Part shown: positions 1 to 64,000 of the stretch, in pieces
How positions within the stretch are numbered: the stretch's first letter is position 1
Layout: every line of letters starts with the position of its first letter
Assembly: GCA_021818445.1 (NCBI GenBank)
Contig: JAKAEB010000015.1
Coordinates: 50-64,049 of the forward strand
Source: Planctomycetota bacterium
Lineage (GTDB): Bacteria > Planctomycetota > Phycisphaerae > WQYP01
Reading direction: 5' to 3'
Length of the DNA stretch: 64,000 nt
The notes under the pieces: generated by a model
Databases searched by the model: none
Told to the model about the DNA's origin: nothing
What the model saw: the letters and a program-made list of their open reading frames with translations, nothing else
Program-made: the position numbers and the translations under genes

Positions 1-145
1 TGATTTATGGTACAGACTTTTGCCCCTGGTTGAACGAAAACGCCATTTTTACCACCCAACTGCGAAGGTTGGGTTAGGAAAAGATGGATTGCGATTTCGC
101 AATCAGGAAGATTCAGACAAAGCTGCTCGGGAATGGGCCACAGAA

Positions 146-1255
146 TCAGTGTTCTTCGGTTTTGTGGACAAGATTGGCAAGTTTGGCCTCAACGGCCCGG
201 AGACGCTTGGCAATTTCCGGTAGTTGAAAAATTTGCAGATAGACACGTTTGGCCAGTTTGAAATCCATTGCCGGAGTGCCACCAATATCGCGCCCGGGTT
301 CAATATCGGAGGTAATGCCCGACTGGGCGGCCGCCCGCACTCGATCTCCGATGCGGATATGGCCGGCCACACCAACCTGACCGGCGAGCACGACATAGTC
401 GCCGGTGGTTGAACTTCCGGCGATACCGACCTGGCTGACGAGCAGATTATGTCGACCGATTTGACAGTTGTGGCCCACGACGACATTGTTGCCAATTTTT
501 GTGCCTTCGCCGACGAGTGTAGACTCCATGGCAGCGCGTTCGATGACCGTATTGGCCCCCACTTCGACATCATCACCCAAAACCACATTACCAACCTGCG
601 GTATTTTATGATGCACTCCTTGATGCGTAGCGAAGCCGTAACCATCGCAGCCAATGGCCGCACCAGACTGGATAATCACGCGTTTGCCAAGGCGGCAGCA
701 ATCATAAACGACGACATTGGGGTAAAGGATGCAGTCGGACTCAAGTTCGGCCCCGGCCATAATCTGCACGCCGGAATAGAGAACACACCGATCGCCGATC
801 CGGCAATTTTCCCCGATGGTGACAAACGGCGCGATGTAGCAATCGGCTCCGATGCGGGCCGATGGCGCGATGTCGCACAGCGGAGATACCATTGGCTTGG
901 GGTGGGACCGCATGCCATGGATGGCCACCATAATCTGGCGGAAGGCAAAATAAGGATCGGCGGCCTGGATGATGGTAAGTGGGGAATCTGACGGTCGCTT
1001 GATCGACTGATGATTCAACTTGGCATCCACCACCACGCAACCGGCGGCGGTGGTGTTTAGCTGCCCGATGTATTTAATATTTGAGACGAAACTGATGTCT
1101 TCCGGCCCGGCGGATTCCAGCCCACAGCAGCGTTTAATCCGTCTGTTGCCATCACCAATCACTGTGCCACCGACCTGGGCCGCAAGCTCATTGACGGTGA
1201 AGGTCACGGGCACATCGGGTGCAGTTTTTGACAAGGCGGACGCAATTTCGGGCAT
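146..1255 (-). CDS. lpxD: UDP-3-O-(3-hydroxyacyl)glucosamine N-acyltransferase
   Basis: 369-aa ORF with an N-terminal LpxD-type domain followed by many hexapeptide (left-handed beta-helix) repeats of the form IGxxxxIGxxxxI. The length and architecture are typical of LpxD. Confidence 0.85.
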   Translation of the reverse strand: MPEIASALSKTAPDVPVTFTVNELAAQVGGTVIGDGNRRIKRCCGLESAGPEDISFVSNIKYIGQLNTTAAGCVVVDAKLNHQSIKRPSDSPLTIIQAADPYFAFRQIMVAIHGMRSHPKPMVSPLCDIAPSARIGADCYIAPFVTIGENCRIGDRCVLYSGVQIMAGAELESDCILYPNVVVYDCCRLGKRVIIQSGAAIGCDGYGFATHQGVHHKIPQVGNVVLGDDVEVGANTVIERAAMESTLVGEGTKIGNNVVVGHNCQIGRHNLLVSQVGIAGSSTTGDYVVLAGQVGVAGHIRIGDRVRAAAQSGITSDIEPGRDIGGTPAMDFKLAKRVYLQIFQLPEIAKRLRAVEAKLANLVHKTEEH

Positions 1256-1431
1256 CTGAATTCCTCTTAAACGCCATCAGGCAGCATGTTTCAAGCGTTG
1301 CTGCGATAGCCGCGCCACGGCGTATGCGGCAGTAACGAATGCAAACATATGCCCAAAGAGTATAGTGGATTTTTGAGGTTGTCTCCTGCGCTGATAATGC
1401 AAGCATTATGGCGGGGTGCGGGGCGCAGTGT

Positions 1432-1935
1432 TCAGCCAAAGGCAACTTGATTGCGATTTTGCCGACGGACCGAATCGTTGAATTTTGTCAGAGTGATGGT
1501 GTTGCCGGCTTCATTGAATACCACGTTGTTCATGAAGGCTCGCATAAGTAGCAACCCGCGACCGGAGGTTTGTTCCAAATTTTGATCGCTGGTGGGATCG
1601 GGTACCGAAGCGGGATTAAAGCCGGGCCCCTCATCGGCGATGACGACATCACATCGGCGGGGTGTCACACGATATTTAATATGAATCTGCTTGGATGAAT
1701 CGGATCGATTGCCATGCCGAACGGCGTTATGAATGGCTTCTTCAACGGCAAGTTTCAGGGCGAAGAGATCGCGTTCGGTATAGGCGTGCATTTCGCACAG
1801 GGAGAGAATGGCCTCTTCCACATCACGGGCCCTACGGATATCAGACTCGATGTCGCAGGAACACCAAAGCTTTGGGCTGGTGTCGGCTGCGGAACTTTTT
1901 GCGGCCGGATGGCGGTGTGAGTGCGAATGTTTCAT
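1432..1935 (-). CDS. RsbW-like anti-sigma factor / serine protein kinase (HATPase_c)
   Basis: The C-terminal motifs AIHNAVRHGN ... DEGPGFNP ... GRGLLLM match the GHKL ATPase fold of partner-switching kinases. The ORF track starts at 2010, but the internal ATG at 1935 (MKHSHS...) gives a typical ~167-aa protein. Confidence 0.65.
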   Translation of the reverse strand: MKHSHSHRHPAAKSSAADTSPKLWCSCDIESDIRRARDVEEAILSLCEMHAYTERDLFALKLAVEEAIHNAVRHGNRSDSSKQIHIKYRVTPRRCDVVIADEGPGFNPASVPDPTSDQNLEQTSGRGLLLMRAFMNNVVFNEAGNTITLTKFNDSVRRQNRNQVAFG

Positions 1936-2098
1936 ACCACGGCGTCCCAAAAACAGGCTATCGCAAGCGCGCCAAAACAATAGTCCGTGGCAATTTCTGG
2001 GGGCATCCATACCCTTCTTGCTGGTTTACCGCCCCACGCGCAAGCATGAGGCCCGACATCTCAATATCGGCGGCGCGAACGCCAGACCGAAAACAGAT

Positions 2099-2476
2099 TC
2101 ACTGCGAAGGTTTTTCCAATGACTCCTTCGCCTCTTTCATTGTCGGAAAGATGCGGAAGAGTTTGTTAAGTTTTGTGATAAGAAAAACCTCGTATATCTG
2201 CGGATTGATGGAGCACAAACGGAGTTGGCCGTCGCGTTCCCTCACTTTATAGTTCACAGTGATAAGCGTTCCCAGGGCGGAAGATGATAGATGATCAACG
2301 CCGGCAAAGGAGATGATGATTTTGGGCTTTAGTTGGGTCTCAACATAGGAGGTGAGCTGTTGACCCATCTCTGCGATCTCGTTTTCTTCAAGCAACTTAC
2401 GGACGGTGAATTCGACGATGGTTAACTCGCCTTCGCGAGTGAGTTTGATCGGCGAGGTTTCCTTATCCTTCAGCAT
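2099..2476 (-). CDS. STAS-domain anti-sigma factor antagonist (SpoIIAA-like)
   Basis: The fold pattern TIVEF...LDLSGVDHLSSSALGTLI is a STAS domain with the phosphorylatable Ser region. It lies immediately upstream of the RsbW-like kinase on the same strand. Start chosen at the internal ATG 2476 (MLKDKE...). Confidence 0.7.
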   Translation of the reverse strand: MLKDKETSPIKLTREGELTIVEFTVRKLLEENEIAEMGQQLTSYVETQLKPKIIISFAGVDHLSSSALGTLITVNYKVRERDGQLRLCSINPQIYEVFLITKLNKLFRIFPTMKEAKESLEKPSQ

Positions 2477-2665
2477 GGCAGCAAGGCCCCTGGAAAACAT
2501 AGTCGCATCGCAACACTGACCCATTCTGATAAAAGGCCAGTCCGCTAACCCATTTACGCATCATAAGCTGAAAAGCCGAAGAGTCAATGGCCTACACCCA
2601 GATTTATGGGTCACCCAATTGTTGCATGTATCAGGCTGCACATGACGAGGCAATGGCACTTGGGG

Positions 2666-3151
2666 TCAAGGCCTCATCTTGCCCCGGTAGCGCCCGATGG
2701 CCTGACGGATTTGCTGTTCAACTCGCTGCGGCGAACGAATCCAATGCCATGTACCGCTTGGCATATTCGTGGCCTCAAACGTAAAGCCCAGCGTTCCGGT
2801 TCGGAGCACCTTTTGCGGTAGCGATTGCGTAAGGGTGATGCTGCTGATGCGTCCCAATACCGTTTGGGAAATTTGCGGCTGCAATAATCCCTGAATGGTT
2901 ATAAGACGGCAATTGGTGAGGATGTAATGGTAGCCGATCCATTCCATCACACCGTAGAGAAGTCGGCATGCGACCAAAATGGCGGTGATCGTGACCATGG
3001 TTCGCAATCCAATCACATGGTCGATCACCTGGGATGTTTCCGAGAGCAACGCCAACGCAAGTACCACGACAATGTAAGTGGAACTGGTAACGAAGATGTA
3101 CCAGACGGATGGGCGAAGCATCAGAATGACAATTTCGTTTTCGTGGAGCAT
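2666..3151 (-). CDS. membrane protein with bacterial PH domain (bPH_2/DUF304, YdbS-like)
   Basis: Two hydrophobic helices are followed by YILTNCRLITIQG...GTLGFTF, the hallmark YxxTxxRxxxxxG of bPH_2. The start is ambiguous between 3271 and 3151. Confidence 0.5.
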   Translation of the reverse strand: MLHENEIVILMLRPSVWYIFVTSSTYIVVVLALALLSETSQVIDHVIGLRTMVTITAILVACRLLYGVMEWIGYHYILTNCRLITIQGLLQPQISQTVLGRISSITLTQSLPQKVLRTGTLGFTFEATNMPSGTWHWIRSPQRVEQQIRQAIGRYRGKMRP

Positions 3152-3307
3152 ATTCTGCGGTGAAACCGCCTGCGCCACACCCACGGCCGATGACGCCGAC
3201 CCAGCAAACCTCGACCACCGGTCCGTGGCGGAGGAGTTAGGCAGGCATTGAGGACGGCGTGGCATACACATGGCTCCCCGAAGTTTGAATGGAATCCAGC
3301 CGAATGA

Positions 3308-4573
3308 TCACACTTCAAGCAAAAGTCGAGACGGATCCTCCAATGAATCCTTTACATGCACCAGAAAGGTGACAGCCTGCTGCCCGTCGATCAGGCGGTG
3401 GTCGTACGATAGGGCCACATACATCATTGGACGGATAACAACTTGATCATTCACTACCACGGCACGCTTTTCAATTTTGTGCAGGCCCAGGATGGCGGAC
3501 TGTGGCGGGTTGAGAATGGGCGTTGATATAAGCGAGCCAAATACGCCACCGTTTGTAATGGTGAACGTGCCGCCGGACAGGTCATCGAGCGCAATTTTGC
3601 CCTCGCGGGCTTTGGTTGCAAGGCGTTTAATTTCCAATTCAATTTGCGCCATCGACATCCGATCCGCATTGCGAACCACCGGCACCACCAGCCCCTTTTC
3701 GGTCGCCACCGCTATGCCCAGATGCATGCGATGCTTATAGACGATGGTCTTTTCCTGCAATTGGGCATTTACGCTGGGCACCGCCTTGGCGGCTGCGCAC
3801 ACGGCGCGGGCAAAAAATGAGAGGAAGCCAAGACCGACGCCATGACTTTTTTCAAATTTTTCTTTGTATTTTTCGCGCAGCGCCATCACGGCGGACATGT
3901 CAATTTCGTTAATGGTTGTGAGGATGGCGGCCGTGTGCTGCGCCTCAACCAGGCGCTTGGCGATGGTCTCGCGCAGCTTGCTTAGCTCCACACGCGTTTC
4001 ATCATCAGAAGTTGGTGTTGCGGTAGGTGCCGCCTCTGCCGCGACGCGGACGGAGTGGGAATTGCGGGCATCGCGCGACTGCTGCCCCGCTGCCGCATCA
4101 GCCGCGGAAATATTGCGCCCATCAATAAACTTCAGCACGTCACCCTTGGTAATGCGCTCGCCAGGCCCGGTGGCGGGAATTTTAGATGGGTCCAGTTTAT
4201 TTTCGCTCACCAAGCGTTGGACGGATGGGGCAAGGGGTTTATCGCCGGTCGCTGCACCCGGGGCCGGGGGTGTGGACGGGGCAGATTTTTTGGATGCCGC
4301 CGCCTTCGATGGGTCGGCTGCCGTCGCGGTGCCGGGTTCAATGCGGGCAATCACATCGCCGACGTTCACGGTTTTGCCCTGATCGCACACGATGCGTAAT
4401 ACGCCGGCATTACCGGCGGGCAGTTCCACGGTGGCCTTGTCGGTCTCCAATTCAGCTACGACATCGTCGGGGCCGACGGCCTGGCCATCGCTTTTTACCC
4501 AGTTGGCGATGCGTGCCTCGGTGACGGATTCCCCTAATCCAGGAACTTGAAGATCAATACCTGCGTTGGCCAT
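3308..4573 (-). CDS. sucB: 2-oxoglutarate dehydrogenase E2 (dihydrolipoyllysine-residue succinyltransferase)
   Basis: It has an N-terminal lipoyl domain ([13 protein letters not shown]), an Ala/Pro-rich linker, an E3-binding segment and a C-terminal catalytic domain (DHRLIDG). It sits directly downstream of sucA. Confidence 0.9.
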
Positions 4574-4696
4574 GAATTAACATCCTATGACTTAAAACTT
4601 CCTCGTTGGCGGCACAATAACGCGCCAAGCGGTGCTTACGCAACCCAGGCGTAGGTGTCTGCCCGCGTATGACACACGCCACCGGTGAGAGTGCGG

Positions 4697-7513
4697 CTAT
4701 TTAGCGATCGGTACACCCTCGCGCACCTCAATTTCACTGGGCTGATTCAATTTCGATGGCTGCACGGGTGCCTTGGCGGGCGTCAACGGAAGGCTAAGTG
4801 CCTTGGCGATGATCTCTGCCTGTTCGTGAACATGGCGCTCATGCGACCCTGCCGCGGGTGAGCACGACGGTTTGCGACCGATATAAACCAGCTTTTGCAT
4901 ACCCGGCCAGTGGTAATGGAGTTTGGCCCCGATGAAGGGATATACGCCATTGTTGCGTGGCTCTTCCTGCACCCAAAACATCTCCACATTCTTGGGATAG
5001 GTGCGGGCAATTTCGGTAAGTCGATCTGCTTGGAAGGGATAAATCTGTTCCAACCTCAGGATCGCGATATCTTCAATGTGGTGCTTGCTGCGTTCGGCCA
5101 GCAATTCATAGTAAATTTTGCCGGAACACATAATGACCCGCTTCACACGCGATCGATCAATCGGGTGCGTCTCATCAATAATTTCCTCAAACTGACCGTG
5201 AGAAAATTCTTTCAAATCGGACACTGCCTGCTTGGACCGCAGCAGGCTCTTGGGGGCCATGACGATAAGCGGTTTACGGAACGAGCGAATCACCTGCCGT
5301 CGCAGCAGATGGAAGTACTGCGCCGGAGTGGTGGGATTGCACACCTGGATGTTGTCTTCGGCCGCCAATTGTAAAAAGCGTTCCAGCCGGGCGTGAGAAT
5401 GTTCCGGTCCCTGCCCTTCGTAACCATGGGGCAGCAGCATGACCAAACCGTTGTACTTATTCCACTTGGTTTCAGCACTGACAATGAACTGGTCAATGAT
5501 GGGCTGAGCCATATTGACGAAATCGCCAAACTGCGCTTCCCACATGACCAAAGCCAGCGGGTCGGCGGAGGCAAAGCCAAATTCAAAGCCCACCACGGCC
5601 AGTTCTGAAAGCATGGTGTTGATGATGGTGAAACGTGATTTATTTTCGGCAAATGCGGCCAGCGGCGTAAACGCCTCACCGTTTTTGTGGTCGTAGATGA
5701 CGGCATTGCGATGACTGAACGTTCCCCGGCAGACATCCTGGCCGGTCAGTCGCACCCATGTGCCGGCGTCCAGCAGCGACCCGATGGCAAGCATCTCGCC
5801 GGTGCCCCAATCGATGCCTGTACCACTGGTGACAGCATCGAGACGGGCTTTGTACATCTGCGCAATTTTTGGATGTGGATTAAAGTTCGATGGCAGATTA
5901 CAAAGCCGCTGGGCAATTTGCGTTAATTTGTCGGCAGGTACGGCGGTTTGGGCGCGCCAGTCTGAAATTTTTGCTGGCACTTTGACCAGGTCTTTCCACG
6001 GGCCGTGCGTGGGCGGAGCGCTTTCTGTGGGCTTAAAGGTTTTGCCATATTCGTGGGCCTTGTCCAGCCTGTCGCGGATACTGTGGGCCATTTGATCCAG
6101 TTCGGCATCGGTGGCCACGGATTCCTGCAGGAGCCGCTCGGCGTAAAGCACGCGGGTGGTTTTGTGTTTGGCAATGTCCGCATACATGAGAGGCTGCGTC
6201 ACAGACGGATCGTCCAATTCATTGTGCCCGCGCCGACGATAGCAAACTAAATCGATGATGACATCGGCTTTGAATTTTTGACGGAATGCCATCGCCAGAC
6301 GCGCCGCATGCACCACCGCCTCGGGATCGTCGCCATTGACATGGAACACCGGCGCTTGAATCGCCTTGGCCGCATCGGATGGATACCGGGTAAAGCGGGC
6401 ATCTTTGGGGTCGGTCGTGAAACCGATTTGATTGTTCACAATAATGTGGATCGTACCGCCCGTGCGGTAGGCTTCTAATTCTGAAAGATACAGGGTTTCA
6501 ACAACAACTCCCTGCCCGGTAAAGGCGGCATCACCATGAATCAGCACGGGAATGACCTGCTCGCGTGCAGCGTCACCTTTGCGGTTTTGCTTGGCGCGGA
6601 CAATCCCTTCCACAATCGGATCAACAATTTCCAGATGGCTGGGATTGGATGCCAGCGACAGGTGCATCTGTTTGCCACACGATGTGACGATGTCGCACGC
6701 ATATCCGAGATGGTATTTCACATCGCCATCCCCCTGCGATTTTTGGGGGCGATCCATCACTTCACTCATGATAACTTCGTAAGGCTTGTGAAAAATGTGT
6801 GCCAGCACGTTGAGCCGTCCGCGGTGCGCCATGCCCGTGATGAGTTCATCGGCACCAAGTTCCGATGCGGTATCAATGAGTTCGTCCATAAGGGGGATGA
6901 GTGATTCCGCCCCTTCTATCGAGAACCGCTTGACGGTCGGGTGGCGGCGTTGGAGAAATTGCTCGAATTCTTCAGCGGCGATGATGCGTGACATAATCGC
7001 CTTGCGCTTTTCTGCACTTAGCACCGGTTTATTCAGCGTCGGTTCCATGCGTTCCTGCAAAAAGGCACGCTGGGTCGGATCGCGTATTTCCATATACTCC
7101 ACGGCAAGCGTACCGCAGTAAGTGGTACGCAACATTTCAATAAGTTGCCGCAGTGGTAGCGGTGCCCCACCACCGAATGTACCGGTGGCGACGGTGCGGT
7201 CCATATCCGCATCGGTAAGGCCAAATTCGGAAAGCTCAAGCAGCGGATGCCGCGCGGCGTTGTGCCCGAGCGGATCCAGATTGGCAATCAGGTGACCCAT
7301 TTCGCGGTAGCTGTGGATCAAGTCTCCTACAGCCAATACAGCGGCCCCGGCGGCATCAGCCGGCTGGGAGAGACGCGGCGGTGAACCGGCGGCTATATCG
7401 AAACCGCGAAAGAACCAGTCCCATTGCTGATCCACCGATCGGGGATCTTTTTGCCATTGGGAATACAGGGTGTCAAGAAACTCGGGGCTGTATGCGTTAA
7501 CGGCTTCAGACAT
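4697..7513 (-). CDS. sucA: 2-oxoglutarate dehydrogenase E1 component
   Basis: ~940 aa with an E1 TPP-dependent dehydrogenase N-terminus (SVDQQWDWFF) and a transketolase-like C-terminus. Start taken at the internal ATG 7513 (MSEAVNAY...) rather than the track start at 7651. Confidence 0.9.
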   Translation of the reverse strand: MSEAVNAYSPEFLDTLYSQWQKDPRSVDQQWDWFFRGFDIAAGSPPRLSQPADAAGAAVLAVGDLIHSYREMGHLIANLDPLGHNAARHPLLELSEFGLTDADMDRTVATGTFGGGAPLPLRQLIEMLRTTYCGTLAVEYMEIRDPTQRAFLQERMEPTLNKPVLSAEKRKAIMSRIIAAEEFEQFLQRRHPTVKRFSIEGAESLIPLMDELIDTASELGADELITGMAHRGRLNVLAHIFHKPYEVIMSEVMDRPQKSQGDGDVKYHLGYACDIVTSCGKQMHLSLASNPSHLEIVDPIVEGIVRAKQNRKGDAAREQVIPVLIHGDAAFTGQGVVVETLYLSELEAYRTGGTIHIIVNNQIGFTTDPKDARFTRYPSDAAKAIQAPVFHVNGDDPEAVVHAARLAMAFRQKFKADVIIDLVCYRRRGHNELDDPSVTQPLMYADIAKHKTTRVLYAERLLQESVATDAELDQMAHSIRDRLDKAHEYGKTFKPTESAPPTHGPWKDLVKVPAKISDWRAQTAVPADKLTQIAQRLCNLPSNFNPHPKIAQMYKARLDAVTSGTGIDWGTGEMLAIGSLLDAGTWVRLTGQDVCRGTFSHRNAVIYDHKNGEAFTPLAAFAENKSRFTIINTMLSELAVVGFEFGFASADPLALVMWEAQFGDFVNMAQPIIDQFIVSAETKWNKYNGLVMLLPHGYEGQGPEHSHARLERFLQLAAEDNIQVCNPTTPAQYFHLLRRQVIRSFRKPLIVMAPKSLLRSKQAVSDLKEFSHGQFEEIIDETHPIDRSRVKRVIMCSGKIYYELLAERSKHHIEDIAILRLEQIYPFQADRLTEIARTYPKNVEMFWVQEEPRNNGVYPFIGAKLHYHWPGMQKLVYIGRKPSCSPAAGSHERHVHEQAEIIAKALSLPLTPAKAPVQPSKLNQPSEIEVREGVPIAK

Positions 7514-7992
7514 ACGGCCCAATTTACTACCACTGGAACTATCCACGTGAAAACTCCGAAAAAACGCGGCGTCTTTTTCCAGACGCTCAAAAAAAGGTGC
7601 AGGCGTTCGCAATGCCCCGGGGAATTTATCCGGAGTCAGGCCCCCGCCCATACCAACTTCGACCGACTTGATTATATGGGATAAGATTGGGCCGCTGAAA
7701 TGGCCGCATGTTAGTCACCATCAATGGCCTCCATACCCTCGCGCTACCGGCGCACCTCCCCAAGGGGGTGGAATCCATTCCATCTCCTCTGCATATTTTA
7801 TCGGACAACCGCATCGGGATACAACACGCCAATCAGCGTACGCGCTGGCGGTGCTGCGGAAACTGTGCCAGCGAGAAGACCATCGCCAATACACAACATG
7901 TTATTTTTTAATGCGTTATAAACAAATGAATCACATACCTTTAAACCCGGGGCAGTTGTATATGCGGCCTTTTACGGTCATACTTTCCGGCG

Positions 7993-8961
7993 ATGTTTGG
8001 GTCTCATTTATCAATTGCGGGGGGCATGGAGCGGGCGTTGATCGAGGCGGAAGCCCTTGGCCTTGATACGGTGCAGGTGTTTACCCGCAATCAGCAGCAA
8101 TGGCGAATTCCACCGCTGGATGCCGGGAGTGTCCAATTATTTCGGCAGCATGCCGCCCGACTGCATTTCAACAAGATGGTGGCCCACGATTCCTACCTCA
8201 TTAATTTGGCAACAGGCGAGCAGACGCTGCGGAATAAGAGCATTGATGCCCTTGCGTCCGAATTGGAACGCTGCGAAGCATTGGGGATATTTGCGCTGGT
8301 GACTCATGGTGGTTCGCATGGAGGCGATGGCGAGGCGGTGGGAATATCCCGACTCATTGAATCGATCAATAAAGTTTTAGACAGCACCAGCGCGAACACA
8401 CTGCTATGCCTTGAAACTACAGCCGGCCAAGGTGCAAGCCTTAATTACCGCTTTGAACATATCCGCGATGTGATGGCGGGCGTAAAAAACGCTGGCCGCA
8501 TGGCGGTATGCATGGATACCGCCCATATCTTTGCGGCCGGTTATGACTTACGTACGGCGGAATCGACATCGGCTGCACTGGAGCAATTTGACCGCGTCGT
8601 TGGTCTTGGCCATCTGGCAGCGATGCACCTCAATGACAGCCTCAAGCCATTGGGAAGCCGGGTAGATCGGCACGCCCACATCGGACATGGGTGCATCGGG
8701 CTTGAGGCATTTGGTGCCATTGTCCAGCATCCGCAGCTTTCGCGCGTGCCGAAAATTTTGGAAACACCTAAGGGCGAAGCGCCGGATGGTCGGCCTTGGG
8801 ATGCAGTCAATTTGCAGATATTGCAACTACTGCAGGCCGGACGCAAAACATCATCACGAGCCATCAAGGCGATACTGGCAAGCAACCCGGTCAAGGCGGC
8901 GAAACCCGCACGCGGTACCAAAAGCAAAATCAACAAACGCCCATTAACGGCGGAGGCGTAG
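7993..8961 (+). CDS. nfo: endonuclease IV (AP endonuclease family 2) with Lys/Ala-rich C-terminal tail
   Basis: The N-terminus MFGSHLSIAGGMERALIEAEALGLDTVQVFTRNQQQW matches Nfo. The xylose-isomerase-like TIM barrel metal ligands (HGGSH, HLNDS) are present. A ~40-aa K/A-rich extension follows. Confidence 0.85.
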   Translation: MFGSHLSIAGGMERALIEAEALGLDTVQVFTRNQQQWRIPPLDAGSVQLFRQHAARLHFNKMVAHDSYLINLATGEQTLRNKSIDALASELERCEALGIFALVTHGGSHGGDGEAVGISRLIESINKVLDSTSANTLLCLETTAGQGASLNYRFEHIRDVMAGVKNAGRMAVCMDTAHIFAAGYDLRTAESTSAALEQFDRVVGLGHLAAMHLNDSLKPLGSRVDRHAHIGHGCIGLEAFGAIVQHPQLSRVPKILETPKGEAPDGRPWDAVNLQILQLLQAGRKTSSRAIKAILASNPVKAAKPARGTKSKINKRPLTAEA

Positions 8962-8963
8962 AT

Positions 8964-10541
8964 ATGGCGGGCCCGACACAAATTGCAGTGCCCATCATGC
9001 TTGGTCATGTTGCCGCCGGCCAACAGGCGGCCAAGGCCGCGGTGGCCCTGGGTGCCAACCTTATCGAGTGGCGTATGGATAGCGCCACACCTTCAGCCGT
9101 GGAGGAATTATTTTCTGATGCTGCCGTTCGCGCAATACCGTGGATATTAACCGTGCGCCCCACCTGGGAAGGCGGCCATTTTGCCGGCGACGAAACTGGC
9201 CGTTTACGCCTGATCAAGTGCTGCCTTGAATATCACCCGGCATATCTGGATATTGAACTCAAGGCGTGGGTGAATAATGCGGCGATATCGGAATATTATG
9301 GTTCCATTGACGTTCAGCACCGTCCGCAATTAATATTATCCAGTCATCATTTCAATTCGCGGCCGGCAGACTTGCACCGGATTCTTGATACGATTGCAAA
9401 TTATCCCGAGGCGCGCGTTGCCAAAATCGCCTTCCAAAGTTCTGACATCCACGACGCGCTCGACGCCCTGGAGTTGTATGAATCGCTGAAGCAATATCCC
9501 CGTTTGCAGGGTGTATTTATCGCCATGGGTGAGCATGGCGCGATTTCGCGAACGCTGGCGGGCAAATTTGGGGCCGCGTTCACCTTTGCCACATTGCCGG
9601 GTGGGTTGCCTACTGCATCGGGGCAACCAACGATCGGCGAACTTGTGGACGTGTATCGGCTCCCTGAGCAGCAGCCGGACTGGGCCGTATGCGGTCTGGT
9701 TGGATGGCCGGTGATGCAGTCCGTTTCGCCCCAGATGCATAATGCGGCTATGAAGGAAATGAAATTCAGCGGCGTGTATGTGCGTTTCCCCCTGCCTGGC
9801 GATGGAGCAGCATTCAAAAGGGCCGTCAAACGGCTGCAGGTGACCGGGCAACTGAACCTGCGGGGGCTGAGTATTACCATCCCGCATAAGGAAAACGCTT
9901 ATCGCTTCGTCACGGAGCTTGGCGGTGTGATAAAGGGCCGTGACGCCGGGGTAATTAATACCATTTTATTTTCTGGCGATGCACCTCCGGTCGGGCTTAA
10001 TACCGATGCGCCCGGTGGTCTGCAGGCATTGCTGCGCGGTGCCGGTTGGCGTGAGGCCGACCTGCAAGGCCGACGTGCCGCGATTATCGGTGCTGGCGGC
10101 GCAGCGGCGGGCCTTGCCGCGGCACTAGCTGAACATGGGTGCCAATTGACAATCTTTAATCGCACTTTACCCCGTGCGCAGCATTTAGCACAGCAAATCC
10201 GGCGTGCCGGCGGCACATGCGACGCCATGGAACTTGGCAAGCTGCAACTTAATGAATTCGATCTGCTGGTGCAGTGCACGCCCGTCGGTATGCACCCGCA
10301 CACAGATGCCATGCCGATTCCGGAAAACAGTCATTTGCGGCCGGGCACCGTCGTGATGGACACCATCTATAACCCGCGCCGAACAAAGCTGCTGCAATGG
10401 GCCGCTATCCGTGGTGGAGTTTGTGTGGAGGGGGTGGAAATGCTGGTGGGGCAGGGGGCGCTGCAGTTCAAAGGTTTTACAGGTTTTAATCCGCCCATCG
10501 GCACGATGCACGATGCGGCCATCAGGGCATTGGGGATTTAA
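8964..10541 (+). CDS. aroDE: bifunctional 3-dehydroquinate dehydratase (type I) / shikimate 5-dehydrogenase
   Basis: The N-terminal half has type I DHQase motifs (IAVPIM, LIEWRMD, active-site region AKIAFQ). The C-terminal half has shikimate dehydrogenase motifs (ITIPHKENA, GAGGAAAGLAAALAEHGCQLTIFNRT). The ATG at 8964 lies 2 nt after the nfo stop. Confidence 0.8.
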   Translation: MAGPTQIAVPIMLGHVAAGQQAAKAAVALGANLIEWRMDSATPSAVEELFSDAAVRAIPWILTVRPTWEGGHFAGDETGRLRLIKCCLEYHPAYLDIELKAWVNNAAISEYYGSIDVQHRPQLILSSHHFNSRPADLHRILDTIANYPEARVAKIAFQSSDIHDALDALELYESLKQYPRLQGVFIAMGEHGAISRTLAGKFGAAFTFATLPGGLPTASGQPTIGELVDVYRLPEQQPDWAVCGLVGWPVMQSVSPQMHNAAMKEMKFSGVYVRFPLPGDGAAFKRAVKRLQVTGQLNLRGLSITIPHKENAYRFVTELGGVIKGRDAGVINTILFSGDAPPVGLNTDAPGGLQALLRGAGWREADLQGRRAAIIGAGGAAAGLAAALAEHGCQLTIFNRTLPRAQHLAQQIRRAGGTCDAMELGKLQLNEFDLLVQCTPVGMHPHTDAMPIPENSHLRPGTVVMDTIYNPRRTKLLQWAAIRGGVCVEGVEMLVGQGALQFKGFTGFNPPIGTMHDAAIRALGI

Positions 10542-10718
10542 TAGACGATAAATGATTTCAGGGGGTTGAACCATAGCAGGCTGCGGTGCGACCAGGTTGG
10601 CGATGGCGGTTGCATCTTATTCAAAGGCAAAAACCGCCTTGCCCGCCGCGTTGGTTTCCACATCAGCCTGGAGAGTGGCCAACTTGGTCGGTGGTCTACG
10701 GCCGAGGACGGCCATCGG

Positions 10719-11000
10719 CTACGTCCAGCTTTCAGTGGGCACTTCGAGGGAGGAAAAATGCTTCAGATTATCCGTCACCACGGTTGTGTTAAGGTTTTGG
10801 GCAAAGGCGGCAATGATGGTATCGGCATCCTCCTGTCGCTTATTCCGCGTACAGGCCTGAACCCAAATCTCGATTGCCGCGTCCCATAGCGCCCGGGAGC
10901 ATTCTTGATTGGTGACACCGGGGGCTTCGAGTAATGTGTTGGTGGAGCCGCAACAGGGTAAGCAGCCCCGATACCGACTGGACAATAGGCGACGCCCCAT
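10719..11000 (-). pseudogene. PIN-domain (VapC-like) toxin C-terminal remnant
   Basis: The C-terminal 45 aa (QEDADTIIAAFAQNLNTTVVTDNLKHF) match the conserved 3rd and 4th acidic-residue motifs of PIN/VapC (D..IAA.A...TLVT.N.KDF). The N-terminal half with the first Asp/Glu is absent. An in-frame TGA sits 2 codons upstream of the ATG. Confidence 0.35.
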
Positions 11001-11130
11001 TTGTCATTTGGTGAATAGCGGAGCCATGGGTAATATGTTGTAAGGAATGCGGGGGAGTGGCGACGTAATTGGGTAGCATTAAATGCCCGGCGGCAGTTGC
11101 AGCAGTTGCATAGAAGGAGACGGTGGAATT

Positions 11131-11688
11131 ATGAGAACGATTACACGCAGAAATGTAGTGACGGGGTGGATTTTGTCTTGTGCGTTGGTGGCGGCGATCG
11201 TCATGGCTGTGGGATTTTTCCCCTCGCCAACTCCGTTTGCACACGCTGCCAATGCCAACCAAGGTAAGAAAATCAATCTGCGCGGCCCACTGCTCGGCGG
11301 TGGCCATTTCGATATCAGGCATTGGCATGGCAAGGTGGTCGTGATTGATTTTTGGGGCACTTGGTGCCCGTGGTGCCGCAAAGAGGCCCCTTACATTGCT
11401 AAACTATACAAAAAATACCGCAAAGCCGGCATGCGGGTGATTGGTATCCCCGTTGGTTCAACACCCGCACAGCTTGACCATTACGCGAAGACTCACCCCG
11501 ACGAAAATTGGCCACAACTTTACATTAGTGGCCGGGCCAATTCGGCTATCGCCAACAATTCCGGTATTCAGGGTTTTCCCACCGAGATCATTGTCGGACG
11601 CGATGGCCGGGTGGCGACTGTCATCGTGGGCTTTTCGCCTAAGCATCTCGCCAAGGTGATCAAGGCCCAGATTAAGACCAAGGCTTAA
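11131..11688 (+). CDS. TlpA-like thiol:disulfide oxidoreductase (thioredoxin fold, secreted/membrane anchored)
   Basis: It has an N-terminal signal/anchor and the WCPWC redox motif in FWGTWCPWCRKEAP. An AGGAGA RBS lies 11 nt upstream of the ATG at 11131. Confidence 0.75.
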   Translation: MRTITRRNVVTGWILSCALVAAIVMAVGFFPSPTPFAHAANANQGKKINLRGPLLGGGHFDIRHWHGKVVVIDFWGTWCPWCRKEAPYIAKLYKKYRKAGMRVIGIPVGSTPAQLDHYAKTHPDENWPQLYISGRANSAIANNSGIQGFPTEIIVGRDGRVATVIVGFSPKHLAKVIKAQIKTKA

Positions 11689-11911
11689 TTAAATCCGGAA
11701 TTTTCACCTTTTGTGGGTCATCGTGAAAGGTCTTTCGTCTGTGGCGGTGCTGACTGGTTTTTGTCGGCGCGGCGGTGGGCTGATGGTCTTCACATCGATC
11801 TAATTTGATACCGCGCATAAATTGTCGGTAGACGTTACACTTTTCCCCTGCGCAGAGATAGGTAAAGAGACTGCGTAAGACTTTGAAATTTACTTCAGGG
11901 GTTGCATATTC

Positions 11912-14900
11912 ATGCCCAAACGGACGGACATCAAAAATATCCTGATCATCGGCTCTGGCCCCATCGTGATTGGCCAGGGGTGCGAGTTTGACTATTCAGG
12001 TACTCAGGCGTGCAAGGCGTTGAAGGAGGAAGGTTATCGGGTCATATTGGTTAATTCCAATCCGGCCACCATTATGACCGACCCGGACATGGCCGACCGC
12101 ACGTACATTGAGCCGCTCACCGTGGAGGCCATCACCAAGATTATTGAAAAAGAGCGACCAGATGCGTTGCTGCCGACCTTAGGGGGCCAGACGGGTTTGA
12201 ATTTATCGGTGGCGCTGGCGGATGCGGGCGTACTGGAAAAATATGGCGTGCGCATGATCGGAGCCACGCGAGAGGCTATTCATCGCGGCGAAGACCGAAA
12301 AATTTTCAAGCAGATCATGGAACAAATCGGTCTGAAAGTGCCCAAAAGCGGGTTGGCGTACACCCTCGATGAGGCGCGGCAGGTTGTAGCGCAAACGGGG
12401 CTTCCGTGCATTATCCGGGCTTCATTTACGCTGGGTGGGACCGGGTCGGGCATTGCCTGGAACATGGAAGAATTTGAGACACTGGCCCAACGCGGTCTGG
12501 ATGCCTCGATGATTAACGAGATACAAATTGATCAATCACTGATCGGCTGGAAAGAATATGAACTCGAAGTGATGCGCGACCGGGCCGACAACGTGGTAAT
12601 CGTCTGCAGCATAGAAAATTTTGACCCCATGGGCGTGCACACGGGCGACAGCATTACAGTCGCCCCGGCCCAGACGCTTTCCGATAAGGAATACCAAAGG
12701 ATGCGCGACGCCTCGGTGGCGATTATTCGGGCGATTGGCGTTGAGACGGGCGGGTCCAATATTCAATTTGCCATCAATCCGCGCAATGGCGACATGGTGG
12801 TGGTGGAAATGAATCCGCGAGTGTCGCGTTCGTCGGCCTTGGCCAGCAAGGCTACCGGGTTTCCCATAGCCCGCATCGCAGCAAAGCTGGCCGTGGGCTA
12901 TACGCTGGATGAATTGCCCAACGACATCACACGCAAAACGGCGGCGTGTTTTGAGCCATCCATTGATTATGTGGTGGTGAAGATTCCGCGCTGGACATTT
13001 GAAAAATTTCCCGATGCAGACGAAACGCTCACCACCCAAATGAAAAGCGTAGGCGAGGCGATGAGTATCGGGCGTACCTTCAAAGAAGCCCTGCAAAAAG
13101 GCATACGGTCAATGGAGGTTAAGCGTTTCGGACTTGGTTTGGACCGCATCGACAAATGGTGGCGCCGCGAGCAGGCGCAATTTAATGCTGCGCAGGCCAA
13201 GCAGGAGCAAACTCTGGGGCATCGGGGTAGTTTTGTTACGCTCACAGCCGCCATGGAAGAGGCCGCCCAGGTGTGGCCCGTGCCCGATGAAAAACTTGTT
13301 CGCAAACTGTCGATTCCGTCGCAGGGGCGTCTGTATTACATTCGTTACGCGATGAAGTCGGGTTATTCGGTAGACCGCATTTACGAACTCACCCACATTG
13401 ACCCATGGTTTCTCTCGCAGATCAAGGCGTTGGTGGATTTTGAAGACACGCTGCTGGCGCATCGGGAGACTGTGGCCCGGGCGTTGAATGGCAAACTGAC
13501 GGAAATGGAAAAGGCGGCGTTTACAGACTTGTTGCGCTGCGCAAAAGAATATGGTTATTCCGATGTGCAGTTGGCCACCGTTTGGTCGCAGACGCCCACC
13601 CGGGCGCGGCAACTGCGCAGGGACTTGGGCATCGAGCCGGTGTACAAGCTGGTAGACACCTGCGCGGCCGAATTTGAAGCTGCCACTCCGTATTATTATT
13701 CCAGCTATGAAAAGCCGCTTATTAAGATATCGCGTGGAGGCACCGAGCGGGTGACGGAAGATGAGGTGCGAGTATCCAACCGCAAAAAAGTGGTGATTCT
13801 CGGCGGCGGACCAAACCGCATCGGGCAGGGTATTGAATTTGATTACTGCTGCGTGCAGGCGGCCTTTGCGTGTCGCGATCTGGGCTTTGAAAGTGTGATG
13901 ATCAATTCCAATCCAGAAACGGTCAGTACGGATTACGACACTTCCGACCTGCTTTTCTTTGAACCGCTTACGCACGAAGACGTTTTGAACATTATTGAGC
14001 GGCTTAATGGACGCCCATTGCATGAGCCGGGAGGATTGGTACAGGGTGTGATAGTGCAGTTTGGCGGCCAGACACCGCTGAATCTGGCCCGGGGGCTGAA
14101 GGATGCCGGTGTCCCGATTATCGGCACGGCAGTGGAATCGATTGAAGCCGCCGAGGATCGTGAAAAATTTAACACACTTATCCGCAAGCTCGGCCTTAAA
14201 CAGCCGGAGGGCGGCATTGCCTTCAGCGGTGAACAGGCGCGGGCGGCGGCGGGCAGGATTGGATACCCGGTTCTGGTGCGGCCGAGCTTTGTGCTGGGCG
14301 GACGGGCGATGGAAATCGTTTCCAACGAAACGCAGCTTGATTATTACATCCGTCATGCGGTGGAAGTGGCCGACGACCATCCGATATTGATTGACCGCTT
14401 TCTGGGCGACGCAACGGAAGTGGATGTCGATGCCCTGGGGGACGGTGAATCATTCATGGTGCTGGGGGTGATGGAGCACATTGAGGAAGCGGGCATTCAC
14501 TCCGGCGATTCCGCCTGTTCGCTGCCGCCGTTCAGTCTGGCACCTGAAATAATTGATCAGATACGCAGCAACACGCTCGCGCTCGCAGCCGCGTTAAAAG
14601 TGCGCGGCCTGATGAATGTGCAGTTCGCCATCAAGGATGATCAGGTCTATGTGCTGGAGGTAAATCCTCGCGCCAGCCGCACGGTGCCGTTTGTGAGCAA
14701 AGCCACCGGCGTGCCGTGGGCGCGGATAGCCGCCAAATTGATGTGCGGTAAAACACTGGCGGAACTGGGCATATCAAAGGAGGTGGTGCCGCAAAAGCAT
14801 GTGGCGGTAAAAGAAAGCGTATTTCCATTTAATAAATTCCCCGGGGTGGATGTCATCCTCGGCCCCGAAATGCGTTCCACCGGTGAAGTGATGGGCATTG

Positions 14901-15406
14901 ACCGAACCTTTCCCGTGGCTTATGCGAAATCGCAAATGGCCGCTGGCGGCAGTCTGCCCACAACCGGTACCGTCTATATCAGTGTGCGGGATGGCGATAA
15001 GCCGGCCATTATCCCGACGGCGAAGAAAATCGCCTCGGCGGGTTTCAGCATCATCTGTACCGGCGGCACCCACAAGGTGCTGGAGGAGGCGGGCGTGCCA
15101 TGCACGCGCATTAATAAAATACAGGAGGGGCGGCCAAATATCATCGATGTCATTAAAAATCATCAGGTGCATCTACTGATCAACACCCCCACACATAAAG
15201 GGCCCACCACGGACGAGGGACGGATCAGGGCCGCCGCCGTGCTTAACAAGATACCCATTATCACTACCACTACAGCCGCTGATGCGGCGGCCGATGCGAT
15301 GCTGAGCCTCAAATCAACTGACTGGACGGTAAAACCCATTCAGGATTATTACGCGGAGATGGCCAGTTCAGAAACCAGGGCCGAGGTGGCAATTCCGATA
15401 ACATAA
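11912..15406 (+). CDS. carB: carbamoyl-phosphate synthase large subunit
   Basis: 1164 aa with two ATP-grasp halves, an oligomerisation domain and a C-terminal MGS-like domain. The N-terminus is the canonical [30 protein letters not shown]. No carA is adjacent. Confidence 0.95.
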
Positions 15407-15595
15407 TCATCCGGTCAGTGGCGCGGCACGCTCCGGCCGATTTCCGGGGATAGCAGGACTATTTGCAGGGGGCCGAGGCATGCCCACGCCGCAGGGTATC
15501 CGATAATTCAGTACCCGCTCTTATTGTTCTCCCTGATCGACTCCGTCGGTCGATACCAAAGTTACATTTCGGTACGCCGTAGGAACAGGTAGCCA

Positions 15596-17032
15596 ATGTT
15601 GGAGAGCGCTATGATTGCGGAATCGGCCGGTGGTTGTGAACAGTTGGACATGCAGTCGAGTCCCAACAAAATCTATTTATCTGAACTGATGGGTGCTTTA
15701 AGCTACGCCCTTGATCTGACCGAAGGATTGCCACCCGGCCATTGCCTGCGGTCGTGCTGGATCGGCATGCAGATCGCAATTGAACTGCATCTGGATGATG
15801 AGACCCTTTCTGATGTATTTTTCACCATTTTGCTCAAAGACGCGGGGTGTTCCAGTAACGCGGCCCGTATTTATGAACTTTATGATAATGATGATTTATC
15901 GGTCAAGGCGGATTTCTGCACCGTCGATAACCAGAGCCTCACACAGGTTGCCAAATTTGTCTGGTCGCATCTCGCACCGCAGGCACCTATCAGAGAAAAA
16001 CTTTCGCGTTTGATGCACCTGGCCATCAAAGGAGATGAGTTACAGGACGAAGTGGTGACCGCCCGCTGCGAACGCGGAGCCTCCATTGCCAAACGTATGG
16101 GATTTAACGACCGTGTCGCCGAGGCCATCAACAGTCTTAATGAACATTGGAATGGCAAAGGACGCCCCAACCATCTCAGCGGCAACAGCATTCCCCTTGC
16201 CAGCCGCATCGCTCTTCTGGCTCAGGTGGTTGAAATATTTTATTCGGCCGGCGGGCCGGCTCACGCCTTAAAAGAAGTGTATCGGCGCAGTGGAGCGTGG
16301 TTTGATCCGCGATTAGTGGCAGCGCTGAATTTAGCGGCCGGTAAACTGTCATTCTGGTCAACGCTCAAATCCAGCAAGCTTGAACGACTGGTGATGAGCC
16401 TCGAACCGGCATCCCACGCCATCGAGGTGGATGATGAACAGATTGATATTATTGCGGCGGCGTTTGGCGAGGTAATCGATTCTAAAAGTCCGTTCACATC
16501 CGGCCATTCGAATCGCGTGGCAATATTTGTGGACGCGATTGCATCGGAGTTGGGGCTTTCCTCCAACCGACGGCGGGCCTTACGACGGATTGCATTACTG
16601 CACGACATTGGCAAATTGGGAGTGAGCAACGCGATACTCGATAAGCCCGGTAAACTGACCGACAATGAATGGGCATGTATTAAAAAACATCCGGTCTATT
16701 CACGCAGCATTCTGGAGCGTATTTCCATTTTTTCAACGCTGGCCGGTATTGCCGGTGCCCACCATGAGAGGCTGGACGGCAAAGGTTATCCCGACGGAAT
16801 AGACAAGACGCAGATATCCCTGGAGACGCGCATCATCACTACCGCCGATGTATTTGACGCCCTGACGGCCGACCGCCCCTACCGCAAGGCTATGCCGTTG
16901 GAGCAGGCCATGGCCATTATGGAAAAAGATCGCGGCAGTGCCATCGATTCACAATGCCTCGACGCCTTGAAGCGTGCGATTGAAAATACGCAAGGGGCAA
17001 TCATTGAATCAGATAATTTGCAGCCGCAATGA
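15596..17032 (+). CDS. HD-GYP domain c-di-GMP phosphodiesterase with N-terminal sensory domain
   Basis: The HD motif (LLHDIGK) and the HD-GYP signature HHERLDGKGYPDG sit in the C-terminal ~200 aa. A ~280-aa N-terminal domain has unknown function. Confidence 0.8.
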   Translation: MLESAMIAESAGGCEQLDMQSSPNKIYLSELMGALSYALDLTEGLPPGHCLRSCWIGMQIAIELHLDDETLSDVFFTILLKDAGCSSNAARIYELYDNDDLSVKADFCTVDNQSLTQVAKFVWSHLAPQAPIREKLSRLMHLAIKGDELQDEVVTARCERGASIAKRMGFNDRVAEAINSLNEHWNGKGRPNHLSGNSIPLASRIALLAQVVEIFYSAGGPAHALKEVYRRSGAWFDPRLVAALNLAAGKLSFWSTLKSSKLERLVMSLEPASHAIEVDDEQIDIIAAAFGEVIDSKSPFTSGHSNRVAIFVDAIASELGLSSNRRRALRRIALLHDIGKLGVSNAILDKPGKLTDNEWACIKKHPVYSRSILERISIFSTLAGIAGAHHERLDGKGYPDGIDKTQISLETRIITTADVFDALTADRPYRKAMPLEQAMAIMEKDRGSAIDSQCLDALKRAIENTQGAIIESDNLQPQ

Positions 17033-17553
17033 CAGACGGCCATATGGTAATTTTCCATTCCGCGCCCTGTATCCCCCGATCGCTGAGTCATGACATTGCC
17101 CGCCACCACCAACGGCTGGAAAAATACCGGCACGCGTCGACTGGCCATATCTGATCTGATAGCGATCGACCATCAAGCGGTCATTCACCTCACAGGCGGC
17201 CAAATGGTATACAGGCCTAAGGTTGAACTGGGGGAGAATTCCTGCCGTCATTGGGTACCATTCTGCGGGTTTTGCGGTGAATAAGGACCAATGCACCGGC
17301 AAAATATGGATGCGTTGTTACAAGCTCAGAGGCCAAGCGGTCGCGATAGGTGTTTTTTTTCAATTGGACTCGCCAAACCATTTCTACAAAAGTAAAAAAT
17401 GCGGCGCGGCCAGAATTGCCCCGTGTAACGACCCATTTTTTCGCATGGATCGACCGATTCTGGAGTGCAACTTTATGACAAACTTATATATGACTAGACA
17501 AATATGGATAATCATGGAATACTTTGCATTGGTATGACATAAGGGTACATGTA

Positions 17554-18297
17554 ATGAAGCTGACAGTGAAGGACGCGGCAAACTTGCTAAGTGTCTCTGA
17601 AAAAAGCATTTATCGGTGGATTAAGAACGGATCTATTCCCGCTTACAGGGTAAATGACCAGTATCGTTTTAATCGAGCCGAGCTTCTGGAATGGGCAACT
17701 TCACGGCGTATCCAGGTTTCGCCGGAAATATTTCAGGAACCCGTCGGAGGTGATACCCCTCCCCCTTCACTCTCTGAAGCTCTTCGGGCTGGTGGTGTGC
17801 ATTATCGAATAGGTGGATGCGACAAGGCGAGTGTGCTGCGTTCGGTCGTGGAAGTTATGAACTTGCCCGAGGAGGTAGATAGTGAATTTTTGTACCAGGT
17901 GCTTTTAGCCCGCGAAGCCTTGGGGTCTACTGGTATTGGCGAAGGCATCGCCATACCCCATGTGCGTAACCCCATCGTACTGCATTTGTCGCGCCCGTTG
18001 GTGGCACTGTGCTTTTTAGAACGCCCGGTGGAATTTGGTGCCATCGACCATCATCCAGTGGCCACCTTGTTCACACTTGTCAGCCCCACCGTTCGGGCTC
18101 ACTTACATCTGCTTTCCCGGCTCGGTTTTATACTAAGGAATAATGAATTTAGAAGCGCTATTACGCGACAGGCCTCGCGCAACGAGATTATGCACGCGTT
18201 GGCCGCGGCCGAAGCGGAAATAGCACCACCGAAAGCGACAATGGCGGTATCAGAGAAACCGGTGGTGCATCGACAGGCGACAAGCACAGCGGATTAA
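17554..18297 (+). CDS. HTH (excisionase/MerR-like) - PTS EIIA type-2 fusion regulator
   Basis: The N-terminus MKLTVKDAANLLSVSEKSIYRWIKNGSIPAYRVNDQYRF is an HTH_17-type DNA-binding domain. The C-terminal PTS EIIA-2 (PtsN-like) domain carries the active-site motif GIGEGIAIPH. It sits immediately upstream of the Ehr-like operon. Confidence 0.7.
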   Translation: MKLTVKDAANLLSVSEKSIYRWIKNGSIPAYRVNDQYRFNRAELLEWATSRRIQVSPEIFQEPVGGDTPPPSLSEALRAGGVHYRIGGCDKASVLRSVVEVMNLPEEVDSEFLYQVLLAREALGSTGIGEGIAIPHVRNPIVLHLSRPLVALCFLERPVEFGAIDHHPVATLFTLVSPTVRAHLHLLSRLGFILRNNEFRSAITRQASRNEIMHALAAAEAEIAPPKATMAVSEKPVVHRQATSTAD

Positions 18298-18406
18298 TAA
18301 TTCCACTGCCGCTTCACTGCGCGCTATCGTCTCCTGCTTTTGATGCGTTGATCGGTAGGGCATGTAGTCTTAAGACCGTGGGGTACTGCCTGAAACTGGA
18401 GTAGTT

Positions 18407-20419
18407 ATGGAAATGTCTCTGACGCTTGCGGCCTGCGTGCTGATCTTAGTCAGCGGGGTACCGGGGCTATTTTCGCGCCGCCGTTCGGCTTGGGGACAAA
18501 TGACTGCCACCGTTCTGGTGCTTGCAGGTTCATTAATCGGCTTGACCGGCAGTTTTGCGGTATTGGTAACGCGGCATGTTTTCTTAGCATCGCTTCCTGG
18601 AATCTGGCCCGGTGCGCCGTTTCAATTGAAAATGGACAGCCTGTCGGCGTTTTTTTCTGTGCTGATTTTTTTAATGGCAGCCGTGGGCTCAATTTACGGG
18701 CACGGCTACTGGCGACAGCGGGAGCATTCAACAACGGGCCAAAAGCTGCGTTTGCATTATGGCGTAATGTTGGCAGCCATGGTGGTGGTCACGCTCGCAG
18801 ACGATGCCTTGGCTTTTCTGCTGGCGTGGGAAGTCATGGCCTTAACCAGTTTTTTTCTGATTGCCACGGAAGACGGCCAGCCGGAATGTCGGCAGGCGGC
18901 CTGGGTTTACTTTGTCGCCACCCATTTGAGTACACTGGCATTATTTGCAATGTTTGCATTGATGCATGAGGCATCGGGGAAATTTCTGCTTTCTGCCATT
19001 CCAGTCACAACCGGCGCAGGTTTGAAAATGGCTATTTTTCTTTTGGCTCTGCTGGGGTTTGGGCTTAAAGCCGGAATGATGCCGCTGCATTTTTGGCTCC
19101 CCAGCGCCCATGCCAATGCGCCGAGCCACATATCGGCATTACTCTCGGGTGTGCTGCTGAAGGTGGGTATTTATGGCCTGCTGCGTGTGCTGACACTTAT
19201 GCCTGATCCGCCAGCGGCATGGGGAGTATTGATTTTAACCCTCGGTGCAATCAGCGCGGTGTTGGGGGTGGCCTTTGCGCTTGGGCAACATGATATTAAG
19301 CGATTATTGGCATTTCACAGTGTCGAAAATGTCGGCATCATCCTCATGGGCTTGGGGGTGGCGATGATCGGCATCGCGGTCCATCATCCTGTATGGGTGA
19401 TACTGGGGATTGCCGGCTGCTTACTGCATGTGTGGAATCATGGCCTGTTCAAATCACTTTTATTTTTATCCGCGGGATCGATCGTACGCTCCACCGGAAC
19501 ACGCAATATAGATTCTCTTGGTGGCTTGGCGCGACGAATGCCTTGGACTGCGGGACTATTCATGCTTGGTGCCATAGCGATCTGCGGATTGCCACCATTG
19601 AACGGTTTTATAAGCGAATTGCTGGTCTACCTCGGGCTGCTGCGCCCGGCGGCCGGTCATGGGTCGGGAAGTTGGGTTGCGGTGGCCTCGGGAGCGGTTG
19701 TGCTGGCAATGGTTGGAGCCTTGGCGGTGGCATGCTTTGTCAAGGTTTTGGGCGGGGTCTTTTTAGGCTCAGGCCGGTCGACTGCGGCGACTGAAGCCTC
19801 CGAAGCGCCTTTGAGTATGCGCGGTGCCATGGCAGTTCTGGCCGGGCTTTGTGTTGCCATTGGTGTCGCACCGGTGGTGGTACTGGTCCCATTGGAAAGC
19901 GCCGCTACCGTCTGGATGGGAAATGAGGCGGCTGGCAGTCAACTCGCCGTGCTCTTCCCTTGGACCATGCTCACCGCCATATCAATGGGCCTCGCTGTCA
20001 CGATATTAATAGCCGTCACCGTATGGCAGATAATAGTGCGGGCTGATGCATCGCCGCGCCGTGCGACATGGGCGTGCGGATACACCAAATCCAACGCACG
20101 CATGCAGTACACAGCGTCATCCTTTGTACAGATACTGCTGGAATTATTACGTTGGGTATTGCGACCGATCACACACGGTGCGGGACCAAAACAGCTATTT
20201 GCCGAATCGGTCGATCGGCACACCGATGTGCCGGATTTCATTACCGACCGCATGGCCTCCAAATACTGGCAAATTTTTAAGCAGCGGTTAATACCCTTGC
20301 GTCGAATTCAACAGGGTAGTGTGCAGGAATATCTGCTCTATATGCTTCTGGCGGTGTTTATTATGCTGGCGCTACTGATTCCATTTGGGCAAATCTCCGC
20401 CCACCTTCTGGGACGATGA
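18407..20419 (+). CDS. Ehr/Hyf-type complex antiporter-like membrane subunit (HyfB/NuoL-like)
   Basis: 670-aa polytopic protein with the Mrp/NuoL-family motif WLPSAHANAPSHISALLSGVLLKVGIYGLLR. An RBS-like GGAG precedes the ATG. It is the first gene of a tightly packed operon. Confidence 0.85.
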   Translation: MEMSLTLAACVLILVSGVPGLFSRRRSAWGQMTATVLVLAGSLIGLTGSFAVLVTRHVFLASLPGIWPGAPFQLKMDSLSAFFSVLIFLMAAVGSIYGHGYWRQREHSTTGQKLRLHYGVMLAAMVVVTLADDALAFLLAWEVMALTSFFLIATEDGQPECRQAAWVYFVATHLSTLALFAMFALMHEASGKFLLSAIPVTTGAGLKMAIFLLALLGFGLKAGMMPLHFWLPSAHANAPSHISALLSGVLLKVGIYGLLRVLTLMPDPPAAWGVLILTLGAISAVLGVAFALGQHDIKRLLAFHSVENVGIILMGLGVAMIGIAVHHPVWVILGIAGCLLHVWNHGLFKSLLFLSAGSIVRSTGTRNIDSLGGLARRMPWTAGLFMLGAIAICGLPPLNGFISELLVYLGLLRPAAGHGSGSWVAVASGAVVLAMVGALAVACFVKVLGGVFLGSGRSTAATEASEAPLSMRGAMAVLAGLCVAIGVAPVVVLVPLESAATVWMGNEAAGSQLAVLFPWTMLTAISMGLAVTILIAVTVWQIIVRADASPRRATWACGYTKSNARMQYTASSFVQILLELLRWVLRPITHGAGPKQLFAESVDRHTDVPDFITDRMASKYWQIFKQRLIPLRRIQQGSVQEYLLYMLLAVFIMLALLIPFGQISAHLLGR

Positions 20420-20443
20420 ACAGGCGATGGGGAAGTATGGGCC

Positions 20444-21355
20444 ATGTTGAATGATGTTATGACTATTGCGATCCATATTGGACTGCTGTTGTTTATGCCG
20501 CCGCTGCTGCCCGGCGTCATCAACAGGACAAAGGCCGTTTTTGCGGGGCGTAAGGGACCACCACTACTGCAGCCCTATTTTGATATCTGCAAATTATTTC
20601 ATAAAGGTATGGTCATAAGCGAATCAACTACATGGGTATTCCTGGCGGCACCGGTCGTAGCACTGGCGGCCACGCTATTGGCGGGGCTGCTGCTGCCATT
20701 CGGACCGTTCGCCGCTCCAATTCACTTCACGGGCGATTTAATTCTGTTTGTATATCTGTTTGGACTGGCCCGCTTTTTTACCACGTCCGCCGCATTGGAT
20801 ACCGGGTCCTCCTTTGAAGGTATGGGGGCGGCGCGCGAAGTAGCCTTTGCCTGTCTTTCCGAGACGGCGTTCCTATTGGGCCTGCTGGTTCTGGTTCGAT
20901 TGTCCGGGAGTGTCAGTCTGACACCCATGCTGCTGTCACCGCTGGCGCATCCACCGGAAGCCCCTGTACTAATGGCCGCCGCGGGATTATTTATCGTGCT
21001 GCTGGCCGAAAATTTGCGCATCCCCGTGGATGATCCGAATACCCACCTGGAATTGACGATGATTCACGAGGCTATGGTGCTGGATAACAGTGGTCCTTTG
21101 CTGGGGCTGGTTCATTATGGATCAGCGATGAAACTGTTTGTTTTAAGCGCACTGGCATTGCATCTGTTTGTGCCATTTCAAATCGGCATATTCGGCGCGG
21201 ATTGGGGCCTATTCGTCATCGAGATGATCGCGATGGCCGCTGTCATTGGGATAGTCGAATCCACCATGGCGCGACTGCAGATGCGCCATGTGCCCACACT
21301 GCTTATGGCGGCAGGCCTGTTGAATGGAATCGGTTTTGTTTTGATGGTGAGATAG
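20444..21355 (+). CDS. HycD/NuoH-like membrane subunit
   Basis: The N-terminal motif NRTKAVFAGRKGPPLLQPYFDICKLFHK matches NuoH/HycD (R-K-x-x-A-x-x-Q-x-R-x-GP ... QP.AD..KL). It is an 8-TM membrane protein. Confidence 0.85.
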   Translation: MLNDVMTIAIHIGLLLFMPPLLPGVINRTKAVFAGRKGPPLLQPYFDICKLFHKGMVISESTTWVFLAAPVVALAATLLAGLLLPFGPFAAPIHFTGDLILFVYLFGLARFFTTSAALDTGSSFEGMGAAREVAFACLSETAFLLGLLVLVRLSGSVSLTPMLLSPLAHPPEAPVLMAAAGLFIVLLAENLRIPVDDPNTHLELTMIHEAMVLDNSGPLLGLVHYGSAMKLFVLSALALHLFVPFQIGIFGADWGLFVIEMIAMAAVIGIVESTMARLQMRHVPTLLMAAGLLNGIGFVLMVR

Positions 21356-21358
21356 GCC

Positions 21359-22000
21359 GTGCACTGGTTGATTGATACGCCGTTGGTGCTTGTGATGCTG
21401 CTGAATCTGTTCATGCTGGGCGTAAGCCGCATGAGATCGCTTATTTACTCTGCCGCCGTCCAAGGCGTCGTATTAAGTCTGTTACCGTTGCTGCTGGAAA
21501 AGCAGATTGGCGCGATGATTATTGTGGTGGCCGTGGTAACCGTCGCGATTAAAGGTGTATTAATTCCGCAGATGCTCCACAAGGCCCTGCTTGACGTGCA
21601 GATCAAACGCGAAGTCGAACCACTGATTGGCTTTTTGCCCACCATGCTCATGGGGGCCTTGGGGACGGCGTTGTCAATTGCTTTTGCGGCGTATTTGCCC
21701 ATGACGCAGGCGGGAAGTTCCACCCTGATTATTCCGGCCTCATTTTCGACAATGCTGACCGGCTTTCTGCTTTTAACCACACGATATAAAGCCATTACAC
21801 AAGTCATTGGCTATCTGATACTGGAAAATGGAATTTACATTTTTGGCGTTTTGCTCCTGACGGCAGTGCCCTTTCTGGTGGAGATGGGAATTTTACTGGA
21901 TTTATATGTAGGCATTTTTGTGGTCAGCATTATTCTCAATCATATCACCAAGGCGTTTTCATCCCTCGATACCCGCCGACTTACGGCCTTGAAGGAATAG
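21359..22000 (+). CDS. HyfE-like small membrane subunit
   Basis: 213-aa hydrophobic protein in the position and size of hydrogenase-4 HyfE. It is operonic, with a 3-nt gap to the previous gene. Confidence 0.7.
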   Translation: MHWLIDTPLVLVMLLNLFMLGVSRMRSLIYSAAVQGVVLSLLPLLLEKQIGAMIIVVAVVTVAIKGVLIPQMLHKALLDVQIKREVEPLIGFLPTMLMGALGTALSIAFAAYLPMTQAGSSTLIIPASFSTMLTGFLLLTTRYKAITQVIGYLILENGIYIFGVLLLTAVPFLVEMGILLDLYVGIFVVSIILNHITKAFSSLDTRRLTALKE

Positions 22001-22006
22001 GCTTGC

Positions 22007-23446
22007 ATGTTGTTGCCTGTGCTTATTTTCATTCCGATTCTGGCGGCCATTGCGGCGGCCGCGATCACGTCCAATGTTTTGCGCCCCTGGATAATGCCGG
22101 TGGCGGCAGGCCTGCATTTTGCCGGGACGCTGGCCGTGATGAATGTAAATACAGCGCCAATATGGGGTGGCTGGGTGGGCATGGACCCACCGGGGAAGCT
22201 TGTGCTGCTTTTAATCAGCACCTTATTTCTGATTTGCGCAATTTATATCGTTGGCTATTTGCGGTATCGTACCGAGCGATCGAATCGAGTTTTAATTCCA
22301 TGCCTGCTGATATTTGCGGCCGGCGCGACACTGGTAACCTGTGCCCAGCAATTGGGATTGATGTGGATCGGCGTGGAAACCACGGCTCTCAGCACCGCAC
22401 CGATGATTTACTTTAACCGCACGCCGCGCTCCGTCGAGGCCACCTGGAAATATTTAATGTTAAGTTCAGTCGGCATCGCACTGGCACTTCTGGGTTCCTT
22501 TTTTCTGGTTTACGCATCGTTGGCAAATCATCAGCATGCAACTTTGATCTTCTCGCATCTGGTGCGGCACGCAGGGGCGGCTAATGCGCTCTGGCTCAAG
22601 ATGGCATTTGTGTTTTTACTGATTGGATACGGTACAAAAATGGGGCTGGCACCCGTGCACACCTGGAAACCGGATGCATACGGTGAAGCGCCGGGCGTGA
22701 TAGGGGCTTTACTGGCGGGTGGATTGACAAGCCTGGCGTTTCTGGCAATTTTGCGCGTTGATCGGGTCTGCATCGCCGGTGGTTTGCAGTCGTATACAAG
22801 CCACCTACTCATCGGCATGGGGCTGCTGTCCATGATCGTGGCGGCGGTGTTTGTGCTGGGCCAGAAAGATATTAAGCGCATGCTGGCTTATTCAAGTGTG
22901 GAGCAAATGGGAATTTTAGCCTTGGGTGCAGGTATTGGTGGCCCCGCTCTTTATGGATCGCTGCTGCAAATGATCAACAATGGCCTCGCTAAAGGCATGT
23001 TGTTTCTCGCGGCGGGTAATATCCACCGATCTTATGGCAGTAAAAACATCGATGAAGTTCACGGAGCGATGCGGCGGCTACCTTTGTCCGGCACCATTTT
23101 CATGCTTGGCTTTCTGGCTATCGCCGGATCACCACCGTTTGGACCATTCGTCAGCGTGTTCACTATCCTCAACGCCATCTTCGCCAGGCATTTCTTTTTT
23201 ATATGCGGGTTATTTTTATTCCTGTTGCTGATTGTGTTTGTCGGCATGGGCCGCACAGTATTGGCCACTGTATTTGGGAAAACATTACCGCGAAAGCGTT
23301 CCATTAACGCTTATCACGATGGCTTGATGACGAGTCTTCCTCTGATGTTGTCGCTTCTTTTGATATTGATACTCGGCGTGCACATTCCGTCATTTCTCAC
23401 GCACATGCTGCGTCAGGCAGAGGCATTTATGCAGGTGCAGCCATGA
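22007..23446 (+). CDS. second antiporter-like subunit (HyfF/NuoN-M-like)
   Basis: The motif WKPDAYGEAPGVIGALLAGGLTSLAFLAILR is NuoM/N-type. The gene ends in an ATGA overlap with the next gene. Confidence 0.85.
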   Translation: MLLPVLIFIPILAAIAAAAITSNVLRPWIMPVAAGLHFAGTLAVMNVNTAPIWGGWVGMDPPGKLVLLLISTLFLICAIYIVGYLRYRTERSNRVLIPCLLIFAAGATLVTCAQQLGLMWIGVETTALSTAPMIYFNRTPRSVEATWKYLMLSSVGIALALLGSFFLVYASLANHQHATLIFSHLVRHAGAANALWLKMAFVFLLIGYGTKMGLAPVHTWKPDAYGEAPGVIGALLAGGLTSLAFLAILRVDRVCIAGGLQSYTSHLLIGMGLLSMIVAAVFVLGQKDIKRMLAYSSVEQMGILALGAGIGGPALYGSLLQMINNGLAKGMLFLAAGNIHRSYGSKNIDEVHGAMRRLPLSGTIFMLGFLAIAGSPPFGPFVSVFTILNAIFARHFFFICGLFLFLLLIVFVGMGRTVLATVFGKTLPRKRSINAYHDGLMTSLPLMLSLLLILILGVHIPSFLTHMLRQAEAFMQVQP

Positions 23447-24993
23447 CCAACATGTCGGCAAAGCAAAATAATCCCATGGCGGAAATATCCAACGGGCAGG
23501 TTCTGGCTCGGTCCGCAATACCGGATATGCCATTGCCCGAGTTTCAACATGCGATTGTGGACGCGGTCGAGGCACATCATAGGATATGTGCACTCTTCGG
23601 CTCTCTCGATGCCGAGGATGAGTCCTGTTTGACGCTCTATGTGGTCCTTGCCGACGATCACCGTAACCGACTGTATGTTGCAAGCGCCAACGTATCGAGC
23701 GATGGTTTCCCGTCGCTGACGCCGCGATGTCCGCAGGTGCATCTGTTTGAGCGGGAAATCGCTGAGCAATTTGGCGTTAAGCCGATGGGCCATCCGTGGC
23801 TCAAACCAGTACGATTCCACCGCAGCTATCGCTTGGGAACTGATGCGTGGAATCGTGGTGACAATGATGCCGTCGAGGCAGGGATTATGGACTATTATCA
23901 GATTACGGGCGGGCAGGTCCATGAGGTGGCCGTCGGCCCGATCCACGCAGGGGTTATTGAGCCGGGGCACTTTCGATTTCAATGTGACGGCGAAGTAATA
24001 CTGCACCTGGAAATTTGCCTGGGTTATCAGCATCGTGGTATTGAACGGGCAATGGAGCGTGGCCCAAATAAGCGATCTTTGCATTACGCCGAGACACTTG
24101 CCGGAGATACCACCGTGGGGCATGCCAGTGCCTACACCCAGTTGATGGAATCACTGGGAAGCTGCCAGATCAGCCCGCGTGCCGCAGCCATCCGCGGCAT
24201 TGCCATGGAACTTGAACGCCTCGCGAACCACATGGGCGATCTTGGTGCCTTATCCGGTGATGTCGGATTTCTTCCCACGGCCTCATTCTGCGGACGGATT
24301 CGGGGCGATTGCCTTAATATGACCGCCGCGCTTTGCGGCAACCGATTTGGCCGGGGATTACTACGGATCGGTGGGGTAAGGTTTGATGCGGACGCGGCGC
24401 TTGCCGATGACCTGATTAGACGACTGGACGCCATCGAACACGACTCCTGTGCGGCGATAAACTTATTGTGGGAAACATCATCGGTCATGGCGCGGTTTGA
24501 AGGTATTGGTGCTGTTTCCGAAGAAGTCGCACGGGAAATTGGCATGGTTGGTCCGGCGGCCCGCGCCTGCGGACTGGATTTGGATTTGCGACGCGATCAT
24601 CCCTCGGGTATCTATCAGTTCAACCACATCCCGGTTTCCACCTGGCGCGGTGGTGATGTCTTTGCCCGGGCGTATGTGCGTTGGCTGGAGATTCAACGTT
24701 CTATTCTGTACATCAGGGAGCAACTCAAAGCCCTGCCTGCCGGATTAATGCAAGTTGATTTTTCCGCTCCGCGGCCAGAGGCTCTGGTTGTGACCTTGCA
24801 GGAAGCATGGCGCGGCCAAATATGTCATATAGCCCTTACGGATGCCCAAGGCCGCTTTGAACGCTACAAAATTGTTGATCCATCTTTTTATAATTGGATG
24901 GCCGTAGCGATGGCGGTGCGAGGTCAGCAGATATCTGATTTTCCTTTGTGTAATAAAAGTTTTAATCTTTCATACTGCGGACACGACTTATGA
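23443..24993 (+). CDS. group-4 hydrogenase-like large subunit (fused NuoC-NuoD/HycE-like) lacking [NiFe]-binding cysteines
   Basis: It has a NuoC-like N-terminal domain. It also has the HycE-like core VGPIHAGVIEPGHFRF...LGYQHRGIE. Where HycE has the RxCGxC motif, the sequence reads ETLAGDTTVGH (Cys replaced by Ala and Thr). The C-terminal DPCxxCxxR position reads NLSYCGHDL. No CxxC occurs anywhere in the 516 aa. Confidence 0.85.
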   Translation: MTNMSAKQNNPMAEISNGQVLARSAIPDMPLPEFQHAIVDAVEAHHRICALFGSLDAEDESCLTLYVVLADDHRNRLYVASANVSSDGFPSLTPRCPQVHLFEREIAEQFGVKPMGHPWLKPVRFHRSYRLGTDAWNRGDNDAVEAGIMDYYQITGGQVHEVAVGPIHAGVIEPGHFRFQCDGEVILHLEICLGYQHRGIERAMERGPNKRSLHYAETLAGDTTVGHASAYTQLMESLGSCQISPRAAAIRGIAMELERLANHMGDLGALSGDVGFLPTASFCGRIRGDCLNMTAALCGNRFGRGLLRIGGVRFDADAALADDLIRRLDAIEHDSCAAINLLWETSSVMARFEGIGAVSEEVAREIGMVGPAARACGLDLDLRRDHPSGIYQFNHIPVSTWRGGDVFARAYVRWLEIQRSILYIREQLKALPAGLMQVDFSAPRPEALVVTLQEAWRGQICHIALTDAQGRFERYKIVDPSFYNWMAVAMAVRGQQISDFPLCNKSFNLSYCGHDL

Positions 24994-25018
24994 CGTATAC
25001 CGCCCCCGAGGACCCGCG

Positions 25019-25822
25019 ATGATCAACGCCTTGATTGCCCGCCTGAAACAAGGCTACGGTACGGTGGATTATCCGTCCGCCAAAGCCGCGTTGCCAGCCA
25101 TGCCGGACCGATTTCGAGGTCGGCCGTTATTCGATACAACCCGCTGTGGAGACGGATGCCGCCATTGCGCTGACGCATGCCCCACGGAAGCGATCGCGAT
25201 CAAAGGTAAGAACATTTCAGTGGATTTGGGCCGCTGTCTATTCTGTACCGATTGCATGGATGCCTGCCCGGAAAAATCTGTGAGTCATTCCGCCGACTAC
25301 CGCCTCGCGGTGCGCGATGCATCAGATCTGGTGGTGCGCGACGAACAGGAACTGAAATTGGCCACGGAATTAGACCGCCAATTACGTCGACTTTTCGGTC
25401 GGAGCCTGCACTTAAGGCACGTGAGTGCCGGTGGATGCAACGGCTGCGAATCGGATGTAAATGTGCTCGGAACGATCGGATGGGACATGTCGCGATTCGG
25501 AATTTCGTTGGTTGCTTCGCCGCGCCATGCTGACGGGCTATTGATCACCGGGCCGGTGACGCAAAATATGAGGCAGGCTCTTAGAATCGCCTATGATGCC
25601 GTCCCCGATCCCAAAATTGTCATCGCCGTCGGAGCTTGCGCCCTGTCTGGTGGCCCATATATTAATCATGCCGAGGTTAGCAACGGCGCAGACGATGTTG
25701 TGCCCGTTGACTTGTATATCCCCGGCTGTCCACCCCATCCACTGACAATTCTTGATGGTCTCTTGCGTCTTCTGGGTACTAAAAACCTGGATGACCGACA
25801 GGTAACCAAACGCGGCGGCTAA
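25019..25822 (+). CDS. ferredoxin (2x[4Fe-4S]) fused to HycG/NuoB-like small subunit
   Basis: The N-terminus carries CGDGCRHCADACP and CLFCTDCMDACPE cluster motifs. The C-terminal half reads GGCNGCESDV...SPRHADGLLITGPVT...VGACALSGGPY...YIPGCPP, which matches HycG with all proximal-cluster ligands present. A GAGGA RBS lies upstream. Confidence 0.85.
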   Translation: MINALIARLKQGYGTVDYPSAKAALPAMPDRFRGRPLFDTTRCGDGCRHCADACPTEAIAIKGKNISVDLGRCLFCTDCMDACPEKSVSHSADYRLAVRDASDLVVRDEQELKLATELDRQLRRLFGRSLHLRHVSAGGCNGCESDVNVLGTIGWDMSRFGISLVASPRHADGLLITGPVTQNMRQALRIAYDAVPDPKIVIAVGACALSGGPYINHAEVSNGADDVVPVDLYIPGCPPHPLTILDGLLRLLGTKNLDDRQVTKRGG

Positions 25823-25881
25823 TCTGCGTGTGAAATTTGGCGTAGACCGGCGGTGCTCGTTCGTTGCTTTTTGGCCAATGT

Positions 25882-27279
25882 TTAACCGAGCAACCGCAGG
25901 GCGGCGTCGATGTTTTTACACACATGAACCGTCAAACGTCCCTGCACGCTATCGACCGCCTGCCGATCGGCGGCGCTGCGGATGGGGCCGGTAACCAAGT
26001 GCTTGTAGCCGAGACGACATACCTCATTGATGCGCTGTGCCAGCGAGGCCACAGGGCGAAATTCACCCAGCAAGCCAATTTCTCCAACGACTACGGTGCC
26101 AGCCGAGAGACCGCGCCGCAGATGCGAACCGGCAATTGCCAGTGCCATGGCGGCATCCACGGCCGGATCGGTCACTTTCATGCCACCAACGGCATTGACA
26201 AATACGTCCTTATCCAGCAGGCGAAATTCAGCATGTTTTTCCAATACGGCAATCATCATCGCGAGGCGATTGGGGTCGCACCCGGCGGCCTTGCGGCGGG
26301 CGGCACCCAGGGCACTCTCGGCGGTAAGGGCCTGAATTTCAACCGGCAGCACGCGCGATCCCTGCAGGCAGGCTGTCAGCACGCTGCCGGGGGGGGATCC
26401 CGCCCCGGCTTGAATCAGCAACGAGGCGGCATCATCCACCACTTCCAGCCCGCCGGCCGTCATGCGGAATAACCCCACCTCCAATGTGCTGCCGAATCGA
26501 TTTTTAATACAGCGAACGATGCGGTGATCGTGATAGGAATCGCCTTCGAAATAGAGAACGGTATCGACGATGTGTTCAATAAGTTTAGGCCCTGCCAGCA
26601 GGCCACGCTTGGTGACGTGACCGACCAGACAGACGGCAGTTCCACTGGCTTTGGCCAGATATACGAGATTGGTGCAGCAATCTTTTAATTGTGACACACT
26701 GCCGGGGGCGGAATGGTTGGCATCTTGATAGATAAGCTGGACGGAATCGACGATGCACAGATGGGGACGGAGTTTTTGAATCTGCTCACCAATCTTATCG
26801 ATGTTGGTCTGGGCGTACACGAGCAGATTATCACTCGATGCACCAAGGCGGGTAGCGCGGAGACGGGTTTGCGGTGCCGACTCTTCGCTGGATACATAAA
26901 GCACTTTCAACCCTTGGGCGGCGAGTTGCTGGCCGACCTGCAGCAGCAGGGTGGACTTGCCAATTCCGGGATCGCCACCGAGCAGAATAGCCGCCCCCGG
27001 TACCACGCCACCACCGATGACACGATCAAATTCGGCCAGTCCGGTGGCCATGCGCGGTGTTTGCATATCGGGGATTTGCGAGACCGGCAGGGCGGGTAAA
27101 TCCGTGTCGACGGTCGGATTGCCACCATTGGCGGAGAGAACTTTGGGGCGATGTGCGTCGTTGGATGCGAAGGTTTCTTCCAGTGCATCCCACGCGTCGC
27201 ACTCGGGGCATTTGCCCATCCATTTGCTCTGCATGGCACCGCATTGGCGGCAGACAAAATAGTTTTTAGTTTTCGCCAT
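25882..27279 (-). CDS. radA: DNA repair protein RadA/Sms
   Basis: It has an N-terminal C4 zinc finger (CRQCGAMQSKWMGKCPECDAW), a RecA-like Walker A (GGDPGIGKSTLLLQ), the KNRFG motif and a Lon-protease-like C-terminus. The start at 27279 gives MAKTKNYFVCRQCG. Confidence 0.9.
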   Translation of the reverse strand: MAKTKNYFVCRQCGAMQSKWMGKCPECDAWDALEETFASNDAHRPKVLSANGGNPTVDTDLPALPVSQIPDMQTPRMATGLAEFDRVIGGGVVPGAAILLGGDPGIGKSTLLLQVGQQLAAQGLKVLYVSSEESAPQTRLRATRLGASSDNLLVYAQTNIDKIGEQIQKLRPHLCIVDSVQLIYQDANHSAPGSVSQLKDCCTNLVYLAKASGTAVCLVGHVTKRGLLAGPKLIEHIVDTVLYFEGDSYHDHRIVRCIKNRFGSTLEVGLFRMTAGGLEVVDDAASLLIQAGAGSPPGSVLTACLQGSRVLPVEIQALTAESALGAARRKAAGCDPNRLAMMIAVLEKHAEFRLLDKDVFVNAVGGMKVTDPAVDAAMALAIAGSHLRRGLSAGTVVVGEIGLLGEFRPVASLAQRINEVCRLGYKHLVTGPIRSAADRQAVDSVQGRLTVHVCKNIDAALRLLG

Positions 27280-27349
27280 GCAGGGATTATACGGCATATA
27301 TCAAAGGCGGCAGCCTGGGCACCGGTCCGGCGGCGGGGAAAAGCCGCCC

Positions 27350-30280
27350 CTACATAGCCTGCGCATTTTTGAGATGGCGCAAGGATTCACGAATTTTTTC
27401 CGATTTAATCCGATGCTCCAATCGCTTCAGCAGCCGCCTTTGACGCTTGGTGAGCGGCGGACGGGCGTAGATGGCTTTCACCCCAGCCTGCCACACGAGC
27501 AGAGCGCCGTGCCAGTCGCCGATCTTGGCCAATGCATTGCCCAGATGACGGTAAACCGTGGGATGACGAAACCCGGCCAACACCGCGGCTCGCTGGAGGT
27601 ATGGAATCGCGCGGGCCGCAAAGCCGAGCTTATAGAGGCCCCAGCCATAACTATCCAGATATTGGGCGGTATTCGGATAATTATGAACCGCCAATGCAAT
27701 ATGCGCCAGGGCCTGCCGCAAATGTATCTTCTGCTGAACCATTTCAAAACCCAGATTATTGTTCGCATACGCGTTCTGTGGGGCGATGGCCAGAATACGA
27801 CGATAGACCGCTAAAGCCGCGGATCGCCGATGCAACTGCCAGTAGGAATTGGCCAGGCGGGAAAGGTCTTCAAAACGGGGGATGGGGCGATCGACAAGCT
27901 GCCGCGCCACAGTCAATGCAGCCGCATAGTGGCGAGACCTGAAGTCAATCCGCCAGAGGGCCTGAAGTGCATGGAGGCTGTGGGGGCTTGTACTTAGCCA
28001 GCGTGCCACCAGTTGATGGGCCTGCATCCAAAGGTGATTGTGCAGCAGCACCTCAAGGTACGCCTCACGAATACTGGCAGATTGAGGATAGCGAGCCGCA
28101 ATTTGACGGGCATAAAGATAGGCGGTACCGGCGGCACCGGTTTGGTCACACAGTTCGGCGTATTGATTCAGCAGAAGGGCATTGGCGGGATGATAGCGCA
28201 GGGCCGTTCGTAATATGTGTACGCTGGTGCGGGCATGCCCCATGCTGTTGCCAAGCGAGGCGAACCAAACGGCGGCCAGCTTGCTGGTGGGATACGCCCG
28301 GTGAGCGATTGCGCTTTCTCGCTGCACAGCCACCCAATTGTGGTTGAGAGAATCCACTATGGCTGCCACAATCAGATGGCGTTTGCCGAGGGGAAATCGA
28401 GCTAAAAACTTCTGGGCTTGGCGACGAAAGGCTGGTATATCGCCGAAGGCATACTCTGCCTGAACCAATCGGAAGGCCAGCCGACGGCTTTGCGGAAACA
28501 ATTCCTCTTCGCGGTGGAGAAGCGCAATTTCACGCGGAAAATTCTCCTGTTGGTCGGCCAGATGTTCGGCCTCGCGCCACAGTGCGCGGTAATGCGGATG
28601 CCGATCGATGCCATTTGCGGCTGCAGTCAGGGCGGCGGCAAGGCGATCAGCGGCGGCGAATACTTGCGCCTGCGTAACCGAGGCCGCGGGCCCGCCAAGA
28701 CGCTCGGCCAAAGCCGTGCGTACCAGGGCGTCGGCTTGCTTAAAGTGGTGAGCCAAAGCCAAGGCAAGACACTGGGCTTTAAGTGTTGGCCAAAATTGGG
28801 TGGCCTGATGCAGCGTTTGGGTGGTCACGGCCAATGCAAATTGGCGGTGGCCACTGAGGAGTGCTGCATCATCCACCAAAGCATACTGCCAGTCCAACTG
28901 TTCCACCTGGTGCTGTGCGCTGAGGCCGGTGCTGATTAACCGGCCACTCTGAACATCCTGTAACAGCCGACGCACTTCAGATGGCGCTGGATGGGAGCCT
29001 GAAAAATCGGCGGCAATGGTGCCCGACAGGCTTGGCAGGATGTGTCCCTTTGCCAGTTGTCGGGTGACAAGTTTAATGGCCTGTTCGCGGTGGCCAGTGC
29101 TGATGGCGAGCACGATGTACTGCTGCACCAGATCGGCATGCGGTGCGGGCTGGGTTATTAACTGGGCGTAGATACGGCGGGCGGCATTGAGATGGCCGAC
29201 ATTCCAAGCGGCCTTTCCAGCAGCAGCGAGGGCCGTGTGCGCATCGATGGAACCCGACTTGTATGAGCGTACCGCGGTGAGAATATCCGCCGAGCCGTTC
29301 TGATTAAGTTCCAAATTGGTCAGCAGGGTGATGGAAGGACGGCCTCCATGGGTATGAACGCAATAGCTTACGGCATCGCGGGCGGCGGCGTGCGGATGGC
29401 CGGTAAATTGCTCAGCCAAGGCAAGCTGGCCCAGGATGACGGGGTTGGTGAATCCTTTTTTGTGTGCCACGGTGAAGGCGATGATGGCATCCTGCGGGTG
29501 GCCGGCGAGGAGCGCATTGCGACCAATTAAAAATTCAATAAGACCCCGGCTATGAAGCAGCCGCCGGTCCTGCCGGTTGAATTGATATGTCACAGCGGGT
29601 GTGTGCAGCAATGTCGCCACCTGACGATAGGCAGTTTCAGCCGCGCGGTAGTAGCCATTGGCCTGCAGCGCAGCACCCAATAAAAGATCGATGCGCGGCA
29701 GCCATGGAGAATCGGCTTTAAGCTGCGGCGATTGGCGGGCAATCAACAAATGCCGCAGGACGGCGGCATTGTCGCCACGTGCGAACTGGGCGGCATGCAC
29801 CTGCAGAAGCGGATTTTGCGGGTCCAGACGAAGTGCCAAGCTGAAATATCGGTCGGCGTCGGCAGTGTCTCCCATGCGGCTGGATACCTGCCCAAGCGCC
29901 ATGAGAATTTTAATTCCGTGGGGATCAAGTTTTCGGCTCTGCGATAATAAATAGCGGGCACCGGCATACTGACCGCGGTACATGGCGTTAAGCCCGAGGC
30001 CATATAACGAAAGTGCTTTTTCCCGCTGCTTGCCGTGGGCTTTTCCGGTACTGGGAACAATCGGCATTTTCACCGCCGCGAGAATCTGCATCAGGCGGAC
30101 GTGGCGACGGGCATCGCCATGGGCCAGGGTGGGCGCATTCAACCCCTGCCCCACCGAATAGAATATTGGCTTGTAAAACGCCGTTGGTACATGCATGGGT
30201 GCGGACGGATGGAATTGATTCGCCGCACAACCGGAAATAGAGGCGACGGTCATCAAGAGGAACCATGCAGAGCGTTTCAT
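27350..30280 (-). CDS. large TPR-repeat lipoprotein
   Basis: The start MKRSAWFLLMTVASISGC is a lipoprotein signal peptide with a lipobox. An AAGGA RBS lies upstream. It is followed by ~950 aa of degenerate TPR-like helical repeats (W/LG/Y/A/F/A/P spacing). It is co-oriented with radA downstream. Confidence 0.75.
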   Translation of the reverse strand: MKRSAWFLLMTVASISGCAANQFHPSAPMHVPTAFYKPIFYSVGQGLNAPTLAHGDARRHVRLMQILAAVKMPIVPSTGKAHGKQREKALSLYGLGLNAMYRGQYAGARYLLSQSRKLDPHGIKILMALGQVSSRMGDTADADRYFSLALRLDPQNPLLQVHAAQFARGDNAAVLRHLLIARQSPQLKADSPWLPRIDLLLGAALQANGYYRAAETAYRQVATLLHTPAVTYQFNRQDRRLLHSRGLIEFLIGRNALLAGHPQDAIIAFTVAHKKGFTNPVILGQLALAEQFTGHPHAAARDAVSYCVHTHGGRPSITLLTNLELNQNGSADILTAVRSYKSGSIDAHTALAAAGKAAWNVGHLNAARRIYAQLITQPAPHADLVQQYIVLAISTGHREQAIKLVTRQLAKGHILPSLSGTIAADFSGSHPAPSEVRRLLQDVQSGRLISTGLSAQHQVEQLDWQYALVDDAALLSGHRQFALAVTTQTLHQATQFWPTLKAQCLALALAHHFKQADALVRTALAERLGGPAASVTQAQVFAAADRLAAALTAAANGIDRHPHYRALWREAEHLADQQENFPREIALLHREEELFPQSRRLAFRLVQAEYAFGDIPAFRRQAQKFLARFPLGKRHLIVAAIVDSLNHNWVAVQRESAIAHRAYPTSKLAAVWFASLGNSMGHARTSVHILRTALRYHPANALLLNQYAELCDQTGAAGTAYLYARQIAARYPQSASIREAYLEVLLHNHLWMQAHQLVARWLSTSPHSLHALQALWRIDFRSRHYAAALTVARQLVDRPIPRFEDLSRLANSYWQLHRRSAALAVYRRILAIAPQNAYANNNLGFEMVQQKIHLRQALAHIALAVHNYPNTAQYLDSYGWGLYKLGFAARAIPYLQRAAVLAGFRHPTVYRHLGNALAKIGDWHGALLVWQAGVKAIYARPPLTKRQRRLLKRLEHRIKSEKIRESLRHLKNAQAM

Positions 30281-30740
30281 AGTCATCCTTATGCTGGATC
30301 GCAAATTTGCTGGTGAGCAATGTGCGATGGACCAAGTGAGAAATTGTAGCTTGATCCCCTGCAAAAGGGCATTCTAAGAACGTGCGGTTTGAATTTGTAA
30401 GCTGTCGGCAGGCAGCCATGCCGAAGCGCTGCGCAATGGTTTTGGGGCAGATAACCGGTAAAGAGCCTGTCCAAGCAGTGGCAGAGCTGCGATGTGTCGA
30501 AAATGCCCCGGATGGGAGGCACCGGGCCGATGGCGACTCTGAGATGAGTCCGAGAACGCCGCAGACGGGTGAGGACACCCGCGTCCCCCGGGGCTCCCGA
30601 AAAAAATGCCACGCCAGTTATTACCCGGACAGGCTCATGGGGTTGAAAAAAAGTTGGTAATCAGCATGATGCACGTAGTTTTCGGCTTGCCGAGATGACG
30701 TGGATTGAGGGCTAAGAGCCCCATGATTGAGGAGAACTGA

Positions 30741-31661
30741 ATGCTGGGTAAGGCGGCTTCCGTGGCGGGACATTTACACACATCGGCGACAACGCTTTCG
30801 GCGGTGCATCATCTAACTTTGCTGCAAGCCATCGCTTTGGGCTTTTTACAGGGTGTATCGGAGTTGTTTCCCATCAGCAGCCTGGGGCACATCATCATCA
30901 TCAAGCATTTGCTGAATTGGCACTTCAATTCGCAGAACAAAGATTTTCTCTCCTTCGTAGTGGCCCTGCATCTGGCCACCGCGGCGGCATTGCTGATCTA
31001 CTTCTGGAAGCAGTGGCTGACGGTGATCAAAGCCTATCTTGGCAGCATCAAGCATAAAAAGTTTGTATATGACCGGGAGAGTAAATTCGCTTGGCTGCTG
31101 GTGGCTGGGACTATTGTCGTGGGGCTTGTCGGCTTGGTGTTTGAAAAGAAATTTAAACTGTTTTTTGACAATCCACACTATTACTGGATGGTGTGTGTGT
31201 TTTTGATGGCCAATGGCCTGGTGATGTTGGCCGGCGATTGGCTGAAGAAAAAGAGCGCCCAGCGCGGGACGCAAAATAAGGCGACCGAGGATTTGACGTT
31301 TCCGGTGGGAGCGGCGGTCGGTGCCGCCCAGACGTTTGCGCTGTTTCCGGGCATATCGCGCAGCGGTGTGGCTATTGTCGGTGGCATTCTCGCCGGGTTG
31401 TCGTATGAAGAAGCCTGTCGCTTTGCGTTCATGCTGGCCACCCCGGTAATTGCGGCGGCAGGCCTGTTGAAGGTACCTGCACTGTTCAAACACAGCGCCC
31501 ACGCCATTCTGGGGCTTACCATTCCGGCTGCCCTTGTGGCGGGTCTGGCAGCGTATCTCAGCACGGCCTTTTTGATGAAGTACTTTGAAACCCGCAAGTT
31601 GTGGCCGTTTGCCATTTACTGCATCGCGCTGGGGGCCATCGCACTAATTCTCGCCCGCTGA
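30741..31661 (+). CDS. uppP: undecaprenyl-diphosphatase
   Basis: The region GFLQGVSELFPISSLGH and the second motif PGISRSGVAIVGG match the UppP/BacA signatures. It is an 8-TM protein. Confidence 0.8.
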   Translation: MLGKAASVAGHLHTSATTLSAVHHLTLLQAIALGFLQGVSELFPISSLGHIIIIKHLLNWHFNSQNKDFLSFVVALHLATAAALLIYFWKQWLTVIKAYLGSIKHKKFVYDRESKFAWLLVAGTIVVGLVGLVFEKKFKLFFDNPHYYWMVCVFLMANGLVMLAGDWLKKKSAQRGTQNKATEDLTFPVGAAVGAAQTFALFPGISRSGVAIVGGILAGLSYEEACRFAFMLATPVIAAAGLLKVPALFKHSAHAILGLTIPAALVAGLAAYLSTAFLMKYFETRKLWPFAIYCIALGAIALILAR

Positions 31662-31858
31662 ATTTATCATCCCACCGCGCTGCCATCCGCAGATTGATGG
31701 TGTCTGCGAGTTCAGCTATTTTCGCCTTCAGTCACGGAAGATTGGTTGGTCAAATGCAGGACGCGCCAGCCGGTTTGCGGTAGAATTGTACCTTTGCGGC
31801 AGTGTGGTCAAATGGGGCACCACCGCAAATTGGGATATTACGACCTTCAAGGAAGAAT

Positions 31859-34510
31859 ATGTTCGATCAAGACGCCCGGATAACCGATTTACAAATTGAA
31901 ACTGAACTCTCCGAAAGCTATCTCACCTATGCGATGAGCACCATCATGGATCGTGCCCTGCCGGATGTGCGCGATGGTCTGAAGCCGTCACAGCGGCGCA
32001 TTCTGGTAGCCATGAACGATCTGCGTCTCATGCCCCGCAGCAAGCACATCAAGTGCGCCAAAATCGCGGGCGACACCTCGGGTAATTACCACCCGCACGG
32101 CGAAGCGGTGATATATCCCACCTTGGTGCGTATGGCCCAAAGCTGGAATATGCGAGCGAAATTGGTCGATGGACAGGGCAACTTTGGCTCGATTGACGGC
32201 GATCCACCGGCCGCCATGCGGTATACCGAAGCGCGCATGGCCGACGCAGCCGCCGAGATGATGGAGGATTTGCGCGAGGACACAGTCGATTACATCCCCA
32301 ATTACGATGAACGCCTTGAAGAGCCGACGGTTTTGCCGTCCAAGTTTCCCAATTTGCTCGTCAATGGTTCGCAGGGCATCGCCGTGGGTATGGCGACAAG
32401 CCTGCCCCCGCACAATCTGCGTGAAATCTGTGACGGGCTGGTGAAGGTGATCGATGAGCCGCACTGCACCCTTAAAGATTTAATGAAGATTGTGAAAGGG
32501 CCGGACTTTCCGACCGGCGGCGTGATTTGTGGCCGCGGCGGCATTGTGGACGGCTATGAGCACGGACGGGGCAAAATTGTATTGCGGGGTCGTGTCCATA
32601 CGGAACAGGTTAAAGGCGGGAAGGACCAGATAGTTATCACCGAGATACCGTATCAGGTGCTGAAAAAAACCATTATTGAATCGATCGCCACGCAGGTTAA
32701 GGAAGAGCGGATAAAAGATATCTCCGATGTGCGCGATGAATCGGATCGCGAGCACATGGTGCGGGTGGTGGTGGAACTTAAGCGCGACGCCGACCCCAAC
32801 GTGGTCATCAATCAGCTTTATCAGTACACACCGCTGCAAAGCACTTTTTCGATCATCAACATTGCATTGGTGAACCGCCAGCCTCGCACCATGGGGCTGA
32901 AGGAAATGATGGAGCAATTTATCGACCACCGTAAGGTGGTCATAAGGCGGCGGACGGCCTTCCGTCTCAAAAAGGCACGGCAGCGGGCCCACATACTGGA
33001 AGGTTTAATACTGGCCCTTGCGGATATCCATACGGAAGAGGTATCGCCGCGCAGCTCGGGCGGAAAAATTGAAGTCATGGGCGTTATCGAGATGTTGCGT
33101 AACCGCAAAATCAGCCCCGACGTGCCCACCGCCAAAGCCAATCTGATGCGTAAACAGTTCACCATCGATGAAGCACTCACCTGGCGGAAATTAATTCCAT
33201 CGGCGTTTCTCAAGCGTATCGATCGGGCGGAAAAAGAATCTGGCGGCATGACGCTTTCATCAGCCCAGGCTGACGCCATACTGATCATGCAACTTCAGCG
33301 GCTGGTGGGCCTTGAAATTGAAAAGCTCACCGAGGAGTACAACAAACTCACCGCTGAAATTGAAGGGTATGAACTTATTTTAAGTGATGATAAGCGGGTA
33401 CTGGACATCATCCGGGAAGACACCATTGAACTGCGCGATAAATACGGCGACGAACGCCGTACCCAGATCACCAATGATGCCACGGATATCAACATCGAAG
33501 ATTTGATTGCCGACGAACAGGCCGTCGTCACCATCAGTCACGAGGGATATATCAAGCGCATGCCGCTGGACACCTACCGCAAACAGGGGCGTGGCGGGCG
33601 CGGCATTGTGGGAGCCGACAGTAAAGAGGGCGATTTTATTGAACATTTGTTCATCGGCTCAACCCACGATTATCTGATGTTCTTTACCAATCTGGGCCGC
33701 TGCTACTGGCAGAAGGTTTACGATCTGCCGCAGATGAGCCGCCAGAGCAAGGGCCGGTCGATTGCCAATCTGGTTGAATTTCAACAGGGGGAAAATCTCG
33801 CTGCAGTGCTGCCGGTACGCGACTTCGACGACGAAGGTAAGCACCTGGTTATGGCCACGGCCGGCGGCATTATTAAAAAGACGCTGCTCAAGGCGTATGG
33901 CAACCCGCAGAAGCGCGGGATCATCGCCATCGGCCTCGATAAGGGCGACAGTTTAATCGGTGTGGGCGTCACCAACGGCAACGACCAGATCGTGCTGGCC
34001 ACACGCGAAGGTATGGCCGTGCGGTTTCAGGAGACCGAGGTACGCGACATGGGCAGACAGGCCGGCGGCGTCAAGGGCGTCGAGCTTGAGGAAAAGGACC
34101 GCGTAGTGGACATGGTGATTGTACCGCACGGACTGGACCATGGTGATAACCAGGTAACTTTGCTGACGGCCTGCGAAAATGGCTACGGCAAACGCACAAG
34201 AATTGAGGAATACCGACTCACCCATCGCGGCGGGAAAGGCGTTATTAATATCCGCACCACGGATCGCAATGGCCCGGTGGTGGCGGTCAGGGCGATTACC
34301 GATAACGACGAATTGATGATGATCACCAAACAGGGACAGGTGGTACGCATCGGGGTAACCGGTGTGCTGCGGGAAATGGGACGGGCTACGCAGGGTGTGC
34401 GACTCATCAAGCTGGAAGAGGGCGACATCCTTGTGGGTATGGCCCGTGTGATACCGGAAGACACCGATGAATCGGATTCGGCACCTCTGCTTGATCCGCC
34501 CAAGGAATAG
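31859..34510 (+). CDS. gyrA: DNA gyrase subunit A
   Basis: The N-terminal region [34 protein letters not shown] is the canonical GyrA N-terminus. The active-site Tyr region and C-terminal beta-pinwheel repeats are present. The ATG at 31859 has an upstream GGAAG. Confidence 0.95.
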
Positions 34511-34824
34511 AACATCGGCGATCCGATATCCCGCCGCTCGCCGGTAAGCGGCTGACGTTTCCAGGCGTGGGGCATATCGTTGTTGCCGTGAGTGTTCCTG
34601 ATTAGTGATGTTTCAGAGCCTGTTTGAAAAGTCCAATGCGGGTGGATCGGGGTGGAAAATGGATGGATGCAAGGACGCAGATACGACGCATATTCCGGAA
34701 TATGTTGAGGATCGAGGACACCGCAGACGGCCGTTTGCCGTCCCAAGGCCCTCCCGGCGAAGTTTCCAAACAGGCTCTTAATTTATTTATGCCCGGCGAA
34801 GCCGTCGAATGAAAGGAAATATAC

Positions 34825-36153
34825 GTGGCCGACGTTCAACCGATGTATGCAATTCGGTATCCCGTTTTCGAGCAGACAGAATTGGTTTCTCCCCCGTACG
34901 ACGTTCTGGAACTCAAGCATAAGCAGGCCATGCTTGCCAGAAACAATCGCAACATCGTGGCCATCGATTTGCCTCATGTACCGCCGAAAGTGGCCGGCCC
35001 ATTGGAAGCTTATACGCATGCTGCAGATCAATTACAGGCATGGCTTGCCTCCGGGGCACTGGTGCGTGATGACATTCCGGCACTGTATCCCTACCAGCAA
35101 ACCTACACGCACGAAGGACGCGAATACCAACGCCGCGGACTTTTCTGCCGTGTCCGATTGGAAGAATTTGGCCCCACCGGCAATATCCATCCGCATGAGC
35201 AGACATTCAGCGGCCCCAAAGAGGACCGATTGCTGCTGACGCGCGCTACGCGGTGCAATCTCTCGCCGGTGTTTGGGCTTTATGATGACGCCCATAATGC
35301 CGTTACCAATGCCCTTTTTGCCAAATTGGATGACCCGATTGCCGAAGCCTCGTTGCCATCGATGGATGGCCGAAGCCAGGTGCAGTCAACCCTTTGGCGT
35401 GTGGCTGCGCCCGGTGCTATTAAACATGCGCAAAAGCTGCTGGCCGACAAACACCTGTACATTGCGGATGGGCATCACCGCTATGGAACCTCACTGAACT
35501 ATCGGCGTGAACTCGCCACCAGTGGTCCCCTGCCGCACGACCATCCCGCCAACTTTGTCATGTTTGTACTTGTGGCGATGCAGGACCCCGGCCTGATAGT
35601 CATGCCAACGCACCGTACCATTTCCAATCTGAAAGGATTCTCGCTTGACGCTTTTATGGCGGCGGCGGGATCGCGGTTGAAACTGGTGACTGCTGAAAAA
35701 CATTCCGGCGACGAACTGCCCGCACTTGAAAAACGCCTTCCATCTTTTGGCCCTCACGCCATGGCCGTTTATGACCCTGCAGTTGATAAGGCGATTGTGG
35801 TCAAGCCTGGGGCGGATGACCCGCTGGCGGAATTTATGGCGGCACCGTCGATTGCAGATCATTCCAAGGCGTGGCGGGCACTGGATGTGGCCATCCTGCA
35901 GGAACTTGTCTTTGAACGGATCGTCAAACCCGGGTTTGCAACCGGCGGCGATTTGGCATGGGCGTTTCCCCATGAGGCCAAAGACGTTTTGCAGTTGTGT
36001 CGCCATGCACATCACCAGGCGGGGTTTGTTTTACAGCCGACACCTCTGCAGGCCGTACGCGACTTGTGCAATCACAATGAGCTTATGCCGCAGAAAAGCA
36101 CCTTTTTTTATCCCAAATTGGCAACGGGCATGCTCATTAATCCGCTTTACTGA
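34825..36153 (+). CDS. DUF1015-family protein
   Basis: The N-terminus MADVQPMYAIRYPVFEQTELVSPPYDVLE matches the conserved DUF1015 start (IKPF.alRy....a..v.sPPYDVi). It has a GTG start, with AAGGA 9 nt upstream. Confidence 0.65.
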   Translation: MADVQPMYAIRYPVFEQTELVSPPYDVLELKHKQAMLARNNRNIVAIDLPHVPPKVAGPLEAYTHAADQLQAWLASGALVRDDIPALYPYQQTYTHEGREYQRRGLFCRVRLEEFGPTGNIHPHEQTFSGPKEDRLLLTRATRCNLSPVFGLYDDAHNAVTNALFAKLDDPIAEASLPSMDGRSQVQSTLWRVAAPGAIKHAQKLLADKHLYIADGHHRYGTSLNYRRELATSGPLPHDHPANFVMFVLVAMQDPGLIVMPTHRTISNLKGFSLDAFMAAAGSRLKLVTAEKHSGDELPALEKRLPSFGPHAMAVYDPAVDKAIVVKPGADDPLAEFMAAPSIADHSKAWRALDVAILQELVFERIVKPGFATGGDLAWAFPHEAKDVLQLCRHAHHQAGFVLQPTPLQAVRDLCNHNELMPQKSTFFYPKLATGMLINPLY

Positions 36154-36249
36154 CGGCGGACGGGTTGGACGCACCAGAAATGCGTATTTCAGCGGCGGCC
36201 TGACAACATTTAACCGATACCCGCGTTAGTCCTTAGCGAGTATACGTGG

Positions 36250-38739
36250 ATGATGCAAAACGAAACACTGGCCGATATGTCGCTGAACTTTTTCGGACAG
36301 CATGGCTTTGCCTGGTGGGCCGTGGTTATCGGTACCATCGGCATCGCCCTGCTGATTTACGCCTGGCGGCAATGGCAGCGGGGCAACGCCGCCAAAGCAA
36401 ATGCCGGCCATCCGCCCGCACGATCTACGCCTCCACAACCTTCGACTGTTTATCTGCCCGCCGTGGCCGGCCTCATCGCAATAGTTTACGCCCTGGCCGC
36501 GTGGGTGCTGCCAGTTACGCAGGCACGGTTGCCGGCCCTGGTGCTTACCGCAGGGCTGATGATTCTGGCGGTATGGATTTTTTACCGGCGGATGTATAAC
36601 TTTTTAGGTCGCCGTCGCATGTTTTCCCTGCTGACACTGCGCAGCGCCGGCCTGCTTTTTTTATTACTGATGATGTTTGAACCCGCGATTGCCTGGGTGA
36701 CGGTTCCACATCGGCTGGCCAAAATTGGCGTGGTGATTGATGCTTCCGGCTCCATGAGCGTAAGCGACCAGCCCAACGCCCCGAGCCGCTACCTGCAAAG
36801 CGTAATGGCGGTGCAACAATTATCGCAAATCATCCATCGGCACTTTCAAATTCAATATTTTGCCTACGATGGTAAACATAACGCCCCGCTTACCAACGAA
36901 AAGCAATACAGTGCCATCGCCCCCGATGGCGAGCAAACCGATCTGCCGGCGGCGCTTAAACTCGCCACGGACAACGGTGACAGGGAGGTGGTGCTTTTTT
37001 CCGATGGGATACAAAATGGCCCCACGCCACTGCGGACACTTTCGCGATTGGGCGCAAGAATATTTACCGTGCGTGTGGGCTCTACATCAACTCACGCCAA
37101 GGGTGTGCCAGAAATTGATATTGTCCGCGTCGACGGCCCCCAGTCGGCACCGGTCAATACCCGCGTGACGCTGACGATACATGTCCATTCCACCGCGCTG
37201 GATGACCGGACGGTTCAGGTGCAGCTTTTGCGGCATCGCACATTATTAAAATCCCGGCAGTTGGTCCTGCAGTCCGGGGCGGCTGGTCAGGTGGTTAAAT
37301 TGCATCTTACGCCCCATCACGTCGGACGGCTGTTATTGACGGTGCACATTCCCCGGGTTCCGCAGGAGCGGTCCACCGCCGGCAACACACAGCAATTTCC
37401 GATATTGATCACCAATCCGCGCATCAGCGTACTGTACATTGAAGCCCAGATCAGACCGGAGGTTGGCCCACTGGAGCAGGACTTAGCGACCGACCCGAAC
37501 GTAAATCTCGTGAGCCTGATTCAAACCCGGCCCGGGTATTTCATGGTGCGGGGAGCGCGCGGCAAACTGACCGCACTGCCCCAGACACTGGCGCAATGGA
37601 AACAATTCAAGGTGATTATGCTTGGCGATGTCGCGGCGAAGTTTTTTTCACCTGCCCAGCGGGAACAAATTCGGGATGCGGTGAAAGCCGGGGCGGGTTT
37701 TTTAATGATTGGCGGCATGCAGAATTTTGCGTCCGGCGGATGGGGCAATACGTCCATGACCAGTCTATTTCCGATCCAACTCAGCACGGTGCACCCGAGC
37801 CAACTCTCGCAACCCTTTGTGCCGGAACTTACCCCATTTGGCCGCCAAAGCCCCATTTTTTCGGGCATTGCGCAATGGTTTATCCCGCCCGGTGGTGGAC
37901 ACCCACTGCGGGCCTTGCCCGATCTCGACGGCTGCGTGGCGTTTGCCGGTTTGGCACCGGCGGGGCAGAGCCTGCTGGTCGACCCGCAGGAAAAGGTACG
38001 CGGCTCGCCAGCTATCGTGCTCGCCGTCGGGCACTACGGCAAAGGGCGTTCCGCCGCATTTGCCGCCGATACCACCTACCGATGGCAATTGGAATTGCGA
38101 ACTCTGGGCAACCGGTCACCGTATCATCGATTCTGGGGTCAGTTGATTCGCTGGCTTGCGGGGCAGAGCAAAATTAAAACCGCCTCGGGGCCGTCTGTCA
38201 CTGCGCTTATTCGCCGCCAGCGTTACCGGCCGGGGCAGGTGGTGCGCCTCCGGGCGCAGGTAACAGATATGAGCGGTCAGTCCACACGCTTCGCCCACAC
38301 CAAAGTGGTTGAAGCGCTGCCCGATGGTAAAAGCCGCACGCTATCAATGAATCCGCGGCGGCATAACATCGGCATGTACCAGCGCAATATCCGCCCCACG
38401 CTGCCGGGAAAGTACCTGCTGACTTTTTCGGCCACCAAGGGTGGCAAATCGCTGGGTGTTGATAAAACCGACATTTTTATCATCCCACCGCAGACCGAAA
38501 TGACCAAACTGGCCGCGGAGCCGGCCGTCCTGCAGAGAATCGCCCGGCTTACCGGTGGCACGTACAGTAAGCTCAATTCACTCGGTGCCTTGGGGCGGCG
38601 GCTGAATGCATCGTTGCCGAAGCAAAATCAGATTCGGCGGGTATCTATGCCGCTTTATAATAATTCGTTGTGTTTTATTTTATTTATAGCGGCCATTACG
38701 ACGGAATGGGTTTTGCGCCGCAAATGGCAATTGCAATAA
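36250..38739 (+). CDS. N-terminal double-transmembrane (TIGR02226-like) vWA-domain membrane protein, BatA-like
   Basis: Two N-terminal TM helices are followed by a vWA MIDAS-like segment (VVIDASGSMSVSD). A long extracytoplasmic region follows with a ThuA/GATase1-like segment and a C-terminal TM helix. This architecture is common in Planctomycetes. Confidence 0.6.
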   Translation: MMQNETLADMSLNFFGQHGFAWWAVVIGTIGIALLIYAWRQWQRGNAAKANAGHPPARSTPPQPSTVYLPAVAGLIAIVYALAAWVLPVTQARLPALVLTAGLMILAVWIFYRRMYNFLGRRRMFSLLTLRSAGLLFLLLMMFEPAIAWVTVPHRLAKIGVVIDASGSMSVSDQPNAPSRYLQSVMAVQQLSQIIHRHFQIQYFAYDGKHNAPLTNEKQYSAIAPDGEQTDLPAALKLATDNGDREVVLFSDGIQNGPTPLRTLSRLGARIFTVRVGSTSTHAKGVPEIDIVRVDGPQSAPVNTRVTLTIHVHSTALDDRTVQVQLLRHRTLLKSRQLVLQSGAAGQVVKLHLTPHHVGRLLLTVHIPRVPQERSTAGNTQQFPILITNPRISVLYIEAQIRPEVGPLEQDLATDPNVNLVSLIQTRPGYFMVRGARGKLTALPQTLAQWKQFKVIMLGDVAAKFFSPAQREQIRDAVKAGAGFLMIGGMQNFASGGWGNTSMTSLFPIQLSTVHPSQLSQPFVPELTPFGRQSPIFSGIAQWFIPPGGGHPLRALPDLDGCVAFAGLAPAGQSLLVDPQEKVRGSPAIVLAVGHYGKGRSAAFAADTTYRWQLELRTLGNRSPYHRFWGQLIRWLAGQSKIKTASGPSVTALIRRQRYRPGQVVRLRAQVTDMSGQSTRFAHTKVVEALPDGKSRTLSMNPRRHNIGMYQRNIRPTLPGKYLLTFSATKGGKSLGVDKTDIFIIPPQTEMTKLAAEPAVLQRIARLTGGTYSKLNSLGALGRRLNASLPKQNQIRRVSMPLYNNSLCFILFIAAITTEWVLRRKWQLQ

Positions 38740-38994
38740 CCGGTTACGGCCGAATCGCGTTTGATTCCGCGACGCAGCCTCTGAGCCCTTCTTTTTCGGC
38801 GCGCCACAGGAACAACTTTCATCATGCCAGCGGCATGAAACGTTAGGTCACACGGAGAAGTTGTATTATCGCGCGCAGAGCCACGGAGAGAATTGAAAGC
38901 TACGAAATAACGCCGCGCCCAGTCTTTACGTTCTTGGCGCTCTCGGCGGTGCAAATAGGTACCTTGATTCACCGCGAAGCGGCTGTGTTAGTTG

Positions 38995-39300
38995 TCAAGC
39001 GTTTTTTACGATTTTGAGTTGGTCCCATGGAATATCCTCGCGAATCATAACATTAAGGATGGACAACAATTTTCGCATACAGGCGACAATGATGACTTTG
39101 GATGTCTTTCCAGCTTCACGCAAGCGATTGGCGAAAGCCTTGATAACGGGGTTTGATCGGATCGCTGTAACGGTGGCCATGCATCATCACGCGCGCACCA
39201 TGCACGCGGCTAAATGGGATGGCGGATGCGACAATGTTGTCACAGGGACCGCAATTTGGCATTGCAATTAGCGCCCATCGCCCGGCGATGGCGCTAAACA
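38995..39300 (-). mobile_element. IS110-family transposase 3' remnant (frameshifted, N-terminal ~3/4 missing)
   Basis: The 61-aa ORF 38995-39180 reads TVTAIRSNPVIKAFANRLREAGKTSKVIIVACMRKLLSILNVMIREDIPWD. This matches the conserved C-terminus of IS110/IS116/IS902 transposases (Transposase_20 domain: NPVlKafY.RLra.GKp.KVAlvAcmRKLL.ilnamlr...pw). Upstream homology continues in a different frame (RVHGARVMM). Confidence 0.55.
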
Positions 39301-39376
39301 TGGTGCGTGCGGTTACCAAATCGGCGGCGGATGCGTGGGCGCACGCGGGCGGTGGCGCTAAACATGGTGCATGCGG
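39289..39376. repeat. two 24-nt direct repeats (23/24 identical) tggcgctaaacatggtgc(g/a)tgcgg separated by 40 nt, plus adjacent GC-rich imperfect palindrome
   Basis: Copy 1 is at 39289-39312 and copy 2 at 39353-39376. They lie at the upstream edge of the IS110 remnant and ~160 nt upstream of the tmRNA gene. Confidence 0.7.
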
Positions 39377-39531
39377 CGCTGCCGATAAGTTGGGACGTCG
39401 AAAAACAAACGCCGCAATGCGCTGGTTTTTGGGCGTTTTTACCTCTGCCAGGAAAATGGCCACACCCCCAGGGGATGCCGTTTTAGGGCATTTCGCGTTT
39501 CTGCGGGCGGCGGCTATAATGGAAGCGTCCC

Positions 39532-39908
39532 GGGGGCGAAAGGTATCGACCGGGCAGTAGTGTGGATTATGGCACGCCGACCTGCCAAGCAAGTCGTTAA
39601 ACTGAGTGGCAAAAAATCAAATGCTAAGAACGTTAAGTTCCCAAGCGCCGGCAGCTTCGGCTACCGGATGGCTGCTTAAGATAAGCAGCACGGTTCGCAG
39701 CGGACTTCCGCGACCACTGATGAACCGACGACCAGCGGAATGCTCGATCAGCAGCGTTAATCGGCTGATTGCTAAGACACAGGATTGACTGGGATCGGCC
39801 GTAGTTAGGCTGCGAGCGACGGGCGGTCCGACATTAACATGCAGCCTACGCGTGTAGATGTGATCTTCAACCTGTTTCGGGACGAGGGTTCGAATCCCTC
39901 CGCCTCCA
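39532..39908 (+). ncRNA. ssrA: transfer-messenger RNA (tmRNA, ssrA)
   Basis: The 5' end GGGGGCGAAAGGTATCGACCGGGCAG matches the tmRNA consensus GGGGxxGAxxxGGxxTCGACxGGG. The 3' end has the T-arm GAGGGTTCGAATCCCTC followed by CGCCTCC and A. It forms a 7-bp acceptor stem with the 5' end that includes G3.U70. The candidate tag reading frame GCC...TAA (39647-39679) encodes AGSFGYRMAA. A TATAAT box lies at 39515-39520. Confidence 0.8.
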
Positions 39909-40140
39909 ATTTGTTGGCCGTGCCGGATGTGGCCAACCCCTTCGGCCAGGCCGCATGCGTTAAGTGTGCGGACTGTGGCGACGATTGCCATCACTTGCCA
40001 ATTTCCAACGAGGAGTCTGCCCAGGTAATAGAGGTGCTGCGGTGAGCCGGAGGCGTCCCGGATGCACTCTCCTTGTAGCGGGCCCGATAAAGTTGTATCC
40101 TTGCCAAACGTCATATATATCGAAGAGAGGTTTCGAAATC

Positions 40141-41226
40141 GTGGCCTCGACGACAAGCGCTGCCTTTGATATCCGTCCGCAAGTTGACACCATGCTTGCG
40201 CGTGCCCTTGAGCGCCGGGCTTCTGACATTCACATTGACCCGGTACCCGACAGATTTGACATTCGTTTCCGCATTGACGGTTTGCTGCAATCCATCGAGC
40301 ATGTGCCATTGGCGACTGGCCAGGCCATCGTCAACCGGCTGATGGTCATGGCCCGCTTGCTGACTTATCGGCGCGATATTCCGCAGGAGGGGAGAATACG
40401 TTTCGACCACCCAGCGCCCATGGATTTGCGATTGTCGGTCATCCCGACGCTTCATGGCCTCCGGGCCGTGATAAGAATGCCGGCGGACTTCATTGCTCCG
40501 CAGCGCCTGGAAGAATTGAATCTTTCCAGTGCGAGCCATGAGTTTCTTCAGCAGTTTTGCCGAGCGGATTCCGGCATGCTGGTGATCATCGGCCCGGCGG
40601 GTTCGGGCAAAACGACCACAATTTATGCAATGCTCCAGCACCTATCTGAAGCGCGGCCCGGTGAAAGCATTGTGTCATTGGAAGACCCGATTGAACGCGC
40701 CATCCGCGGTGTGACGCAAATTGAAGTCAGCCCCTTCGGGGAACTGAATTACGAAACAGCACTCAAAAGCATCCTGCGGCAAGACCCGCAAATTTTGGCC
40801 ATTGGCGAGATTCGCGATGGGGCTACCGCATCGCTGGCAATTCAGGCGGCACTTACGGGCCACCGCCTGCTGTGCACGCTGCATGCCGGCTCGCCCACGG
40901 GGGCTCTCCGCCGCCTGCTGGAGATGGGCGCTGAGCGTTACCAGTTAACCAGCAGTATTTTTGGCTTTTTGAATCAGCGGCTGGTGCGACGAAAAACCGC
41001 CTCCGGCTATTGTGGACGCGTGCCCGTGAGCAACTTTCTGCGTTTTGACGCTGAGCATGCACGGGAAATATTGGATGCCCCCAAAAATGTGCCGGGCAGC
41101 GGAACGACTGCGGCCCGGGAAGCGGACATCGGCGGCGATTTGTGGGCCGCAGGCGAGGCATTGCTGGCGGCGGGTACCACCGACGAGGCGGAATTGCGGC
41201 GTGTGCTGGGGCAACAGGAGACATAG
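40141..41226 (+). CDS. gspE: type II secretion / type IV pilus assembly ATPase (GspE/PilB family)
   Basis: It has Walker A (LVIIGPAGSGKTTT), Asp box, Walker B and His box (ILAIGEIRDGATASLAIQAALTGHRLLCTLHAGS). Start assigned to the GTG at 40141, preceded by AGAGAGG. The track ORF starts at 39964. Confidence 0.8.
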   Translation: MASTTSAAFDIRPQVDTMLARALERRASDIHIDPVPDRFDIRFRIDGLLQSIEHVPLATGQAIVNRLMVMARLLTYRRDIPQEGRIRFDHPAPMDLRLSVIPTLHGLRAVIRMPADFIAPQRLEELNLSSASHEFLQQFCRADSGMLVIIGPAGSGKTTTIYAMLQHLSEARPGESIVSLEDPIERAIRGVTQIEVSPFGELNYETALKSILRQDPQILAIGEIRDGATASLAIQAALTGHRLLCTLHAGSPTGALRRLLEMGAERYQLTSSIFGFLNQRLVRRKTASGYCGRVPVSNFLRFDAEHAREILDAPKNVPGSGTTAAREADIGGDLWAAGEALLAAGTTDEAELRRVLGQQET

Positions 41227-41230
41227 ACCC

Positions 41231-42478
41231 ATGGCGATTGGCAGTTTTGGATATCGGGCGCAGGTGGAGGGTGGTGGTGAGATTGTTGGGTCGATCAATG
41301 CGGCGGATGAGGCTGCGGCCCGGCAGACATTGGAATCATTAAAACTGCAGGTACGCGAATTGTGGCCCACTGGCAAGGCCATCAAGACGCGCCCGCTTAA
41401 TGCCGATGATTTTCGCGCTTTTAATCAGCAATTGGCGTTGCTGGTCAAGGCGGGCTTGCCTTTGGAGGCGGGCCTTGACCTGCTGGCCTCGGAACGCGGG
41501 GGTCGACGGCGAAATAAGGTCATAGACGCCATTAATGCCGATTTGAAAAGCGGCACGAGTTTGGCGGACGCCGTGGCCAAACGGGGACGGGATTTTCCAC
41601 CGGACTACGCCATGCTGCTGGAGGCGGGCGTCGAGACCAACAACCTGTCGCAGGTTTTAATAAATCTCGGAAGCCATCTTGAAATGCGGCAAAAATTACG
41701 CGATAGCCTTTTCAAGGCTTTTGGCTATCCGATGTTTGTGCTTGCGGCCATGATTGCCGTAGGCGCTTTTATGGGTTGGTACGTTTTTCCGCTGTTTGAT
41801 CGATTTATTATCCAGTCGAGGCATAACTCGTCGATCATGTGGCTTGGCCCGTCAAAGCAACTGCCATGGCCGACGGCCCTACTGTTTTTCCTTGGCGAGA
41901 ATACCACACCCATATTGATTATTATTTGCGCGGTGATCGTGATGGGAATTGCAATTTGGCTTTTGTTGCGGCGGCAGCCTGTCGGATTGACTTTGCGGGA
42001 TTGGGCAGCCGAGCATATGCCCTTATTTGGCCCCGCCGTGCGCGCGAGTTTAATTGCCCGATGGTGTGACGGGCTGCGCATGGGTGTTATCAGTGGGATG
42101 GATTTGCCACAGTCCATTGAACTGGCCGGCGCGGTGACGGGGTCACCCATGATGACGGCCTGCGGATCGAGCATGAATTTTGCCATATCACGCGGACTGC
42201 CAATTGATAAGGCGGTGGCGGAAACCGCCCTGCCGCCGACGATTGGCGTTGCGATACAGACCGGCATAACGTGCAATAATTTACCGGAAACACTCAATGT
42301 GCTCAGCGAGGGTTACAGCAAGGAAGCGCAAATTCGCATTGCCGCGCTGCCGGCGATTATTACGCCTGTGCTGCTGGTGATGTTGAGCCTGATTGTGATA
42401 TTGGTGTTCTCGGGTTTGATGGCCCCGTTCATCAGATTGCTCAACTCCCTCGTGTTACTCAACTCCTTCCTGAATTGA
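41231..42478 (+). CDS. gspF: type II secretion system inner-membrane platform protein (GspF/PilC family)
   Basis: Two T2SSF repeats, each with a cytoplasmic helical domain plus TM segments (FNQQLALLVKAGLPLEAGLDLL). The ATG lies 5 nt after the gspE stop. Confidence 0.8.
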   Translation: MAIGSFGYRAQVEGGGEIVGSINAADEAAARQTLESLKLQVRELWPTGKAIKTRPLNADDFRAFNQQLALLVKAGLPLEAGLDLLASERGGRRRNKVIDAINADLKSGTSLADAVAKRGRDFPPDYAMLLEAGVETNNLSQVLINLGSHLEMRQKLRDSLFKAFGYPMFVLAAMIAVGAFMGWYVFPLFDRFIIQSRHNSSIMWLGPSKQLPWPTALLFFLGENTTPILIIICAVIVMGIAIWLLLRRQPVGLTLRDWAAEHMPLFGPAVRASLIARWCDGLRMGVISGMDLPQSIELAGAVTGSPMMTACGSSMNFAISRGLPIDKAVAETALPPTIGVAIQTGITCNNLPETLNVLSEGYSKEAQIRIAALPAIITPVLLVMLSLIVILVFSGLMAPFIRLLNSLVLLNSFLN

Positions 42479-42517
42479 GGGGCACCGTCGCGATGTGCGC
42501 AATGGAGACGTGCAGAA

Positions 42518-43744
42518 ATGATAAAAGATTGGCGATTGAAGCTGGCACGCTGGATGATCCGTCACCGCAGTCGCCCTGTCCGTTTCGTGTCCGCGCTGCC
42601 CATGTGGCTGGTATTCTGGTGCATACCGATCGCGGGGATTATTTTCCTCGCCTTTGGCTATGCCATACTGCTGGTGCTGCCGGTGCTGGTGGTCGGTCGA
42701 TACTTTGTGGCCCGACGGACGGCGGATGTCGTGCTGGCAAAAATCGGCGACATCCTGCGTCTGAACCACCCGTTGGCCCAAACCCTTCAACGAATGGGTG
42801 AATTTGAACCGGGATTGATCGGCGTCCGCCTGATTACCATTGGAGAATTATTGTCCGAGGGCATGCCGGTCGCGGAATCTCTCCGTCTGGCCCTGCCTGA
42901 GATTGACGCTGGCCGCTTAGGTACCATCGCAACAGCCGAAAGCCAGGACATGCTGATTGAGGAATTCAGCCATCACGAATCGTGGCGCCAAACGTGGGAT
43001 ATTTTTACGGAGTTGGATACCGCGCAACTGGTTTATTTTGCTCTGCTGGCGTTGGCTGTGCCTATGACCGCGTACCTGATCTCAAGATTCGTCCTGCCGC
43101 GTTTTATGAGATGGCATATCGTAGCAGCGTTCTACCCGCATTCAATTCGGACTAATGGCCTCGTGGCGACGACACTTTTCATTACCGTGATTTTTATCCC
43201 CGTCATGATTGGTGGGGCATTACTGCGGCGGTTGGTGGTGCCGTTCTTCCGGCGGGCGGAATGGTTTTTATTCTGCGGCGATGCCCTGACGTGGCGGCTG
43301 CCAGTTTGGGGTCGACTGGTGCAGGCCCGGTCATGGGCGGCGGCCACCAGCGTTCTGGCCGCCGGCATAGAGCGCGGTGTTCCACTGCCGCAGAATTGCC
43401 GATTGGCCGCCGAAGCGGCACGCAACCGCGTGGCCCGTCGCCGATTGCGGTTTTGGGGGCAACTTGCTGAGGGTGGAGGTGAGGCGGCCGCGGCGGCCCG
43501 GCAAGCCCATCTTCCCAGGCGTATCCGCACCGTCATGACAATGCCGGGGGACATGCTTGGTGCAGGATTGAACACTCTCACCGAGGCGTATCGGCGCGAT
43601 TACCAGCGGACGATGAACTGGGTGCGGGCCGCCGGAATTCCGGTGACCGTTTTGTTTTTTGGTGCCGCCATTCTTGGCGTGATCTTAATGGTTTACTGGC
43701 CATATGCGGAATTGCTGGGGGCCCTTGCCAGGAGCGCACAATGA
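42518..43744 (+). CDS. second GspF-like polytopic membrane protein (divergent T2SSF paralog)
   Basis: It has membrane helices with T2SSF-like cytoplasmic segments (LSEGMPVAESLRLALPEIDAG ...). It is operonic between gspF and the pseudopilin genes. The similarity is weak. Confidence 0.4.
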   Translation: MIKDWRLKLARWMIRHRSRPVRFVSALPMWLVFWCIPIAGIIFLAFGYAILLVLPVLVVGRYFVARRTADVVLAKIGDILRLNHPLAQTLQRMGEFEPGLIGVRLITIGELLSEGMPVAESLRLALPEIDAGRLGTIATAESQDMLIEEFSHHESWRQTWDIFTELDTAQLVYFALLALAVPMTAYLISRFVLPRFMRWHIVAAFYPHSIRTNGLVATTLFITVIFIPVMIGGALLRRLVVPFFRRAEWFLFCGDALTWRLPVWGRLVQARSWAAATSVLAAGIERGVPLPQNCRLAAEAARNRVARRRLRFWGQLAEGGGEAAAAARQAHLPRRIRTVMTMPGDMLGAGLNTLTEAYRRDYQRTMNWVRAAGIPVTVLFFGAAILGVILMVYWPYAELLGALARSAQ

Positions 43745-44109
43745 AGCATTACAAGGCTTTTATCCTCATGGATTTATTACTCGGCATAGCCCTGCTGCTG
43801 ATCATCGCCGGCAGCTTTACCCGCATTTCAATCATGTATCGGCAGCGTTGCAGGCAACTTGCCGCCATTCGCCGGCACGCGCGAATGGAGGCATACATGG
43901 CGTACACACTGATGCGCCAGCATCCACATGCCGCGGCGATGCCTTCGGGCTGGCGACTTGCGGCCGTGCCGACCAGTCCAGCAAAGCAGGCGGCGCTTCC
44001 CGCTGGCTTCCACTGGATGGCCGTTCGTCCAGCGCATGACGGCAAGTTGCCGATGCTTTATTTCCTGCGAGAAGAAAAACATGCGACCAGCGCGGAGCCT
44101 GAACAATGA
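43741..44109 (+). CDS. pseudopilin-like protein with degenerate prepilin leader
   Basis: The N-terminus MKHYKAFILMDLLLGIALLLIIAGSF resembles a class III signal (K-A-F-x-L-x-[E]) but has Asp at the +5 position. The ATGA overlaps the upstream gene. Confidence 0.45.
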   Translation: MKHYKAFILMDLLLGIALLLIIAGSFTRISIMYRQRCRQLAAIRRHARMEAYMAYTLMRQHPHAAAMPSGWRLAAVPTSPAKQAALPAGFHWMAVRPAHDGKLPMLYFLREEKHATSAEPEQ

Positions 44110-44615
44110 ATACCGCAGGCCGACATATTCAAATGCAAATGCGAATCAGCCGCCGGGGCTTTTCCATTGTTGAGTGTGTGATCGCATTGCCCATCATGGC
44201 GATATTCCTTTTCATGGCCGCGCAGCTCTTTCACGGGTGCTGGGTGATGGTGCGTTACAGCGATGACCAAAGTACGCAGGTGGCGCAGCGGCAGATGATT
44301 ATCCGGCGCCTGCGAGCCGACGTGCACAGCAGTGACAACATTCGGCTTGTCAACCGTGGGTTGTTGGCCTGTCACACGCCGACGGGCATTATTGATTGGC
44401 AACTCACCCCGCGTGGAGTGGTGAAGCGGAAATGGCAGAGGGCACGACGCGGCCGGGGGCCCAGGGCCGCATGGCGGTCCGATGCGGTTATGCCGTCGGC
44501 ACATTTCAGTTTATCAACCGGGCATGTCTTGCATTTGGTGTATTTTGTCCACGGCTATCGAAGAGTTTTCACGACCATGCCAATCGCCTTTCTCCTGCCG
44601 AGGGGTCACCGATGA
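44106..44615 (+). CDS. prepilin-type N-terminal cleavage/methylation domain pseudopilin
   Basis: It carries RRGFSIVECVIALPIMAIFLF, a canonical G-F-S-x-x-E prepilin peptidase site followed by a hydrophobic helix. Confidence 0.6.
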   Translation: MNTAGRHIQMQMRISRRGFSIVECVIALPIMAIFLFMAAQLFHGCWVMVRYSDDQSTQVAQRQMIIRRLRADVHSSDNIRLVNRGLLACHTPTGIIDWQLTPRGVVKRKWQRARRGRGPRAAWRSDAVMPSAHFSLSTGHVLHLVYFVHGYRRVFTTMPIAFLLPRGHR

Positions 44616-45037
44616 ATCAAAATGTCCACAATCGCTTGCGGACCCAACCATCAACAGGGTGGAAACCGGGGGTGGCGATCATCACGGTGATATTTATGCT
44701 GGCTATTGTCGGCCTGAGCCTGGCGGTTATGGCCCGGGCATTCATGGGGCAGGCAGAATTGACGGCCCGCACCGTCGCGCGCCGTCAATTGTCGCTTCTT
44801 ATTGATGGCGCGGTGCAGATTGTCAAAGGCGAAGTCATGCGGAACGCCCCTCCGCGCAAGTTGCAGCTTATCGCTTTACCATTGGCCCTGGTTCGCCAGC
44901 GGGGGCGGTTGACCATAAGGATTGAAGCGACCGGGCCGGGGGTGGTGGCCTATCAAATTCACGGCCGCTACGATGGACTGCACCGCAAGCTTCTGCTGGC
45001 ATATGACCGTGAGACAGGTCGATGGGCCATCCGCTGA
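44612..45037 (+). CDS. GspK/minor-pseudopilin-like protein
   Basis: The N-terminal anchor KPGVAIITVIFMLAIVGLSLAVMA resembles GspK. It has an ATGA start-stop overlap with the previous gene, and GAGGGG upstream. Confidence 0.4.
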   Translation: MNQNVHNRLRTQPSTGWKPGVAIITVIFMLAIVGLSLAVMARAFMGQAELTARTVARRQLSLLIDGAVQIVKGEVMRNAPPRKLQLIALPLALVRQRGRLTIRIEATGPGVVAYQIHGRYDGLHRKLLLAYDRETGRWAIR

Positions 45038-45270
45038 TCAACTCTCCGACCGCACGCCTTGGGGAGGGTTTTCGCGGTCGGCTTGCTGGTAGTTGACTCT
45101 TTGGTGAATGCCTAATGGGCCACGATAGACGGTGATGGGTTTTGCGGGCACGATCACCGGGCAAGCCCGGCGGCTCGCTGGTTATGTCATCGGATTATTT
45201 TCGCGCTGTTCGGCCGTTGGGATACACCGGGCAAGCCTGCGCCGGTGCAAACAGGGCAGAAATCTCGCGA

Positions 45271-45957
45271 TTACCGCGCTATCTTGTAATGCGTAAGCTG
45301 TGCCACCATGTGATTGCTGCTGCGTTCAACGAGCCCGACTCCTCTGGCATAATATTCCGTCATTTTAATACGCATGTGCCGCGTCTGCACCTGCCCCGCG
45401 ACGGCAACCACGCTGGTGATATCCTCGGTCACCTTTACCCGGCAGCACTTAAATTTTCCTGCGGGCACGGTGACGTGCCTGAATCCGGTAATTGTCAGGT
45501 GGGATGCGACTGTAGTGTGAACCAGTACAACAAACGGCCCGCTTGAGGCTGTGGATTTGTCGGTCATGGCATATTTCCACTGGTAGCCAGGCTTCCAGAG
45601 GGATGTTTTGGGGATTACCACCCCGGATGTACGGACGATTTTGATTTTAATTTTTCGGCCCTGCATTTTGCGAATCTGCACGTTGCCGAGGTCTGCCGAT
45701 ACCCAACCCTGCGGCGAGCGTTTGAAGTGCATCACCGCGGCGACGCTGCCGGTCTGTTTTTCGGTGAAGTGTGTGGGAGTTGAGGCTGTGATGGTTTGCG
45801 TAAATGCCGGCCCGCCATGGGAATATTGGTAACTCCAGGACGACCCCTTGGTGGTTGGAAAAATGGTACCGGCACCCTGCGCAACGCCGCCCACGCAACC
45901 AAAAAGGAGGAAGCTCAGCAGCACCACACGCCGCGCCATGTTGAGTGAATTATGCAT
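45271..45957 (-). CDS. secreted hypothetical protein (signal peptide, beta-rich)
   Basis: The N-terminal signal peptide is MARRVVLLSFLLFGCVGGVAQGAG. No recognisable catalytic motif is present. Confidence 0.4.
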   Translation of the reverse strand: MHNSLNMARRVVLLSFLLFGCVGGVAQGAGTIFPTTKGSSWSYQYSHGGPAFTQTITASTPTHFTEKQTGSVAAVMHFKRSPQGWVSADLGNVQIRKMQGRKIKIKIVRTSGVVIPKTSLWKPGYQWKYAMTDKSTASSGPFVVLVHTTVASHLTITGFRHVTVPAGKFKCCRVKVTEDITSVVAVAGQVQTRHMRIKMTEYYARGVGLVERSSNHMVAQLTHYKIAR

Positions 45958-46109
45958 TAGTATCTCCTGCCACGAAAGAAGATTATTTCAGATTGCGTGG
46001 CAGAGTGCAAATGCTGCACGGGCATTTCCAATCTTCGAAAGGCATGTGGAAATGGTGTCGGATGGGCTTGGGGATCTTCACACCGACCCGGCGGTTTTAC
46101 ACTGGTTAT

Positions 46110-48869
46110 CTACGCCTGATGAGAGGTGGGAAGCTTGCTGCATAATTCACGAAAAGCTTTAAGTGCTTCCCAGGCCTGCATGGGAGACATGCGTTCCAGA
46201 TCGAGCGACTGAATCTGCGAAACGATCTGCGTGCCCAGCGGGTCGAACATATTGACCTGCCCGCTGGCGCGCGTGGCCGCCGCCCTGGGACGCGGCCGCC
46301 CCACCTGAACCGTCAATTGATCCATCAGGCGGCGAGCGCGCTCCACCACGTTGCGTGGCACACCCGCCAGACGGGCTACGTGCACGCCATACGATTTATC
46401 CGCCCGGCCGGGCACAATGCGATGCATGAAGAGTATCTGATCCTGCCATTCTCGCACCAGCACGCTCGCATTGCGTATTTTTTCCGATGTGTCGGCAAGT
46501 TCGGTCAATTCGTGATAGTGGGTGGCGAAAAGGGTGCGGCAACCCACGTGATCCGACAGATGCTCGGCAATGGCCCACGCCAAGGCTAAGCCGTCGAGGG
46601 TGCTGGTTCCCCGCCCCACTTCGTCCAAAATTACCAGCGCATCGGGCGAGGCGTGCAGCAGGATGTCCGCCGTCTCCACCATTTCCACCATGAAGGTGGA
46701 CTGGCCGGCGGCCAGATCGTCCGATGCCCCAATGCGTGTGAAGATGCGGTCCACCAGGCCGACGGTGGCCTCCTTGGCCGGGACGTAGAGGCCCGCCTGG
46801 GCCATGAGAGTAATAAGGGCGGCCTGACGGATGTAGGTTGATTTACCGGCCATATTGGGGCCGGTGATCAGGTGCAGCACGGCACCACCGGGTTCGAAGA
46901 GCAGATCATTGGCGACAAATTTTTCCCGCAGAAGTTTTTCCAGCACGGGATGGCGGCCATCAATGATGCGCATCTCCCGCTGCGTGGTGACAACCGGGCG
47001 GCAGTACCCGCGCAGGCGTGCCACGTGAGCACTGCACAAAAGCACATCAATCTCTGCCACCTGCCGTGCGAGGCTTTGAAGGGCTGGCACATATTCCGCC
47101 AGCGCCCGCAGCAGGGCCTGATACACATCGGCCTCGAGCGCGATGGATCGGTCGCGCGATGTGAGCGCTTTGGATTCATAATCCTTGAGTTCGGGAGTGA
47201 TGTATCGCTCGGCATTTTTAACGGTCTGGCGGCGGATAAATTCCGCGGGCATGCGGCCGGCACTGGCGTGGGATACCTCGATGTAAAATCCGAAAACTTT
47301 ATTAAATCCAACCTTCAGATTGGCGATGCCGGTAGTCTTGATGAGATTATTCTGATAATCCGTCAGCCACTGACGGGAGTCGCCGGCAAAGGCTCGAAGG
47401 TTATCCAATTCCGTGTGCACGCCCGCTTTGATGTATCCCCCTTCCCGGGTGTGGGCGGGCGGGTCATCCACGATATGACTGCGGATTTTTTCAGCGACCG
47501 GCATGACGGCATCCAGACCGGAGCGCAGCGATGCGAGACAGGATGGGTGGGGTGATTGCTGAGCCAGTACACCGGCGATACCACCAACGGCCTCAATGGA
47601 GCGGGCCAGGGCGTTAAGTTCGCGCGGGCCGACACGTCCGAGGGCAATTCGGGCACAGGATCGTTCGATATCGCCCACATCGGTGATGAGAAGCCGACAT
47701 TGTTCCAATAATTTGGGGGCATCAATAAATTCTGCCGTGCGGTCGAGGCGCTGGTTGATGATGGCCGGATCGCGCAGGGGAAAGAGCACCCAATTTTTCA
47801 GCAGCCGGGCACCCATGGGTGTGCGGGTTTCATCCAAGGCACCGACCAGCGAGCCTTCGGTGCTGTTAAGCCGATAGGATCGCACGAGTTCAAGCGATTT
47901 AATCGATGCGCCGTCGATAATCAGATGCCGCCGGCGGTCAAAGGGTTGGGGCGGAGGCAGATGGCCGATGGCGGCCAACTGAGTTTCGGCGAGGTAGCTG
48001 ATAATCAGGCCGGCGGCACACAGAGCCGGATCGGCGGGGTTGTCATATCCAAAGGCGGTGAGTTGGGCCACGCCGTAATGATTACGTAATGTTTCTGCGG
48101 CCCGGTGCGACTGAGCCTGCCACGCCGGACGCACAGTGAGTGTCATGCGGCGGGCGTCGGCGAGTTGGGCAACCGTGCTGGCGGGCCGATGGTCCGGCCC
48201 CTCGGCGGTGAGCAATTCACGCGGATTGATCCGGGCCAGTTCGCCGAGGCAGACCGTGACGGTGTCAACCAGGGTTAAAAATTTACCGGTGGATAAATCG
48301 CACCACGCCAGCGCGGCGGTTGGTTCATCCACGTCAAGCAGGCCGGTATCTGCATGGAGATCCGCCTCACCATGCACCCCGCTTTTTTCCGGCAGGATGA
48401 TGGCGGCGAGAAAATTTTCCTCTCCCGCCGGCAGCAGGTTATCTTCCGTAAGGGTGCCGGGGGTTATTAATCGCGTCACGCGGCGGTCAATAACGCCTTT
48501 GGCGTCTTTGGGGTCCTGCACCTGCTCGCACATGGCCACCCGATAGCCGGCGGTGATCATACGCTGCAAATACCCATCGACAGCATGGTGGGGCACACCC
48601 GCCATGGGAATGGGATTTTCGCCCTTGCTGCGGCTTGTCAGGGCGATGCCAAGTACGCGTGCCACGGTGCGGGCATCTTCGTAGAAGGTTTCGTAAAAAT
48701 CTCCCATACGGAAAAAGAGAATCGCTTCGGGATATTGGGCTTTGTACATCTGATATTGCCGCATGGCCGGGGTTAAATCAGCGGCGCTGATCGAGGCAAT
48801 GGGGGTAACATTTTCCGGCGAGACTTCAGGCATGGGCGAGAGTATATCGCCCGGGGGGAAAAGCACCAA
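46110..48869 (-). CDS. mutS: DNA mismatch repair protein MutS
   Basis: 919 aa with the N-terminal mismatch-binding domain (FYETFYEDA), the ABC ATPase Walker A (GPNMAGKSTYIRQ) and the DEVGRGTSTLDG signature. Confidence 0.95.
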   Translation of the reverse strand: MVLFPPGDILSPMPEVSPENVTPIASISAADLTPAMRQYQMYKAQYPEAILFFRMGDFYETFYEDARTVARVLGIALTSRSKGENPIPMAGVPHHAVDGYLQRMITAGYRVAMCEQVQDPKDAKGVIDRRVTRLITPGTLTEDNLLPAGEENFLAAIILPEKSGVHGEADLHADTGLLDVDEPTAALAWCDLSTGKFLTLVDTVTVCLGELARINPRELLTAEGPDHRPASTVAQLADARRMTLTVRPAWQAQSHRAAETLRNHYGVAQLTAFGYDNPADPALCAAGLIISYLAETQLAAIGHLPPPQPFDRRRHLIIDGASIKSLELVRSYRLNSTEGSLVGALDETRTPMGARLLKNWVLFPLRDPAIINQRLDRTAEFIDAPKLLEQCRLLITDVGDIERSCARIALGRVGPRELNALARSIEAVGGIAGVLAQQSPHPSCLASLRSGLDAVMPVAEKIRSHIVDDPPAHTREGGYIKAGVHTELDNLRAFAGDSRQWLTDYQNNLIKTTGIANLKVGFNKVFGFYIEVSHASAGRMPAEFIRRQTVKNAERYITPELKDYESKALTSRDRSIALEADVYQALLRALAEYVPALQSLARQVAEIDVLLCSAHVARLRGYCRPVVTTQREMRIIDGRHPVLEKLLREKFVANDLLFEPGGAVLHLITGPNMAGKSTYIRQAALITLMAQAGLYVPAKEATVGLVDRIFTRIGASDDLAAGQSTFMVEMVETADILLHASPDALVILDEVGRGTSTLDGLALAWAIAEHLSDHVGCRTLFATHYHELTELADTSEKIRNASVLVREWQDQILFMHRIVPGRADKSYGVHVARLAGVPRNVVERARRLMDQLTVQVGRPRPRAAATRASGQVNMFDPLGTQIVSQIQSLDLERMSPMQAWEALKAFRELCSKLPTSHQA

Positions 48870-49035
48870 AAAATGGTTTGGGGGCGGAAACGTGTGCGGT
48901 GCATTTTATCTTTAGCGGGCGGTTTTTCGTCGGAGGCGCTTGCTATTTGAATGGCGATTGTCTAACTTCGTCAGGGTGTAATTTTTGACCAAGCCTGCGG
49001 ACAGGGGCCAAATGCACCGCCGGAGAAGTTGACAG

Positions 49036-50367
49036 ATGGATAGCGTGAAAACCAAGTTGCCATTCCACATTCTGGCCAAGCCGATCGGGCCAATCTGCAA
49101 TTTGGACTGCCAATATTGCTTTTACCTCCGCAAGGAGGCGATGTTTCCCGATCATCATGCCGCCAGCGATTTTCGCATGAATGATCGGACATTGGAGGCA
49201 TTTGTTCAGCAGAATATTGAATCCAGCCCCCGATCGCAGATTGATTTCGCCTGGCAAGGTGGCGAGCCGACGTTGATGGGGCTGGATTTTTTTCGTCGGG
49301 CAGTGGAATTGCAGAAGCGCTACTGTCCGGAGGGAAAAACGATTACCAATGCCATTCAGACCAACGGCACGCTGTTGAATGACGAATGGGGCGAATTTTT
49401 AGCCAAGCATAAGTTTCTGGTGGGGATATCGATTGATGGGCCGCGTGAACTTCATGACCGCTACCGGGTGGATCGAGGAGGTCGTCCCACGTTTGACCGG
49501 GTGATGCAGGGGCTGGCCGTGCTTAAAAAGCATGGCGCAGAATTTAACACCCTGACCGTGGTGCATCGGGAGCTGGCGCACCATCCTCTGGAAGTCTATG
49601 ACTTTTTATTGGAGATTGGCAGCCGCTACCTGCAGTTCATCCCGCTGGTGGAGAGGCTGGAACAGACACAATCACCGACCGCCATACCTATTCTGGGGCA
49701 GGATGCCGGGGTGGCACCATGGTCGGTGGAGCCGCTGTCATTCGGCATTTTTTTGTCGGATATTTTTGACCGTTGGGTGTCGCGGGATGTCGGCCGGGTT
49801 TTTGTCCAGACGTTTGATGTGCAGGTGGGTATCTGGGCGGGATATCCGTCCATGCTGTGTCTATTTGGCGACACGTGCGGCCGGGCGTTGGCCATTGAAC
49901 ACACGGGCGATTTATATTCTTGCGATCATTTTGTGAGTCCACCCTACCGACTGGGCAATATTCTCGATGAGCCGATGGGTAAGATGGTAGATGGAGCACA
50001 GCAGCAGAAATTTGGCAATGACAAGCGGGATACGCTACCGCAATATTGCCGCTCGTGCGAGGTCCGATTTGCGTGCAATGGGGAATGCCCGAAGAACCGG
50101 TTTATTTCCACGCCGGACGGTGAGCCGGGGCTTAATTACCTTTGCGCAGGCTACAAGCACTTTCTTAATCACATCCGCCCCGAAATGGAAATCATGGCAG
50201 CCCTGATAAAAAATGGTCGCAGCGCTGCCGAGGTGATGCAGATTTGCAAGGCGGGCAAAACGTTGGCACCGCAGGACATTACGCCAGCACGAAATCGTCC
50301 CTGCCGATGTGGATCGGGCAAAAAGTTTAAACACTGTTGCGGCAGCGGTGAGGCATCCGGGAATTGA
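49036..50367 (+). CDS. anaerobic sulfatase-maturating enzyme (radical SAM, SPASM domain) with C-terminal SEC-C motif
   Basis: The region FHILAKPIGPICNLDCQYCFY carries the CxxxCxxC radical-SAM cluster. Auxiliary-cluster cysteines follow. The C-terminal RNRPCRCGSGKKFKHCCG is a SEC-C metal-binding tail. Confidence 0.85.
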   Translation: MDSVKTKLPFHILAKPIGPICNLDCQYCFYLRKEAMFPDHHAASDFRMNDRTLEAFVQQNIESSPRSQIDFAWQGGEPTLMGLDFFRRAVELQKRYCPEGKTITNAIQTNGTLLNDEWGEFLAKHKFLVGISIDGPRELHDRYRVDRGGRPTFDRVMQGLAVLKKHGAEFNTLTVVHRELAHHPLEVYDFLLEIGSRYLQFIPLVERLEQTQSPTAIPILGQDAGVAPWSVEPLSFGIFLSDIFDRWVSRDVGRVFVQTFDVQVGIWAGYPSMLCLFGDTCGRALAIEHTGDLYSCDHFVSPPYRLGNILDEPMGKMVDGAQQQKFGNDKRDTLPQYCRSCEVRFACNGECPKNRFISTPDGEPGLNYLCAGYKHFLNHIRPEMEIMAALIKNGRSAAEVMQICKAGKTLAPQDITPARNRPCRCGSGKKFKHCCGSGEASGN

Positions 50368-50557
50368 CCGGCGGATGCGATAGGCGTACCGCAGGGCGTG
50401 GCCAATTTTCCTTGGGAGGCGAAGTTGCCGCAAAACTAACGATTGGCGAGGTTTATCGGGGCATTCCCTAAATGCCCAGACGCGTTACTATAGCCGCGGT
50501 CCCAAGGGTACCGGGAAAAATGGCTCTGCGCGGAGCGCGCCGTCTTTAACTGGGTAA

Positions 50558-50586
50558 TTGACAGGCAGGCGGCGGTGTATAAACTA
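50558..50586 (+). promoter_or_regulatory. candidate sigma70-type promoter for rplM-rpsI
   Basis: A TTGACA box at 50558-50563 and TATAAA/TAAACT at 50578-50586 give 14-16 nt spacing. The element lies ~160 nt upstream of rplM. Confidence 0.3.
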
Positions 50587-50743
50587 TAGGGTTTCTGCCG
50601 CGCGAGGGGAATCGCGCCCGGCAGACCAATGAGCGTATCGACTCGGTGTAAGCCGCGTCTCTGTTCTTTTGGCAGAAATTTCCCCGCGTGTTCGACGTTT
50701 GTTCGAGCTGTTACTAATGGCTGATCGGGAAGTGATGTGACCT

Positions 50744-51214
50744 ATGGCGGTAGCTGAATTGAAAAGAAAGGTGCGAACCACGGCGGCCAAAACCACGCTG
50801 GCACGGGTTGGGCACACGGATAATCGGTGGTATGTGGTGGATGCCTCGGGCAAGACCTTGGGGCGTTTGGCGACGGAAATCGCCACCCGCCTGATGGGCA
50901 AGCACAAGCCGATCTATACGCCGACCGTGGACGTGGGTGACTTTATTGTGGTACTTAACACCAGCAAAGTTAAGGTGACCGGTCGCAAATTGGACCAGCG
51001 TGAATATGACTATTACACGTATTACACCAGCGGTCGCCGGGTCAAACCGATGCGGGATGTGTTGCAGAAACATCCCAACTTGGTGATGCGGATGGCGGTA
51101 AAACGTATGTTGCCGAAGACCAAAATGGGTGTCCAGATGCTTTCCAAGTTGAAATGCTACGCGGGTGGGGAGCATCCCCACGCGGCCCAGCGTCCGGAAA
51201 TGTTGAATCTTTGA
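50744..51214 (+). CDS. rplM: 50S ribosomal protein L13
   Basis: The sequence WYVVDASGKTLGRLATEIATRLMGKHKPIYTPTVDVGDFIVVLN is the L13 signature region. Confidence 0.9.
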   Translation: MAVAELKRKVRTTAAKTTLARVGHTDNRWYVVDASGKTLGRLATEIATRLMGKHKPIYTPTVDVGDFIVVLNTSKVKVTGRKLDQREYDYYTYYTSGRRVKPMRDVLQKHPNLVMRMAVKRMLPKTKMGVQMLSKLKCYAGGEHPHAAQRPEMLNL

Positions 51215-51289
51215 GTCTAAGTGTCTGCCGAGTCCACCGATGGACGGGCGGACGGCTTAATGTGGTTTATTTGGTGAGAAAAGACAAAG

Positions 51290-51748
51290 ATGAGTGAAAC
51301 AGCAACAACAGAAGCGCCCGTAGCGGCGGCCTCGTCGGGGAAGATTGTGACATCGGGCGGAAAGCTGATTTTCTGGGGCACGGGCCGCCGGAAAGAATCG
51401 GTAGCCCGCGTGCGATTGATGGCTGGCGAGGGAAAGCTGATCGTCAATGGCCGTGAAATCGAGAATTTTTTCACCGAGCCCCAACATCGGCAGCAGATAT
51501 TAGCACCGCTGACTTCGGCCGGTCTGATTGGCAAAGTGGATGTGCTGGTGCGGGTACATGGCGGCGGGATTACAGGGCAGGCCGGAGCCATCGTTCAGGG
51601 GTTGGGCCGATCCATCATCCTTTATGACATCAATTTACGAAAGACCATGCAGGACGGCGGCTTTTTGACGCGCGACAGCCGTATGAAGGAACGTAAGAAA
51701 TATGGTCTTCGCGGTGCCCGTCGGGCCTTCCAGTTCAGCAAGCGCTGA
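51290..51748 (+). CDS. rpsI: 30S ribosomal protein S9
   Basis: The C-terminus KKYGLRGARRAFQFSKR matches S9. It sits directly downstream of rplM, the conserved operon order. Confidence 0.9.
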   Translation: MSETATTEAPVAAASSGKIVTSGGKLIFWGTGRRKESVARVRLMAGEGKLIVNGREIENFFTEPQHRQQILAPLTSAGLIGKVDVLVRVHGGGITGQAGAIVQGLGRSIILYDINLRKTMQDGGFLTRDSRMKERKKYGLRGARRAFQFSKR

Positions 51749-51784
51749 TGGCGTTTGTTTTACAATAAAGCGAATTTTACCAAA

Positions 51785-51814
51785 AGACCCGGTTATCCGG
51801 GTCTTTTTTTTTTT
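51785..51814 (+). terminator. rho-independent terminator after rpsI
   Basis: An AGACCCGG-TTAT-CCGGGTCT hairpin is followed by a T10 run. Confidence 0.8.
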
Positions 51815-52056
51815 GGAGGGCCGTGGATGGTTGGGAGGCGGATCGGTAAAGGTGATTTTAGGGGGGTCACATTGGCCACACTTGAGGAAAATAATTCTTG
51901 ACCACTTGCAAAGGGGCGTTCTTGCTGCTACTATTCTTTTCGCCTGTGGGCTGTAGCGCCCGAGTTCGAGGTTGGCCGAAGCCATTCCCGCACCGCCCAT
52001 CGCTTTTTTCCATCTCATTTTTTCCTTAGTAACTGGAAGTATCCAGGGAGTCCCTT

Positions 52057-52428
52057 ATGTCTTACGAAGACAAAACAATTGTGTGCGTCGATTGCGGCGC
52101 CGAGTTCACGTTCACGGCTGATGAGCAGCAACGCTTTGCCGAACGTGGCTTCACAAACGAACCCAAGCGTTGCAAAGCCTGCCGAGATCAGCGCAAAGCC
52201 CAACAGGGTGAAGGTGGTCGTGGCGGCGGCGGCGGTGGTCGCGGCGGTTATTCGCGTTCCGGTGGCGGCGGTGGTGGTGGCCGGGGTTATTCCTCGGGCG
52301 GTCCTCGCCAGATGTTCCCGGCAACCTGCGCCGGCTGCGGTCAGGCTACCGAAGTTCCATTTAAGCCGTCTGGAAATCGTCCGGTGTATTGCCGTGATTG
52401 CTTCCAGGCGCAAAAGTCCGGTCGTTAA
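52057..52428 (+). CDS. zinc-ribbon protein with two CxxC pairs flanking a Gly/Arg-rich (RGG) linker
   Basis: The N-terminus VCVDCGAEFTFTADEQQRFAERGFTNEPKRCKACR is followed by a GGRGGGGGGRGGYSRSGGGGGGGRGY linker. The C-terminus reads CAGCGQATEVPFKPSGNRPVYCRDCF. It matches a widely conserved small zinc-ribbon family. Confidence 0.7.
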   Translation: MSYEDKTIVCVDCGAEFTFTADEQQRFAERGFTNEPKRCKACRDQRKAQQGEGGRGGGGGGRGGYSRSGGGGGGGRGYSSGGPRQMFPATCAGCGQATEVPFKPSGNRPVYCRDCFQAQKSGR

Positions 52429-52586
52429 CATGACCAGTTGTCCCGAACCTCTTGTTGTATCGGGCGCTTGGGCGCCAATGGGCGAACTAAGCACAGTTTA
52501 TTAATATTGGCAACGTGTAGTTGCCTCCGATGAGCGCTTTGAGACCTATGGAAGTCTCACGCGTGCAATAGATAACCACAGGCGAC

Positions 52587-52618
52587 GGGCCGACCTTCGG
52601 GTCGGCCCGATTTTTTTT
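52587..52618 (+). terminator. rho-independent terminator
   Basis: A GGGCCGACC-TTCG-GGTCGGCCC hairpin is followed by GA and a T8 run. Confidence 0.8.
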
Positions 52619-52753
52619 GTAGCGTTGGGCGGGCTGTCAACAGGGCGGAACGTTACCCACTTTGCCGCTGCGGAAATTTGCCGATGCGCAATCCCGGCTG
52701 AAAGCGGCTACACTTTTAGAAAACGTCGAACTGGCGAGCTTATCGGCGGATTC

Positions 52754-53734
52754 ATGGTGCGCTACATCATTGCTACATTGCAAATAACCCGTGCGGCGTT
52801 GGCATTGACGGCCGTGGCAGATGTCTGGGTACTGATGCTTTTACATCTGCCGGGTGAAAAACCTTTAATGCATCCCGTGTGGCAGCTTTTGGTTGCGGCG
52901 CTGGCGGCACTGTTTCTGTATGCTTTTGGGATGTCGCTTAATGACGTGCTCGATGCCCGGCGCGACCGCGTCTTTGCGCCGTGGCGGCCGCTGCCGGCCG
53001 GACGCATATCGGCACCGGCCGCCACCATCCTGTCACTGACCCTTTTGCTGCTGGGTCTATTTTGCGCCGGGGTGCTGGGAGCCATACAGAATCAATCGGT
53101 CATCCCGTGGCCGCTGCTGGTAGCATTCAGTTCGGCGATGCTGATTTTGTTTTACAACGGGGTGGGAAAATTTCTCGGCCCGGTGGGCCTGATCACGCTT
53201 GGCCTGATTCGAGGCTGCAATTGCCTGATGGGAAATGTGCATGCCCACAATCTGATGCCTTCCATGGTGTTGATGAGTCATGTGATTCTGTTCAGCGTGA
53301 TTGGGTACCGGCTTGAATCAAAGCGGCCGCGCCTGCGGCGGCGGGATTACATGCTGCTGGTAGTGGCACCCGCGGCCCTGCTGCTGGGAATGATTGGCAT
53401 CATGGCGTATTGGCGTGGCATTAACCCGCATTGGCTGGCGTTGGGCGTCGGTCCGGCCGTGGTGGCGGTCATCTTTTACGCCTATGTGGCGTGGAAGATA
53501 TTTCAGCATCGCAAGGAGCCACGCCAGCGCGGCGAACAGATTATTCGCCTGGGTATGTTTTGCATCTTTTTTTATGATGGATCCATCCTGTTTGCCAATG
53601 GCCAATATAACGCGGCCATTGCCATTTTGGTGCTCTTCGGCCTTTCGCTTGGCTGTTTTTACACCATGAAGGCGATCGGTCGTGGCTTGCCATCCGGCAA
53701 GCCGCATTATCGGATGCGTCCAAAGACCGGCTAG
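52754..53734 (+). CDS. UbiA-family prenyltransferase
   Basis: It is a polytopic membrane protein with the Asp-rich motif NDVLDARRDRV and the RPLPAGRIS motif characteristic of UbiA-superfamily prenyltransferases. Start assigned at the internal ATG 52754. Confidence 0.7.
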   Translation: MVRYIIATLQITRAALALTAVADVWVLMLLHLPGEKPLMHPVWQLLVAALAALFLYAFGMSLNDVLDARRDRVFAPWRPLPAGRISAPAATILSLTLLLLGLFCAGVLGAIQNQSVIPWPLLVAFSSAMLILFYNGVGKFLGPVGLITLGLIRGCNCLMGNVHAHNLMPSMVLMSHVILFSVIGYRLESKRPRLRRRDYMLLVVAPAALLLGMIGIMAYWRGINPHWLALGVGPAVVAVIFYAYVAWKIFQHRKEPRQRGEQIIRLGMFCIFFYDGSILFANGQYNAAIAILVLFGLSLGCFYTMKAIGRGLPSGKPHYRMRPKTG

Positions 53735-54064
53735 GAGTCTGTCCGACTAATAGCAGGGACTGCGAAGGCATGGTTTTTGGCGGGCATCAAGAAGCGGCGA
53801 CGATGGTGTATATGGCGAACATGATGCGCCGAGGAAGCCGCGAGGCCGAGGCCGGGCGAAGGACTCTCCGTCCGGAGGGTGGGCCGGTGAGTTTTTGCGA
53901 TGCTGGTGCATCGAATGGAACCAAACGTCGTTATAGTTGTGGGTGCGGGTGGCAGAACGGCTTTTGGCTTCAACGCCGGCGCGGCGGGCCAACGATCCCG
54001 GCCCTAAGCCCGCCAATCATGGAAGAATGGCCACTGAGAGCCGATCCGCAGTTGAGGTGAACAT

Positions 54065-56119
54065 TTGAATTTTATTTCCAAAATTAAATGCAACCGGGCC
54101 GTAATCTGGCTGCCGATGTTTTCAGGCATACTGCCACTGATTGCCGGTGCGAGCCACGCGGCTACGCAGATCGGTGCCCACTGGCCCTACCGCCGCAAAC
54201 TGACCGTGGCGGGCATTTCCGCTTCGGGCCCGGGCGTGCCGATGGCGTGGGCGCGGTTTTACACCAACTCTAAACGATTGCCGAATGGGGCGGATCTGCG
54301 GGTGATCACAGCCGGCGGGCTGGTGATGCCGATGAAGATATTGTACGTGTCGCCCCGCAATGACCGGGTGACGGTCGCCTTTAAGGCCCCCGCCTCGGGA
54401 ACCTATTACGCCTGCTGGGGCAATCCGCATCCCGGTTCGCCACCACCAGTCCTGCGCATTTCGCGCGGGGTCTATCTGCGGTCGTACCGGTTTAACCCTG
54501 GCGGCAACTCATCGCCGCGCGGCATGCTGTCCGCCTTTAAGCGGGGCCGGGTGGACGGGCGCATGATGGTTCCCAATATTTTTTTAGGATATAACCCTTT
54601 TGGTTTCTCCCGGAGAGCCATGCTGCTTTACAGCGGTTACCTGCATATTGTGCGCCCAGGTCGGTATACGTTTGCGTTTGATGTCGCCGAACGCGGATTT
54701 GTCCAGTTGGACGGCGATATGCTGCTGGCCAAAAGAGGTACCGGTGGCATGTGGGGGCGAGTGCGGTTTAAACGCCAGGTACGCCTTCGGCCGGGCTGGC
54801 ACAAGGTGGTCGTGGGGCAGATAAGCTTCTGGCCGCGGAAAGGTGTGGCGTTGGATTGGATCACACCGGGGCGGCGGCGCTATCAACCGGTGCCTGCCAG
54901 TGCGTTTGCATCCGCCCCCCGCGCCACGGCGGGGCGATTGCTGAAAATCGGCGGTGGTTATCAAGCCGACTTCACGATCGATCCTGAGGCACAGTTGTTT
55001 GTCCCCAGTGACCATTACTTTCAGCGTTATGCATTTGCCGTCAATGTACCTTCAACCTTTGCCCCGGCTGTGCGATGGCGTTTTTCCGACGGGCAAAAAG
55101 CCGCAGGCCTGCGGGTGGATCATGAATTTTTAACTCCTGGTAACTACACCGTGCAGGTGATTATTAATCAGGCATCGCATGAATTTACGGCTACCCGGCG
55201 TATTACCATCAGAACGGAGATGTATTCCAGGTTTCCATTTCCCCCCACCGATCCGGCCATCAGCGTAGCGCGTTTGATCGGTCAATACAGGCTTGGCCAG
55301 CTCACAGGCGAGCAGTTATACCGAGGCGTACATTTTTTTGAACATTACTCGGCTTACCGTGGTCTGAACCGATGGGCCATCGCTTGGGCGCTTTCCAAGG
55401 ATCGGCAACCGGGCAGACAAGTCGTTAAAACGGCGGTTCGCCTGGCACGCCGGATGGAATTGAAGAAACAATATCATCAGGCGGCGAGCTTATACCTGCT
55501 TGTAGTGCGGAAAAATATATCGCAGGCGGCTAAAGCTGCCCTCTTGGGCCACTACGCCGTAACCGAGGGAGACTTTGGCCGTGATCCGCGCAAGGCGTTG
55601 ACGGAGATTCAGCATTGGGCCGGGCGGTCCGGGCGTTGGCCGACGGCCGTGAAACGTGAAATCACCATTGCTGAATGCTATGCCGCGGTGGCTGCAGGTG
55701 ATGGCGCACTGGCGAACAAGCTGGCGCAACAGGTCGCTGGAGTGCCGACCGATTTCAAGAAAGCCGAACTTAAGGAAGGGGAACTGGCGCGGAATGTAGA
55801 GAGCTATATCGCCAGCAGCCACTTCGATACCGCCCGTGATTTGCTCAACAGGTGGGACGCCGAATATCCGCAAGCCATCATCGAAGGTTTTACGCGTCTG
55901 GAGCGTATGAAACTTATGGCAGCGATGGGCCATCTGACCGTTGCGGGCCGAATGGGAATGGCATTTGTGAAGGCCTGTCCCAACTCCTTTTATGCAGCGG
56001 AGGTTCTGCATCGCAGCAGTTTGTATTTTAAGTCGGCAGGACACCGCACTCTGGCCATGCTGGCACAGGCTATGATCAAAAAAGATTATCCCGAATCGCC
56101 CTACGCACATCGGCATTGA
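54065..56119 (+). CDS. secreted protein with PA14-like beta-sandwich and C-terminal helical repeat region
   Basis: The signal peptide is MNFISKIKCNRAVIWLPMFSGILPLIAGASHA. The segment YSGYLHIVRPGRYTFAFDVAERGFVQLDGDMLLA resembles the PA14 core. The C-terminal ~250 aa are alpha-helical and TPR-like. Confidence 0.5.
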   Translation: MNFISKIKCNRAVIWLPMFSGILPLIAGASHAATQIGAHWPYRRKLTVAGISASGPGVPMAWARFYTNSKRLPNGADLRVITAGGLVMPMKILYVSPRNDRVTVAFKAPASGTYYACWGNPHPGSPPPVLRISRGVYLRSYRFNPGGNSSPRGMLSAFKRGRVDGRMMVPNIFLGYNPFGFSRRAMLLYSGYLHIVRPGRYTFAFDVAERGFVQLDGDMLLAKRGTGGMWGRVRFKRQVRLRPGWHKVVVGQISFWPRKGVALDWITPGRRRYQPVPASAFASAPRATAGRLLKIGGGYQADFTIDPEAQLFVPSDHYFQRYAFAVNVPSTFAPAVRWRFSDGQKAAGLRVDHEFLTPGNYTVQVIINQASHEFTATRRITIRTEMYSRFPFPPTDPAISVARLIGQYRLGQLTGEQLYRGVHFFEHYSAYRGLNRWAIAWALSKDRQPGRQVVKTAVRLARRMELKKQYHQAASLYLLVVRKNISQAAKAALLGHYAVTEGDFGRDPRKALTEIQHWAGRSGRWPTAVKREITIAECYAAVAAGDGALANKLAQQVAGVPTDFKKAELKEGELARNVESYIASSHFDTARDLLNRWDAEYPQAIIEGFTRLERMKLMAAMGHLTVAGRMGMAFVKACPNSFYAAEVLHRSSLYFKSAGHRTLAMLAQAMIKKDYPESPYAHRH

Positions 56120-56391
56120 TTAGAGTGCGACTATGTGGTCCCGTGGCCGGGGGCATGGAAGGAAAAATCGAGATTTGGCTAAAGCCCCATAACCGCGGCA
56201 ACCGAATTAGCCAAGGTGATGCGACGTGAGGCGGTTAAAAGAATCGGCTGAAATTTCAGTTTTTTCCCAAACCTGCTTGCGTTGTCAAGCGTACTTTGGT
56301 TATTCTCGTTAGCGCGGCGAACCATGGACGGTTCGCGGTGCGGCATAGCAAAGCGGCTGGCTGGTGATTATCCATTTAGGGGTACAAGACC

Positions 56392-57264
56392 ATGGATTGG
56401 CAGGAATCGGAATCAATTTCAAACATTTTTCCGCAAATCACACGACGCGAGTTGCTGGCGGCACTTGGTGCCGGGGCCGTCGCTGCGGGGCTGGGCGGCT
56501 GTGCCAGTGACAACATGCAGCAACCGATGGCAGACAGCATGCAATTGCCGGACGGCCACCTGCCTCCGTTGCAGACATCGCGAACGACGCCCATGGACAC
56601 CGGCTATTCGCCACCGACCAGTTTTGTGACCAAGCAACCGTACCAGCGGCCGGTTAAGCCGGCTGCCGCGCGGGGCCCGTTGGGTATTATCCCACGATCG
56701 GCATGGACGTCGGCTGGCCCGGCACTACCCACCATCATGCCGATGAATGGCGTGCACCTGATTACCTTCCATCATTCGGGCGACCCGCAGCCGTTTCTTG
56801 AGGATTCGGTGGAGGGTACCGCTCGATATCTTGAGGCCATTCGCAAATGGCAGGTTGGACAAGGCTTTCAGGACATTGCCTATCATTTTGCGAATGACCG
56901 TATGGGCCGCATCTGGCAGTTGCGTGAGCTGAAATACCGCGGTGAGCATGTGCGTGACGGATTTGCGTGGCCACGGTGGCTGGATACGTATGTGCAGAAA
57001 GCGAATTCACCAACGCAACCGGTCAAAGGGCGATTCGTCTGGAACGCCCACAATATCGGGATCGTCACCCTCGGCAACTTTATGATTCAGGAACCGACGG
57101 AATATCAGAAACGGCGCATTGTGGAATTTGGCCGCCTCGTGCGCAATCTTTACCAGATACCCATCTATCACTGCTACACACACCAGGAGTTGGTTTCAAC
57201 CCTGTGCCCGGGTGCCAAGTATCAGCCATATATGGAATCCATTCGCCGCAGTGGAGCGATGTAA
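56392..57264 (+). CDS. N-acetylmuramoyl-L-alanine amidase (amidase_2/PGRP family) with Tat-lipoprotein signal
   Basis: The N-terminus TRRELLAALGAGAVAAGLGGCAS is a twin-arginine signal plus lipobox. The amidase_2 zinc-binding motifs are present (HLITFHHSG ... HFANDRMGRIWQ ... GNFMIQEPT ... C). Confidence 0.8.
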   Translation: MDWQESESISNIFPQITRRELLAALGAGAVAAGLGGCASDNMQQPMADSMQLPDGHLPPLQTSRTTPMDTGYSPPTSFVTKQPYQRPVKPAAARGPLGIIPRSAWTSAGPALPTIMPMNGVHLITFHHSGDPQPFLEDSVEGTARYLEAIRKWQVGQGFQDIAYHFANDRMGRIWQLRELKYRGEHVRDGFAWPRWLDTYVQKANSPTQPVKGRFVWNAHNIGIVTLGNFMIQEPTEYQKRRIVEFGRLVRNLYQIPIYHCYTHQELVSTLCPGAKYQPYMESIRRSGAM

Positions 57265-57461
57265 TACGCCCGCCACCATTGAAGTTGCCCGCGCCCCCGC
57301 CGGAACCGGTGGGTCCCGACGGGGGCCCGGTGCAGGTCCGGTTGGTACGCGTTAACTCGGTGACTGGTTGGGCGGGTTTGGTCGCTCCGCTGGATATCGG
57401 CTCCGGCGATTTACCGATAGCCATCCATCGCATAAACTCTCGGTTTTAGCGAGGAGTTAAG

Positions 57462-58862
57462 GTGTCCAGCGAAAAATTTGATCTGGTGATAATAGGTTCC
57501 GGCCCCGCAGGTTATGTTGCCGCAGTCCGCGCTGCGCAGCTTGGGAAAAAGACGGCTTGTGTTGAGAGAAGTGAACTGGGGGGAATATGTCTCAATTGGG
57601 GTTGCATCCCCACCAAAGCACTGATTTCCGATGCGCACTTGATGCATCAATTGCAGCATGTCGCCCCTCATTACGGCATTAAGGCGGACGTGGGAGGCCT
57701 GGATTGGTCGAAAGTTGTCGACCGCAGTCGGCAGGTAACCCACACGATGAGCAAAGGGATCGAATTTCTTTTCAAAAAAAATAAAGTTACGCGCTTCACG
57801 GGCAGTGCGTACATTGCCAAACCAAACTTAGTTGAGGTGAAGGATGCGGCCGGCAAGACTACGGCCAATCTTGAGACAGATCACATCCTGGTATGCACCG
57901 GTGCCCGGAGCCGGGAACTGCCGGGGATTAAATGCGACGGTAAACAAATCATAACCAGTCGGGAAGCGATGGTGCTGCCCAAGATTCCCAAGCGGATGAT
58001 CATCATCGGAGCGGGGGCGATTGGCGTTGAATTCAGCTATATTTACCACGCCTTCGGCACGCAGATTACGCTTATTGAGATGCAGCCGACGATTTTACCC
58101 ATTGAAGATGCGGAGAGCAGTGCCCGGGTTGAAGCCATATTTAAAAAGCGCGGCATTGAGGTACGCACCGGCACCAAAACCGAAGGGGTGCAGGCGGGGA
58201 GCGACGGTGTAAAAGTGGTGGTATCAGCCGGCGGCAAGCAGGAAACACTTTCGGCGGATGTTGTGCTGGTGGCAGTCGGCGTGACGGGAAATACTGAAAA
58301 CCTATTTTCGCCGGCGGCGATGCCGGACATCGACCGTGGTGCGATTAAAGTTGATAAATCATTCCGAACCCGGATTCCGTCGATTTATGCCGCAGGGGAC
58401 GTGATCGGCCCGCCATGGCTGGCGCACGTGGCCAGTATGGAGGCCACCATCGCCGTGGAACGGATGTTTGGTGCCAGCGATCGTGAGATGGATTACAGCG
58501 TGGTACCGGGCTGCACATATTGTGCACCGCAGGTGGCCAGTGTCGGCCTGACGGAAAAGCAATGCCGCGACAAGGGACTGGAAATCAAGATAGGCAAATT
58601 TAATTTTGCGGCCAACGGCAAAGCCCAGGCACTCGGTGAAATCGATGGCTTTGGCAAGCTGATTTTTGACGCCAAATACGGAGAGTTGCTCGGCGCGCAC
58701 ATTGTCGGGCCGGAAGCGACGGAGATATTGTCCGAGATGGTACTGGCGAAACGGCTGGAGGCAACACAGAAGGAAATAGCTACCACCATCCACGCCCACC
58801 CCACGCTTTCAGAAGTGCTGATGGATGCCGCCCAAGCGGTAGATGGCGGAGCACACGCCTGA
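57462..58862 (+). CDS. lpdA: dihydrolipoyl dehydrogenase (E3)
   Basis: The FAD-binding GSGPAGY motif, the redox-active disulfide GGICLNWGCIPTK, the NAD-binding GAGAIGVE motif and the C-terminal HAHPTLSE dimerisation motif are all present. Confidence 0.95.
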   Translation: MSSEKFDLVIIGSGPAGYVAAVRAAQLGKKTACVERSELGGICLNWGCIPTKALISDAHLMHQLQHVAPHYGIKADVGGLDWSKVVDRSRQVTHTMSKGIEFLFKKNKVTRFTGSAYIAKPNLVEVKDAAGKTTANLETDHILVCTGARSRELPGIKCDGKQIITSREAMVLPKIPKRMIIIGAGAIGVEFSYIYHAFGTQITLIEMQPTILPIEDAESSARVEAIFKKRGIEVRTGTKTEGVQAGSDGVKVVVSAGGKQETLSADVVLVAVGVTGNTENLFSPAAMPDIDRGAIKVDKSFRTRIPSIYAAGDVIGPPWLAHVASMEATIAVERMFGASDREMDYSVVPGCTYCAPQVASVGLTEKQCRDKGLEIKIGKFNFAANGKAQALGEIDGFGKLIFDAKYGELLGAHIVGPEATEILSEMVLAKRLEATQKEIATTIHAHPTLSEVLMDAAQAVDGGAHA

Positions 58863-58907
58863 CGTGGCCTGCCGGCAAGTGAGCACCGGCCAATTAGCGG
58901 ATATGCA

Positions 58908-60698
58908 ATGACTGACATGAATGACAACCCGTTTCTGAATCGGCCAGTTCAGCGGCCAGAATCAAATACTGCCGGTTCAGCATCGCCCCCCCCGCCGGTA
59001 CCGCTGACACCGACACCGCCATCGCCGACCGAACCAGCCCCGCATCCGCGGGTGATGTCCGCTGGTGCTCGAAGCGTCCGTGACACACTTCAAACCGTGC
59101 TGTTTGCCCTGCTGCTGGCGTTCAGCTTTCGTACGTTTTGCGTTGAGGCATTTGTTATACCGACGGGGTCGATGGCACCTACGCTTAACGGAGCGCACTT
59201 TCGGGTGATATGCCCACAATGTGGATACCGGTTTAACGCCGACGCCAATGTGGAAGTGCAGTATGTCAATGGGCGTCTGGTGCAGGTGGGCAATGCGCAA
59301 TTGGAAAACACCAACGCCATTCCTTCGCCAACTTATCTGGTCTGCCCCAACTGCCACGCCCTGATTCCCGCCACCAGTCTGCCCGATAAACCCGTGATTG
59401 CACGAAGGTTTGTCAATTCCAGCGGCTCGGCTTCCCGTACCATTTATTTTCCACACGCCAGCAATGGCGATCGCATTTTAATTCTCAAGTTTCTTTACTG
59501 GTTTCATCCACCGAAACGCTGGGATGTGGTCGTGTTTCGGGAGCCTCGGTTCGGAAAGCAGAATTTTATCAAACGCCTCGTGGGCCTGCCGGGCGATACC
59601 GTCCGCATCATCTCCGGCGATGTCTACATCAACGGCAAAATCGCGCATAAGCCCCCGGCAGTGCAACGCGCCATGCTGCAATTGGTTTATGACAACGATT
59701 ATTATCCAACTGACGCCGGTAAGCCACGCATCGACGGCCGCACATGGACCACGCCCTGGATTTCACATGTTGACGAAACTACCGATGGTAAATGGTTCAC
59801 GGCCGGGCCGGTCGTCCGATTCGAGAGTGGCAATCCGGCGGCACGTGGACGGATCACGTTCCAGGATCGCGGACGTTACTTGTACAACGACTCAAGCTAT
59901 AACAACCGTCGCATCACCAAACGAGGACACCATTTAGTCGGCAATCTGTATTTGCATACCCTTTGGACGCCTCACACGGCGTCGGCTGGCATATCCCTAA
60001 GCCTGGGCAAACCGGACGCCCGCTTTAAGACAACTTTGGACAGCGCCGGTTCGATCGTCCTGTGGCAATGGAATAACAATCAGCATCGCTACCGAGTGGT
60101 TCCGAAAAAGCAGTGGGACTTTCACCATCGCGTCGGTGTGCTGCTGGCAAACCATTCATACCGGATCGCCATGGCAGACTGCCAGCATCAGGTGCGTTTC
60201 TGGATCAATGGCCGCCTTGTGATGCAGTACACGCCGACTTGGACGGTCGCCATGGCATTGGCACAGTATGCCAAAGAGGCCGGTGGGCATCGTATGAAAC
60301 CGCGGATATCCGTTCATGTGATGGGTGCCTGCACGCTGCGGCACCTGATACTGATGCGTGATATTTACTACACGCAGATGCGCCGTCAGCTACCATCCAC
60401 CAATCCGTATGATCCATTGGGTTCAGTACCGGGGACGGGCACAATGAATAACCCGATTACGCTTAAAGCGGGTCAATACTTTGTCCTCGGCGATAATTCC
60501 AATGACAGTGATGACTCGCGTGCGTGGGGCCATATCGAGCCAATTCTGCGTGCAGAGGGTATCCCTTATGGAGTGGTTCCGGCCCGTTACATGATGGGAC
60601 AGGCGTTTATGGTCTATTGGCCGGCGGGTTTCCGCCCCCTGCAATCAATCAACATTCCGATCATACCCAACGTGGGCCGCATGCGCCTGATTCGTTAG
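58908..60698 (+). CDS. lepB: signal peptidase I (S26) with Pro-rich N-terminal extension and large zinc-ribbon-containing insertion
   Basis: It carries box B ([12 protein letters not shown], catalytic Ser), box C (ILILKFLY), box D ([13 protein letters not shown], catalytic Lys) and box E ([18 protein letters not shown]). It is 596 aa versus ~180-320 typical. The insertion carries CPQCGYRF...CPNCHALIP. Confidence 0.85.
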
Positions 60699-60864
60699 TA
60701 GCACAGGTTATATCGCACGTCCAACGGGACCATTATTGGGCACCAGAGGCCCCTGTGCTGCCGATGCGCTGACGATGGAGCCATTGGGCCTTTTTTCTTT
60801 CCCCACCCGCCGCGTGTTTGCCAAAAAAAGCTCTTTTAGGCTAGAATACTTGGTTCGTGAATTC

Positions 60865-60937
60865 GGCGGCGTAGCTCAGTTGGTAGAGCGCGGGATTCAT
60901 AAGCCCAAGGTCTCCGGTTCGAGTCCGGACGCCGCTA
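60865..60937 (+). tRNA. tRNA-Met (anticodon CAT), CCA not encoded
   Basis: Cloverleaf layout: acceptor GGCGGCG/CGCCGCT (G1.U72), D-arm GCTC-AGTTGGTA-GAGC, anticodon loop TTCATAA, variable AGGTC, T-arm TCCGG-TTCGAGT-CCGGA and discriminator A. The acceptor and T-arm resemble elongator tRNA-Met. The anticodon stem has only 3 G-C pairs flanked by C.A and A.G mismatches. Confidence 0.75.
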
Positions 60938-60999
60938 TTGGTTTTTGGCAAAGGCAGCGTTGGATAGCTGCGCAGAATATAGAACCAGAAGGAAATATT

Positions 61000-61227
61000 A
61001 TGAAAAACGACATCCATCCGAACTACAATTACGTGAAAGCGTCATGTGCCTGCGGTAATTCGTTTGAGACCGGCTCCACTTTGGGGCGTATTGAAGTAGA
61101 TATTTGTGGCGTATGCCATCCGTTCTACACCGGCAAGCAGAAATTTGTTGATACGGCCGGACGCGTTGAACGCTTCCAGAAAAAGTTTGGTAATTTCAGC
61201 GCCAAATTGGCCACTAAAGCTAAGTAG
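61000..61227 (+). CDS. rpmE: 50S ribosomal protein L31 (zinc-binding type)
   Basis: The sequence [48 protein letters not shown] is canonical L31 with Cys ligands. An AGGAAA RBS lies upstream. Confidence 0.9.
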
Positions 61228-61251
61228 CGGTACTTGCCGCCATTGAAGTTT

Positions 61252-61293
61252 TGCGTCGTGCTCGGCTTTGCGGCCGCACGACGCACTTTTTTT
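61252..61293 (+). terminator. rho-independent terminator after rpmE
   Basis: A perfect 10-bp inverted repeat TGCGTCGTGC...GCACGACGCA with a 14-nt loop is followed by a T7 run. Confidence 0.8.
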
Positions 61294-61301
61294 GCTTGGT
61301 T

Positions 61302-62411
61302 ATGGGGCGTATAGTGGACGCGGCACATCAGTTAATACTTCAAAAGCTTGCCATCAAGGCCAAGCGGCGGGCGGAAATCACAACTCTTCTGGAGAGTATG
61401 GATGTTGGAGCCGACCCGGGCAGAATGTCCGAATTGGGCCGCGAACTCGGGAAGCTCAATCGCGAATTGGCCGCCTACGACATTCACCAGAAGTTGGCAA
61501 CGGCTCGGGGCGAAGCGGCCGAAATTGCTGATGACCCTTCTCAAGATGAGGACTTCCGTGCACTGGCTCAAAGCGAGTTGGAGGCTTTGGATGGGCAGAT
61601 GAATGCCCAACTGGATGCCATGATCGACGCGGCGCTGGCCGACGATCAGATCACGACGGATTCCGCCATATTGGAAATTCGTGCCGGTACCGGAGGTGAG
61701 GAGGCAGCCCTTTTTGCCCGGGACCTGACCGACATGTACAGACGATATGCCGAGCGGCGTGGATGGACTTTTGAAATTCTGGATTTCTCTGCCAGCGAGC
61801 ACGGCGGTTTTAGAGAATTGGTCGCCAACGTGCGCGGCCGGGACGCCTATAAATCGCTGGGGTTTGAAGGCGGCGGGCATCGGGTACAGCGCGTACCTGA
61901 AACGGAGACGCAGGGGCGGGTTCATACCAGTGCGGCCACCGTGGCGGTGCTGCCGGAGGCGGATCAATCTGATATCGTGATCAACCCGGCGGATGTACGC
62001 GAAGATGTGTCGCGTGCCGGCGGGCCGGGGGGACAAAATGTGAACAAGGTGGAATCGGCAGTGCAGTTAACGCACCTGCCGACGGGAATCACCGTGCGGA
62101 TGCGGGAAGAGCGAAGCCAGCATAAAAATCGGGATAAGGCCTGGCGTCTTTTGCGCTCGAGGGTTTTTGAACATTACGATTCGCAGCGGCGGCAGCAGCG
62201 TTCCAGTGCACGCAAAGAGATGATTGGCAGCGGCGATCGCAACGAGCGTGTGCGCACCTACAGCTTTCCGCAGAACCGCCTGACAGACCATCGGCTTAAC
62301 CGGAACTTTCCCCTGGAAAAAATCATTGGCGGCGATATGGATGATCTCATCACCGCGCTGCTGGCGCTCGACAGGCAGCAGCGTATCAAAGCGTTGGCCG
62401 CAGCAATCTGA
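61302..62411 (+). CDS. prfA: peptide chain release factor 1
   Basis: The GGQ motif ([16 protein letters not shown]) and the RF1-type P-x-T tripeptide (RVPETE) are present. Overall length is 369 aa from the ATG at 61302, immediately after the terminator. Confidence 0.9.
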
Positions 62412-62434
62412 CCGCGTAAATATCTGCGGCGAGC

Positions 62435-63430
62435 TCAGCGTTTGCACCCCACCACATTGGCATTTGTGTGGCCGGCGGCAAAGTCATCAAGATTGATCAT
62501 GGTTGTCTCCGCAATGGTTTGCAATGCCTCAACCGTAAAAAACGCCTGGTGACCCGTCACCACCACATTGGGAAACGTCAAAAGCCGCGAAAACAGATCG
62601 TCGGTGATGATTTCATCGGCCAGATTTTGAAAATAAAGGGCGGCTTCCTCTTCGTAAACGTCAAGCCCCACCGCACCGATATGATGGTTTTTGAGCGATT
62701 CGATAAGAGCGGCCGTATCGACCAGAGCACCACGACTGGTATTGACCAATATCGCACCACGAGGCATGCGGGCCATGGATGTTGCATTAATTATGTGATA
62801 GGTATCGGGTGTCAGTGGAAGATGAAGTGAAATAATCCGCGACTCGGCCAGCAACTCGTCAGCCGAAACATACGTCAGGCCCAACGCCTCGCAGACGGGA
62901 TTTTTTACAGGATCACAGCCGAGCAACCGGCAGCCCATTGAGTGCAGAATGTTGGCCAGCGCGGTACCGATCTTTCCGGTACCCATGAGGCCAACGGTCT
63001 TACCATGCATATCAAACCCGAGCAGGCCGTCGAGCAGAAAATTTCCGTCGCGCACCCTTGTGTACGCCTTGTGCACGCGGCGGTTGAGCGTAAGTATTAA
63101 TGCCAGCGCAAATTCCGCCACGGCGTAGGGCGAATACTCCGTCACGCGCATGACTGTCAGGCCGCAATCAGCAGCAGCGCGCAGATCGACGTGATTAAAC
63201 CCGGTGCTGCGCAACAACAGAACACGCGTGCCGCCGTCGGCCAATATCTCGATGACGCGGCGAGCAAGGTTGTCATCGACGAAGACACAGAGAGCAGGAA
63301 AGTCACGGGCCAGCAATGCCGTTTCCTCGCGGAGTGCAGTATCAATGAACACCAATTCGTGCCGCCCTTTGTTGGCATGCGTAAGAAACTCCCGATCGTA
63401 AGGGCGGCTGCTGGTAACGAGACATCGCAT
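62435..63430 (-). CDS. D-isomer-specific 2-hydroxyacid dehydrogenase (D-lactate dehydrogenase-like)
   Basis: It has the NAD-binding GLMGTGKIGTALANIL motif and the catalytic R/E/H triad region (RGALVD ... HQAFFT). It is 331 aa. Confidence 0.8.
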   Translation of the reverse strand: MRCLVTSSRPYDREFLTHANKGRHELVFIDTALREETALLARDFPALCVFVDDNLARRVIEILADGGTRVLLLRSTGFNHVDLRAAADCGLTVMRVTEYSPYAVAEFALALILTLNRRVHKAYTRVRDGNFLLDGLLGFDMHGKTVGLMGTGKIGTALANILHSMGCRLLGCDPVKNPVCEALGLTYVSADELLAESRIISLHLPLTPDTYHIINATSMARMPRGAILVNTSRGALVDTAALIESLKNHHIGAVGLDVYEEEAALYFQNLADEIITDDLFSRLLTFPNVVVTGHQAFFTVEALQTIAETTMINLDDFAAGHTNANVVGCKR

Positions 63431-63497
63431 AATTCATCTCCATCCGGGCGAAGTGACATCGGCCCGACATTTCACTATCCACCTGGCGACATCCAAC

Positions 63498-63959
63498 TCA
63501 ACTCCTGTCAGAGGCGATGTCAAGGTCAAAATGAATGGTGGGCGAACCGGCCTCGGCTGGCTGCATGCGAAAGCCGAGGTGCTCCACCAGTACGTGCCGG
63601 GCTTCAAAGTTGTCCACCAGCGCTTTGGCAAAAACCCGAGCGATGCCCTCGCGGCGGGCAATGTCAATCATTGCCGCCAAAAGCGCCTTGCCCACTCCCT
63701 GGTGCTGCCATGCATCGGATACGATGGCTGCGACTTCGGCCGCATTGGTGCCGCGAATTTTTGACAGGCGGCCGACACCCACAATCACAGGCGGACCGTC
63801 TGCGTGAGCGCTTTCAGCGACCATGGCCATTTCGCGGGCATAATCCCCCATGCAGATGCGTACCAGCCGTTCGTGCGCGATCCTGTCTTCCAGCCGCATG
63901 GCCATATAGTAGCGATTGCGGACGCTTTGCGTTGAGAGCGCCCGGTGAAAATCGACCAT
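63498..63959 (-). CDS. GNAT-family N-acetyltransferase (possibly 5'-truncated by window edge)
   Basis: The acetyl-CoA binding motif AWQHQGVGKALLAAMIDIARREG (Q/RxxGxG/A) is present. The ORF may extend beyond position 64000. Confidence 0.55.
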   Translation of the reverse strand: MVDFHRALSTQSVRNRYYMAMRLEDRIAHERLVRICMGDYAREMAMVAESAHADGPPVIVGVGRLSKIRGTNAAEVAAIVSDAWQHQGVGKALLAAMIDIARREGIARVFAKALVDNFEARHVLVEHLGFRMQPAEAGSPTIHFDLDIASDRS

Positions 63960-64000
63960 GAGTGGCTCGTCCTCCGGGCAGATGGGGCGCAGAACCAGTC

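What the first reader, a model, noticed from the sequence alone, without database searches (positions are those of the whole stretch)
18407..25822. Six-gene group-4 hydrogenase-like (Ehr-type) respiratory complex whose catalytic subunit cannot bind a [NiFe] centre
The operon has the Hyf/formate-hydrogenlyase layout. It contains a NuoL-like antiporter, a HycD/NuoH-like subunit, a HyfE-like subunit, a second antiporter-like subunit, a fused NuoC-NuoD/HycE-like large subunit and a HycG-like small subunit. The large subunit keeps the hydrogenase-type core (VGPIHAGVIEPGHFRF, LGYQHRGIE), but the four Ni/Fe-ligating cysteines are all replaced. The L1 position reads E-T-L-A-G-D-T-T-V-G-H instead of R-x-C-G-x-C-x-x-x-H. 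The C-terminal position reads N-L-S-Y-C-G-H-D-L instead of D-P-C-x-x-C-x-x-R. Not a single CxxC motif occurs in the 516 residues. The small subunit retains all four cysteines for the proximal [4Fe-4S] cluster and gains two more clusters. So the complex is wired for electron transfer into a catalytic pocket with unknown chemistry, perhaps a quinone-like or other acceptor, as in complex I. No hyp, hycI or formate dehydrogenase genes are in the window. Such 'energy-converting hydrogenase-related' complexes have been noted bioinformatically, but their substrate and physiological role are unknown. This copy comes with its own dedicated regulator.
Basis: partly seen in the sequence, partly recalled or inferred. 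Interest (0 to 1): 0.85.

Follow-up and report, generated by a model that had tools for sequence, protein, structure and literature searches.

The report
Ehr/Hyq-type hydrogenase-like membrane complex operon
This is an intact copy, in a planctomycete, of a widespread and already described family of membrane complexes that look like energy-converting hydrogenases but have lost the nickel-iron site; the substrate is still unknown, and this copy adds detail, not a new kind.

Summary
Six tightly spaced + strand genes (18407-25822) encode NuoL/HyfB-, NuoH/HycD-, HyfE- and HyfF/NuoN-like membrane subunits, a fused NuoC-NuoD/HycE-like large subunit and a small subunit. The small subunit is a HycF/NuoI-like 2x[4Fe-4S] domain fused to a HycG/NuoB-like domain. 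All four Ni-Fe cysteine columns are replaced (Ala220, Thr223, Ser510, Gly513). The complex I quinone ligands are also absent (Ile172, Gly221).

The system is not new. It belongs to the Ehr family (Geobacter ehr; Marreiros 2013) and matches the Azorhizobium hyqRBCEFGI operon subunit for subunit. Hundreds of relatives occur across more than ten phyla.

New details found here:
- A family-wide signature: Gly-Asp in L1, and C-terminal NKSFNLSY-x-G-x-DL ending at the HycE cleavage point.
- An HTH_17-EIIA regulator co-inherited with the operon across seven phyla.
- No conserved partner genes.
- Intact proton-pump residues in EhrA and EhrB, and purifying selection on EhrL.

Best guess: a ferredoxin-fed, ion-translocating oxidoreductase, most likely reducing menaquinone. 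The acceptor is inferred, not shown. Interest is moderate.

The parts
17495..17523 (+). Putative sigma-70-type promoter (TAGACA-17-AATACT with an extended -10 TG) upstream of the regulator gene
   Evidence: Consensus scan (the total number of hits is not above shuffles). It falls in a sequence block conserved with L001, L002, L007 and L015. Inferred, not shown.
17554..18297 (+). Regulator gene, 247 aa: an N-terminal HTH_17 (MerR/excisionase-type) DNA-binding domain fused to a PTS EIIA-2 (PtsN-like) domain. The phosphorylatable His lies in GIAIPH (codon 17959-17961).
   Evidence: Pfam HTH_17 7.5e-17 and PTS_EIIA_2 4.8e-24. NCBIfam PtsN 2e-18, below its cut-off. The His and the GxGxAxPH motif are invariant in 23 homologues. 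A homologue sits next to the operon in 25 of 31 loci. An identical 247-aa protein is called on metagenome contigs.
18407..20419 (+). EhrA/HyqB: NuoL/HyfB-like antiporter-like subunit with the C-terminal extension
   Evidence: NCBIfam hydrogenase 4 subunit B 3.6e-175, and NuoL aligned over residues 10-658. Pump residues E142, K221, K252, H341, H345, K349 and E404 are all present.
20444..21355 (+). EhrB/HyqC: NuoH/HycD-like subunit
   Evidence: Pfam NADHdh 1.3e-33. R36, D47, R131, E140, R192, D196, E203 and R277 are shared with E. coli NuoH and conserved in 32-33 of 33 homologues.
21359..22000 (+). EhrC/HyqE: HyfE-like membrane subunit
   Evidence: NCBIfam hydrogenase 4 membrane subunit 5.9e-21, below its cut-off. 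29% identical to rhizobial HyqE.
22007..23446 (+). EhrD/HyqF: HyfF/NuoN-like antiporter-like subunit. In this sub-clade the TM12 Glu is replaced by Val384.
   Evidence: NCBIfam hydrogenase 4 subunit F 3.6e-90. E124, K211 and K329 are kept; TM12 is Val and TM8 is Ser/Gln.
23443..24993 (+). EhrL/HyqG: fused NuoC-NuoD/HycE-like large subunit without Ni-Fe ligands
   Evidence: Pfam Complex1_30kDa + Complex1_49kDa. Best PDB sequence match HycE 7z0s_E, 8e-50. AF2 model pTM 0.86, with best Foldseek match 7z0s_E at TM 0.83.
24091..24123 (+). Codons 217-227, ETLAGDTTVGH: the position of the hydrogenase L1 motif RxCGxCxxxH
   Evidence: Gly221 is conserved in 84 of 84 and Asp222 in 78 of 84 diverse family members. 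NiFe enzymes have Val, Ile or Ala at the Asp222 position.
24949..24990 (+). Codons 503-516, CNKSFNLSYCGHDL: the position of DPCxxCxxR. The protein ends where HycE is cleaved.
   Evidence: Ser510 is conserved in 81/84, Gly513 in 83/84 and Asp515 in 84/84. HycE and HyfG continue for 32 more residues.
25019..25822 (+). EhrS/HyqI: small subunit. The N-terminal HycF/NuoI-like 2x[4Fe-4S] domain has its Cys at codons 43-83 (nt 25145-25267). The HycG/NuoB-like domain has its Cys at 140, 143, 207 and 237 (nt 25436-25729).
   Evidence: Pfam Fer4_10 and Oxidored_q6. NCBIfam formate hydrogenlyase Fe-S subunit 8.9e-20 on residues 3-114 and NuoB 1.9e-35 on 112-251. Cys conservation.
25848..25866 (+). Terminator-like hairpin followed by a T-rich run, after the last gene
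   Evidence: Consensus scan only; not above the shuffle expectation. radA follows, converging on the - strand.

Best explanation
This is a seven-gene unit: one regulator gene and six structural genes. It encodes an Ehr/Hyq-type complex, a minimal relative of energy-converting group-4 hydrogenases and of complex I.

Proposed working, step by step:
- A soluble low-potential carrier, most likely reduced ferredoxin, docks on the HycF/NuoI-like domain of the small subunit (inferred).
- Electrons pass along three [4Fe-4S] clusters to the proximal cluster. All twelve Cys ligands are shown to be present.
- They reduce an acceptor bound in the remodelled pocket where hydrogenases hold Ni-Fe and complex I holds quinone. 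The pocket sits at the EhrL/EhrS/EhrB interface and is lined by the family-invariant Gly221-Asp222, Ser510, Tyr511, Arg457 and Glu173. The residues are shown; their role is inferred.
- The acceptor is most likely membrane menaquinone (inferred, weakest step).
- The reaction drives H+ or Na+ translocation through EhrB and the antiporter-like EhrA and EhrD. The pump residues are shown to be conserved; pumping is inferred. The reaction could run in reverse.
- Expression is set by the upstream HTH_17-EIIA protein, whose conserved His suggests control by PTS-type phosphorylation, that is, by carbon/nitrogen/energy status (inferred).

Confidence by layer: identity as an Ehr/Hyq complex 0.95; Fe-S wire plus ion pump 0.8; quinone as acceptor about 0.4.
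For: - Subunit identities.
- Ligand columns.
- Cys of three clusters invariant.
- One-to-one homology, in the same order, with rhizobial HyqBCEFGI (29-52% identity).
- The second sphere of the hydrogenase site is kept family-wide (H168, E173, H197, E201, E236, R251, E256, R259, H263, R301, R383, D405, R409, E454, R457, D515). Only Asp222, Asp479-Pro480, Ser510 and Gly513 differ systematically from NiFe enzymes.
- EhrA carries the complete NuoM/HyfB-type set of pump residues, and EhrB keeps the NuoH charged residues.
- dN/dS of EhrL is about 0.1 against four relatives.
- The seven-gene unit is conserved in Planctomycetota, Verrucomicrobiota, Kiritimatiellae, Omnitrophota, Myxococcota, Spirochaetota and Hyphomicrobiales. 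No other gene is conserved beside it, so the donor should be a general soluble carrier.
- The fold is HycE-like.
- The Hyq authors also inferred a quinone-linked enzyme from homology to the complex I quinone cavity: PMC3357923.
Against: - The two canonical quinone ligands of NuoD are absent (Ile172, Gly221). The proximal cluster motif is the hydrogenase CxxC, not the NuoB tandem Cys.
- Ehr complexes are reported in Riflemargulisbacteria without quinone biosynthesis (PMC6349859) and in CPR bacteria (PMC7304191). Window-type relatives occur in Spirochaetaceae and Cloacimonadota MAGs, lineages that are, from general knowledge, often fermentative. Quinone therefore cannot be the acceptor for the whole family.
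- The rhizobial Hyq small subunit lacks the ferredoxin-like domain, so the entry route differs between branches.
- In this window, EhrD has lost its TM12 Glu.
- No biochemical data exist for any member, and the PDB copy searched holds no solved structure closer than HycE.
Confidence: 0.45

Rival explanations
1. It is a hydrogenase after all. Like the Azorhizobium Hyq 'endo-hydrogenase', the complex would evolve or consume H2 at a site that is not the classical Cys4-bound Ni-Fe centre.
For: - Deleting hyqRBCEFGI slowed diazotrophic growth (PMC2650096).
- In a delta-hupSL background the deletion removed about 80% of microaerobic H2 evolution (PMC3357923).
- The authors themselves note that HyqG lacks both CxxC motifs.
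- The window operon is homologous subunit for subunit.
- The proton-gate Glu173 and canopy Arg457 of hydrogenases are retained.
- Ehr occurs in quinone-less fermenters, where proton reduction would make physiological sense.
Against: - The H2 evidence is whole-cell and indirect. The double mutant still evolved 20%, and no enzyme was purified.
- No Cys is conserved across the whole family, so no common thiolate-ligated metal site is apparent.
- No hyp genes are in the window.
- The window large subunit is only 33% identical to rhizobial HyqG and sits in a different sub-clade.
Confidence: 0.08
2. It is an energy-converting oxidoreductase, but the acceptor is neither quinone nor protons. Candidates are a soluble or sulfur compound, as in Pyrococcus Mbs (formerly Mbx), or some other still unknown substrate.
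For: - Both the Ni-Fe and the quinone ligand sets are missing.
- A distinct and strongly conserved polar signature (Asp222, Asp479, Ser510) replaces them.
- The family is found in organisms reported to lack quinone synthesis.
- MbsL (6u8y_L) is a detectable relative (E=3e-17), showing that this scaffold has changed substrate before.
Against: - No gene for a substrate-specific partner or transporter is conserved next to the operon in any phylum.
- All four Cys of the proximal cluster are kept. From my own recollection, not checked here, Mbs catalysis was ascribed to an Fe-S site.
- The family also lives in aerobic rhizobia.
Confidence: 0.2
3. It has the same architecture but works physiologically in reverse. 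The membrane potential would drive electrons from quinol up to ferredoxin or flavodoxin, supplying low-potential reductant.
For: - In Azorhizobium the operon belongs to the nif regulon, depends on NifA, and is needed for full diazotrophic growth (abstract). This fits a role in feeding a process that needs low-potential electrons.
- The window genome encodes 2-oxoglutarate dehydrogenase and lipoamide dehydrogenase, that is, NADH-type oxidative metabolism.
- Complex I-type machines are reversible (statement in PMC3357923).
Against: - The Azorhizobium authors reported high H2 output even in a nifK mutant, which this reading does not explain simply.
- There is no nif or sigma-54 signal near the window operon.
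- The direction cannot be read from sequence.
Confidence: 0.15
4. It is not a turnover enzyme. The Fe-S chain would act as a redox sensor that gates an Mrp-like cation/proton antiporter.
For: - No acceptor ligands can be recognised.
- The rhizobial form has only one cluster and no obvious wire to the surface.
- The antiporter-like subunits are intact.
Against: - The whole hydrogenase second sphere, and the NuoH-like coupling residues that link the pocket to the pumps, are under strong constraint. That is more than a sensor would need.
- A three-cluster wire is typical of electron throughput.
Confidence: 0.08
5. It is a decaying relic of a [NiFe] hydrogenase operon with no function.
For: Loss of all four metal ligands.
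Against: - All six reading frames are intact.
- dN/dS is about 0.1.
- The replacement residues are themselves near-invariant across phyla.
- The operon and its regulator are conserved in at least seven phyla.
- Subunits are detected as proteins in Geobacter.
Confidence: 0.02

Closest known systems
Ehr (Ech-hydrogenase-related / energy-converting hydrogenase-related) complex, type example Geobacter sulfurreducens GSU0739-GSU0745 (EhrA-1, A-2, B, C, D, L, S)
   Same: - Same subunit set as named in the literature: NuoL-like EhrA, HyfE-like EhrC, and large and small subunits (PMC7894505).
- The large subunit lacks the Ni-Fe cysteines.
- Function is unknown.
- The nearest relatives of the window also have two EhrA copies, like Geobacter.
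   Different: - The window has a single EhrA.
- The Geobacter sequences could not be fetched, so identity, the small-subunit fusion and the regulator type were not compared directly.
Hyq 'endo-hydrogenase' operon hyqRBCEFGI of Azorhizobium caulinodans and rhizobia (compared here with Rhizobium ruizarguesonis pTA1_4, locus L035)
   Same: - Seven genes: a regulator first, then six structural genes in the same order.
- One-to-one homology (38, 35, 29, 40, 33 and 52% identity).
- HyqG is a fused NuoC::NuoD of 504 aa without CxxC motifs.
- Same L1 'SGD' and C-terminal 'NKSFN-SY-G-DL' signature, ending at the same position.
   Different: - HyqR is a 104-aa XRE-type HTH protein with no detectable similarity to the window's HTH_17-EIIA regulator.
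- HyqI (177 aa) lacks the 2x[4Fe-4S] domain.
- Hyq is NifA/sigma-54 controlled, and no such signal is found here.
- Hyq falls in a separate branch lacking Cys181 and Cys512.
E. coli formate hydrogenlyase / hydrogenase 3 and hydrogenase 4 (HycBCDEFG, HyfA-J; PDB 7Z0S)
   Same: - Best sequence and fold match of the large subunit.
- Same membrane subunit families.
- Hydrogenase-type CxxC at the proximal cluster.
- The conserved second sphere is the same.
   Different: - All four Ni-Fe Cys are replaced.
- There is no 32-residue C-terminal extension for HycI processing.
- No HycB/HyfA, formate dehydrogenase, hyp or hycI genes are nearby.
- HycF and HycG are fused into one protein.
- Identity is only 26%.
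Respiratory complex I and its ferredoxin-dependent 11-subunit relatives (NDH-1, Fpo)
   Same: - NuoB/C/D/H/L/N homologues are present, with the Fe-S chain ending at an N2-like cluster.
- Pump residues are conserved.
- This is the model for the proposed ferredoxin-to-quinone mechanism.
   Different: - The NuoD His and Tyr quinone ligands are absent.
- There is no tandem-Cys N2 motif.
- There is no NuoA/J/K set as such, and no NuoEFG.
- It has six subunits instead of 11-14.
Pyrococcus furiosus Mbs (formerly Mbx), PDB 6U8Y
   Same: A group-4-hydrogenase-derived complex that has given up H2 chemistry for another acceptor. It is counted among hydrogenase-related complexes in the literature.
   Different: - It is a much weaker match than HycE (E=3e-17 against 8e-50).
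- It has a different, larger Mrp-type membrane arm (from my own knowledge).
- Its ligand columns were not compared residue by residue here.

Membership tests
Group 4 [NiFe]-hydrogenase | L1 motif RxCGxCxxxH with two Ni-Fe Cys ligands | tested here: not met
   ETLAGDTTVGH at 217-227. The Cys columns hold Ala220 and Thr223.
Group 4 [NiFe]-hydrogenase | C-terminal motif DPCxxCxx(H/R) with two Ni-Fe Cys ligands | tested here: not met
   NLSYCGHDL. The Cys columns hold Ser510 and Gly513, and Cys512 is one column off.
Group 4 [NiFe]-hydrogenase | Maturation machinery (hypA-F, a specific endopeptidase) and a cleavable C-terminal extension | tested here: inconclusive
   There is no extension: the protein ends at the HycE Arg537-equivalent position. 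No hyp or hycI genes are in the 64-kb window. The rest of the genome is not available.
Ehr (energy-converting / Ech hydrogenase-related complex) | A group-4-hydrogenase-like gene cluster with antiporter-like, NuoH-like and HyfE-like membrane subunits plus large and small subunit homologues | tested here: met
   Definition taken from PMC6349859 and PMC7894505.
Ehr (energy-converting / Ech hydrogenase-related complex) | The large subunit lacks the residues that coordinate Ni and Fe | tested here: met
Ehr (energy-converting / Ech hydrogenase-related complex) | Groups phylogenetically with described Ehr sequences (for example Geobacter EhrL) | not tested
   Reference Ehr sequences could not be fetched. 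Only a rough NJ tree was made, with rhizobial HyqG, Cys-retaining sisters, HycE, HyfG and NuoCD.
Hyq operon (hyqRBCEFGI) | Six structural genes B, C, E, F, G, I in this order, with HyqG a fused NuoC::NuoD lacking both CxxC motifs | tested here: met
Hyq operon (hyqRBCEFGI) | HyqR-type regulator and NifA/sigma-54 control | tested here: not met
   The regulator here is HTH_17 + EIIA, with no similarity to rhizobial HyqR (best unrelated hits E>0.1). There is no sigma-54 -24/-12 element upstream.
Hyq operon (hyqRBCEFGI) | Short NuoB-like HyqI carrying a single [4Fe-4S] cluster | tested here: not met
   The window small subunit carries an extra N-terminal 2x[4Fe-4S] domain.
Respiratory complex I (NADH or ferredoxin:quinone oxidoreductase) | NuoD quinone-headgroup ligands (T. 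thermophilus His38/Tyr87 = E. coli NuoCD His224/Tyr273) | tested here: not met
   Ile172 and Gly221. Ile172 is conserved in 148/149 close and 88/100 diverse homologues, and Gly221 in 149/149 and 94/100 (pairwise alignment).
Respiratory complex I (NADH or ferredoxin:quinone oxidoreductase) | Tandem-Cys ligation of cluster N2 in NuoB | tested here: not met
   C140-N-G-C143 is the hydrogenase type. The NuoB CC aligns with G142-C143.
Respiratory complex I (NADH or ferredoxin:quinone oxidoreductase) | Conserved Glu/Lys pump residues in the antiporter-like subunits and charged residues of NuoH | tested here: met
   EhrA has the full set. EhrD is partial (TM12 Val). EhrB keeps R36, D47, R131, E140, R192, D196, E203 and R277.

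The most novel reading that the evidence does not exclude
The remodelled pocket of EhrL is a new kind of catalytic site. It has invariant Gly-Asp in place of CGxC, Ser-Tyr-x-Gly in place of CxxC, and, in this clade, conserved Cys181, Cys503, Cys512 and His514. The hydrogenase proton gate and canopy arginine are retained. The site would carry out proton-coupled redox chemistry without a classical Ni-Fe centre. One possibility is H2 turnover, as the Azorhizobium hyq genetics suggest. Another is reduction of an unrecognised substrate. Either would give many anaerobes and microaerophiles a previously uncounted energy-conserving reaction.
Probability: 0.1. Interest if true: 0.9.

Novelty: new member of a known kind. 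Interest (0 to 1): 0.42.

Why it matters
Ehr/Hyq complexes are among the commonest complex I relatives without an assigned reaction. They turn up in Planctomycetota, Verrucomicrobiota, Geobacter, Nitrospira, rhizobia and many candidate phyla, and metabolic reconstructions currently leave them blank. Knowing the acceptor would change the energy budgets drawn for many anaerobes and microaerophiles. It would also bear on how quinone-reducing complex I arose from proton-reducing hydrogenases.

This window does not solve that. The comparative results do narrow the experiment:
- The unit is self-contained, with no partner genes.
- The invariant residues to mutate are Asp222, Ser510 and Asp479.
- The conserved PTS-type regulator points to the conditions under which to look for expression.
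- Cultured carriers exist: Fontivita pretiosa, Geobacter sulfurreducens and Azorhizobium caulinodans. A Phycisphaera mikurensis-labelled MAG also carries it.

Tried and rejected
- Searched for conserved partner genes (formate dehydrogenase, NuoEF, ferredoxin, hyp) next to the operon in 31 loci. Nothing is shared beyond close relatives, and the neighbours tested are housekeeping genes such as LpxA, PanC, NadB and HisF.
- Looked for a sigma-54/NifA-type promoter as in Azorhizobium hyq. Matches to TGGCAC-N5-TTGC are fewer than in shuffles and none lies upstream of the operon.
- Looked for an operator-like repeat between the regulator and ehrA. There are no repeats and no conserved block apart from the ribosome-binding site.
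- Tested the idea of a new Cys/His metal site. The Cys are strongly conserved in close relatives, but none is conserved across the whole Ehr/Hyq family. The idea survives only as a clade-specific possibility.
- Checked whether the UbiA-family gene and the radical SAM gene in the window indicate menaquinone synthesis. They are EboC-like (below cut-off) and an anaerobic sulfatase maturase, so they are not informative.
- Searched the literature for a biochemical or structural study of Ehr. None was found in the library. A 2026 paper listed for 'Ehr' does not contain the word.
- The structure model could not be used to inspect the pocket. No coordinates are returned, and the active-site loops have pLDDT below 50.

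Full report

Yes. The six + strand ORFs lie exactly where stated: 18407-20419, 20444-21355, 21359-22000, 22007-23446, 23443-24993 and 25019-25822. The gaps between them are 24, 3, 6, -4 and 25 nt, which is the spacing of an operon.

Pfam and NCBIfam assign the products as follows:
- A NuoL/HyfB-like antiporter subunit (hydrogenase 4 subunit B, 3.6e-175). NuoL aligns to residue 658, so the C-terminal extension is present.
- A NuoH/HycD-like subunit.
- A HyfE-like subunit.
- A HyfF/NuoN-like subunit.
- A single protein combining the 30-kDa (NuoC) and 49-kDa (NuoD/HycE) domains.
- A single protein combining a 2x[4Fe-4S] ferredoxin-like domain (formate hydrogenlyase Fe-S subunit model, residues 3-114) with a NuoB/HycG domain (residues 112-251).

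The best PDB match of the large subunit is E. coli HycE (7z0s_E, 8e-50), ahead of Thermus Nqo4 and Pyrococcus MbhL. In that alignment and in two multiple alignments, the four Ni-Fe ligands C241, C244, C531 and C534 of HycE correspond to Ala220, Thr223, Ser510 and Gly513. Cys512 sits one column before the fourth ligand, and no CxxC exists in the protein.

The small subunit has all eight Cys of two ferredoxin-type clusters and the four Cys of the proximal cluster. These are invariant in 27-28 of 28 homologues. The proximal motif is the hydrogenase CxxC, not the tandem Cys of NuoB.

I picked the 47 longest non-overlapping ORFs of at least 100 aa in the window and scanned them all. None is a hyp, hycI or formate dehydrogenase gene. 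The neighbours are housekeeping genes: carB, an HD-GYP protein, radA, a TPR protein, bacA and gyrA.

**2. Where does it come from and how common is it?**

The closest genomic relatives are MAGs of Planctomycetota/Phycisphaerae, with 75-79% identity of the large subunit. The regulator protein is found with an identical sequence on more than 20 metagenome contigs.

The family is very large:
- The exhaustive search of 50%-identity representatives gave 6519 proteins at E<=0.001 and 883 at E<=1e-30.
- Named members come from Hydrogenedentota, Acidobacteriota, Bacteroidota, Lentisphaeria, Cloacimonadota, Longimicrobiales, Sulfurospirillum, Thermodesulfovibrio and others.
- Rhizobium, Variovorax, Paraburkholderia, Cupriavidus and Rhodococcus plasmids carry related large subunits.

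**3. What the comparison adds**

(a) *A conserved seven-gene unit.* In 31 loci from seven phyla the six genes keep their order. A homologue of the upstream HTH_17-EIIA gene lies next to them in 25 loci; most of the rest are cut by contig ends. In Verrucomicrobiota it sits between an EhrA copy and EhrB and is only 24-29% identical, yet still linked.

The EIIA active-site motif GxGxAxPH is invariant, including the His. The true start is 17554, giving 247 aa. A sequence block upstream of the regulator gene is conserved among the closest loci and coincides with a sigma-70-like site with an extended -10. Nothing but the ribosome-binding site is conserved between the regulator and ehrA. The unit is therefore probably one transcript, as described for hyqRBCEFGI.

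(b) *No partner genes.* No other gene is conserved beside the unit across phyla. The same-strand neighbours I annotated are unrelated housekeeping genes. The complex brings no input module of its own.

(c) *A family signature.* In 84 diverse members (32-64% identity), almost the whole second sphere of group-4 hydrogenases is kept. This includes the Glu of the EPGHFR loop, the Arg of the (P/W)RG motif and the L2 His. Systematic differences from Cys-retaining enzymes are few:
- Asp222, between the two lost L1 cysteines (Val/Ile/Ala in the NiFe enzymes).
- Asp479-Pro480.
- Ser510 and Gly513.

The protein ends at ...SY-x-G-x-DL, exactly where HycE is cut by its protease. HycE and HyfG run on for 32 residues.

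(d) *Sub-clades.* A rough neighbour-joining tree places the family next to a small group that still has CGxC and CxxC (for example 'Ca. Wujingus californicus' and 'Ca. Carbobacillus altaicus'), far from HycE/HyfG. Within the family, a Hyq-like grade includes rhizobial HyqG. A large clade marked by Cys181, and usually Cys503 and Cys512, includes the window.

Close relatives conserve many Cys and His: C181, C283, C298, C461, C503, C512, H160, H188, H227, H462 and H514. None of the Cys is conserved family-wide.

(e) *The coupling machinery is intact.* EhrA has every pump residue of NuoM/HyfB: E142, K221, K252, H341, H345, K349 and E404. EhrB keeps the charged residues shared by NuoH and HycD. In the window and its nearest relatives, EhrD has Val in place of the TM12 Glu.

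(f) *Selection.* dN/dS of the large subunit against four relatives is about 0.1, although dS is near saturation.

(g) *Fold.* The AlphaFold model (pTM 0.86) matches HycE best (TM 0.83), then E. coli NuoCD. The loops that would form the active site are modelled with low confidence. No solved structure closer than HycE appeared in either PDB search.

**4. What is known**

The class is described in the literature.
- 'Ech-hydrogenase-related' Ehr in Geobacter sulfurreducens (GSU0739-45) has NuoL-like EhrA-1, HyfE-like EhrC, EhrL and EhrS. All subunits were more abundant in formate-grown cells. The authors state that its role has never been investigated (PMC7894505).
[quoted passage not shown] In every case they lack the Ni-Fe Cys and their function is unknown.

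Azorhizobium caulinodans has a seven-gene hyqRBCEFGI operon. HyqG is a 504-aa NuoC::NuoD fusion that, as the authors state, lacks both CxxC motifs. Deleting the operon slowed diazotrophic growth. In a delta-hupSL background it removed about 80% of microaerobic H2 evolution. The operon is NifA-dependent. Degli Esposti (PMC4758237) lists ehr and hyq together as group-4 subtypes without canonical Ni-Fe ligands.

I fetched a rhizobial hyq operon (L035) and compared it with the window:
- All six structural proteins match one-to-one, at 29-52% identity.
- HyqR is an unrelated short XRE-type HTH protein.
- HyqI lacks the ferredoxin-like domain.

A Variovorax plasmid carries a window-type cluster with a fused small subunit (40% large-subunit identity), directly followed by a second hyf-like cluster.

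**5. How it most likely works**

*Shown:*
- An Fe-S wire of three clusters.
- A hydrogenase-like pocket whose first-sphere ligands are replaced by conserved polar residues.
- Intact NuoH-like and antiporter-like coupling subunits.
- Strong purifying selection.
- A self-contained operon with a PTS-EIIA-type regulator.

*Inferred:*
- A soluble low-potential donor, most likely ferredoxin, feeds the HycF-like domain.
- Electrons reach an acceptor in the pocket.
- The reaction is coupled to H+ or Na+ translocation, possibly reversibly.

I rank menaquinone as the most likely acceptor in this organism. The architecture is that of a minimal complex I. The Hyq authors reached the same inference. From general knowledge, Phycisphaerae contain menaquinone.

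This step is weak. The NuoD His and Tyr quinone ligands are absent. Ehr also occurs in lineages reported to lack quinone synthesis.

The rivals, weighed in their own sections, are:
- A non-classical hydrogenase.
- Another acceptor.
- Reverse electron transport.
- A redox-gated antiporter.
- A dead relic. This last one is contradicted by the conservation data.

**6. Verdict**

The finding is accurate and well interpreted. It is one more member of a known, widespread and enigmatic family, not a new system. Its sub-type (fused small subunit, HTH_17-EIIA regulator, single EhrA) is a variant within the family's known range. Interest is moderate. The open question of what Ehr/Hyq complexes do is real and long-standing, but this uncultured copy does not by itself make it more testable. 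The residues and the regulator identified here would help design the decisive experiments in cultured carriers.

Noticed in passing
window 22007-23446 (EhrD), codons 321 and 384: The TM12 charged residue of this antiporter-like subunit is Glu in 22 of 32 homologues and equals NuoM E407. It is Val in the window and Val/Leu/Ile in its nearest relatives (L001, L002, L007, L022, L009, L010). A TM8 His is Gln in the same set. One of the two pump modules may be partly disabled in this sub-clade.
   Followed up: partly
L001 4971-6824, L002 4385-6286, L005-L008, L022 (compare window 20419-20444): The closest relatives carry a second, divergent EhrA paralogue (about 45% identity) between EhrA and EhrB, as in Geobacter ehrA-1/ehrA-2. 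The window has only one EhrA. L007 and L022 have a further EhrA-like plus EhrD-like pair downstream of EhrS.
   Followed up: partly
window 17480-17556: A block upstream of the regulator gene is conserved with L001, L002, L007 and L015 (TAGAC-N6-TGGAC ... ATAAT ... TGTCATAAGGAG). It may contain the promoter and the regulator's own binding site.
   Followed up: partly
L036 (Variovorax sp. PBL-E5 plasmid 3) 3929-11213 and 14625-19452: Two hydrogenase-4-like clusters lie side by side on a plasmid. One is a window-type Ehr cluster with a fused small subunit. The other begins with hyfB. Whether the second keeps the Ni-Fe cysteines was not checked.
   Followed up: no
window 15596-17032: An HD-GYP-type (HD_5) protein with about 280 N-terminal residues that match no Pfam family lies just upstream of the regulator gene. 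It is not conserved next to the operon in other loci.
   Followed up: no
window 49036-50367 and 52625-53734: An anaerobic sulfatase-maturating radical SAM enzyme (above the NCBIfam cut-off) and an EboC-like UbiA-family prenyltransferase (below cut-off). The first suggests the organism can live anaerobically. Neither is linked to the operon.
   Followed up: partly
window 3308-7651 and 57462-58862: 2-oxoglutarate dehydrogenase E1 and E2 genes, and a separate dihydrolipoyl dehydrogenase gene, indicate an oxidative TCA cycle in the same genome.
   Followed up: no
P0221, P0269, P0214, P0225 (sister group of the family): The nearest relatives that still have CGxC and CxxC also end at the D-(R/L) position without a C-terminal extension. 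They would be [NiFe] large subunits that need no endopeptidase cleavage.
   Followed up: no

Follow-up and report, generated by a model that had tools for sequence, protein, structure and literature searches.

The locus described here lies in a stretch of 64,000 nt (the window) and comprises a fragment of an insertion sequence, a putative promoter and a tmRNA (ssrA) gene, followed downstream by an operon of GspE/GspF type. The first three are located as follows:

38740..39180, minus strand: remnant of a 5′-truncated IS110-family element, outside the tmRNA gene, recognised by an NCBIfam match and by identity to contig L002
39492..39520, plus strand: putative sigma-70-type promoter, with a -35-like hexamer TTCGCG (39492-39497), a 17-nt spacer and the -10 hexamer TATAAT (39515-39520)
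39532..39908, plus strand: one-piece tmRNA (ssrA) gene, 377 nt up to the discriminator A, identified by ARAGORN, Rfam RF00023 and covariation

The interval 39532..39908 is very probably an intact, functional one-piece tmRNA gene of a Phycisphaerae-type planctomycete, a reading to which we assign a probability of about 0.96 from the sequence comparisons given below. ARAGORN calls a tmRNA with ends at exactly 39532 and 39908 on the plus strand, and the Rfam model RF00023 aligns over its whole length (model positions 1-374 of 374), scoring 123.1 bits where the gathering threshold is 47 (E 1.3e-47), the two methods agreeing independently on the ends of the gene. The first-pass annotation had proposed a tmRNA in this interval from its hallmarks, and these are present where it placed them, with full-length detection by the covariance model. 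A permissive Rfam search of 38700-40200 returned no competing family at E<=1 beyond sub-threshold noise; at low thresholds no other credible RNA was found in this interval, including the 350 nt that separate the IS remnant from the promoter. The internal parts of the gene, all on the plus strand, are:

39532-39538 (GGGGGCG) with 39901-39907 (CGCCTCC), plus strand: acceptor stem of 7 bp, read from the sequence
39550..39577, plus strand: 5′ strand of helix 2, its partner at about 39850-39880, joining the tRNA-like domain to the pseudoknot ring (RNAalifold)
39578..39611, plus strand: pseudoknot 1 (PK1), stem 1 CGAC 39578-39581 with GUCG 39593-39596 and stem 2 UGCCA 39583-39587 with UGGCA 39607-39611 (stem search)
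39612..39622, plus strand: A-rich single-stranded linker AAAAAUCAAAU, with the frame-setting A at -4 (39619)
39623..39679, plus strand: tag frame, from the resume codon GCT (39623-39625) through 18 codons to the stop TAA (39677-39679), encoding AKNVKFPSAGSFGYRMAA (ARAGORN and Rfam alignment)
39671..39689, plus strand: helix 5 hairpin GCUGCUU/AAGCAGC, which pairs the last tag codons and leaves the A-A of the stop codon in the loop (RNAalifold)
39691..39740, plus strand: pseudoknot 2 (PK2), stem 1 39691-39697 with 39721-39727 and stem 2 UUCCGC 39706-39711 with GCGGAA 39735-39740 (stem search)
39745..39789, plus strand: pseudoknot 3 (PK3), stem 1 39745-39752 with 39764-39771 and stem 2 39756-39762 with 39783-39789 (stem search)
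39792..39847, plus strand: pseudoknot 4 (PK4), stem 1 39792-39806 with 39815-39829 and stem 2 39807-39814 with 39840-39847 (stem search)
39884-39900, plus strand: T-arm GAGGG-UUCGAAU-CCCUC, stems 39884-39888 and 39896-39900, read from the sequence and invariant in 8/8 tmRNAs, where it was fixed by the search pattern

The 5′ end of the gene, GGGGGCGAAAGGTATCGACCGGG (39532-39554), opens with the 5′ strand of the acceptor stem, whose seven pairs are G1-C, G2-C, G3·U, G4-C, G5-C, C6-G and G7-C. The third of these, G39534 opposite U39905, is the wobble pair of alanine identity, and A39908 is the discriminator base. The acceptor stem with its G3·U70 pair, the discriminator A and the T-arm were thus all located where the first-pass annotation had put them, and the 5′ and 3′ ends that it had paired do form the 7-bp stem of a tRNA-like domain. 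No CCA is encoded at the 3′ end, A39908 being followed by ATT. A tmRNA gene need not encode CCA; the triplet is absent from all eight compared here and from the tRNA-Met gene of the window as well, and since it is not encoded it is presumably added enzymatically.

Relatives were collected from the GTDB species genomes, using a search pattern in which only the two halves of the tRNA-like domain were specified and the 320-350 nt between them could be of any sequence. Seven loci were returned (L007 to L013), all from metagenome-assembled genomes (MAGs) labelled Planctomycetota, Phycisphaerae, Tepidisphaerales or Phycisphaera, among them DZDI01000027.1 (titled ‘Phycisphaera mikurensis’ MAG) and JBBQNK010000002.1 (Tepidisphaerales). 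Their tmRNAs share 97.9% (L013), 93.9% (L008), 93.6%, 88.9%, 76.6%, 49.1% and 48.5% identity with that of the window, and were aligned with it using MAFFT to give the alignment of eight sequences on which the comparisons rest. All seven have the same tRNA-like domain ends as the window, and all seven acceptor pairs, the G·U included, are invariant in 8/8 sequences, an invariance that is partly by construction because the search pattern fixed those ends. The tmRNAs of L008, L011 and L013 have a tag identical to that of the window and share its TATAAT promoter, and the tag of L007 differs by one residue; these four and L010 show the same four-pseudoknot layout. L009 and L012 differ from the window in having different tags of 20 residues, rebuilt PK1 and PK2 stems and strong intrinsic terminators. 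The window sequence itself recurs in public data: contig L001 is 100% identical to it over 38000-41500 and carries the same tmRNA, and exact copies of the 829-aa protein encoded upstream occur in several ENA metagenome assemblies and in the NCBI MAG GCA_027426495.1.

A consensus fold of the eight sequences by RNAalifold recovers the acceptor stem, the T-arm, helix 2, helix 5 and the main pseudoknot hairpins, with compensatory changes at 30 pairs. The second stems of the pseudoknots were added by stem search, and the full structure of 100 pairs in 15 helices was scored on the alignment. Standard pairs occupy 92.0% of its pair cells, compared with 35-45% in slid controls, whose 3′ partners are displaced by 1-3 columns, and the covariation score is 0.337 as against 0.04-0.10 in the slid versions. 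Changes on both sides occur at 34 pairs, where shuffles give a mean of 18.9 and none of 500 attains 34. Because the pattern fixed the ends and part of the structure was read from the window itself, conclusions from covariation rest on the internal helices. Here helices 2-4 of the scored structure are 93-100% paired, both bases having changed at 6 of their pairs; helix 5 of the tmRNA (helix 8 of the scored structure) is 96% paired with 2 such pairs. In PK4, stem 1 (helix 13) is 99% paired and has both partners altered at 10 of 13 pairs, stem 2 (helix 14) at 6 of 8, and in PK3 the corresponding numbers are 6 pairs in helix 11 and 3 in helix 12 (stem 2).

PK1 and PK2 require more care in the two divergent relatives. 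It is only in L009 and L012 that both knots seem broken, and there the MAFFT alignment has lost register; searched alone, these two sequences form the same H-type knots, and all four pseudoknots are therefore present. For PK1, the same topology arises in L009 and L012 from CCAGG/CCUGG together with GCACAG/CUGUG[UC], so that both stems have been replaced compensatorily. PK2 is paired in the six closer sequences, and an equivalent H-type knot exists in L009 and L012, in a register of their own; on the MAFFT alignment PK2 shows little direct covariation, the weakest of the four pseudoknots. RNAalifold paired part of PK2 with a distant segment (columns 174-180 with 271-277), which was taken as a mispairing, and the local H-type knot was adopted. 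The four pseudoknots that the first-pass annotation expected a fold to reveal are thus all found, with PK2 the least well supported.

The same comparison bears on whether the region might be protein-coding instead. The first-pass annotation stated that no open reading frame explains 39532-39908; several mechanical ORFs do overlap the gene (39219..39560, 39606..39788 and 39839..40045 on the plus strand, 39617..40309 on the minus strand), and those longer than 100 aa that were tested gave no match to Pfam or NCBIfam. Two further ORFs come from an automatic pipeline run on contig L001, the identical copy; they span 12985..13311 and 13368..13742 there or, in window numbering, 39234..39560 (plus strand, 108 aa) and 39617..39991 (minus strand, 124 aa). 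That these two ORFs are genuine genes and the tmRNA match incidental has next to no probability. The enclosing ORFs match no Pfam or NCBIfam family, the substitutions among relatives compensate one another as base pairs (the 34 pairs above), and in every relative the similarity ends exactly at the boundaries of the tmRNA, and therefore fits an RNA gene and not those ORFs. The two public ORF calls over the tmRNA gene are spurious.

Within the tmRNA gene, the coding part identified by ARAGORN spans gene positions 92-148, equivalent to 39623-39679, and yields the tag AKNVKFPSAGSFGYRMAA. The Rfam alignment places GCU 39623 on the consensus resume codon, downstream of the A-rich linker of the consensus. 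None of the eight tmRNAs departs from this GCT, and its frame is open in all eight; an A stands at -4 from it in 8/8 sequences, and it begins 11 nt past the 3′ strand of PK1. In E. coli, mutagenesis of the equivalent base, A86, has shown that it sets the frame “four nucleotides down” (PMC2481249). All eight tags begin with A-x-N and end with [LM]-A-A. Those of L009 and L012, ANNSVVGRIGFDAATVRLAA and ANNSDVAGRVGFNASLVLAA, are 20 residues long and wholly different from the window tag, and that of L010, AENYTFPTAGSFGYRLAA, again has exactly 18 codons, with the synonymous changes GGC>GGT, TAC>TAT and GCT>GCC and the stop changed from TAA to TGA. In L007, L008, L011 and L013 the whole tag has 0-1 changes in 57 nt.

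The first-pass annotation had read a shorter tag, AGSFGYRMAA, from 39647-39679. Its frame and its stop TAA stand, but its start does not: these ten residues are the last 10 of 18, the resume codon GCT 39623 lying eight codons upstream of GCC 39647 in the same frame and being the one that agrees with ARAGORN, Rfam and conservation. Resumption at GCC 39647 in an otherwise identical tmRNA deserves consideration, as this codon is in frame, encodes alanine and also has an A at -4 (CCAAGC|GCC), and the resulting tag of ten residues would match the length of that in E. coli. However, GCC 39647 lies 35 nt past PK1, where the consensus resume position is about 11 nt, and it is conserved in neither L009 nor L012, unlike the invariant GCT. 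Both ARAGORN and the Rfam alignment select GCT 39623. Codons 1-8, which would then be untranslated, are open in 8/8 sequences, share the A-x-N start and show 0/24 differences in L007, L008, L011 and L013, compared with 2-13 differences per region in PK2 to PK4 of the same four tmRNAs; they are as constrained as codons 9-18. Resumption at GCC 39647 is accordingly regarded as extremely unlikely. Because GCT sits on the consensus, is invariant and follows PK1 by 11 nt, the tag is most probably AKNVKFPSAGSFGYRMAA and not AGSFGYRMAA. The resemblance to the E. coli tag ANDENYALAA, noted earlier, survives when counted from the C-terminus (YRMAA as against YALAA), but the Tyr is residue 14 of 18 and not residue 6. 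A literature search with the tag strings found no relevant paper.

Upstream of the gene, TATAAT is separated from G1 of the tmRNA by 11 nt, one fewer than the 12 nt first reported, and the box itself is as described and is conserved in L008, L011 and L013. In these three relatives it is accompanied by TTCGC[AGT] at the same spacing and distance, and in L012 and L009 the pair is TAGAAT or TAGAGT and TTTGCC; outside these elements the upstream flanks of the relatives cannot be aligned, mean identity per column being 46%. A scan for strict consensus promoters found none here, because the -35 hexamer TTCGCG matches the consensus at 3/6 positions. It is reasonable to regard the promoter as supported by comparison and its function as likely. 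Downstream, no canonical intrinsic terminator follows the tmRNA gene, where an 8-bp hairpin lacks a T-run and the 3′ trailer folds no better than shuffled sequences (z -0.99); a strict terminator scan returned two terminator-like sites, both upstream of the gene. L009 and L012, in contrast, have textbook terminators directly after theirs.

The conserved promoter also helps to judge whether this could be a decaying tmRNA pseudogene or a second copy, with the functional ssrA located elsewhere in the genome. With 64 kb of the genome in view and an IS remnant nearby that marks a disturbed locus, such a situation can be imagined, but it is exceedingly improbable. The RF00023 match is full-length with no truncation, all helices are intact, and the gene retains 97.9% identity to L013 and 93.9% to L008, with the changes concentrated in the pseudoknots and compensated there. 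Every defining feature of a tmRNA that can be tested at the level of sequence is present, and the intact, functional gene remains the preferred reading.

The mobile-element debris beside the gene is real and consists of the IS110 remnant, on the 5′ side of the tmRNA and 352 nt from it. Its minus-strand ORF, 38995..39180, encodes only the C-terminal 61 residues (262-322) of a 322-aa IS110 (DEDD) transposase and matches NCBIfam NF033542 at profile positions 289-341 of 343 (E 1.2e-6), scoring 27.9 bits where the family cutoff is 140. In L002, a further assembly of this locus, the place of the remnant is taken by an intact 322-aa IS110 transposase with the domains PF01548 (DEDD_Tnp_IS110) and PF02371 (Transposase_20), and the remnant is 96.7% identical to its residues 262-322. 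At the DNA level the window and L002 are 99.1% identical over the 441 nt from 38740 to 39180 and unrelated beyond. As only the last 61 residues are kept and the score falls under the family cutoff, this is a remnant and not a functional IS110 member. Five other assemblies end between 38738 and 39180, a behaviour typical of assemblers at a repeat.

The first-pass annotation had gone further and explained this debris by the tmRNA gene serving as an integration target. Genomic islands at ssrA are inserted by site-specific integrases at the 3′ end of the gene, which is duplicated in the process (PMC4131195). Islands and prophages of this kind (Islander-type) resemble the present locus in having a mobile-element fragment near a tmRNA gene, here a piece of transposase within 352 nt; they differ in carrying an integrase and a duplicated 3′ end. 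The window has neither: a search of all 64 kb for a second copy of the 23-nt tmRNA 3′ end, allowing <=3 mismatches, found only the gene itself, a repeat search of 36-46 kb gave short, chance-like repeats and none involving the tmRNA 3′ end, and no integrase adjoins the tmRNA. Located 5′ of the gene, the fragment derives from an IS110-family DEDD transposase and not from a tyrosine integrase.

The downstream flank points in the same direction. The tmRNA is followed by a GspE/GspF-type secretion operon encoding T2SSE ATPase and T2SSF proteins, and L007 keeps the same operon order after its tmRNA at 62-76% amino-acid identity, being the only relative syntenic with the window at this locus; the genomic neighbours of the other tmRNAs differ from those of the window. 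In L011 and L013 the ORFs tested around the tmRNA belong to ordinary, unrelated genes (NERD nuclease, MscS, DNA methylase, CysS, LpxB, GATase), and none is an integrase. Since there is no duplicate, no integrase and a downstream operon conserved in L007, integration into ssrA does not explain the debris, and the proposal that an island or prophage once inserted in this gene left it behind is very unlikely. The debris described earlier is thus upheld and its causal link to the tmRNA is unsupported. As no att duplication is present, a mobile-element fragment near ssrA is here no evidence of ssrA integration.

Compared with E. coli ssrA and the RF00023 family, the tmRNA is otherwise standard, one-piece and of a known family. 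It shares the 7-bp acceptor stem with G3·U70, the discriminator A and the T-arm; the long helix 2 and four H-type pseudoknots, with PK1 before the tag and PK2 to PK4 after it; the A-rich linker with an A at -4, a GCN resume codon whose use calls for neither a start codon nor a Shine-Dalgarno sequence, and termination at the loop of helix 5; and the tag end Y-x-[LM]-A-A. The two-piece (permuted) tmRNAs of RF04321 have the same function and the same elements in the tRNA-like domain, but the window gene is collinear and reaches only 16.5 bits with that model against a gathering score of 47, the match covering only the 3′ T-arm region. The differences from E. coli are a tag of 18 residues as against 10, a tag end of MAA as against LAA (the relatives L007 and L010 have LAA), an unencoded CCA, the lack of a canonical terminator and a C in place of U at -5. 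To our knowledge, an 18-residue MAA tag, an unencoded CCA and a missing terminator do not depart from the known range of tmRNA variation. As for the base at -5, the corresponding U85C change is tolerated in E. coli (PMC2481249).

The comparative analysis establishes, at the level of sequence, the gene, its four-pseudoknot fold, its reading frame and its evolutionary conservation; transcription start, processing, charging, tagging and proteolysis are expected from membership in the tmRNA family, as follows. Transcription from the promoter whose TATAAT box stands about 11 nt before the gene would give a precursor, its 5′ end to be trimmed by RNase P and its 3′ end to be trimmed and completed by enzymatic addition of CCA. 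Alanyl-tRNA synthetase would charge the tRNA-like domain, recognising G3·U70 and the discriminator A. When a ribosome has stalled on a non-stop mRNA, the charged tmRNA, together with SmpB, would occupy the vacant A site and donate its alanine. The gene for SmpB would lie outside the window, in which no SmpB-like ORF was found (best tblastn E 0.3 with an E. coli SmpB query). The ribosome would then switch template to the internal frame at GCU 39623, a codon positioned by the A that stands at -4 within the A-rich stretch following PK1, so that the stalled protein would gain the 18 tag-encoded residues and terminate at UAA 39677. The C-terminal Y-R-M-A-A, comparable to Y-A-L-A-A in E. coli, may direct the product to proteolysis of the ClpXP type.

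Genes for tmRNA, a housekeeping RNA of universal occurrence, are detected by any run of ARAGORN or Rfam, and the value of the present result lies chiefly in annotation, in the corrected tag and in the removal of two spurious ORFs from the public copy of the contig, both of which originate from protein-only pipelines. In the tags of this clade, the initial A-x-N and a G-[SF]-F-G or G-F motif further in are conserved as strongly as the C-terminal degron, and it is conceivable, though doubtful, that they form a lineage-specific second recognition element in the 18-20-residue tags of Phycisphaerae and Tepidisphaerales. Their conservation could equally be explained by constraint at the RNA level or by the short divergence among the closest relatives. 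If such an element exists, it could bind an SspB-analogous adaptor or another protease, or serve a purpose beyond ClpXP targeting. The 18-residue tag would in any case be useful for the proteomic detection of trans-translation products in Phycisphaerae.

Automatic gene calling on L001, a public contig identical to the window around the tmRNA gene (39532..39908, + strand), placed two proteins across this gene, which is flanked on its 5' side by a mobile-element fragment and on its 3' side by an operon:

38740..39180, - strand, 5'-truncated IS110 remnant in which the transposase, 322 residues when whole, is reduced to its last 61
39284-39312 and 39348-39376, 29-nt direct repeat GGCG[A/G]TGGCGCTAAACATGGTGC[G/A]TGCGG, copies 93% identical and 64 nt apart
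39234..39560, + strand, called 'protein' of 108 aa, overlapping the tmRNA gene
39617..39991, - strand, called 'protein' of 124 aa, overlapping the tmRNA gene
40141..~44800, + strand, type II secretion/type IV pilus-like operon directly 3' of the tmRNA gene

The ORFs enclosing the two called proteins had no family matches, and both calls are probably spurious protein-database entries.

An intact IS110 transposase is found at the same locus in another assembly, L002 (12491..14227), and of the four mismatches between the window remnant and this copy, three (39163, 39166 and 39171) are grouped in the 18 nt next to the break. Five assemblies terminate within the IS110 repeat that the remnant represents. 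The truncated form in the window and the intact form in L002 may reflect either a strain polymorphism or two loci joined during assembly at the 441 nt they have in common. A 153-nt stretch also occurs in two copies of 74% identity flanking the L002 transposase gene (L002 12526-12668 and 14076-14227, = window 38775-38917); these may be the ends of the IS110 element or a repeated target sequence. The 29-nt direct repeat is located in the 350-nt stretch from the IS110 break to the tmRNA promoter, and neither copy returned an Rfam match.

In the operon, a gene for a GspE/PilB-like ATPase is accompanied by genes for two membrane proteins with T2SSF domains and by small ORFs; the N-terminus of one small ORF (44106..44615) is prepilin-like when judged by eye (...RRGFSIVECVIAL). 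The gene order tmRNA, T2SSE, T2SSF, T2SSF is kept in L007, a locus carrying a related tmRNA. GC skew is positive in nearly all 1-kb bins of the window and the cumulative skew climbs steadily to 3.7, which fits the + strand acting as the leading strand over the whole stretch; the skew over 1..64000 showed neither an origin nor a terminus signal.

The divergent pair of related loci, L009 and L012, have strong intrinsic terminators right after the tmRNA (575-640 and 700-764, the latter on the minus strand), each composed of a GC-rich hairpin and a T-run, whereas no terminator of this type follows the tmRNA in the window's clade, which suggests that the 3' end may be formed differently within the same class. 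In L010, another related locus, a tRNA-Val (GAC) gene (1275..1348, - strand) lies 19 nt 3' of the tmRNA gene in the same orientation, and the two may be co-transcribed. The window itself also carries a tRNA gene:

60865..60937, + strand, tRNA-Met (CAT), 63 bits in Rfam, CCA not encoded (TTGG next)

The tRNA-Met and tmRNA genes are alike in lacking an encoded CCA, which implies that the source organism would depend on a CCA-adding enzyme.

Follow-up and report, generated by a model that had tools for sequence, protein, structure and literature searches.

A long-form type I signal peptidase of Phycisphaerae with a zinc-ribbon-like Cys4 module and a jelly-roll domain inserted in its catalytic core

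Results

A complete signal peptidase gene of unusual length

The stretch of DNA analysed here (the window, 64 kb) contains one gene of peptidase family S26, a complete open reading frame whose features are collected in Table 1. Its product is about twice the usual size for such an enzyme, as an earlier note on this DNA had pointed out, and the S26 boxes that the note had listed are indeed intact: box B carries Ser88, the KRLVGLPGD motif of box D (residues 222-230) carries Lys222, and box E (residues 528-538) fits the pattern G-D-N-x-x-x-S-x-D-S-R. The 596-residue protein scores well above the cut-offs of both TIGR02227 (115.5 bits against 47, E 2e-33) and the Pfam family PF10502 (127.3 bits against 22.9, E 7e-37). 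It falls far below the threshold of NF008114, the enterobacterial LepB equivalog (61 bits against 277), which places it in the same functional class as LepB but outside the enterobacterial orthologous subfamily. Boxes B, C/D and E can be aligned to the structure chains of E. coli LepB, and the AlphaFold model of the full-length protein (pLDDT 83.7, pTM 0.82) retrieves the LepB structures 1kn9 and 1b12 in Foldseek searches (E 6e-6 to 1e-5).

Table 1. Features of the signal peptidase gene, with positions in the window
Feature	Position	Strand	Remarks
Long-form type I signal peptidase gene, complete	58908..60698	+	ORF, ATG start; 596 aa + stop
Cytoplasmic N-terminal tail (predicted), aa 1-59	58908..59084	+	conserved 'DNPFLN' motif, then Pro-rich low-complexity linker
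Single transmembrane anchor, aa ~60-80	59085..59147	+	aligned with TM2 and the 'RSFIYEPF' junction of E. coli LepB
Box B with nucleophile Ser88	59157..59189	+	motif residues 84-93; aligns to IPSGSMMPTL of E. coli LepB
Insertion 1, Cys4 zinc-ribbon-like module, aa 95-185	59190..59462	+	between box B and the 'GDRILILKF' strand
Knuckle 1, CPQCG, C102 + C105	59196-59243	+	within insertion 1
Knuckle 2, CPNC, C146 + C149	59328-59375	+	within insertion 1
Further beta-hairpin of insertion 1	aa 164-181	+	after knuckle 2
Catalytic core strands, box C, and box D with general base Lys222	59463..59600	+	residues 200-233 align to boxes C/D of E. coli LepB
Insertion 2, ConA/galectin-like beta-sandwich (predicted), aa ~250-515	59655..60452	+	between boxes D and E, where E. 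coli LepB has domain II
Box E (Ser534, Asp536, Arg538)	60483..60527	+	aligned with GDNRDNSADSR in E. coli LepB
C-terminal core strands GVVPxRYxxGxAFxVYWP and tail IPNxGxMRxIR	60528..60695	+	columns invariant or nearly so in homolog alignments

Among 433 non-identical relatives, which share 29-88% identity with the protein, Ser88 and Lys222 are invariant, and the box E residues S534, D536 and R538 are kept in all but three (430/433). Readings of the gene as a pseudogene, or of its product as an inactive pseudo-peptidase, were rejected on the strength of this catalytic conservation and of identical copies on other contigs. On these sequence comparisons the protein is very probably an active type I signal peptidase of the LepB type (MEROPS S26A).

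The length of the reading frame, unusual as it is, could in principle be a product of assembly or annotation, such as a chimeric insertion or two fused ORFs. However, a protein 100% identical to this one (P0001) recurs on 23 contigs that were assembled independently and that come from different samples in ENA, Logan and NCBI. Hundreds of homologs are collinear with it, the GC content stays between 0.55 and 0.57 throughout the gene, and the model is a confident single chain. These observations rule out an artefact for practical purposes, and with it the mis-assembly that the earlier note had named as a possible refutation.

Two separate insertions rather than one

The predicted N-terminal tail bears out the description of a Pro-rich arm in the earlier note. 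It has 15 Pro in residues 1-59, with 12 of these concentrated in the 25 residues of the linker (aa 24-48, nt 58977-59051), and residues 1-43 are disordered in the model (pLDDT <50). The linker varies in length among homologs and is missing from shorter ones, and an 'NP[FL]L' motif in the tail is common to the Phycisphaerales-type homologs. After the tail comes the only hydrophobic peak of the protein (residues ~61-84), modelled as a helix spanning residues 52-78. This membrane anchor directly precedes box B, as in LepB, and has positive charges on its N-terminal side; in the alignment, the E. coli delta2-75 chains start against residues 74-98. Both the homology and the flanking charges suggest that the catalytic domain lies on the trans side of the membrane.

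The same alignment to E. coli LepB shows where the additional length resides. The earlier note had proposed one insertion of ~330 aa between boxes B and C/D, but there are two separate ones. Box B and box C/D are 102 residues apart, compared with 23 in E. coli LepB (a net gain of 79), and boxes D and E are 287 residues apart, compared with 108 (a net gain of 179). The larger of the two, which had gone unrecognised, thus lies between boxes D and E and is predicted to form a ConA/galectin-like beta-sandwich. The C-terminal tail IPNxGxMRxIR has low model confidence (pLDDT 52-56).

A conserved Cys4 module adjoins box B

Insertion 1 contains four Cys residues, C102, C105, C146 and C149, arranged as CPQCGY ... 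CPNCH. The spacer that follows 'CPQCGYRF' is 36 residues long and not 41 as first counted; the recognition of a knuckle pair resembling zinc ribbons or rubredoxin within what is predicted to be the periplasmic catalytic domain nevertheless stands, with both CxxC motifs placed at hairpin turns. Loss of these residues from orthologs would have spoken against the module, and 422 of the 433 non-identical relatives (29-88% identity) retain all four. The module itself ranges from 53 to 141 aa among relatives and its remaining sequence is variable, such that only C, P, C, G of the first knuckle and C, P, N, C of the second are invariant. Seven relatives that have lost one Cys keep the other three, and among substitutions at the ligand positions 9 of 15 are to Asp. 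In lineages that lost the Cys residues (P0030, P0031 and P0158) the enzyme is otherwise intact. The loop can also be elaborated further: of 119 homologs, 13 have another CxxC...CxxC pair nested within it; for one of these (P0078) the precomputed Pfam annotation gives the zinc ribbons PF13717 and PF13248.

The structure models are consistent with this arrangement. In the full-length model the module region reaches a pLDDT of ~88-95 and both CxxC motifs adopt a strand-knuckle-strand form, and the module modelled alone folds alike (pLDDT 84.7). Strands E97-101 and E108-112 flank C102..C105, and strands E143-145 and E152-154 flank C146..C149, in both AF2 models. Sequence profiles point in the same direction at low significance: the zinc-ribbon Pfam matches of the 596-residue protein have E values of 0.02-0.5, all under their cut-offs, while those of relatives reach E 1e-6 and are still just under the cut-off. 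Nearly all sub-threshold Pfam matches of the module are to zinc-ribbon or rubredoxin-like families. Searching the PDB with the isolated module in Foldseek returned no significant match (best E 0.29), and the weak matches include zinc-ribbon ribosomal proteins and an RNA polymerase subunit.

In all likelihood the four Cys residues act as one structural unit, and judging from the sequence patterns and the models this unit probably binds a metal rather than forming disulfides. Alternatively, the residues could form two periplasmic disulfides that staple the hairpins, giving a disulfide-stabilised knuckle module with no metal. Several considerations favor this possibility. The module should be periplasmic by homology to the LepB topology, and an oxidising periplasm would favor disulfides. 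Few exported bacterial proteins are known to contain a Cys4 zinc site, and a periplasmic disulfide is present in domain II of E. coli LepB. Moreover, neither the Foldseek nor the Pfam searches gave a significant match to a proven zinc ribbon. We nevertheless regard disulfides as the less likely outcome. CPxCG knuckles at the tips of beta-hairpins represent classical metal-chelating geometry, Asp can be a metal ligand whereas it can form no disulfide, and relatives with exactly three Cys would be left with an unpaired thiol. These Asp replacements and three-Cys proteins are the pattern expected of a metal site and not of disulfide pairs, and a structural site is what one recognises where nothing but the ligands is conserved in a hypervariable loop. 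A structural zinc site is favored on the combination of these features.

A jelly-roll domain in the position of domain II

Insertion 2 is modelled as a domain of ~265 aa with about 15 beta-strands, mostly at pLDDT >90. Its best Foldseek match is the CBM66 structure 4b1m (E 1.4e-6, probability 1.00, TM(target) 0.65-0.67), followed by galectin LEC-6, GH16, PL7 and VIP36. The ConA-like matches as a whole span E 1e-6 to 1e-4 at sequence identities of only 8-13%. We assign insertion 2 a predicted ConA/galectin-like jelly-roll fold on the basis of the model. Sequence searches give weaker indications of the same kind, with galectin matches at E 0.025-0.04 when a profile of the domain is compared with the PDB, and weak, sub-threshold matches to the Pfam families 3keto-disac_hyd and Gal-bind_lectin in 2-3 of 17 members. 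No Pfam family is matched above threshold, and the domain could not be placed in a specific sequence family (Gal-bind_lectin, Laminin_G_3 or 3keto-disac_hyd). It has no conserved Cys.

Searching sequences clustered at 50% with a profile of insertion 2 gave 1,958 representatives, and 955 of these reach E<=1e-10. Among the best 150 of these 1,958 matches, about a quarter of which are shorter fragments, the domain occupies the expected position within the peptidase wherever box B or box D is retained. Of the 97 new representatives in which box B is present, 91 have two CxxC motifs as well.

The long form is widespread in Phycisphaerae and related Planctomycetota

Over 100 full-length homologs (32-88% identity) are named as signal peptidase I from Phycisphaerae, Sedimentisphaerales or Planctomycetota, and among GTDB species genomes at least 594 encode the long form. 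The best 80 GTDB genomes are all Planctomycetota except for one MAG titled Candidatus Aegiribacteria (L050), and some GTDB matches carry record titles of Pirellulales, Planctomycetaceae or Aegiribacteria, these being MAG labels as titled. A homolog search seeded with a divergent 'APRL' subtype (P0077) returned only Phycisphaerae and Planctomycetota MAGs. We estimate the size of the two-insertion family at about 1,000-2,000 clusters at 50% identity. The long architecture is almost certainly the norm in Phycisphaerae and related Planctomycetota, and not an oddity of this gene.

Gene neighborhood offers no clue to function. The adjacency of lpdA and lepB is kept only among closer relatives, and the rpmE and prfA genes located downstream are not conserved among relatives. 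Because the family is widespread and the window holds a single S26 gene, we infer that the enzyme is of the housekeeping type, in a lineage-specific variant.

It is conceivable that the long form is instead a paralog with a specialised task. Its ribbon and lectin-like domain would then pick out certain substrates, such as glycosylated or envelope-specific preproteins, and a canonical short LepB would be encoded elsewhere in the genome. At least three long-form subtypes occur in Phycisphaerae MAGs ('APTL', 'ADTL' and 'APRL' after the nucleophile) and could be paralogs. In addition, the inserted domain has a predicted fold of the carbohydrate-binding type, and insertion 1 begins right after the box B that carries Ser88, presumably close to the S1 and S3 pockets, if the structure of E. 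coli LepB is a guide. However, at least 594 species genomes and ~1,000-2,000 clusters are what would be expected of a universal single-copy function, and all catalytic and box residues are strictly conserved. No second S26 gene accompanies this one in the window, no short Phycisphaerae LepB surfaced in searches that were not designed for one, and no sugar-binding residues were identified in the jelly roll. A specialised paralog is unlikely on this evidence.

Discussion

We put the probability at roughly 80% that the gene encodes a membrane-anchored Phycisphaerae type I signal peptidase in a long form that is standard for the lineage, with two modules grafted on the core. In such an enzyme the Pro-rich N-terminal tail would stay in the cytoplasm and one transmembrane helix would serve as the anchor. 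The periplasmic core would cleave the signal peptides of Sec/Tat-exported preproteins by means of the Ser88/Lys222 dyad, with support from box E (Ser534, Asp536, Arg538), a mechanism that we infer from family membership.

The two modules would extend this core at different places. Where a turn of 3 residues joins 'SMxPTL' to the 'GDxILVxK' strand in E. coli LepB, the long form has an excursion of 53-141 aa; the elements on either side of the turn contribute to the S1 and S3 pockets of E. coli LepB (Leu95, Ile101). The two CPxC knuckles of the excursion most likely chelate one structural Zn2+, which would staple the variable loop into a rigid arm beside the substrate cleft. The jelly roll appears to take the place of E. 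coli domain II. It would most likely cap the core or serve as a structural spacer above it, and it might possibly offer a glycan- or protein-binding surface.

More elaborate roles can be imagined for these modules. For example, the ribbon and the jelly roll might form a docking platform that adjoins the S1/S3 pockets and couples cleavage to the Planctomycete envelope, by receiving glycosylated or otherwise particular preproteins or a partner protein; or the Cys4-Zn center might sense redox state or zinc and thereby gate peptidase activity. We consider these two proposals quite unlikely even when taken together. The substrate selection or partner docking in a compartmentalised envelope that the earlier note had suggested is not needed to account for any of the findings. 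The sensor proposal on its own, in which a regulatory switch resembling the zinc centers of Hsp33 or RsrA responds to oxidative stress or a shortage of zinc by changing peptidase activity or the access of substrates, is very unlikely. The module does begin right after catalytic box B, presumably near the substrate pockets as judged from the E. coli LepB structure, the site should be exposed to the periplasm, and Cys4-Zn centers can be redox switches. Nevertheless, ligand-only conservation in a hypervariable loop points to a structural site, and in the lineages that lost the Cys residues the enzyme is intact in all other respects.

Type I signal peptidase is an essential and well-studied enzyme and an antibiotic target, and we know of no bacterial representative with a metal site. 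The literature that we searched, with most subscription journals outside its reach, holds no description of a Cys4 or lectin-like insertion in signal peptidase I. A whole bacterial class appears to use a signal peptidase with a Cys4 module beside the substrate pockets and a lectin-fold domain replacing domain II. If the Cys4 site does bind zinc, it would count among the few Cys4-Zn ribbons known to play a structural part in exported bacterial enzymes, and would raise the question of how, in the Planctomycete periplasm, the site acquires its metal and stays in reduced form. If either the docking or the sensor role were true, signal peptidase I would be regulated, or would select its substrates, in a way for which no bacterial example is known. 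The long form leaves the understanding of signal-peptide cleavage unchanged. The two modules define an unannotated domain family that is a candidate for Pfam or NCBIfam.

The protein shares with E. coli LepB its Ser/Lys dyad, the order of boxes B, C, D and E, the transmembrane anchor directly before box B, and the presence of a non-catalytic beta-rich domain between boxes D and E. The two differ in that LepB has two transmembrane helices, whereas only one is found here, together with a Pro-rich cytoplasmic tail. LepB has 3 residues between 'PTL' and 'GD' where the Cys4 module is located in the long form, and the jelly roll between boxes D and E is about 180 aa larger than domain II. The beta-hairpin that in E. 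coli follows 'GDFILVEKF' is presumably missing, judging from the sequence and from the LepB structure.

The modules have counterparts in other protein families. With Zn_ribbon_4 (PF13717), Zn_ribbon_3 (PF13248), DZR (PF12773) and RUBY_RBDX (PF21349), insertion 1 shares two CPxC(G) knuckles at the tips of beta-hairpins, and like generic zinc ribbons it has a spacer in the range of 17-40+ residues and conserves only the ligands and adjacent Pro/Gly. It is unlike them in its placement within a predicted periplasmic enzyme domain and in its sub-threshold Pfam matches; characterised zinc ribbons are, to our knowledge, overwhelmingly cytoplasmic. Insertion 2 resembles CBM66, galectins, 3-keto-disaccharide hydrolases (DUF1080), GH16 and PL7 in its predicted beta-sandwich jelly-roll fold, and differs from such ConA-like domains in its fixed position inside S26 peptidases and in having none of the known sugar-binding or catalytic residues that we could identify.

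Another bacterial leader peptidase, the prepilin (type IV leader) peptidase PilD (family A24), also has a conserved CxxC...CxxC motif, in its N-terminal domain. This motif binds zinc; it lies in a loop on the cytoplasmic side and has been connected with N-methyltransferase activity. PilD has an unrelated aspartic protease fold, and the resemblance is one of analogy and not of homology. The ribbon of one homolog gives a weak, sub-threshold match to the Cys4 domain of PilD (A24_N_bact, PF06750; E 0.006).

A signal peptidase I with two separate insertions

As the earlier note described, the gene is an open reading frame with an ATG start encoding 596 residues, and its GC content is even (0.55-0.57). 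Judged from its sequence, the product is an S26A member in which all catalytic and box residues are intact and strictly conserved. Pfam Peptidase_S26 matches it in three stretches, well over threshold (E 7e-37), and TIGR02227 (signal peptidase I) gives 115.5 bits against a cut-off of 47. With this membership, the enzyme would be expected to work in the same way as E. coli LepB, although it scores 61 versus 277 bits with the enterobacterial LepB equivalog NF008114 and thus falls outside that equivalog. No other S26 gene is found within the 64-kb window.

An AlphaFold2 model built on a 119-sequence alignment is confident (mean pLDDT 83.7, pTM 0.82), and its core matches E. coli LepB in a Foldseek search of the PDB (E 6e-6 to 2e-4). 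Residues 1-43 are disordered in the model, and the proline-rich N-terminus noted earlier is borne out by 15 prolines within the first 59 translated residues. A LepB-like membrane anchor lies immediately N-terminal of box B, where the one hydrophobic segment of the protein (residues ~61-80) is found and a helix is modeled at residues 52-78.

Three blocks match the E. coli LepB crystal chain by sequence: residues 75-98 (box B) align to chain positions 3-26, residues 200-233 (boxes C and D) to 49-82, and residues 520-544 (box E) to 190-214. This alignment corrects the earlier layout, which had proposed a single insertion of ~330 residues. Relative to E. coli LepB there are instead two separate gains, a net +79 residues from box B to box C/D, a stretch that includes all four cysteines of the Cys4 module, and a net +179 residues between boxes D and E. 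Likewise, the spacer behind CPQCGYRF is 36 residues rather than the claimed 41. Cysteines occur in the translation at positions 78, 102, 105, 146, 149, 425 and 475.

Features of the peptidase and of the neighboring region
Feature	Position	Strand	Basis or remark
Amidase_2 protein gene	56392-57264	+	
Dihydrolipoyl dehydrogenase gene	57462-58862	+	
Peptidase gene	58908-60698	+	
Extreme N-terminus, peptidase	58908-58943 (aa 1-12)		
Ala81 codon, peptidase	59148-59150		
Box B motif, peptidase	aa 84-93		translation
Core-strand motif, peptidase	aa 186-195		translation
Conserved-motif stretch, peptidase	aa 204-213		translation
Motif stretch with Lys222, peptidase	aa 221-230		translation
Box E motif, peptidase	aa 528-538		translation
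163-aa ORF, TTG start	60736-61227		over-extension of rpmE
tRNA-Met, anticodon CAT	60865-60937	+	Rfam 63 bits; ARAGORN; within the 300-bp gap from peptidase gene to rpmE
Ribosomal protein L31 gene (rpmE)	61000-61227	+	75 aa as called on contig L001
2-Hydroxyacid dehydrogenase gene	62435-63430	-	
915-aa fusion protein (L001 call), start	63498 to at least 63959, past the window's 3' end	-	CoA-binding, succinyl-CoA ligase-like, ATP-grasp and GNAT acetyltransferase domains

Conservation among relatives

Samples from ENA, Logan and NCBI contain 23 contigs that encode the identical protein (P0001) with its neighbors unchanged, and mis-assembly is therefore ruled out. A homolog search recovered more than 100 collinear full-length proteins of 510-820 residues with 32-88% identity, and those that are named are annotated as signal peptidase I of Phycisphaerae, Sedimentisphaerales or Planctomycetota MAGs. 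A GTDB scan with one genome per species yielded at least 594 confirmed relatives. The best 80 of these are mostly Phycisphaerales, Sedimentisphaerales and Tepidisphaerales, and all are Planctomycetota save one MAG titled Candidatus Aegiribacteria (L050). The closest among the matches listed is a MAG titled Phycisphaera mikurensis (85% identity). The long-form architecture is thus ordinary for its lineage.

Alignments of 34 and 119 homologs show Ser88 and Lys222 to be invariant and the four cysteines to be at least 97% conserved. Two CxxC motifs occupy the segment from box B to GDR in 78 of 80 genome loci (four motifs in 5 loci). In a pooled set of 433 non-identical full-length members, Ser88/Lys222 are present in all 433, the box E Ser/Asp/Arg in 430 and C-C-C-C in 422, which decisively counters the earlier concern that orthologs might not conserve the cysteines.

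Subtypes with APTL, ADTL and APRL occur within the family, and when the divergent APRL subtype was used as the query, the matches were again Phycisphaerae and Planctomycetota MAGs. Members of this subtype (loci L021, L025, L037, L041, L052, L057, L078 and L079, proteins P0076 and P0077, and matches of the APRL-seeded search), labeled Phycisphaerae or Planctomycetota, carry APRL[LM]G[EQ]HW behind the nucleophile, and their box D-E domain is longer, at 320-390 residues.

The Cys4 module

In the full-chain model the Cys4 region has pLDDT values of ~88-95, and each CxxC lies at the turn joining two short strands (97-101 and 108-112; 143-145 and 152-154). As modeled, this layout is a zinc-knuckle arrangement, and an extra hairpin (residues 164-181) returns from the module to the core. 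The same strand-knuckle-strand pattern appears when the module is modeled alone from 29 sequences (pLDDT 84.7). The module resembles zinc ribbons, yet lacks a significant match to any curated family or solved structure. The isolated module has no significant PDB neighbor (best E 0.29), its weak matches being archaeal zinc-ribbon ribosomal proteins and RNA polymerase I subunit A12.2. Almost all Pfam matches fall in zinc-ribbon or rubredoxin-like families, both for this peptidase (E 0.02-0.5, below cut-offs) and for modules from ten relatives, where E reaches 1.5e-6 yet the scores stay just short of the cut-offs. Invariance is confined to C-P-x-C-G and C-P-N-C; the sequences of the spacer and tail differ between members, and total length ranges from 53 to 141 residues.

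The pattern of replacement suggests that the four cysteines form a structural metal site, most likely for zinc, to which we assign a probability of roughly 0.6. The main rival, that they form two disulfides, is considerably less likely. Of the 15 replacements at ligand positions, 9 are aspartate, a residue able to coordinate zinc but not to form a disulfide; the others are 3 Ser, 2 Gly and 1 Thr. Moreover, seven proteins have lost a single cysteine and kept three (CCCD, CDCC, CCCS, CGCC), an odd number with which a disulfide model sits awkwardly. Two further proteins have D-S-C-D at these positions.

A second CxxC...CxxC pair is nested in the ribbon loop of 13 of 119 homologs. One of these, P0078, carries precomputed Pfam annotations of zinc ribbons PF13717 and PF13248. 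Eight-cysteine members with such a double zinc ribbon include P0078, P0082, P0099 and loci L013, L026, L043 and L051. Conversely, most of the cysteines have been lost from P0030, P0031 and P0158, whose catalytic core is intact.

The jelly-roll domain

Residues ~250-515 are modeled as about 15 strands and one helix, with pLDDT mostly above 90. The top jelly-roll match by Foldseek in the PDB is CBM66 4b1m (E 1.4e-6, TM 0.65-0.67 on the target), followed by other ConA-like proteins, including galectin LEC-6, GH16 glucanases, PL7 lyases, VIP36 and the botulinum Hc-N domain. The Foldseek output gives no query range for the aligned part, and we assign these matches to the box D-E insertion because a profile of this segment alone weakly matches galectins in the PDB (E 0.025-0.04, profile positions 156-200). 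Pfam yields no family above threshold over the segment, with 3keto-disac_hyd, Gal-bind_lectin and the trans-sialidase C-terminal lectin domain below it. The likeness to ConA-like proteins is one of fold only.

Searched against 1.84 billion cluster representatives, the profile of this insertion retrieves 1,958 proteins at E<=1e-3; the number falls to 955 at E<=1e-10 and to 130 at E<=1e-30. Among the best 150 of the 1,958, about three-quarters are 450-740 residues long and about one-quarter are fragment-like (240-450 residues); the match starts at residue ~180-350, or at the N-terminus in fragments, and none showed the domain outside a peptidase context. Exactly two CxxC motifs lie between box B and GD in 91 of the 97 new representatives that have box B. 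Together with the match positions, this indicates that the two insertions travel together as one conserved architecture.

Proposed mechanism and novelty

From what is known of the family, signal peptides would be removed at the periplasmic face with Ser88 as nucleophile and Lys222 as general base, and nothing points to a new cleavage mechanism. Insertion 1 replaces a three-residue turn that joins SMMPTL to GDFILVEK in E. coli LepB. In the structures of Paetzel et al., Leu95 and Ile101, which flank this turn, are reported to line the pockets S1 and S3; in that case the ribbon would emerge beside the substrate cleft. In the most economical reading, a metal-stapled ribbon would stiffen an arm specific to this lineage, and LepB domain II would be replaced as a cap by the jelly roll. 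Recognition of substrates or partners by the inserted modules is possible but unsupported.

The full-text literature searched, coverage of which is incomplete, contained no account of a signal peptidase with either insertion. The protein is accordingly an uncharacterised, apparently undescribed form of a known enzyme, widespread and already in databases under a generic name. A conserved periplasmic Cys4 site is unusual in an essential secretion enzyme.

Other sites and gene neighborhood

Ala81, seven positions before the nucleophile, is alanine in 419 of 433 family members; the equivalent position in E. coli LepB is the one mutated in the P84A structure 9nlo. Proline at this position confers natural arylomycin resistance, and the Ala81-bearing enzymes are therefore predicted to be arylomycin-sensitive. 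At the extreme N-terminus, [DN]-N-P-[FL]-L-N is conserved among Phycisphaerales-type homologs ahead of a hypervariable proline-rich linker, and this motif may function as a docking peptide in the cytoplasm.

The peptidase gene starts 46 bp after the end of the dihydrolipoyl dehydrogenase gene. This adjacency is kept in relatives of at least ~41% identity (L004-L012) and lost in more distant ones, with no functional link apparent. The Amidase_2 protein (N-acetylmuramoyl-L-alanine amidase family) has an N-terminus resembling a twin-arginine signal with a lipobox after it (ITRRELLAALGAGAVAAGLGGCAS), and would therefore be a substrate of signal peptidase II, not signal peptidase I.

Downstream lie tRNA-Met, rpmE and prfA, which are not conserved neighbors. 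The 163-aa ORF is an over-extended rpmE, since it crosses the tRNA-Met gene. L31 itself is of the cysteine form, CxC...CxxC (SCACGNSF ...), the zinc-binding type, and is a second Cys4 motif adjoining the peptidase gene. The 915-aa fusion is of the protein acetyltransferase/ADP-forming acyl-CoA synthetase type, and its gene is reported to be convergent with that of the 2-hydroxyacid dehydrogenase.
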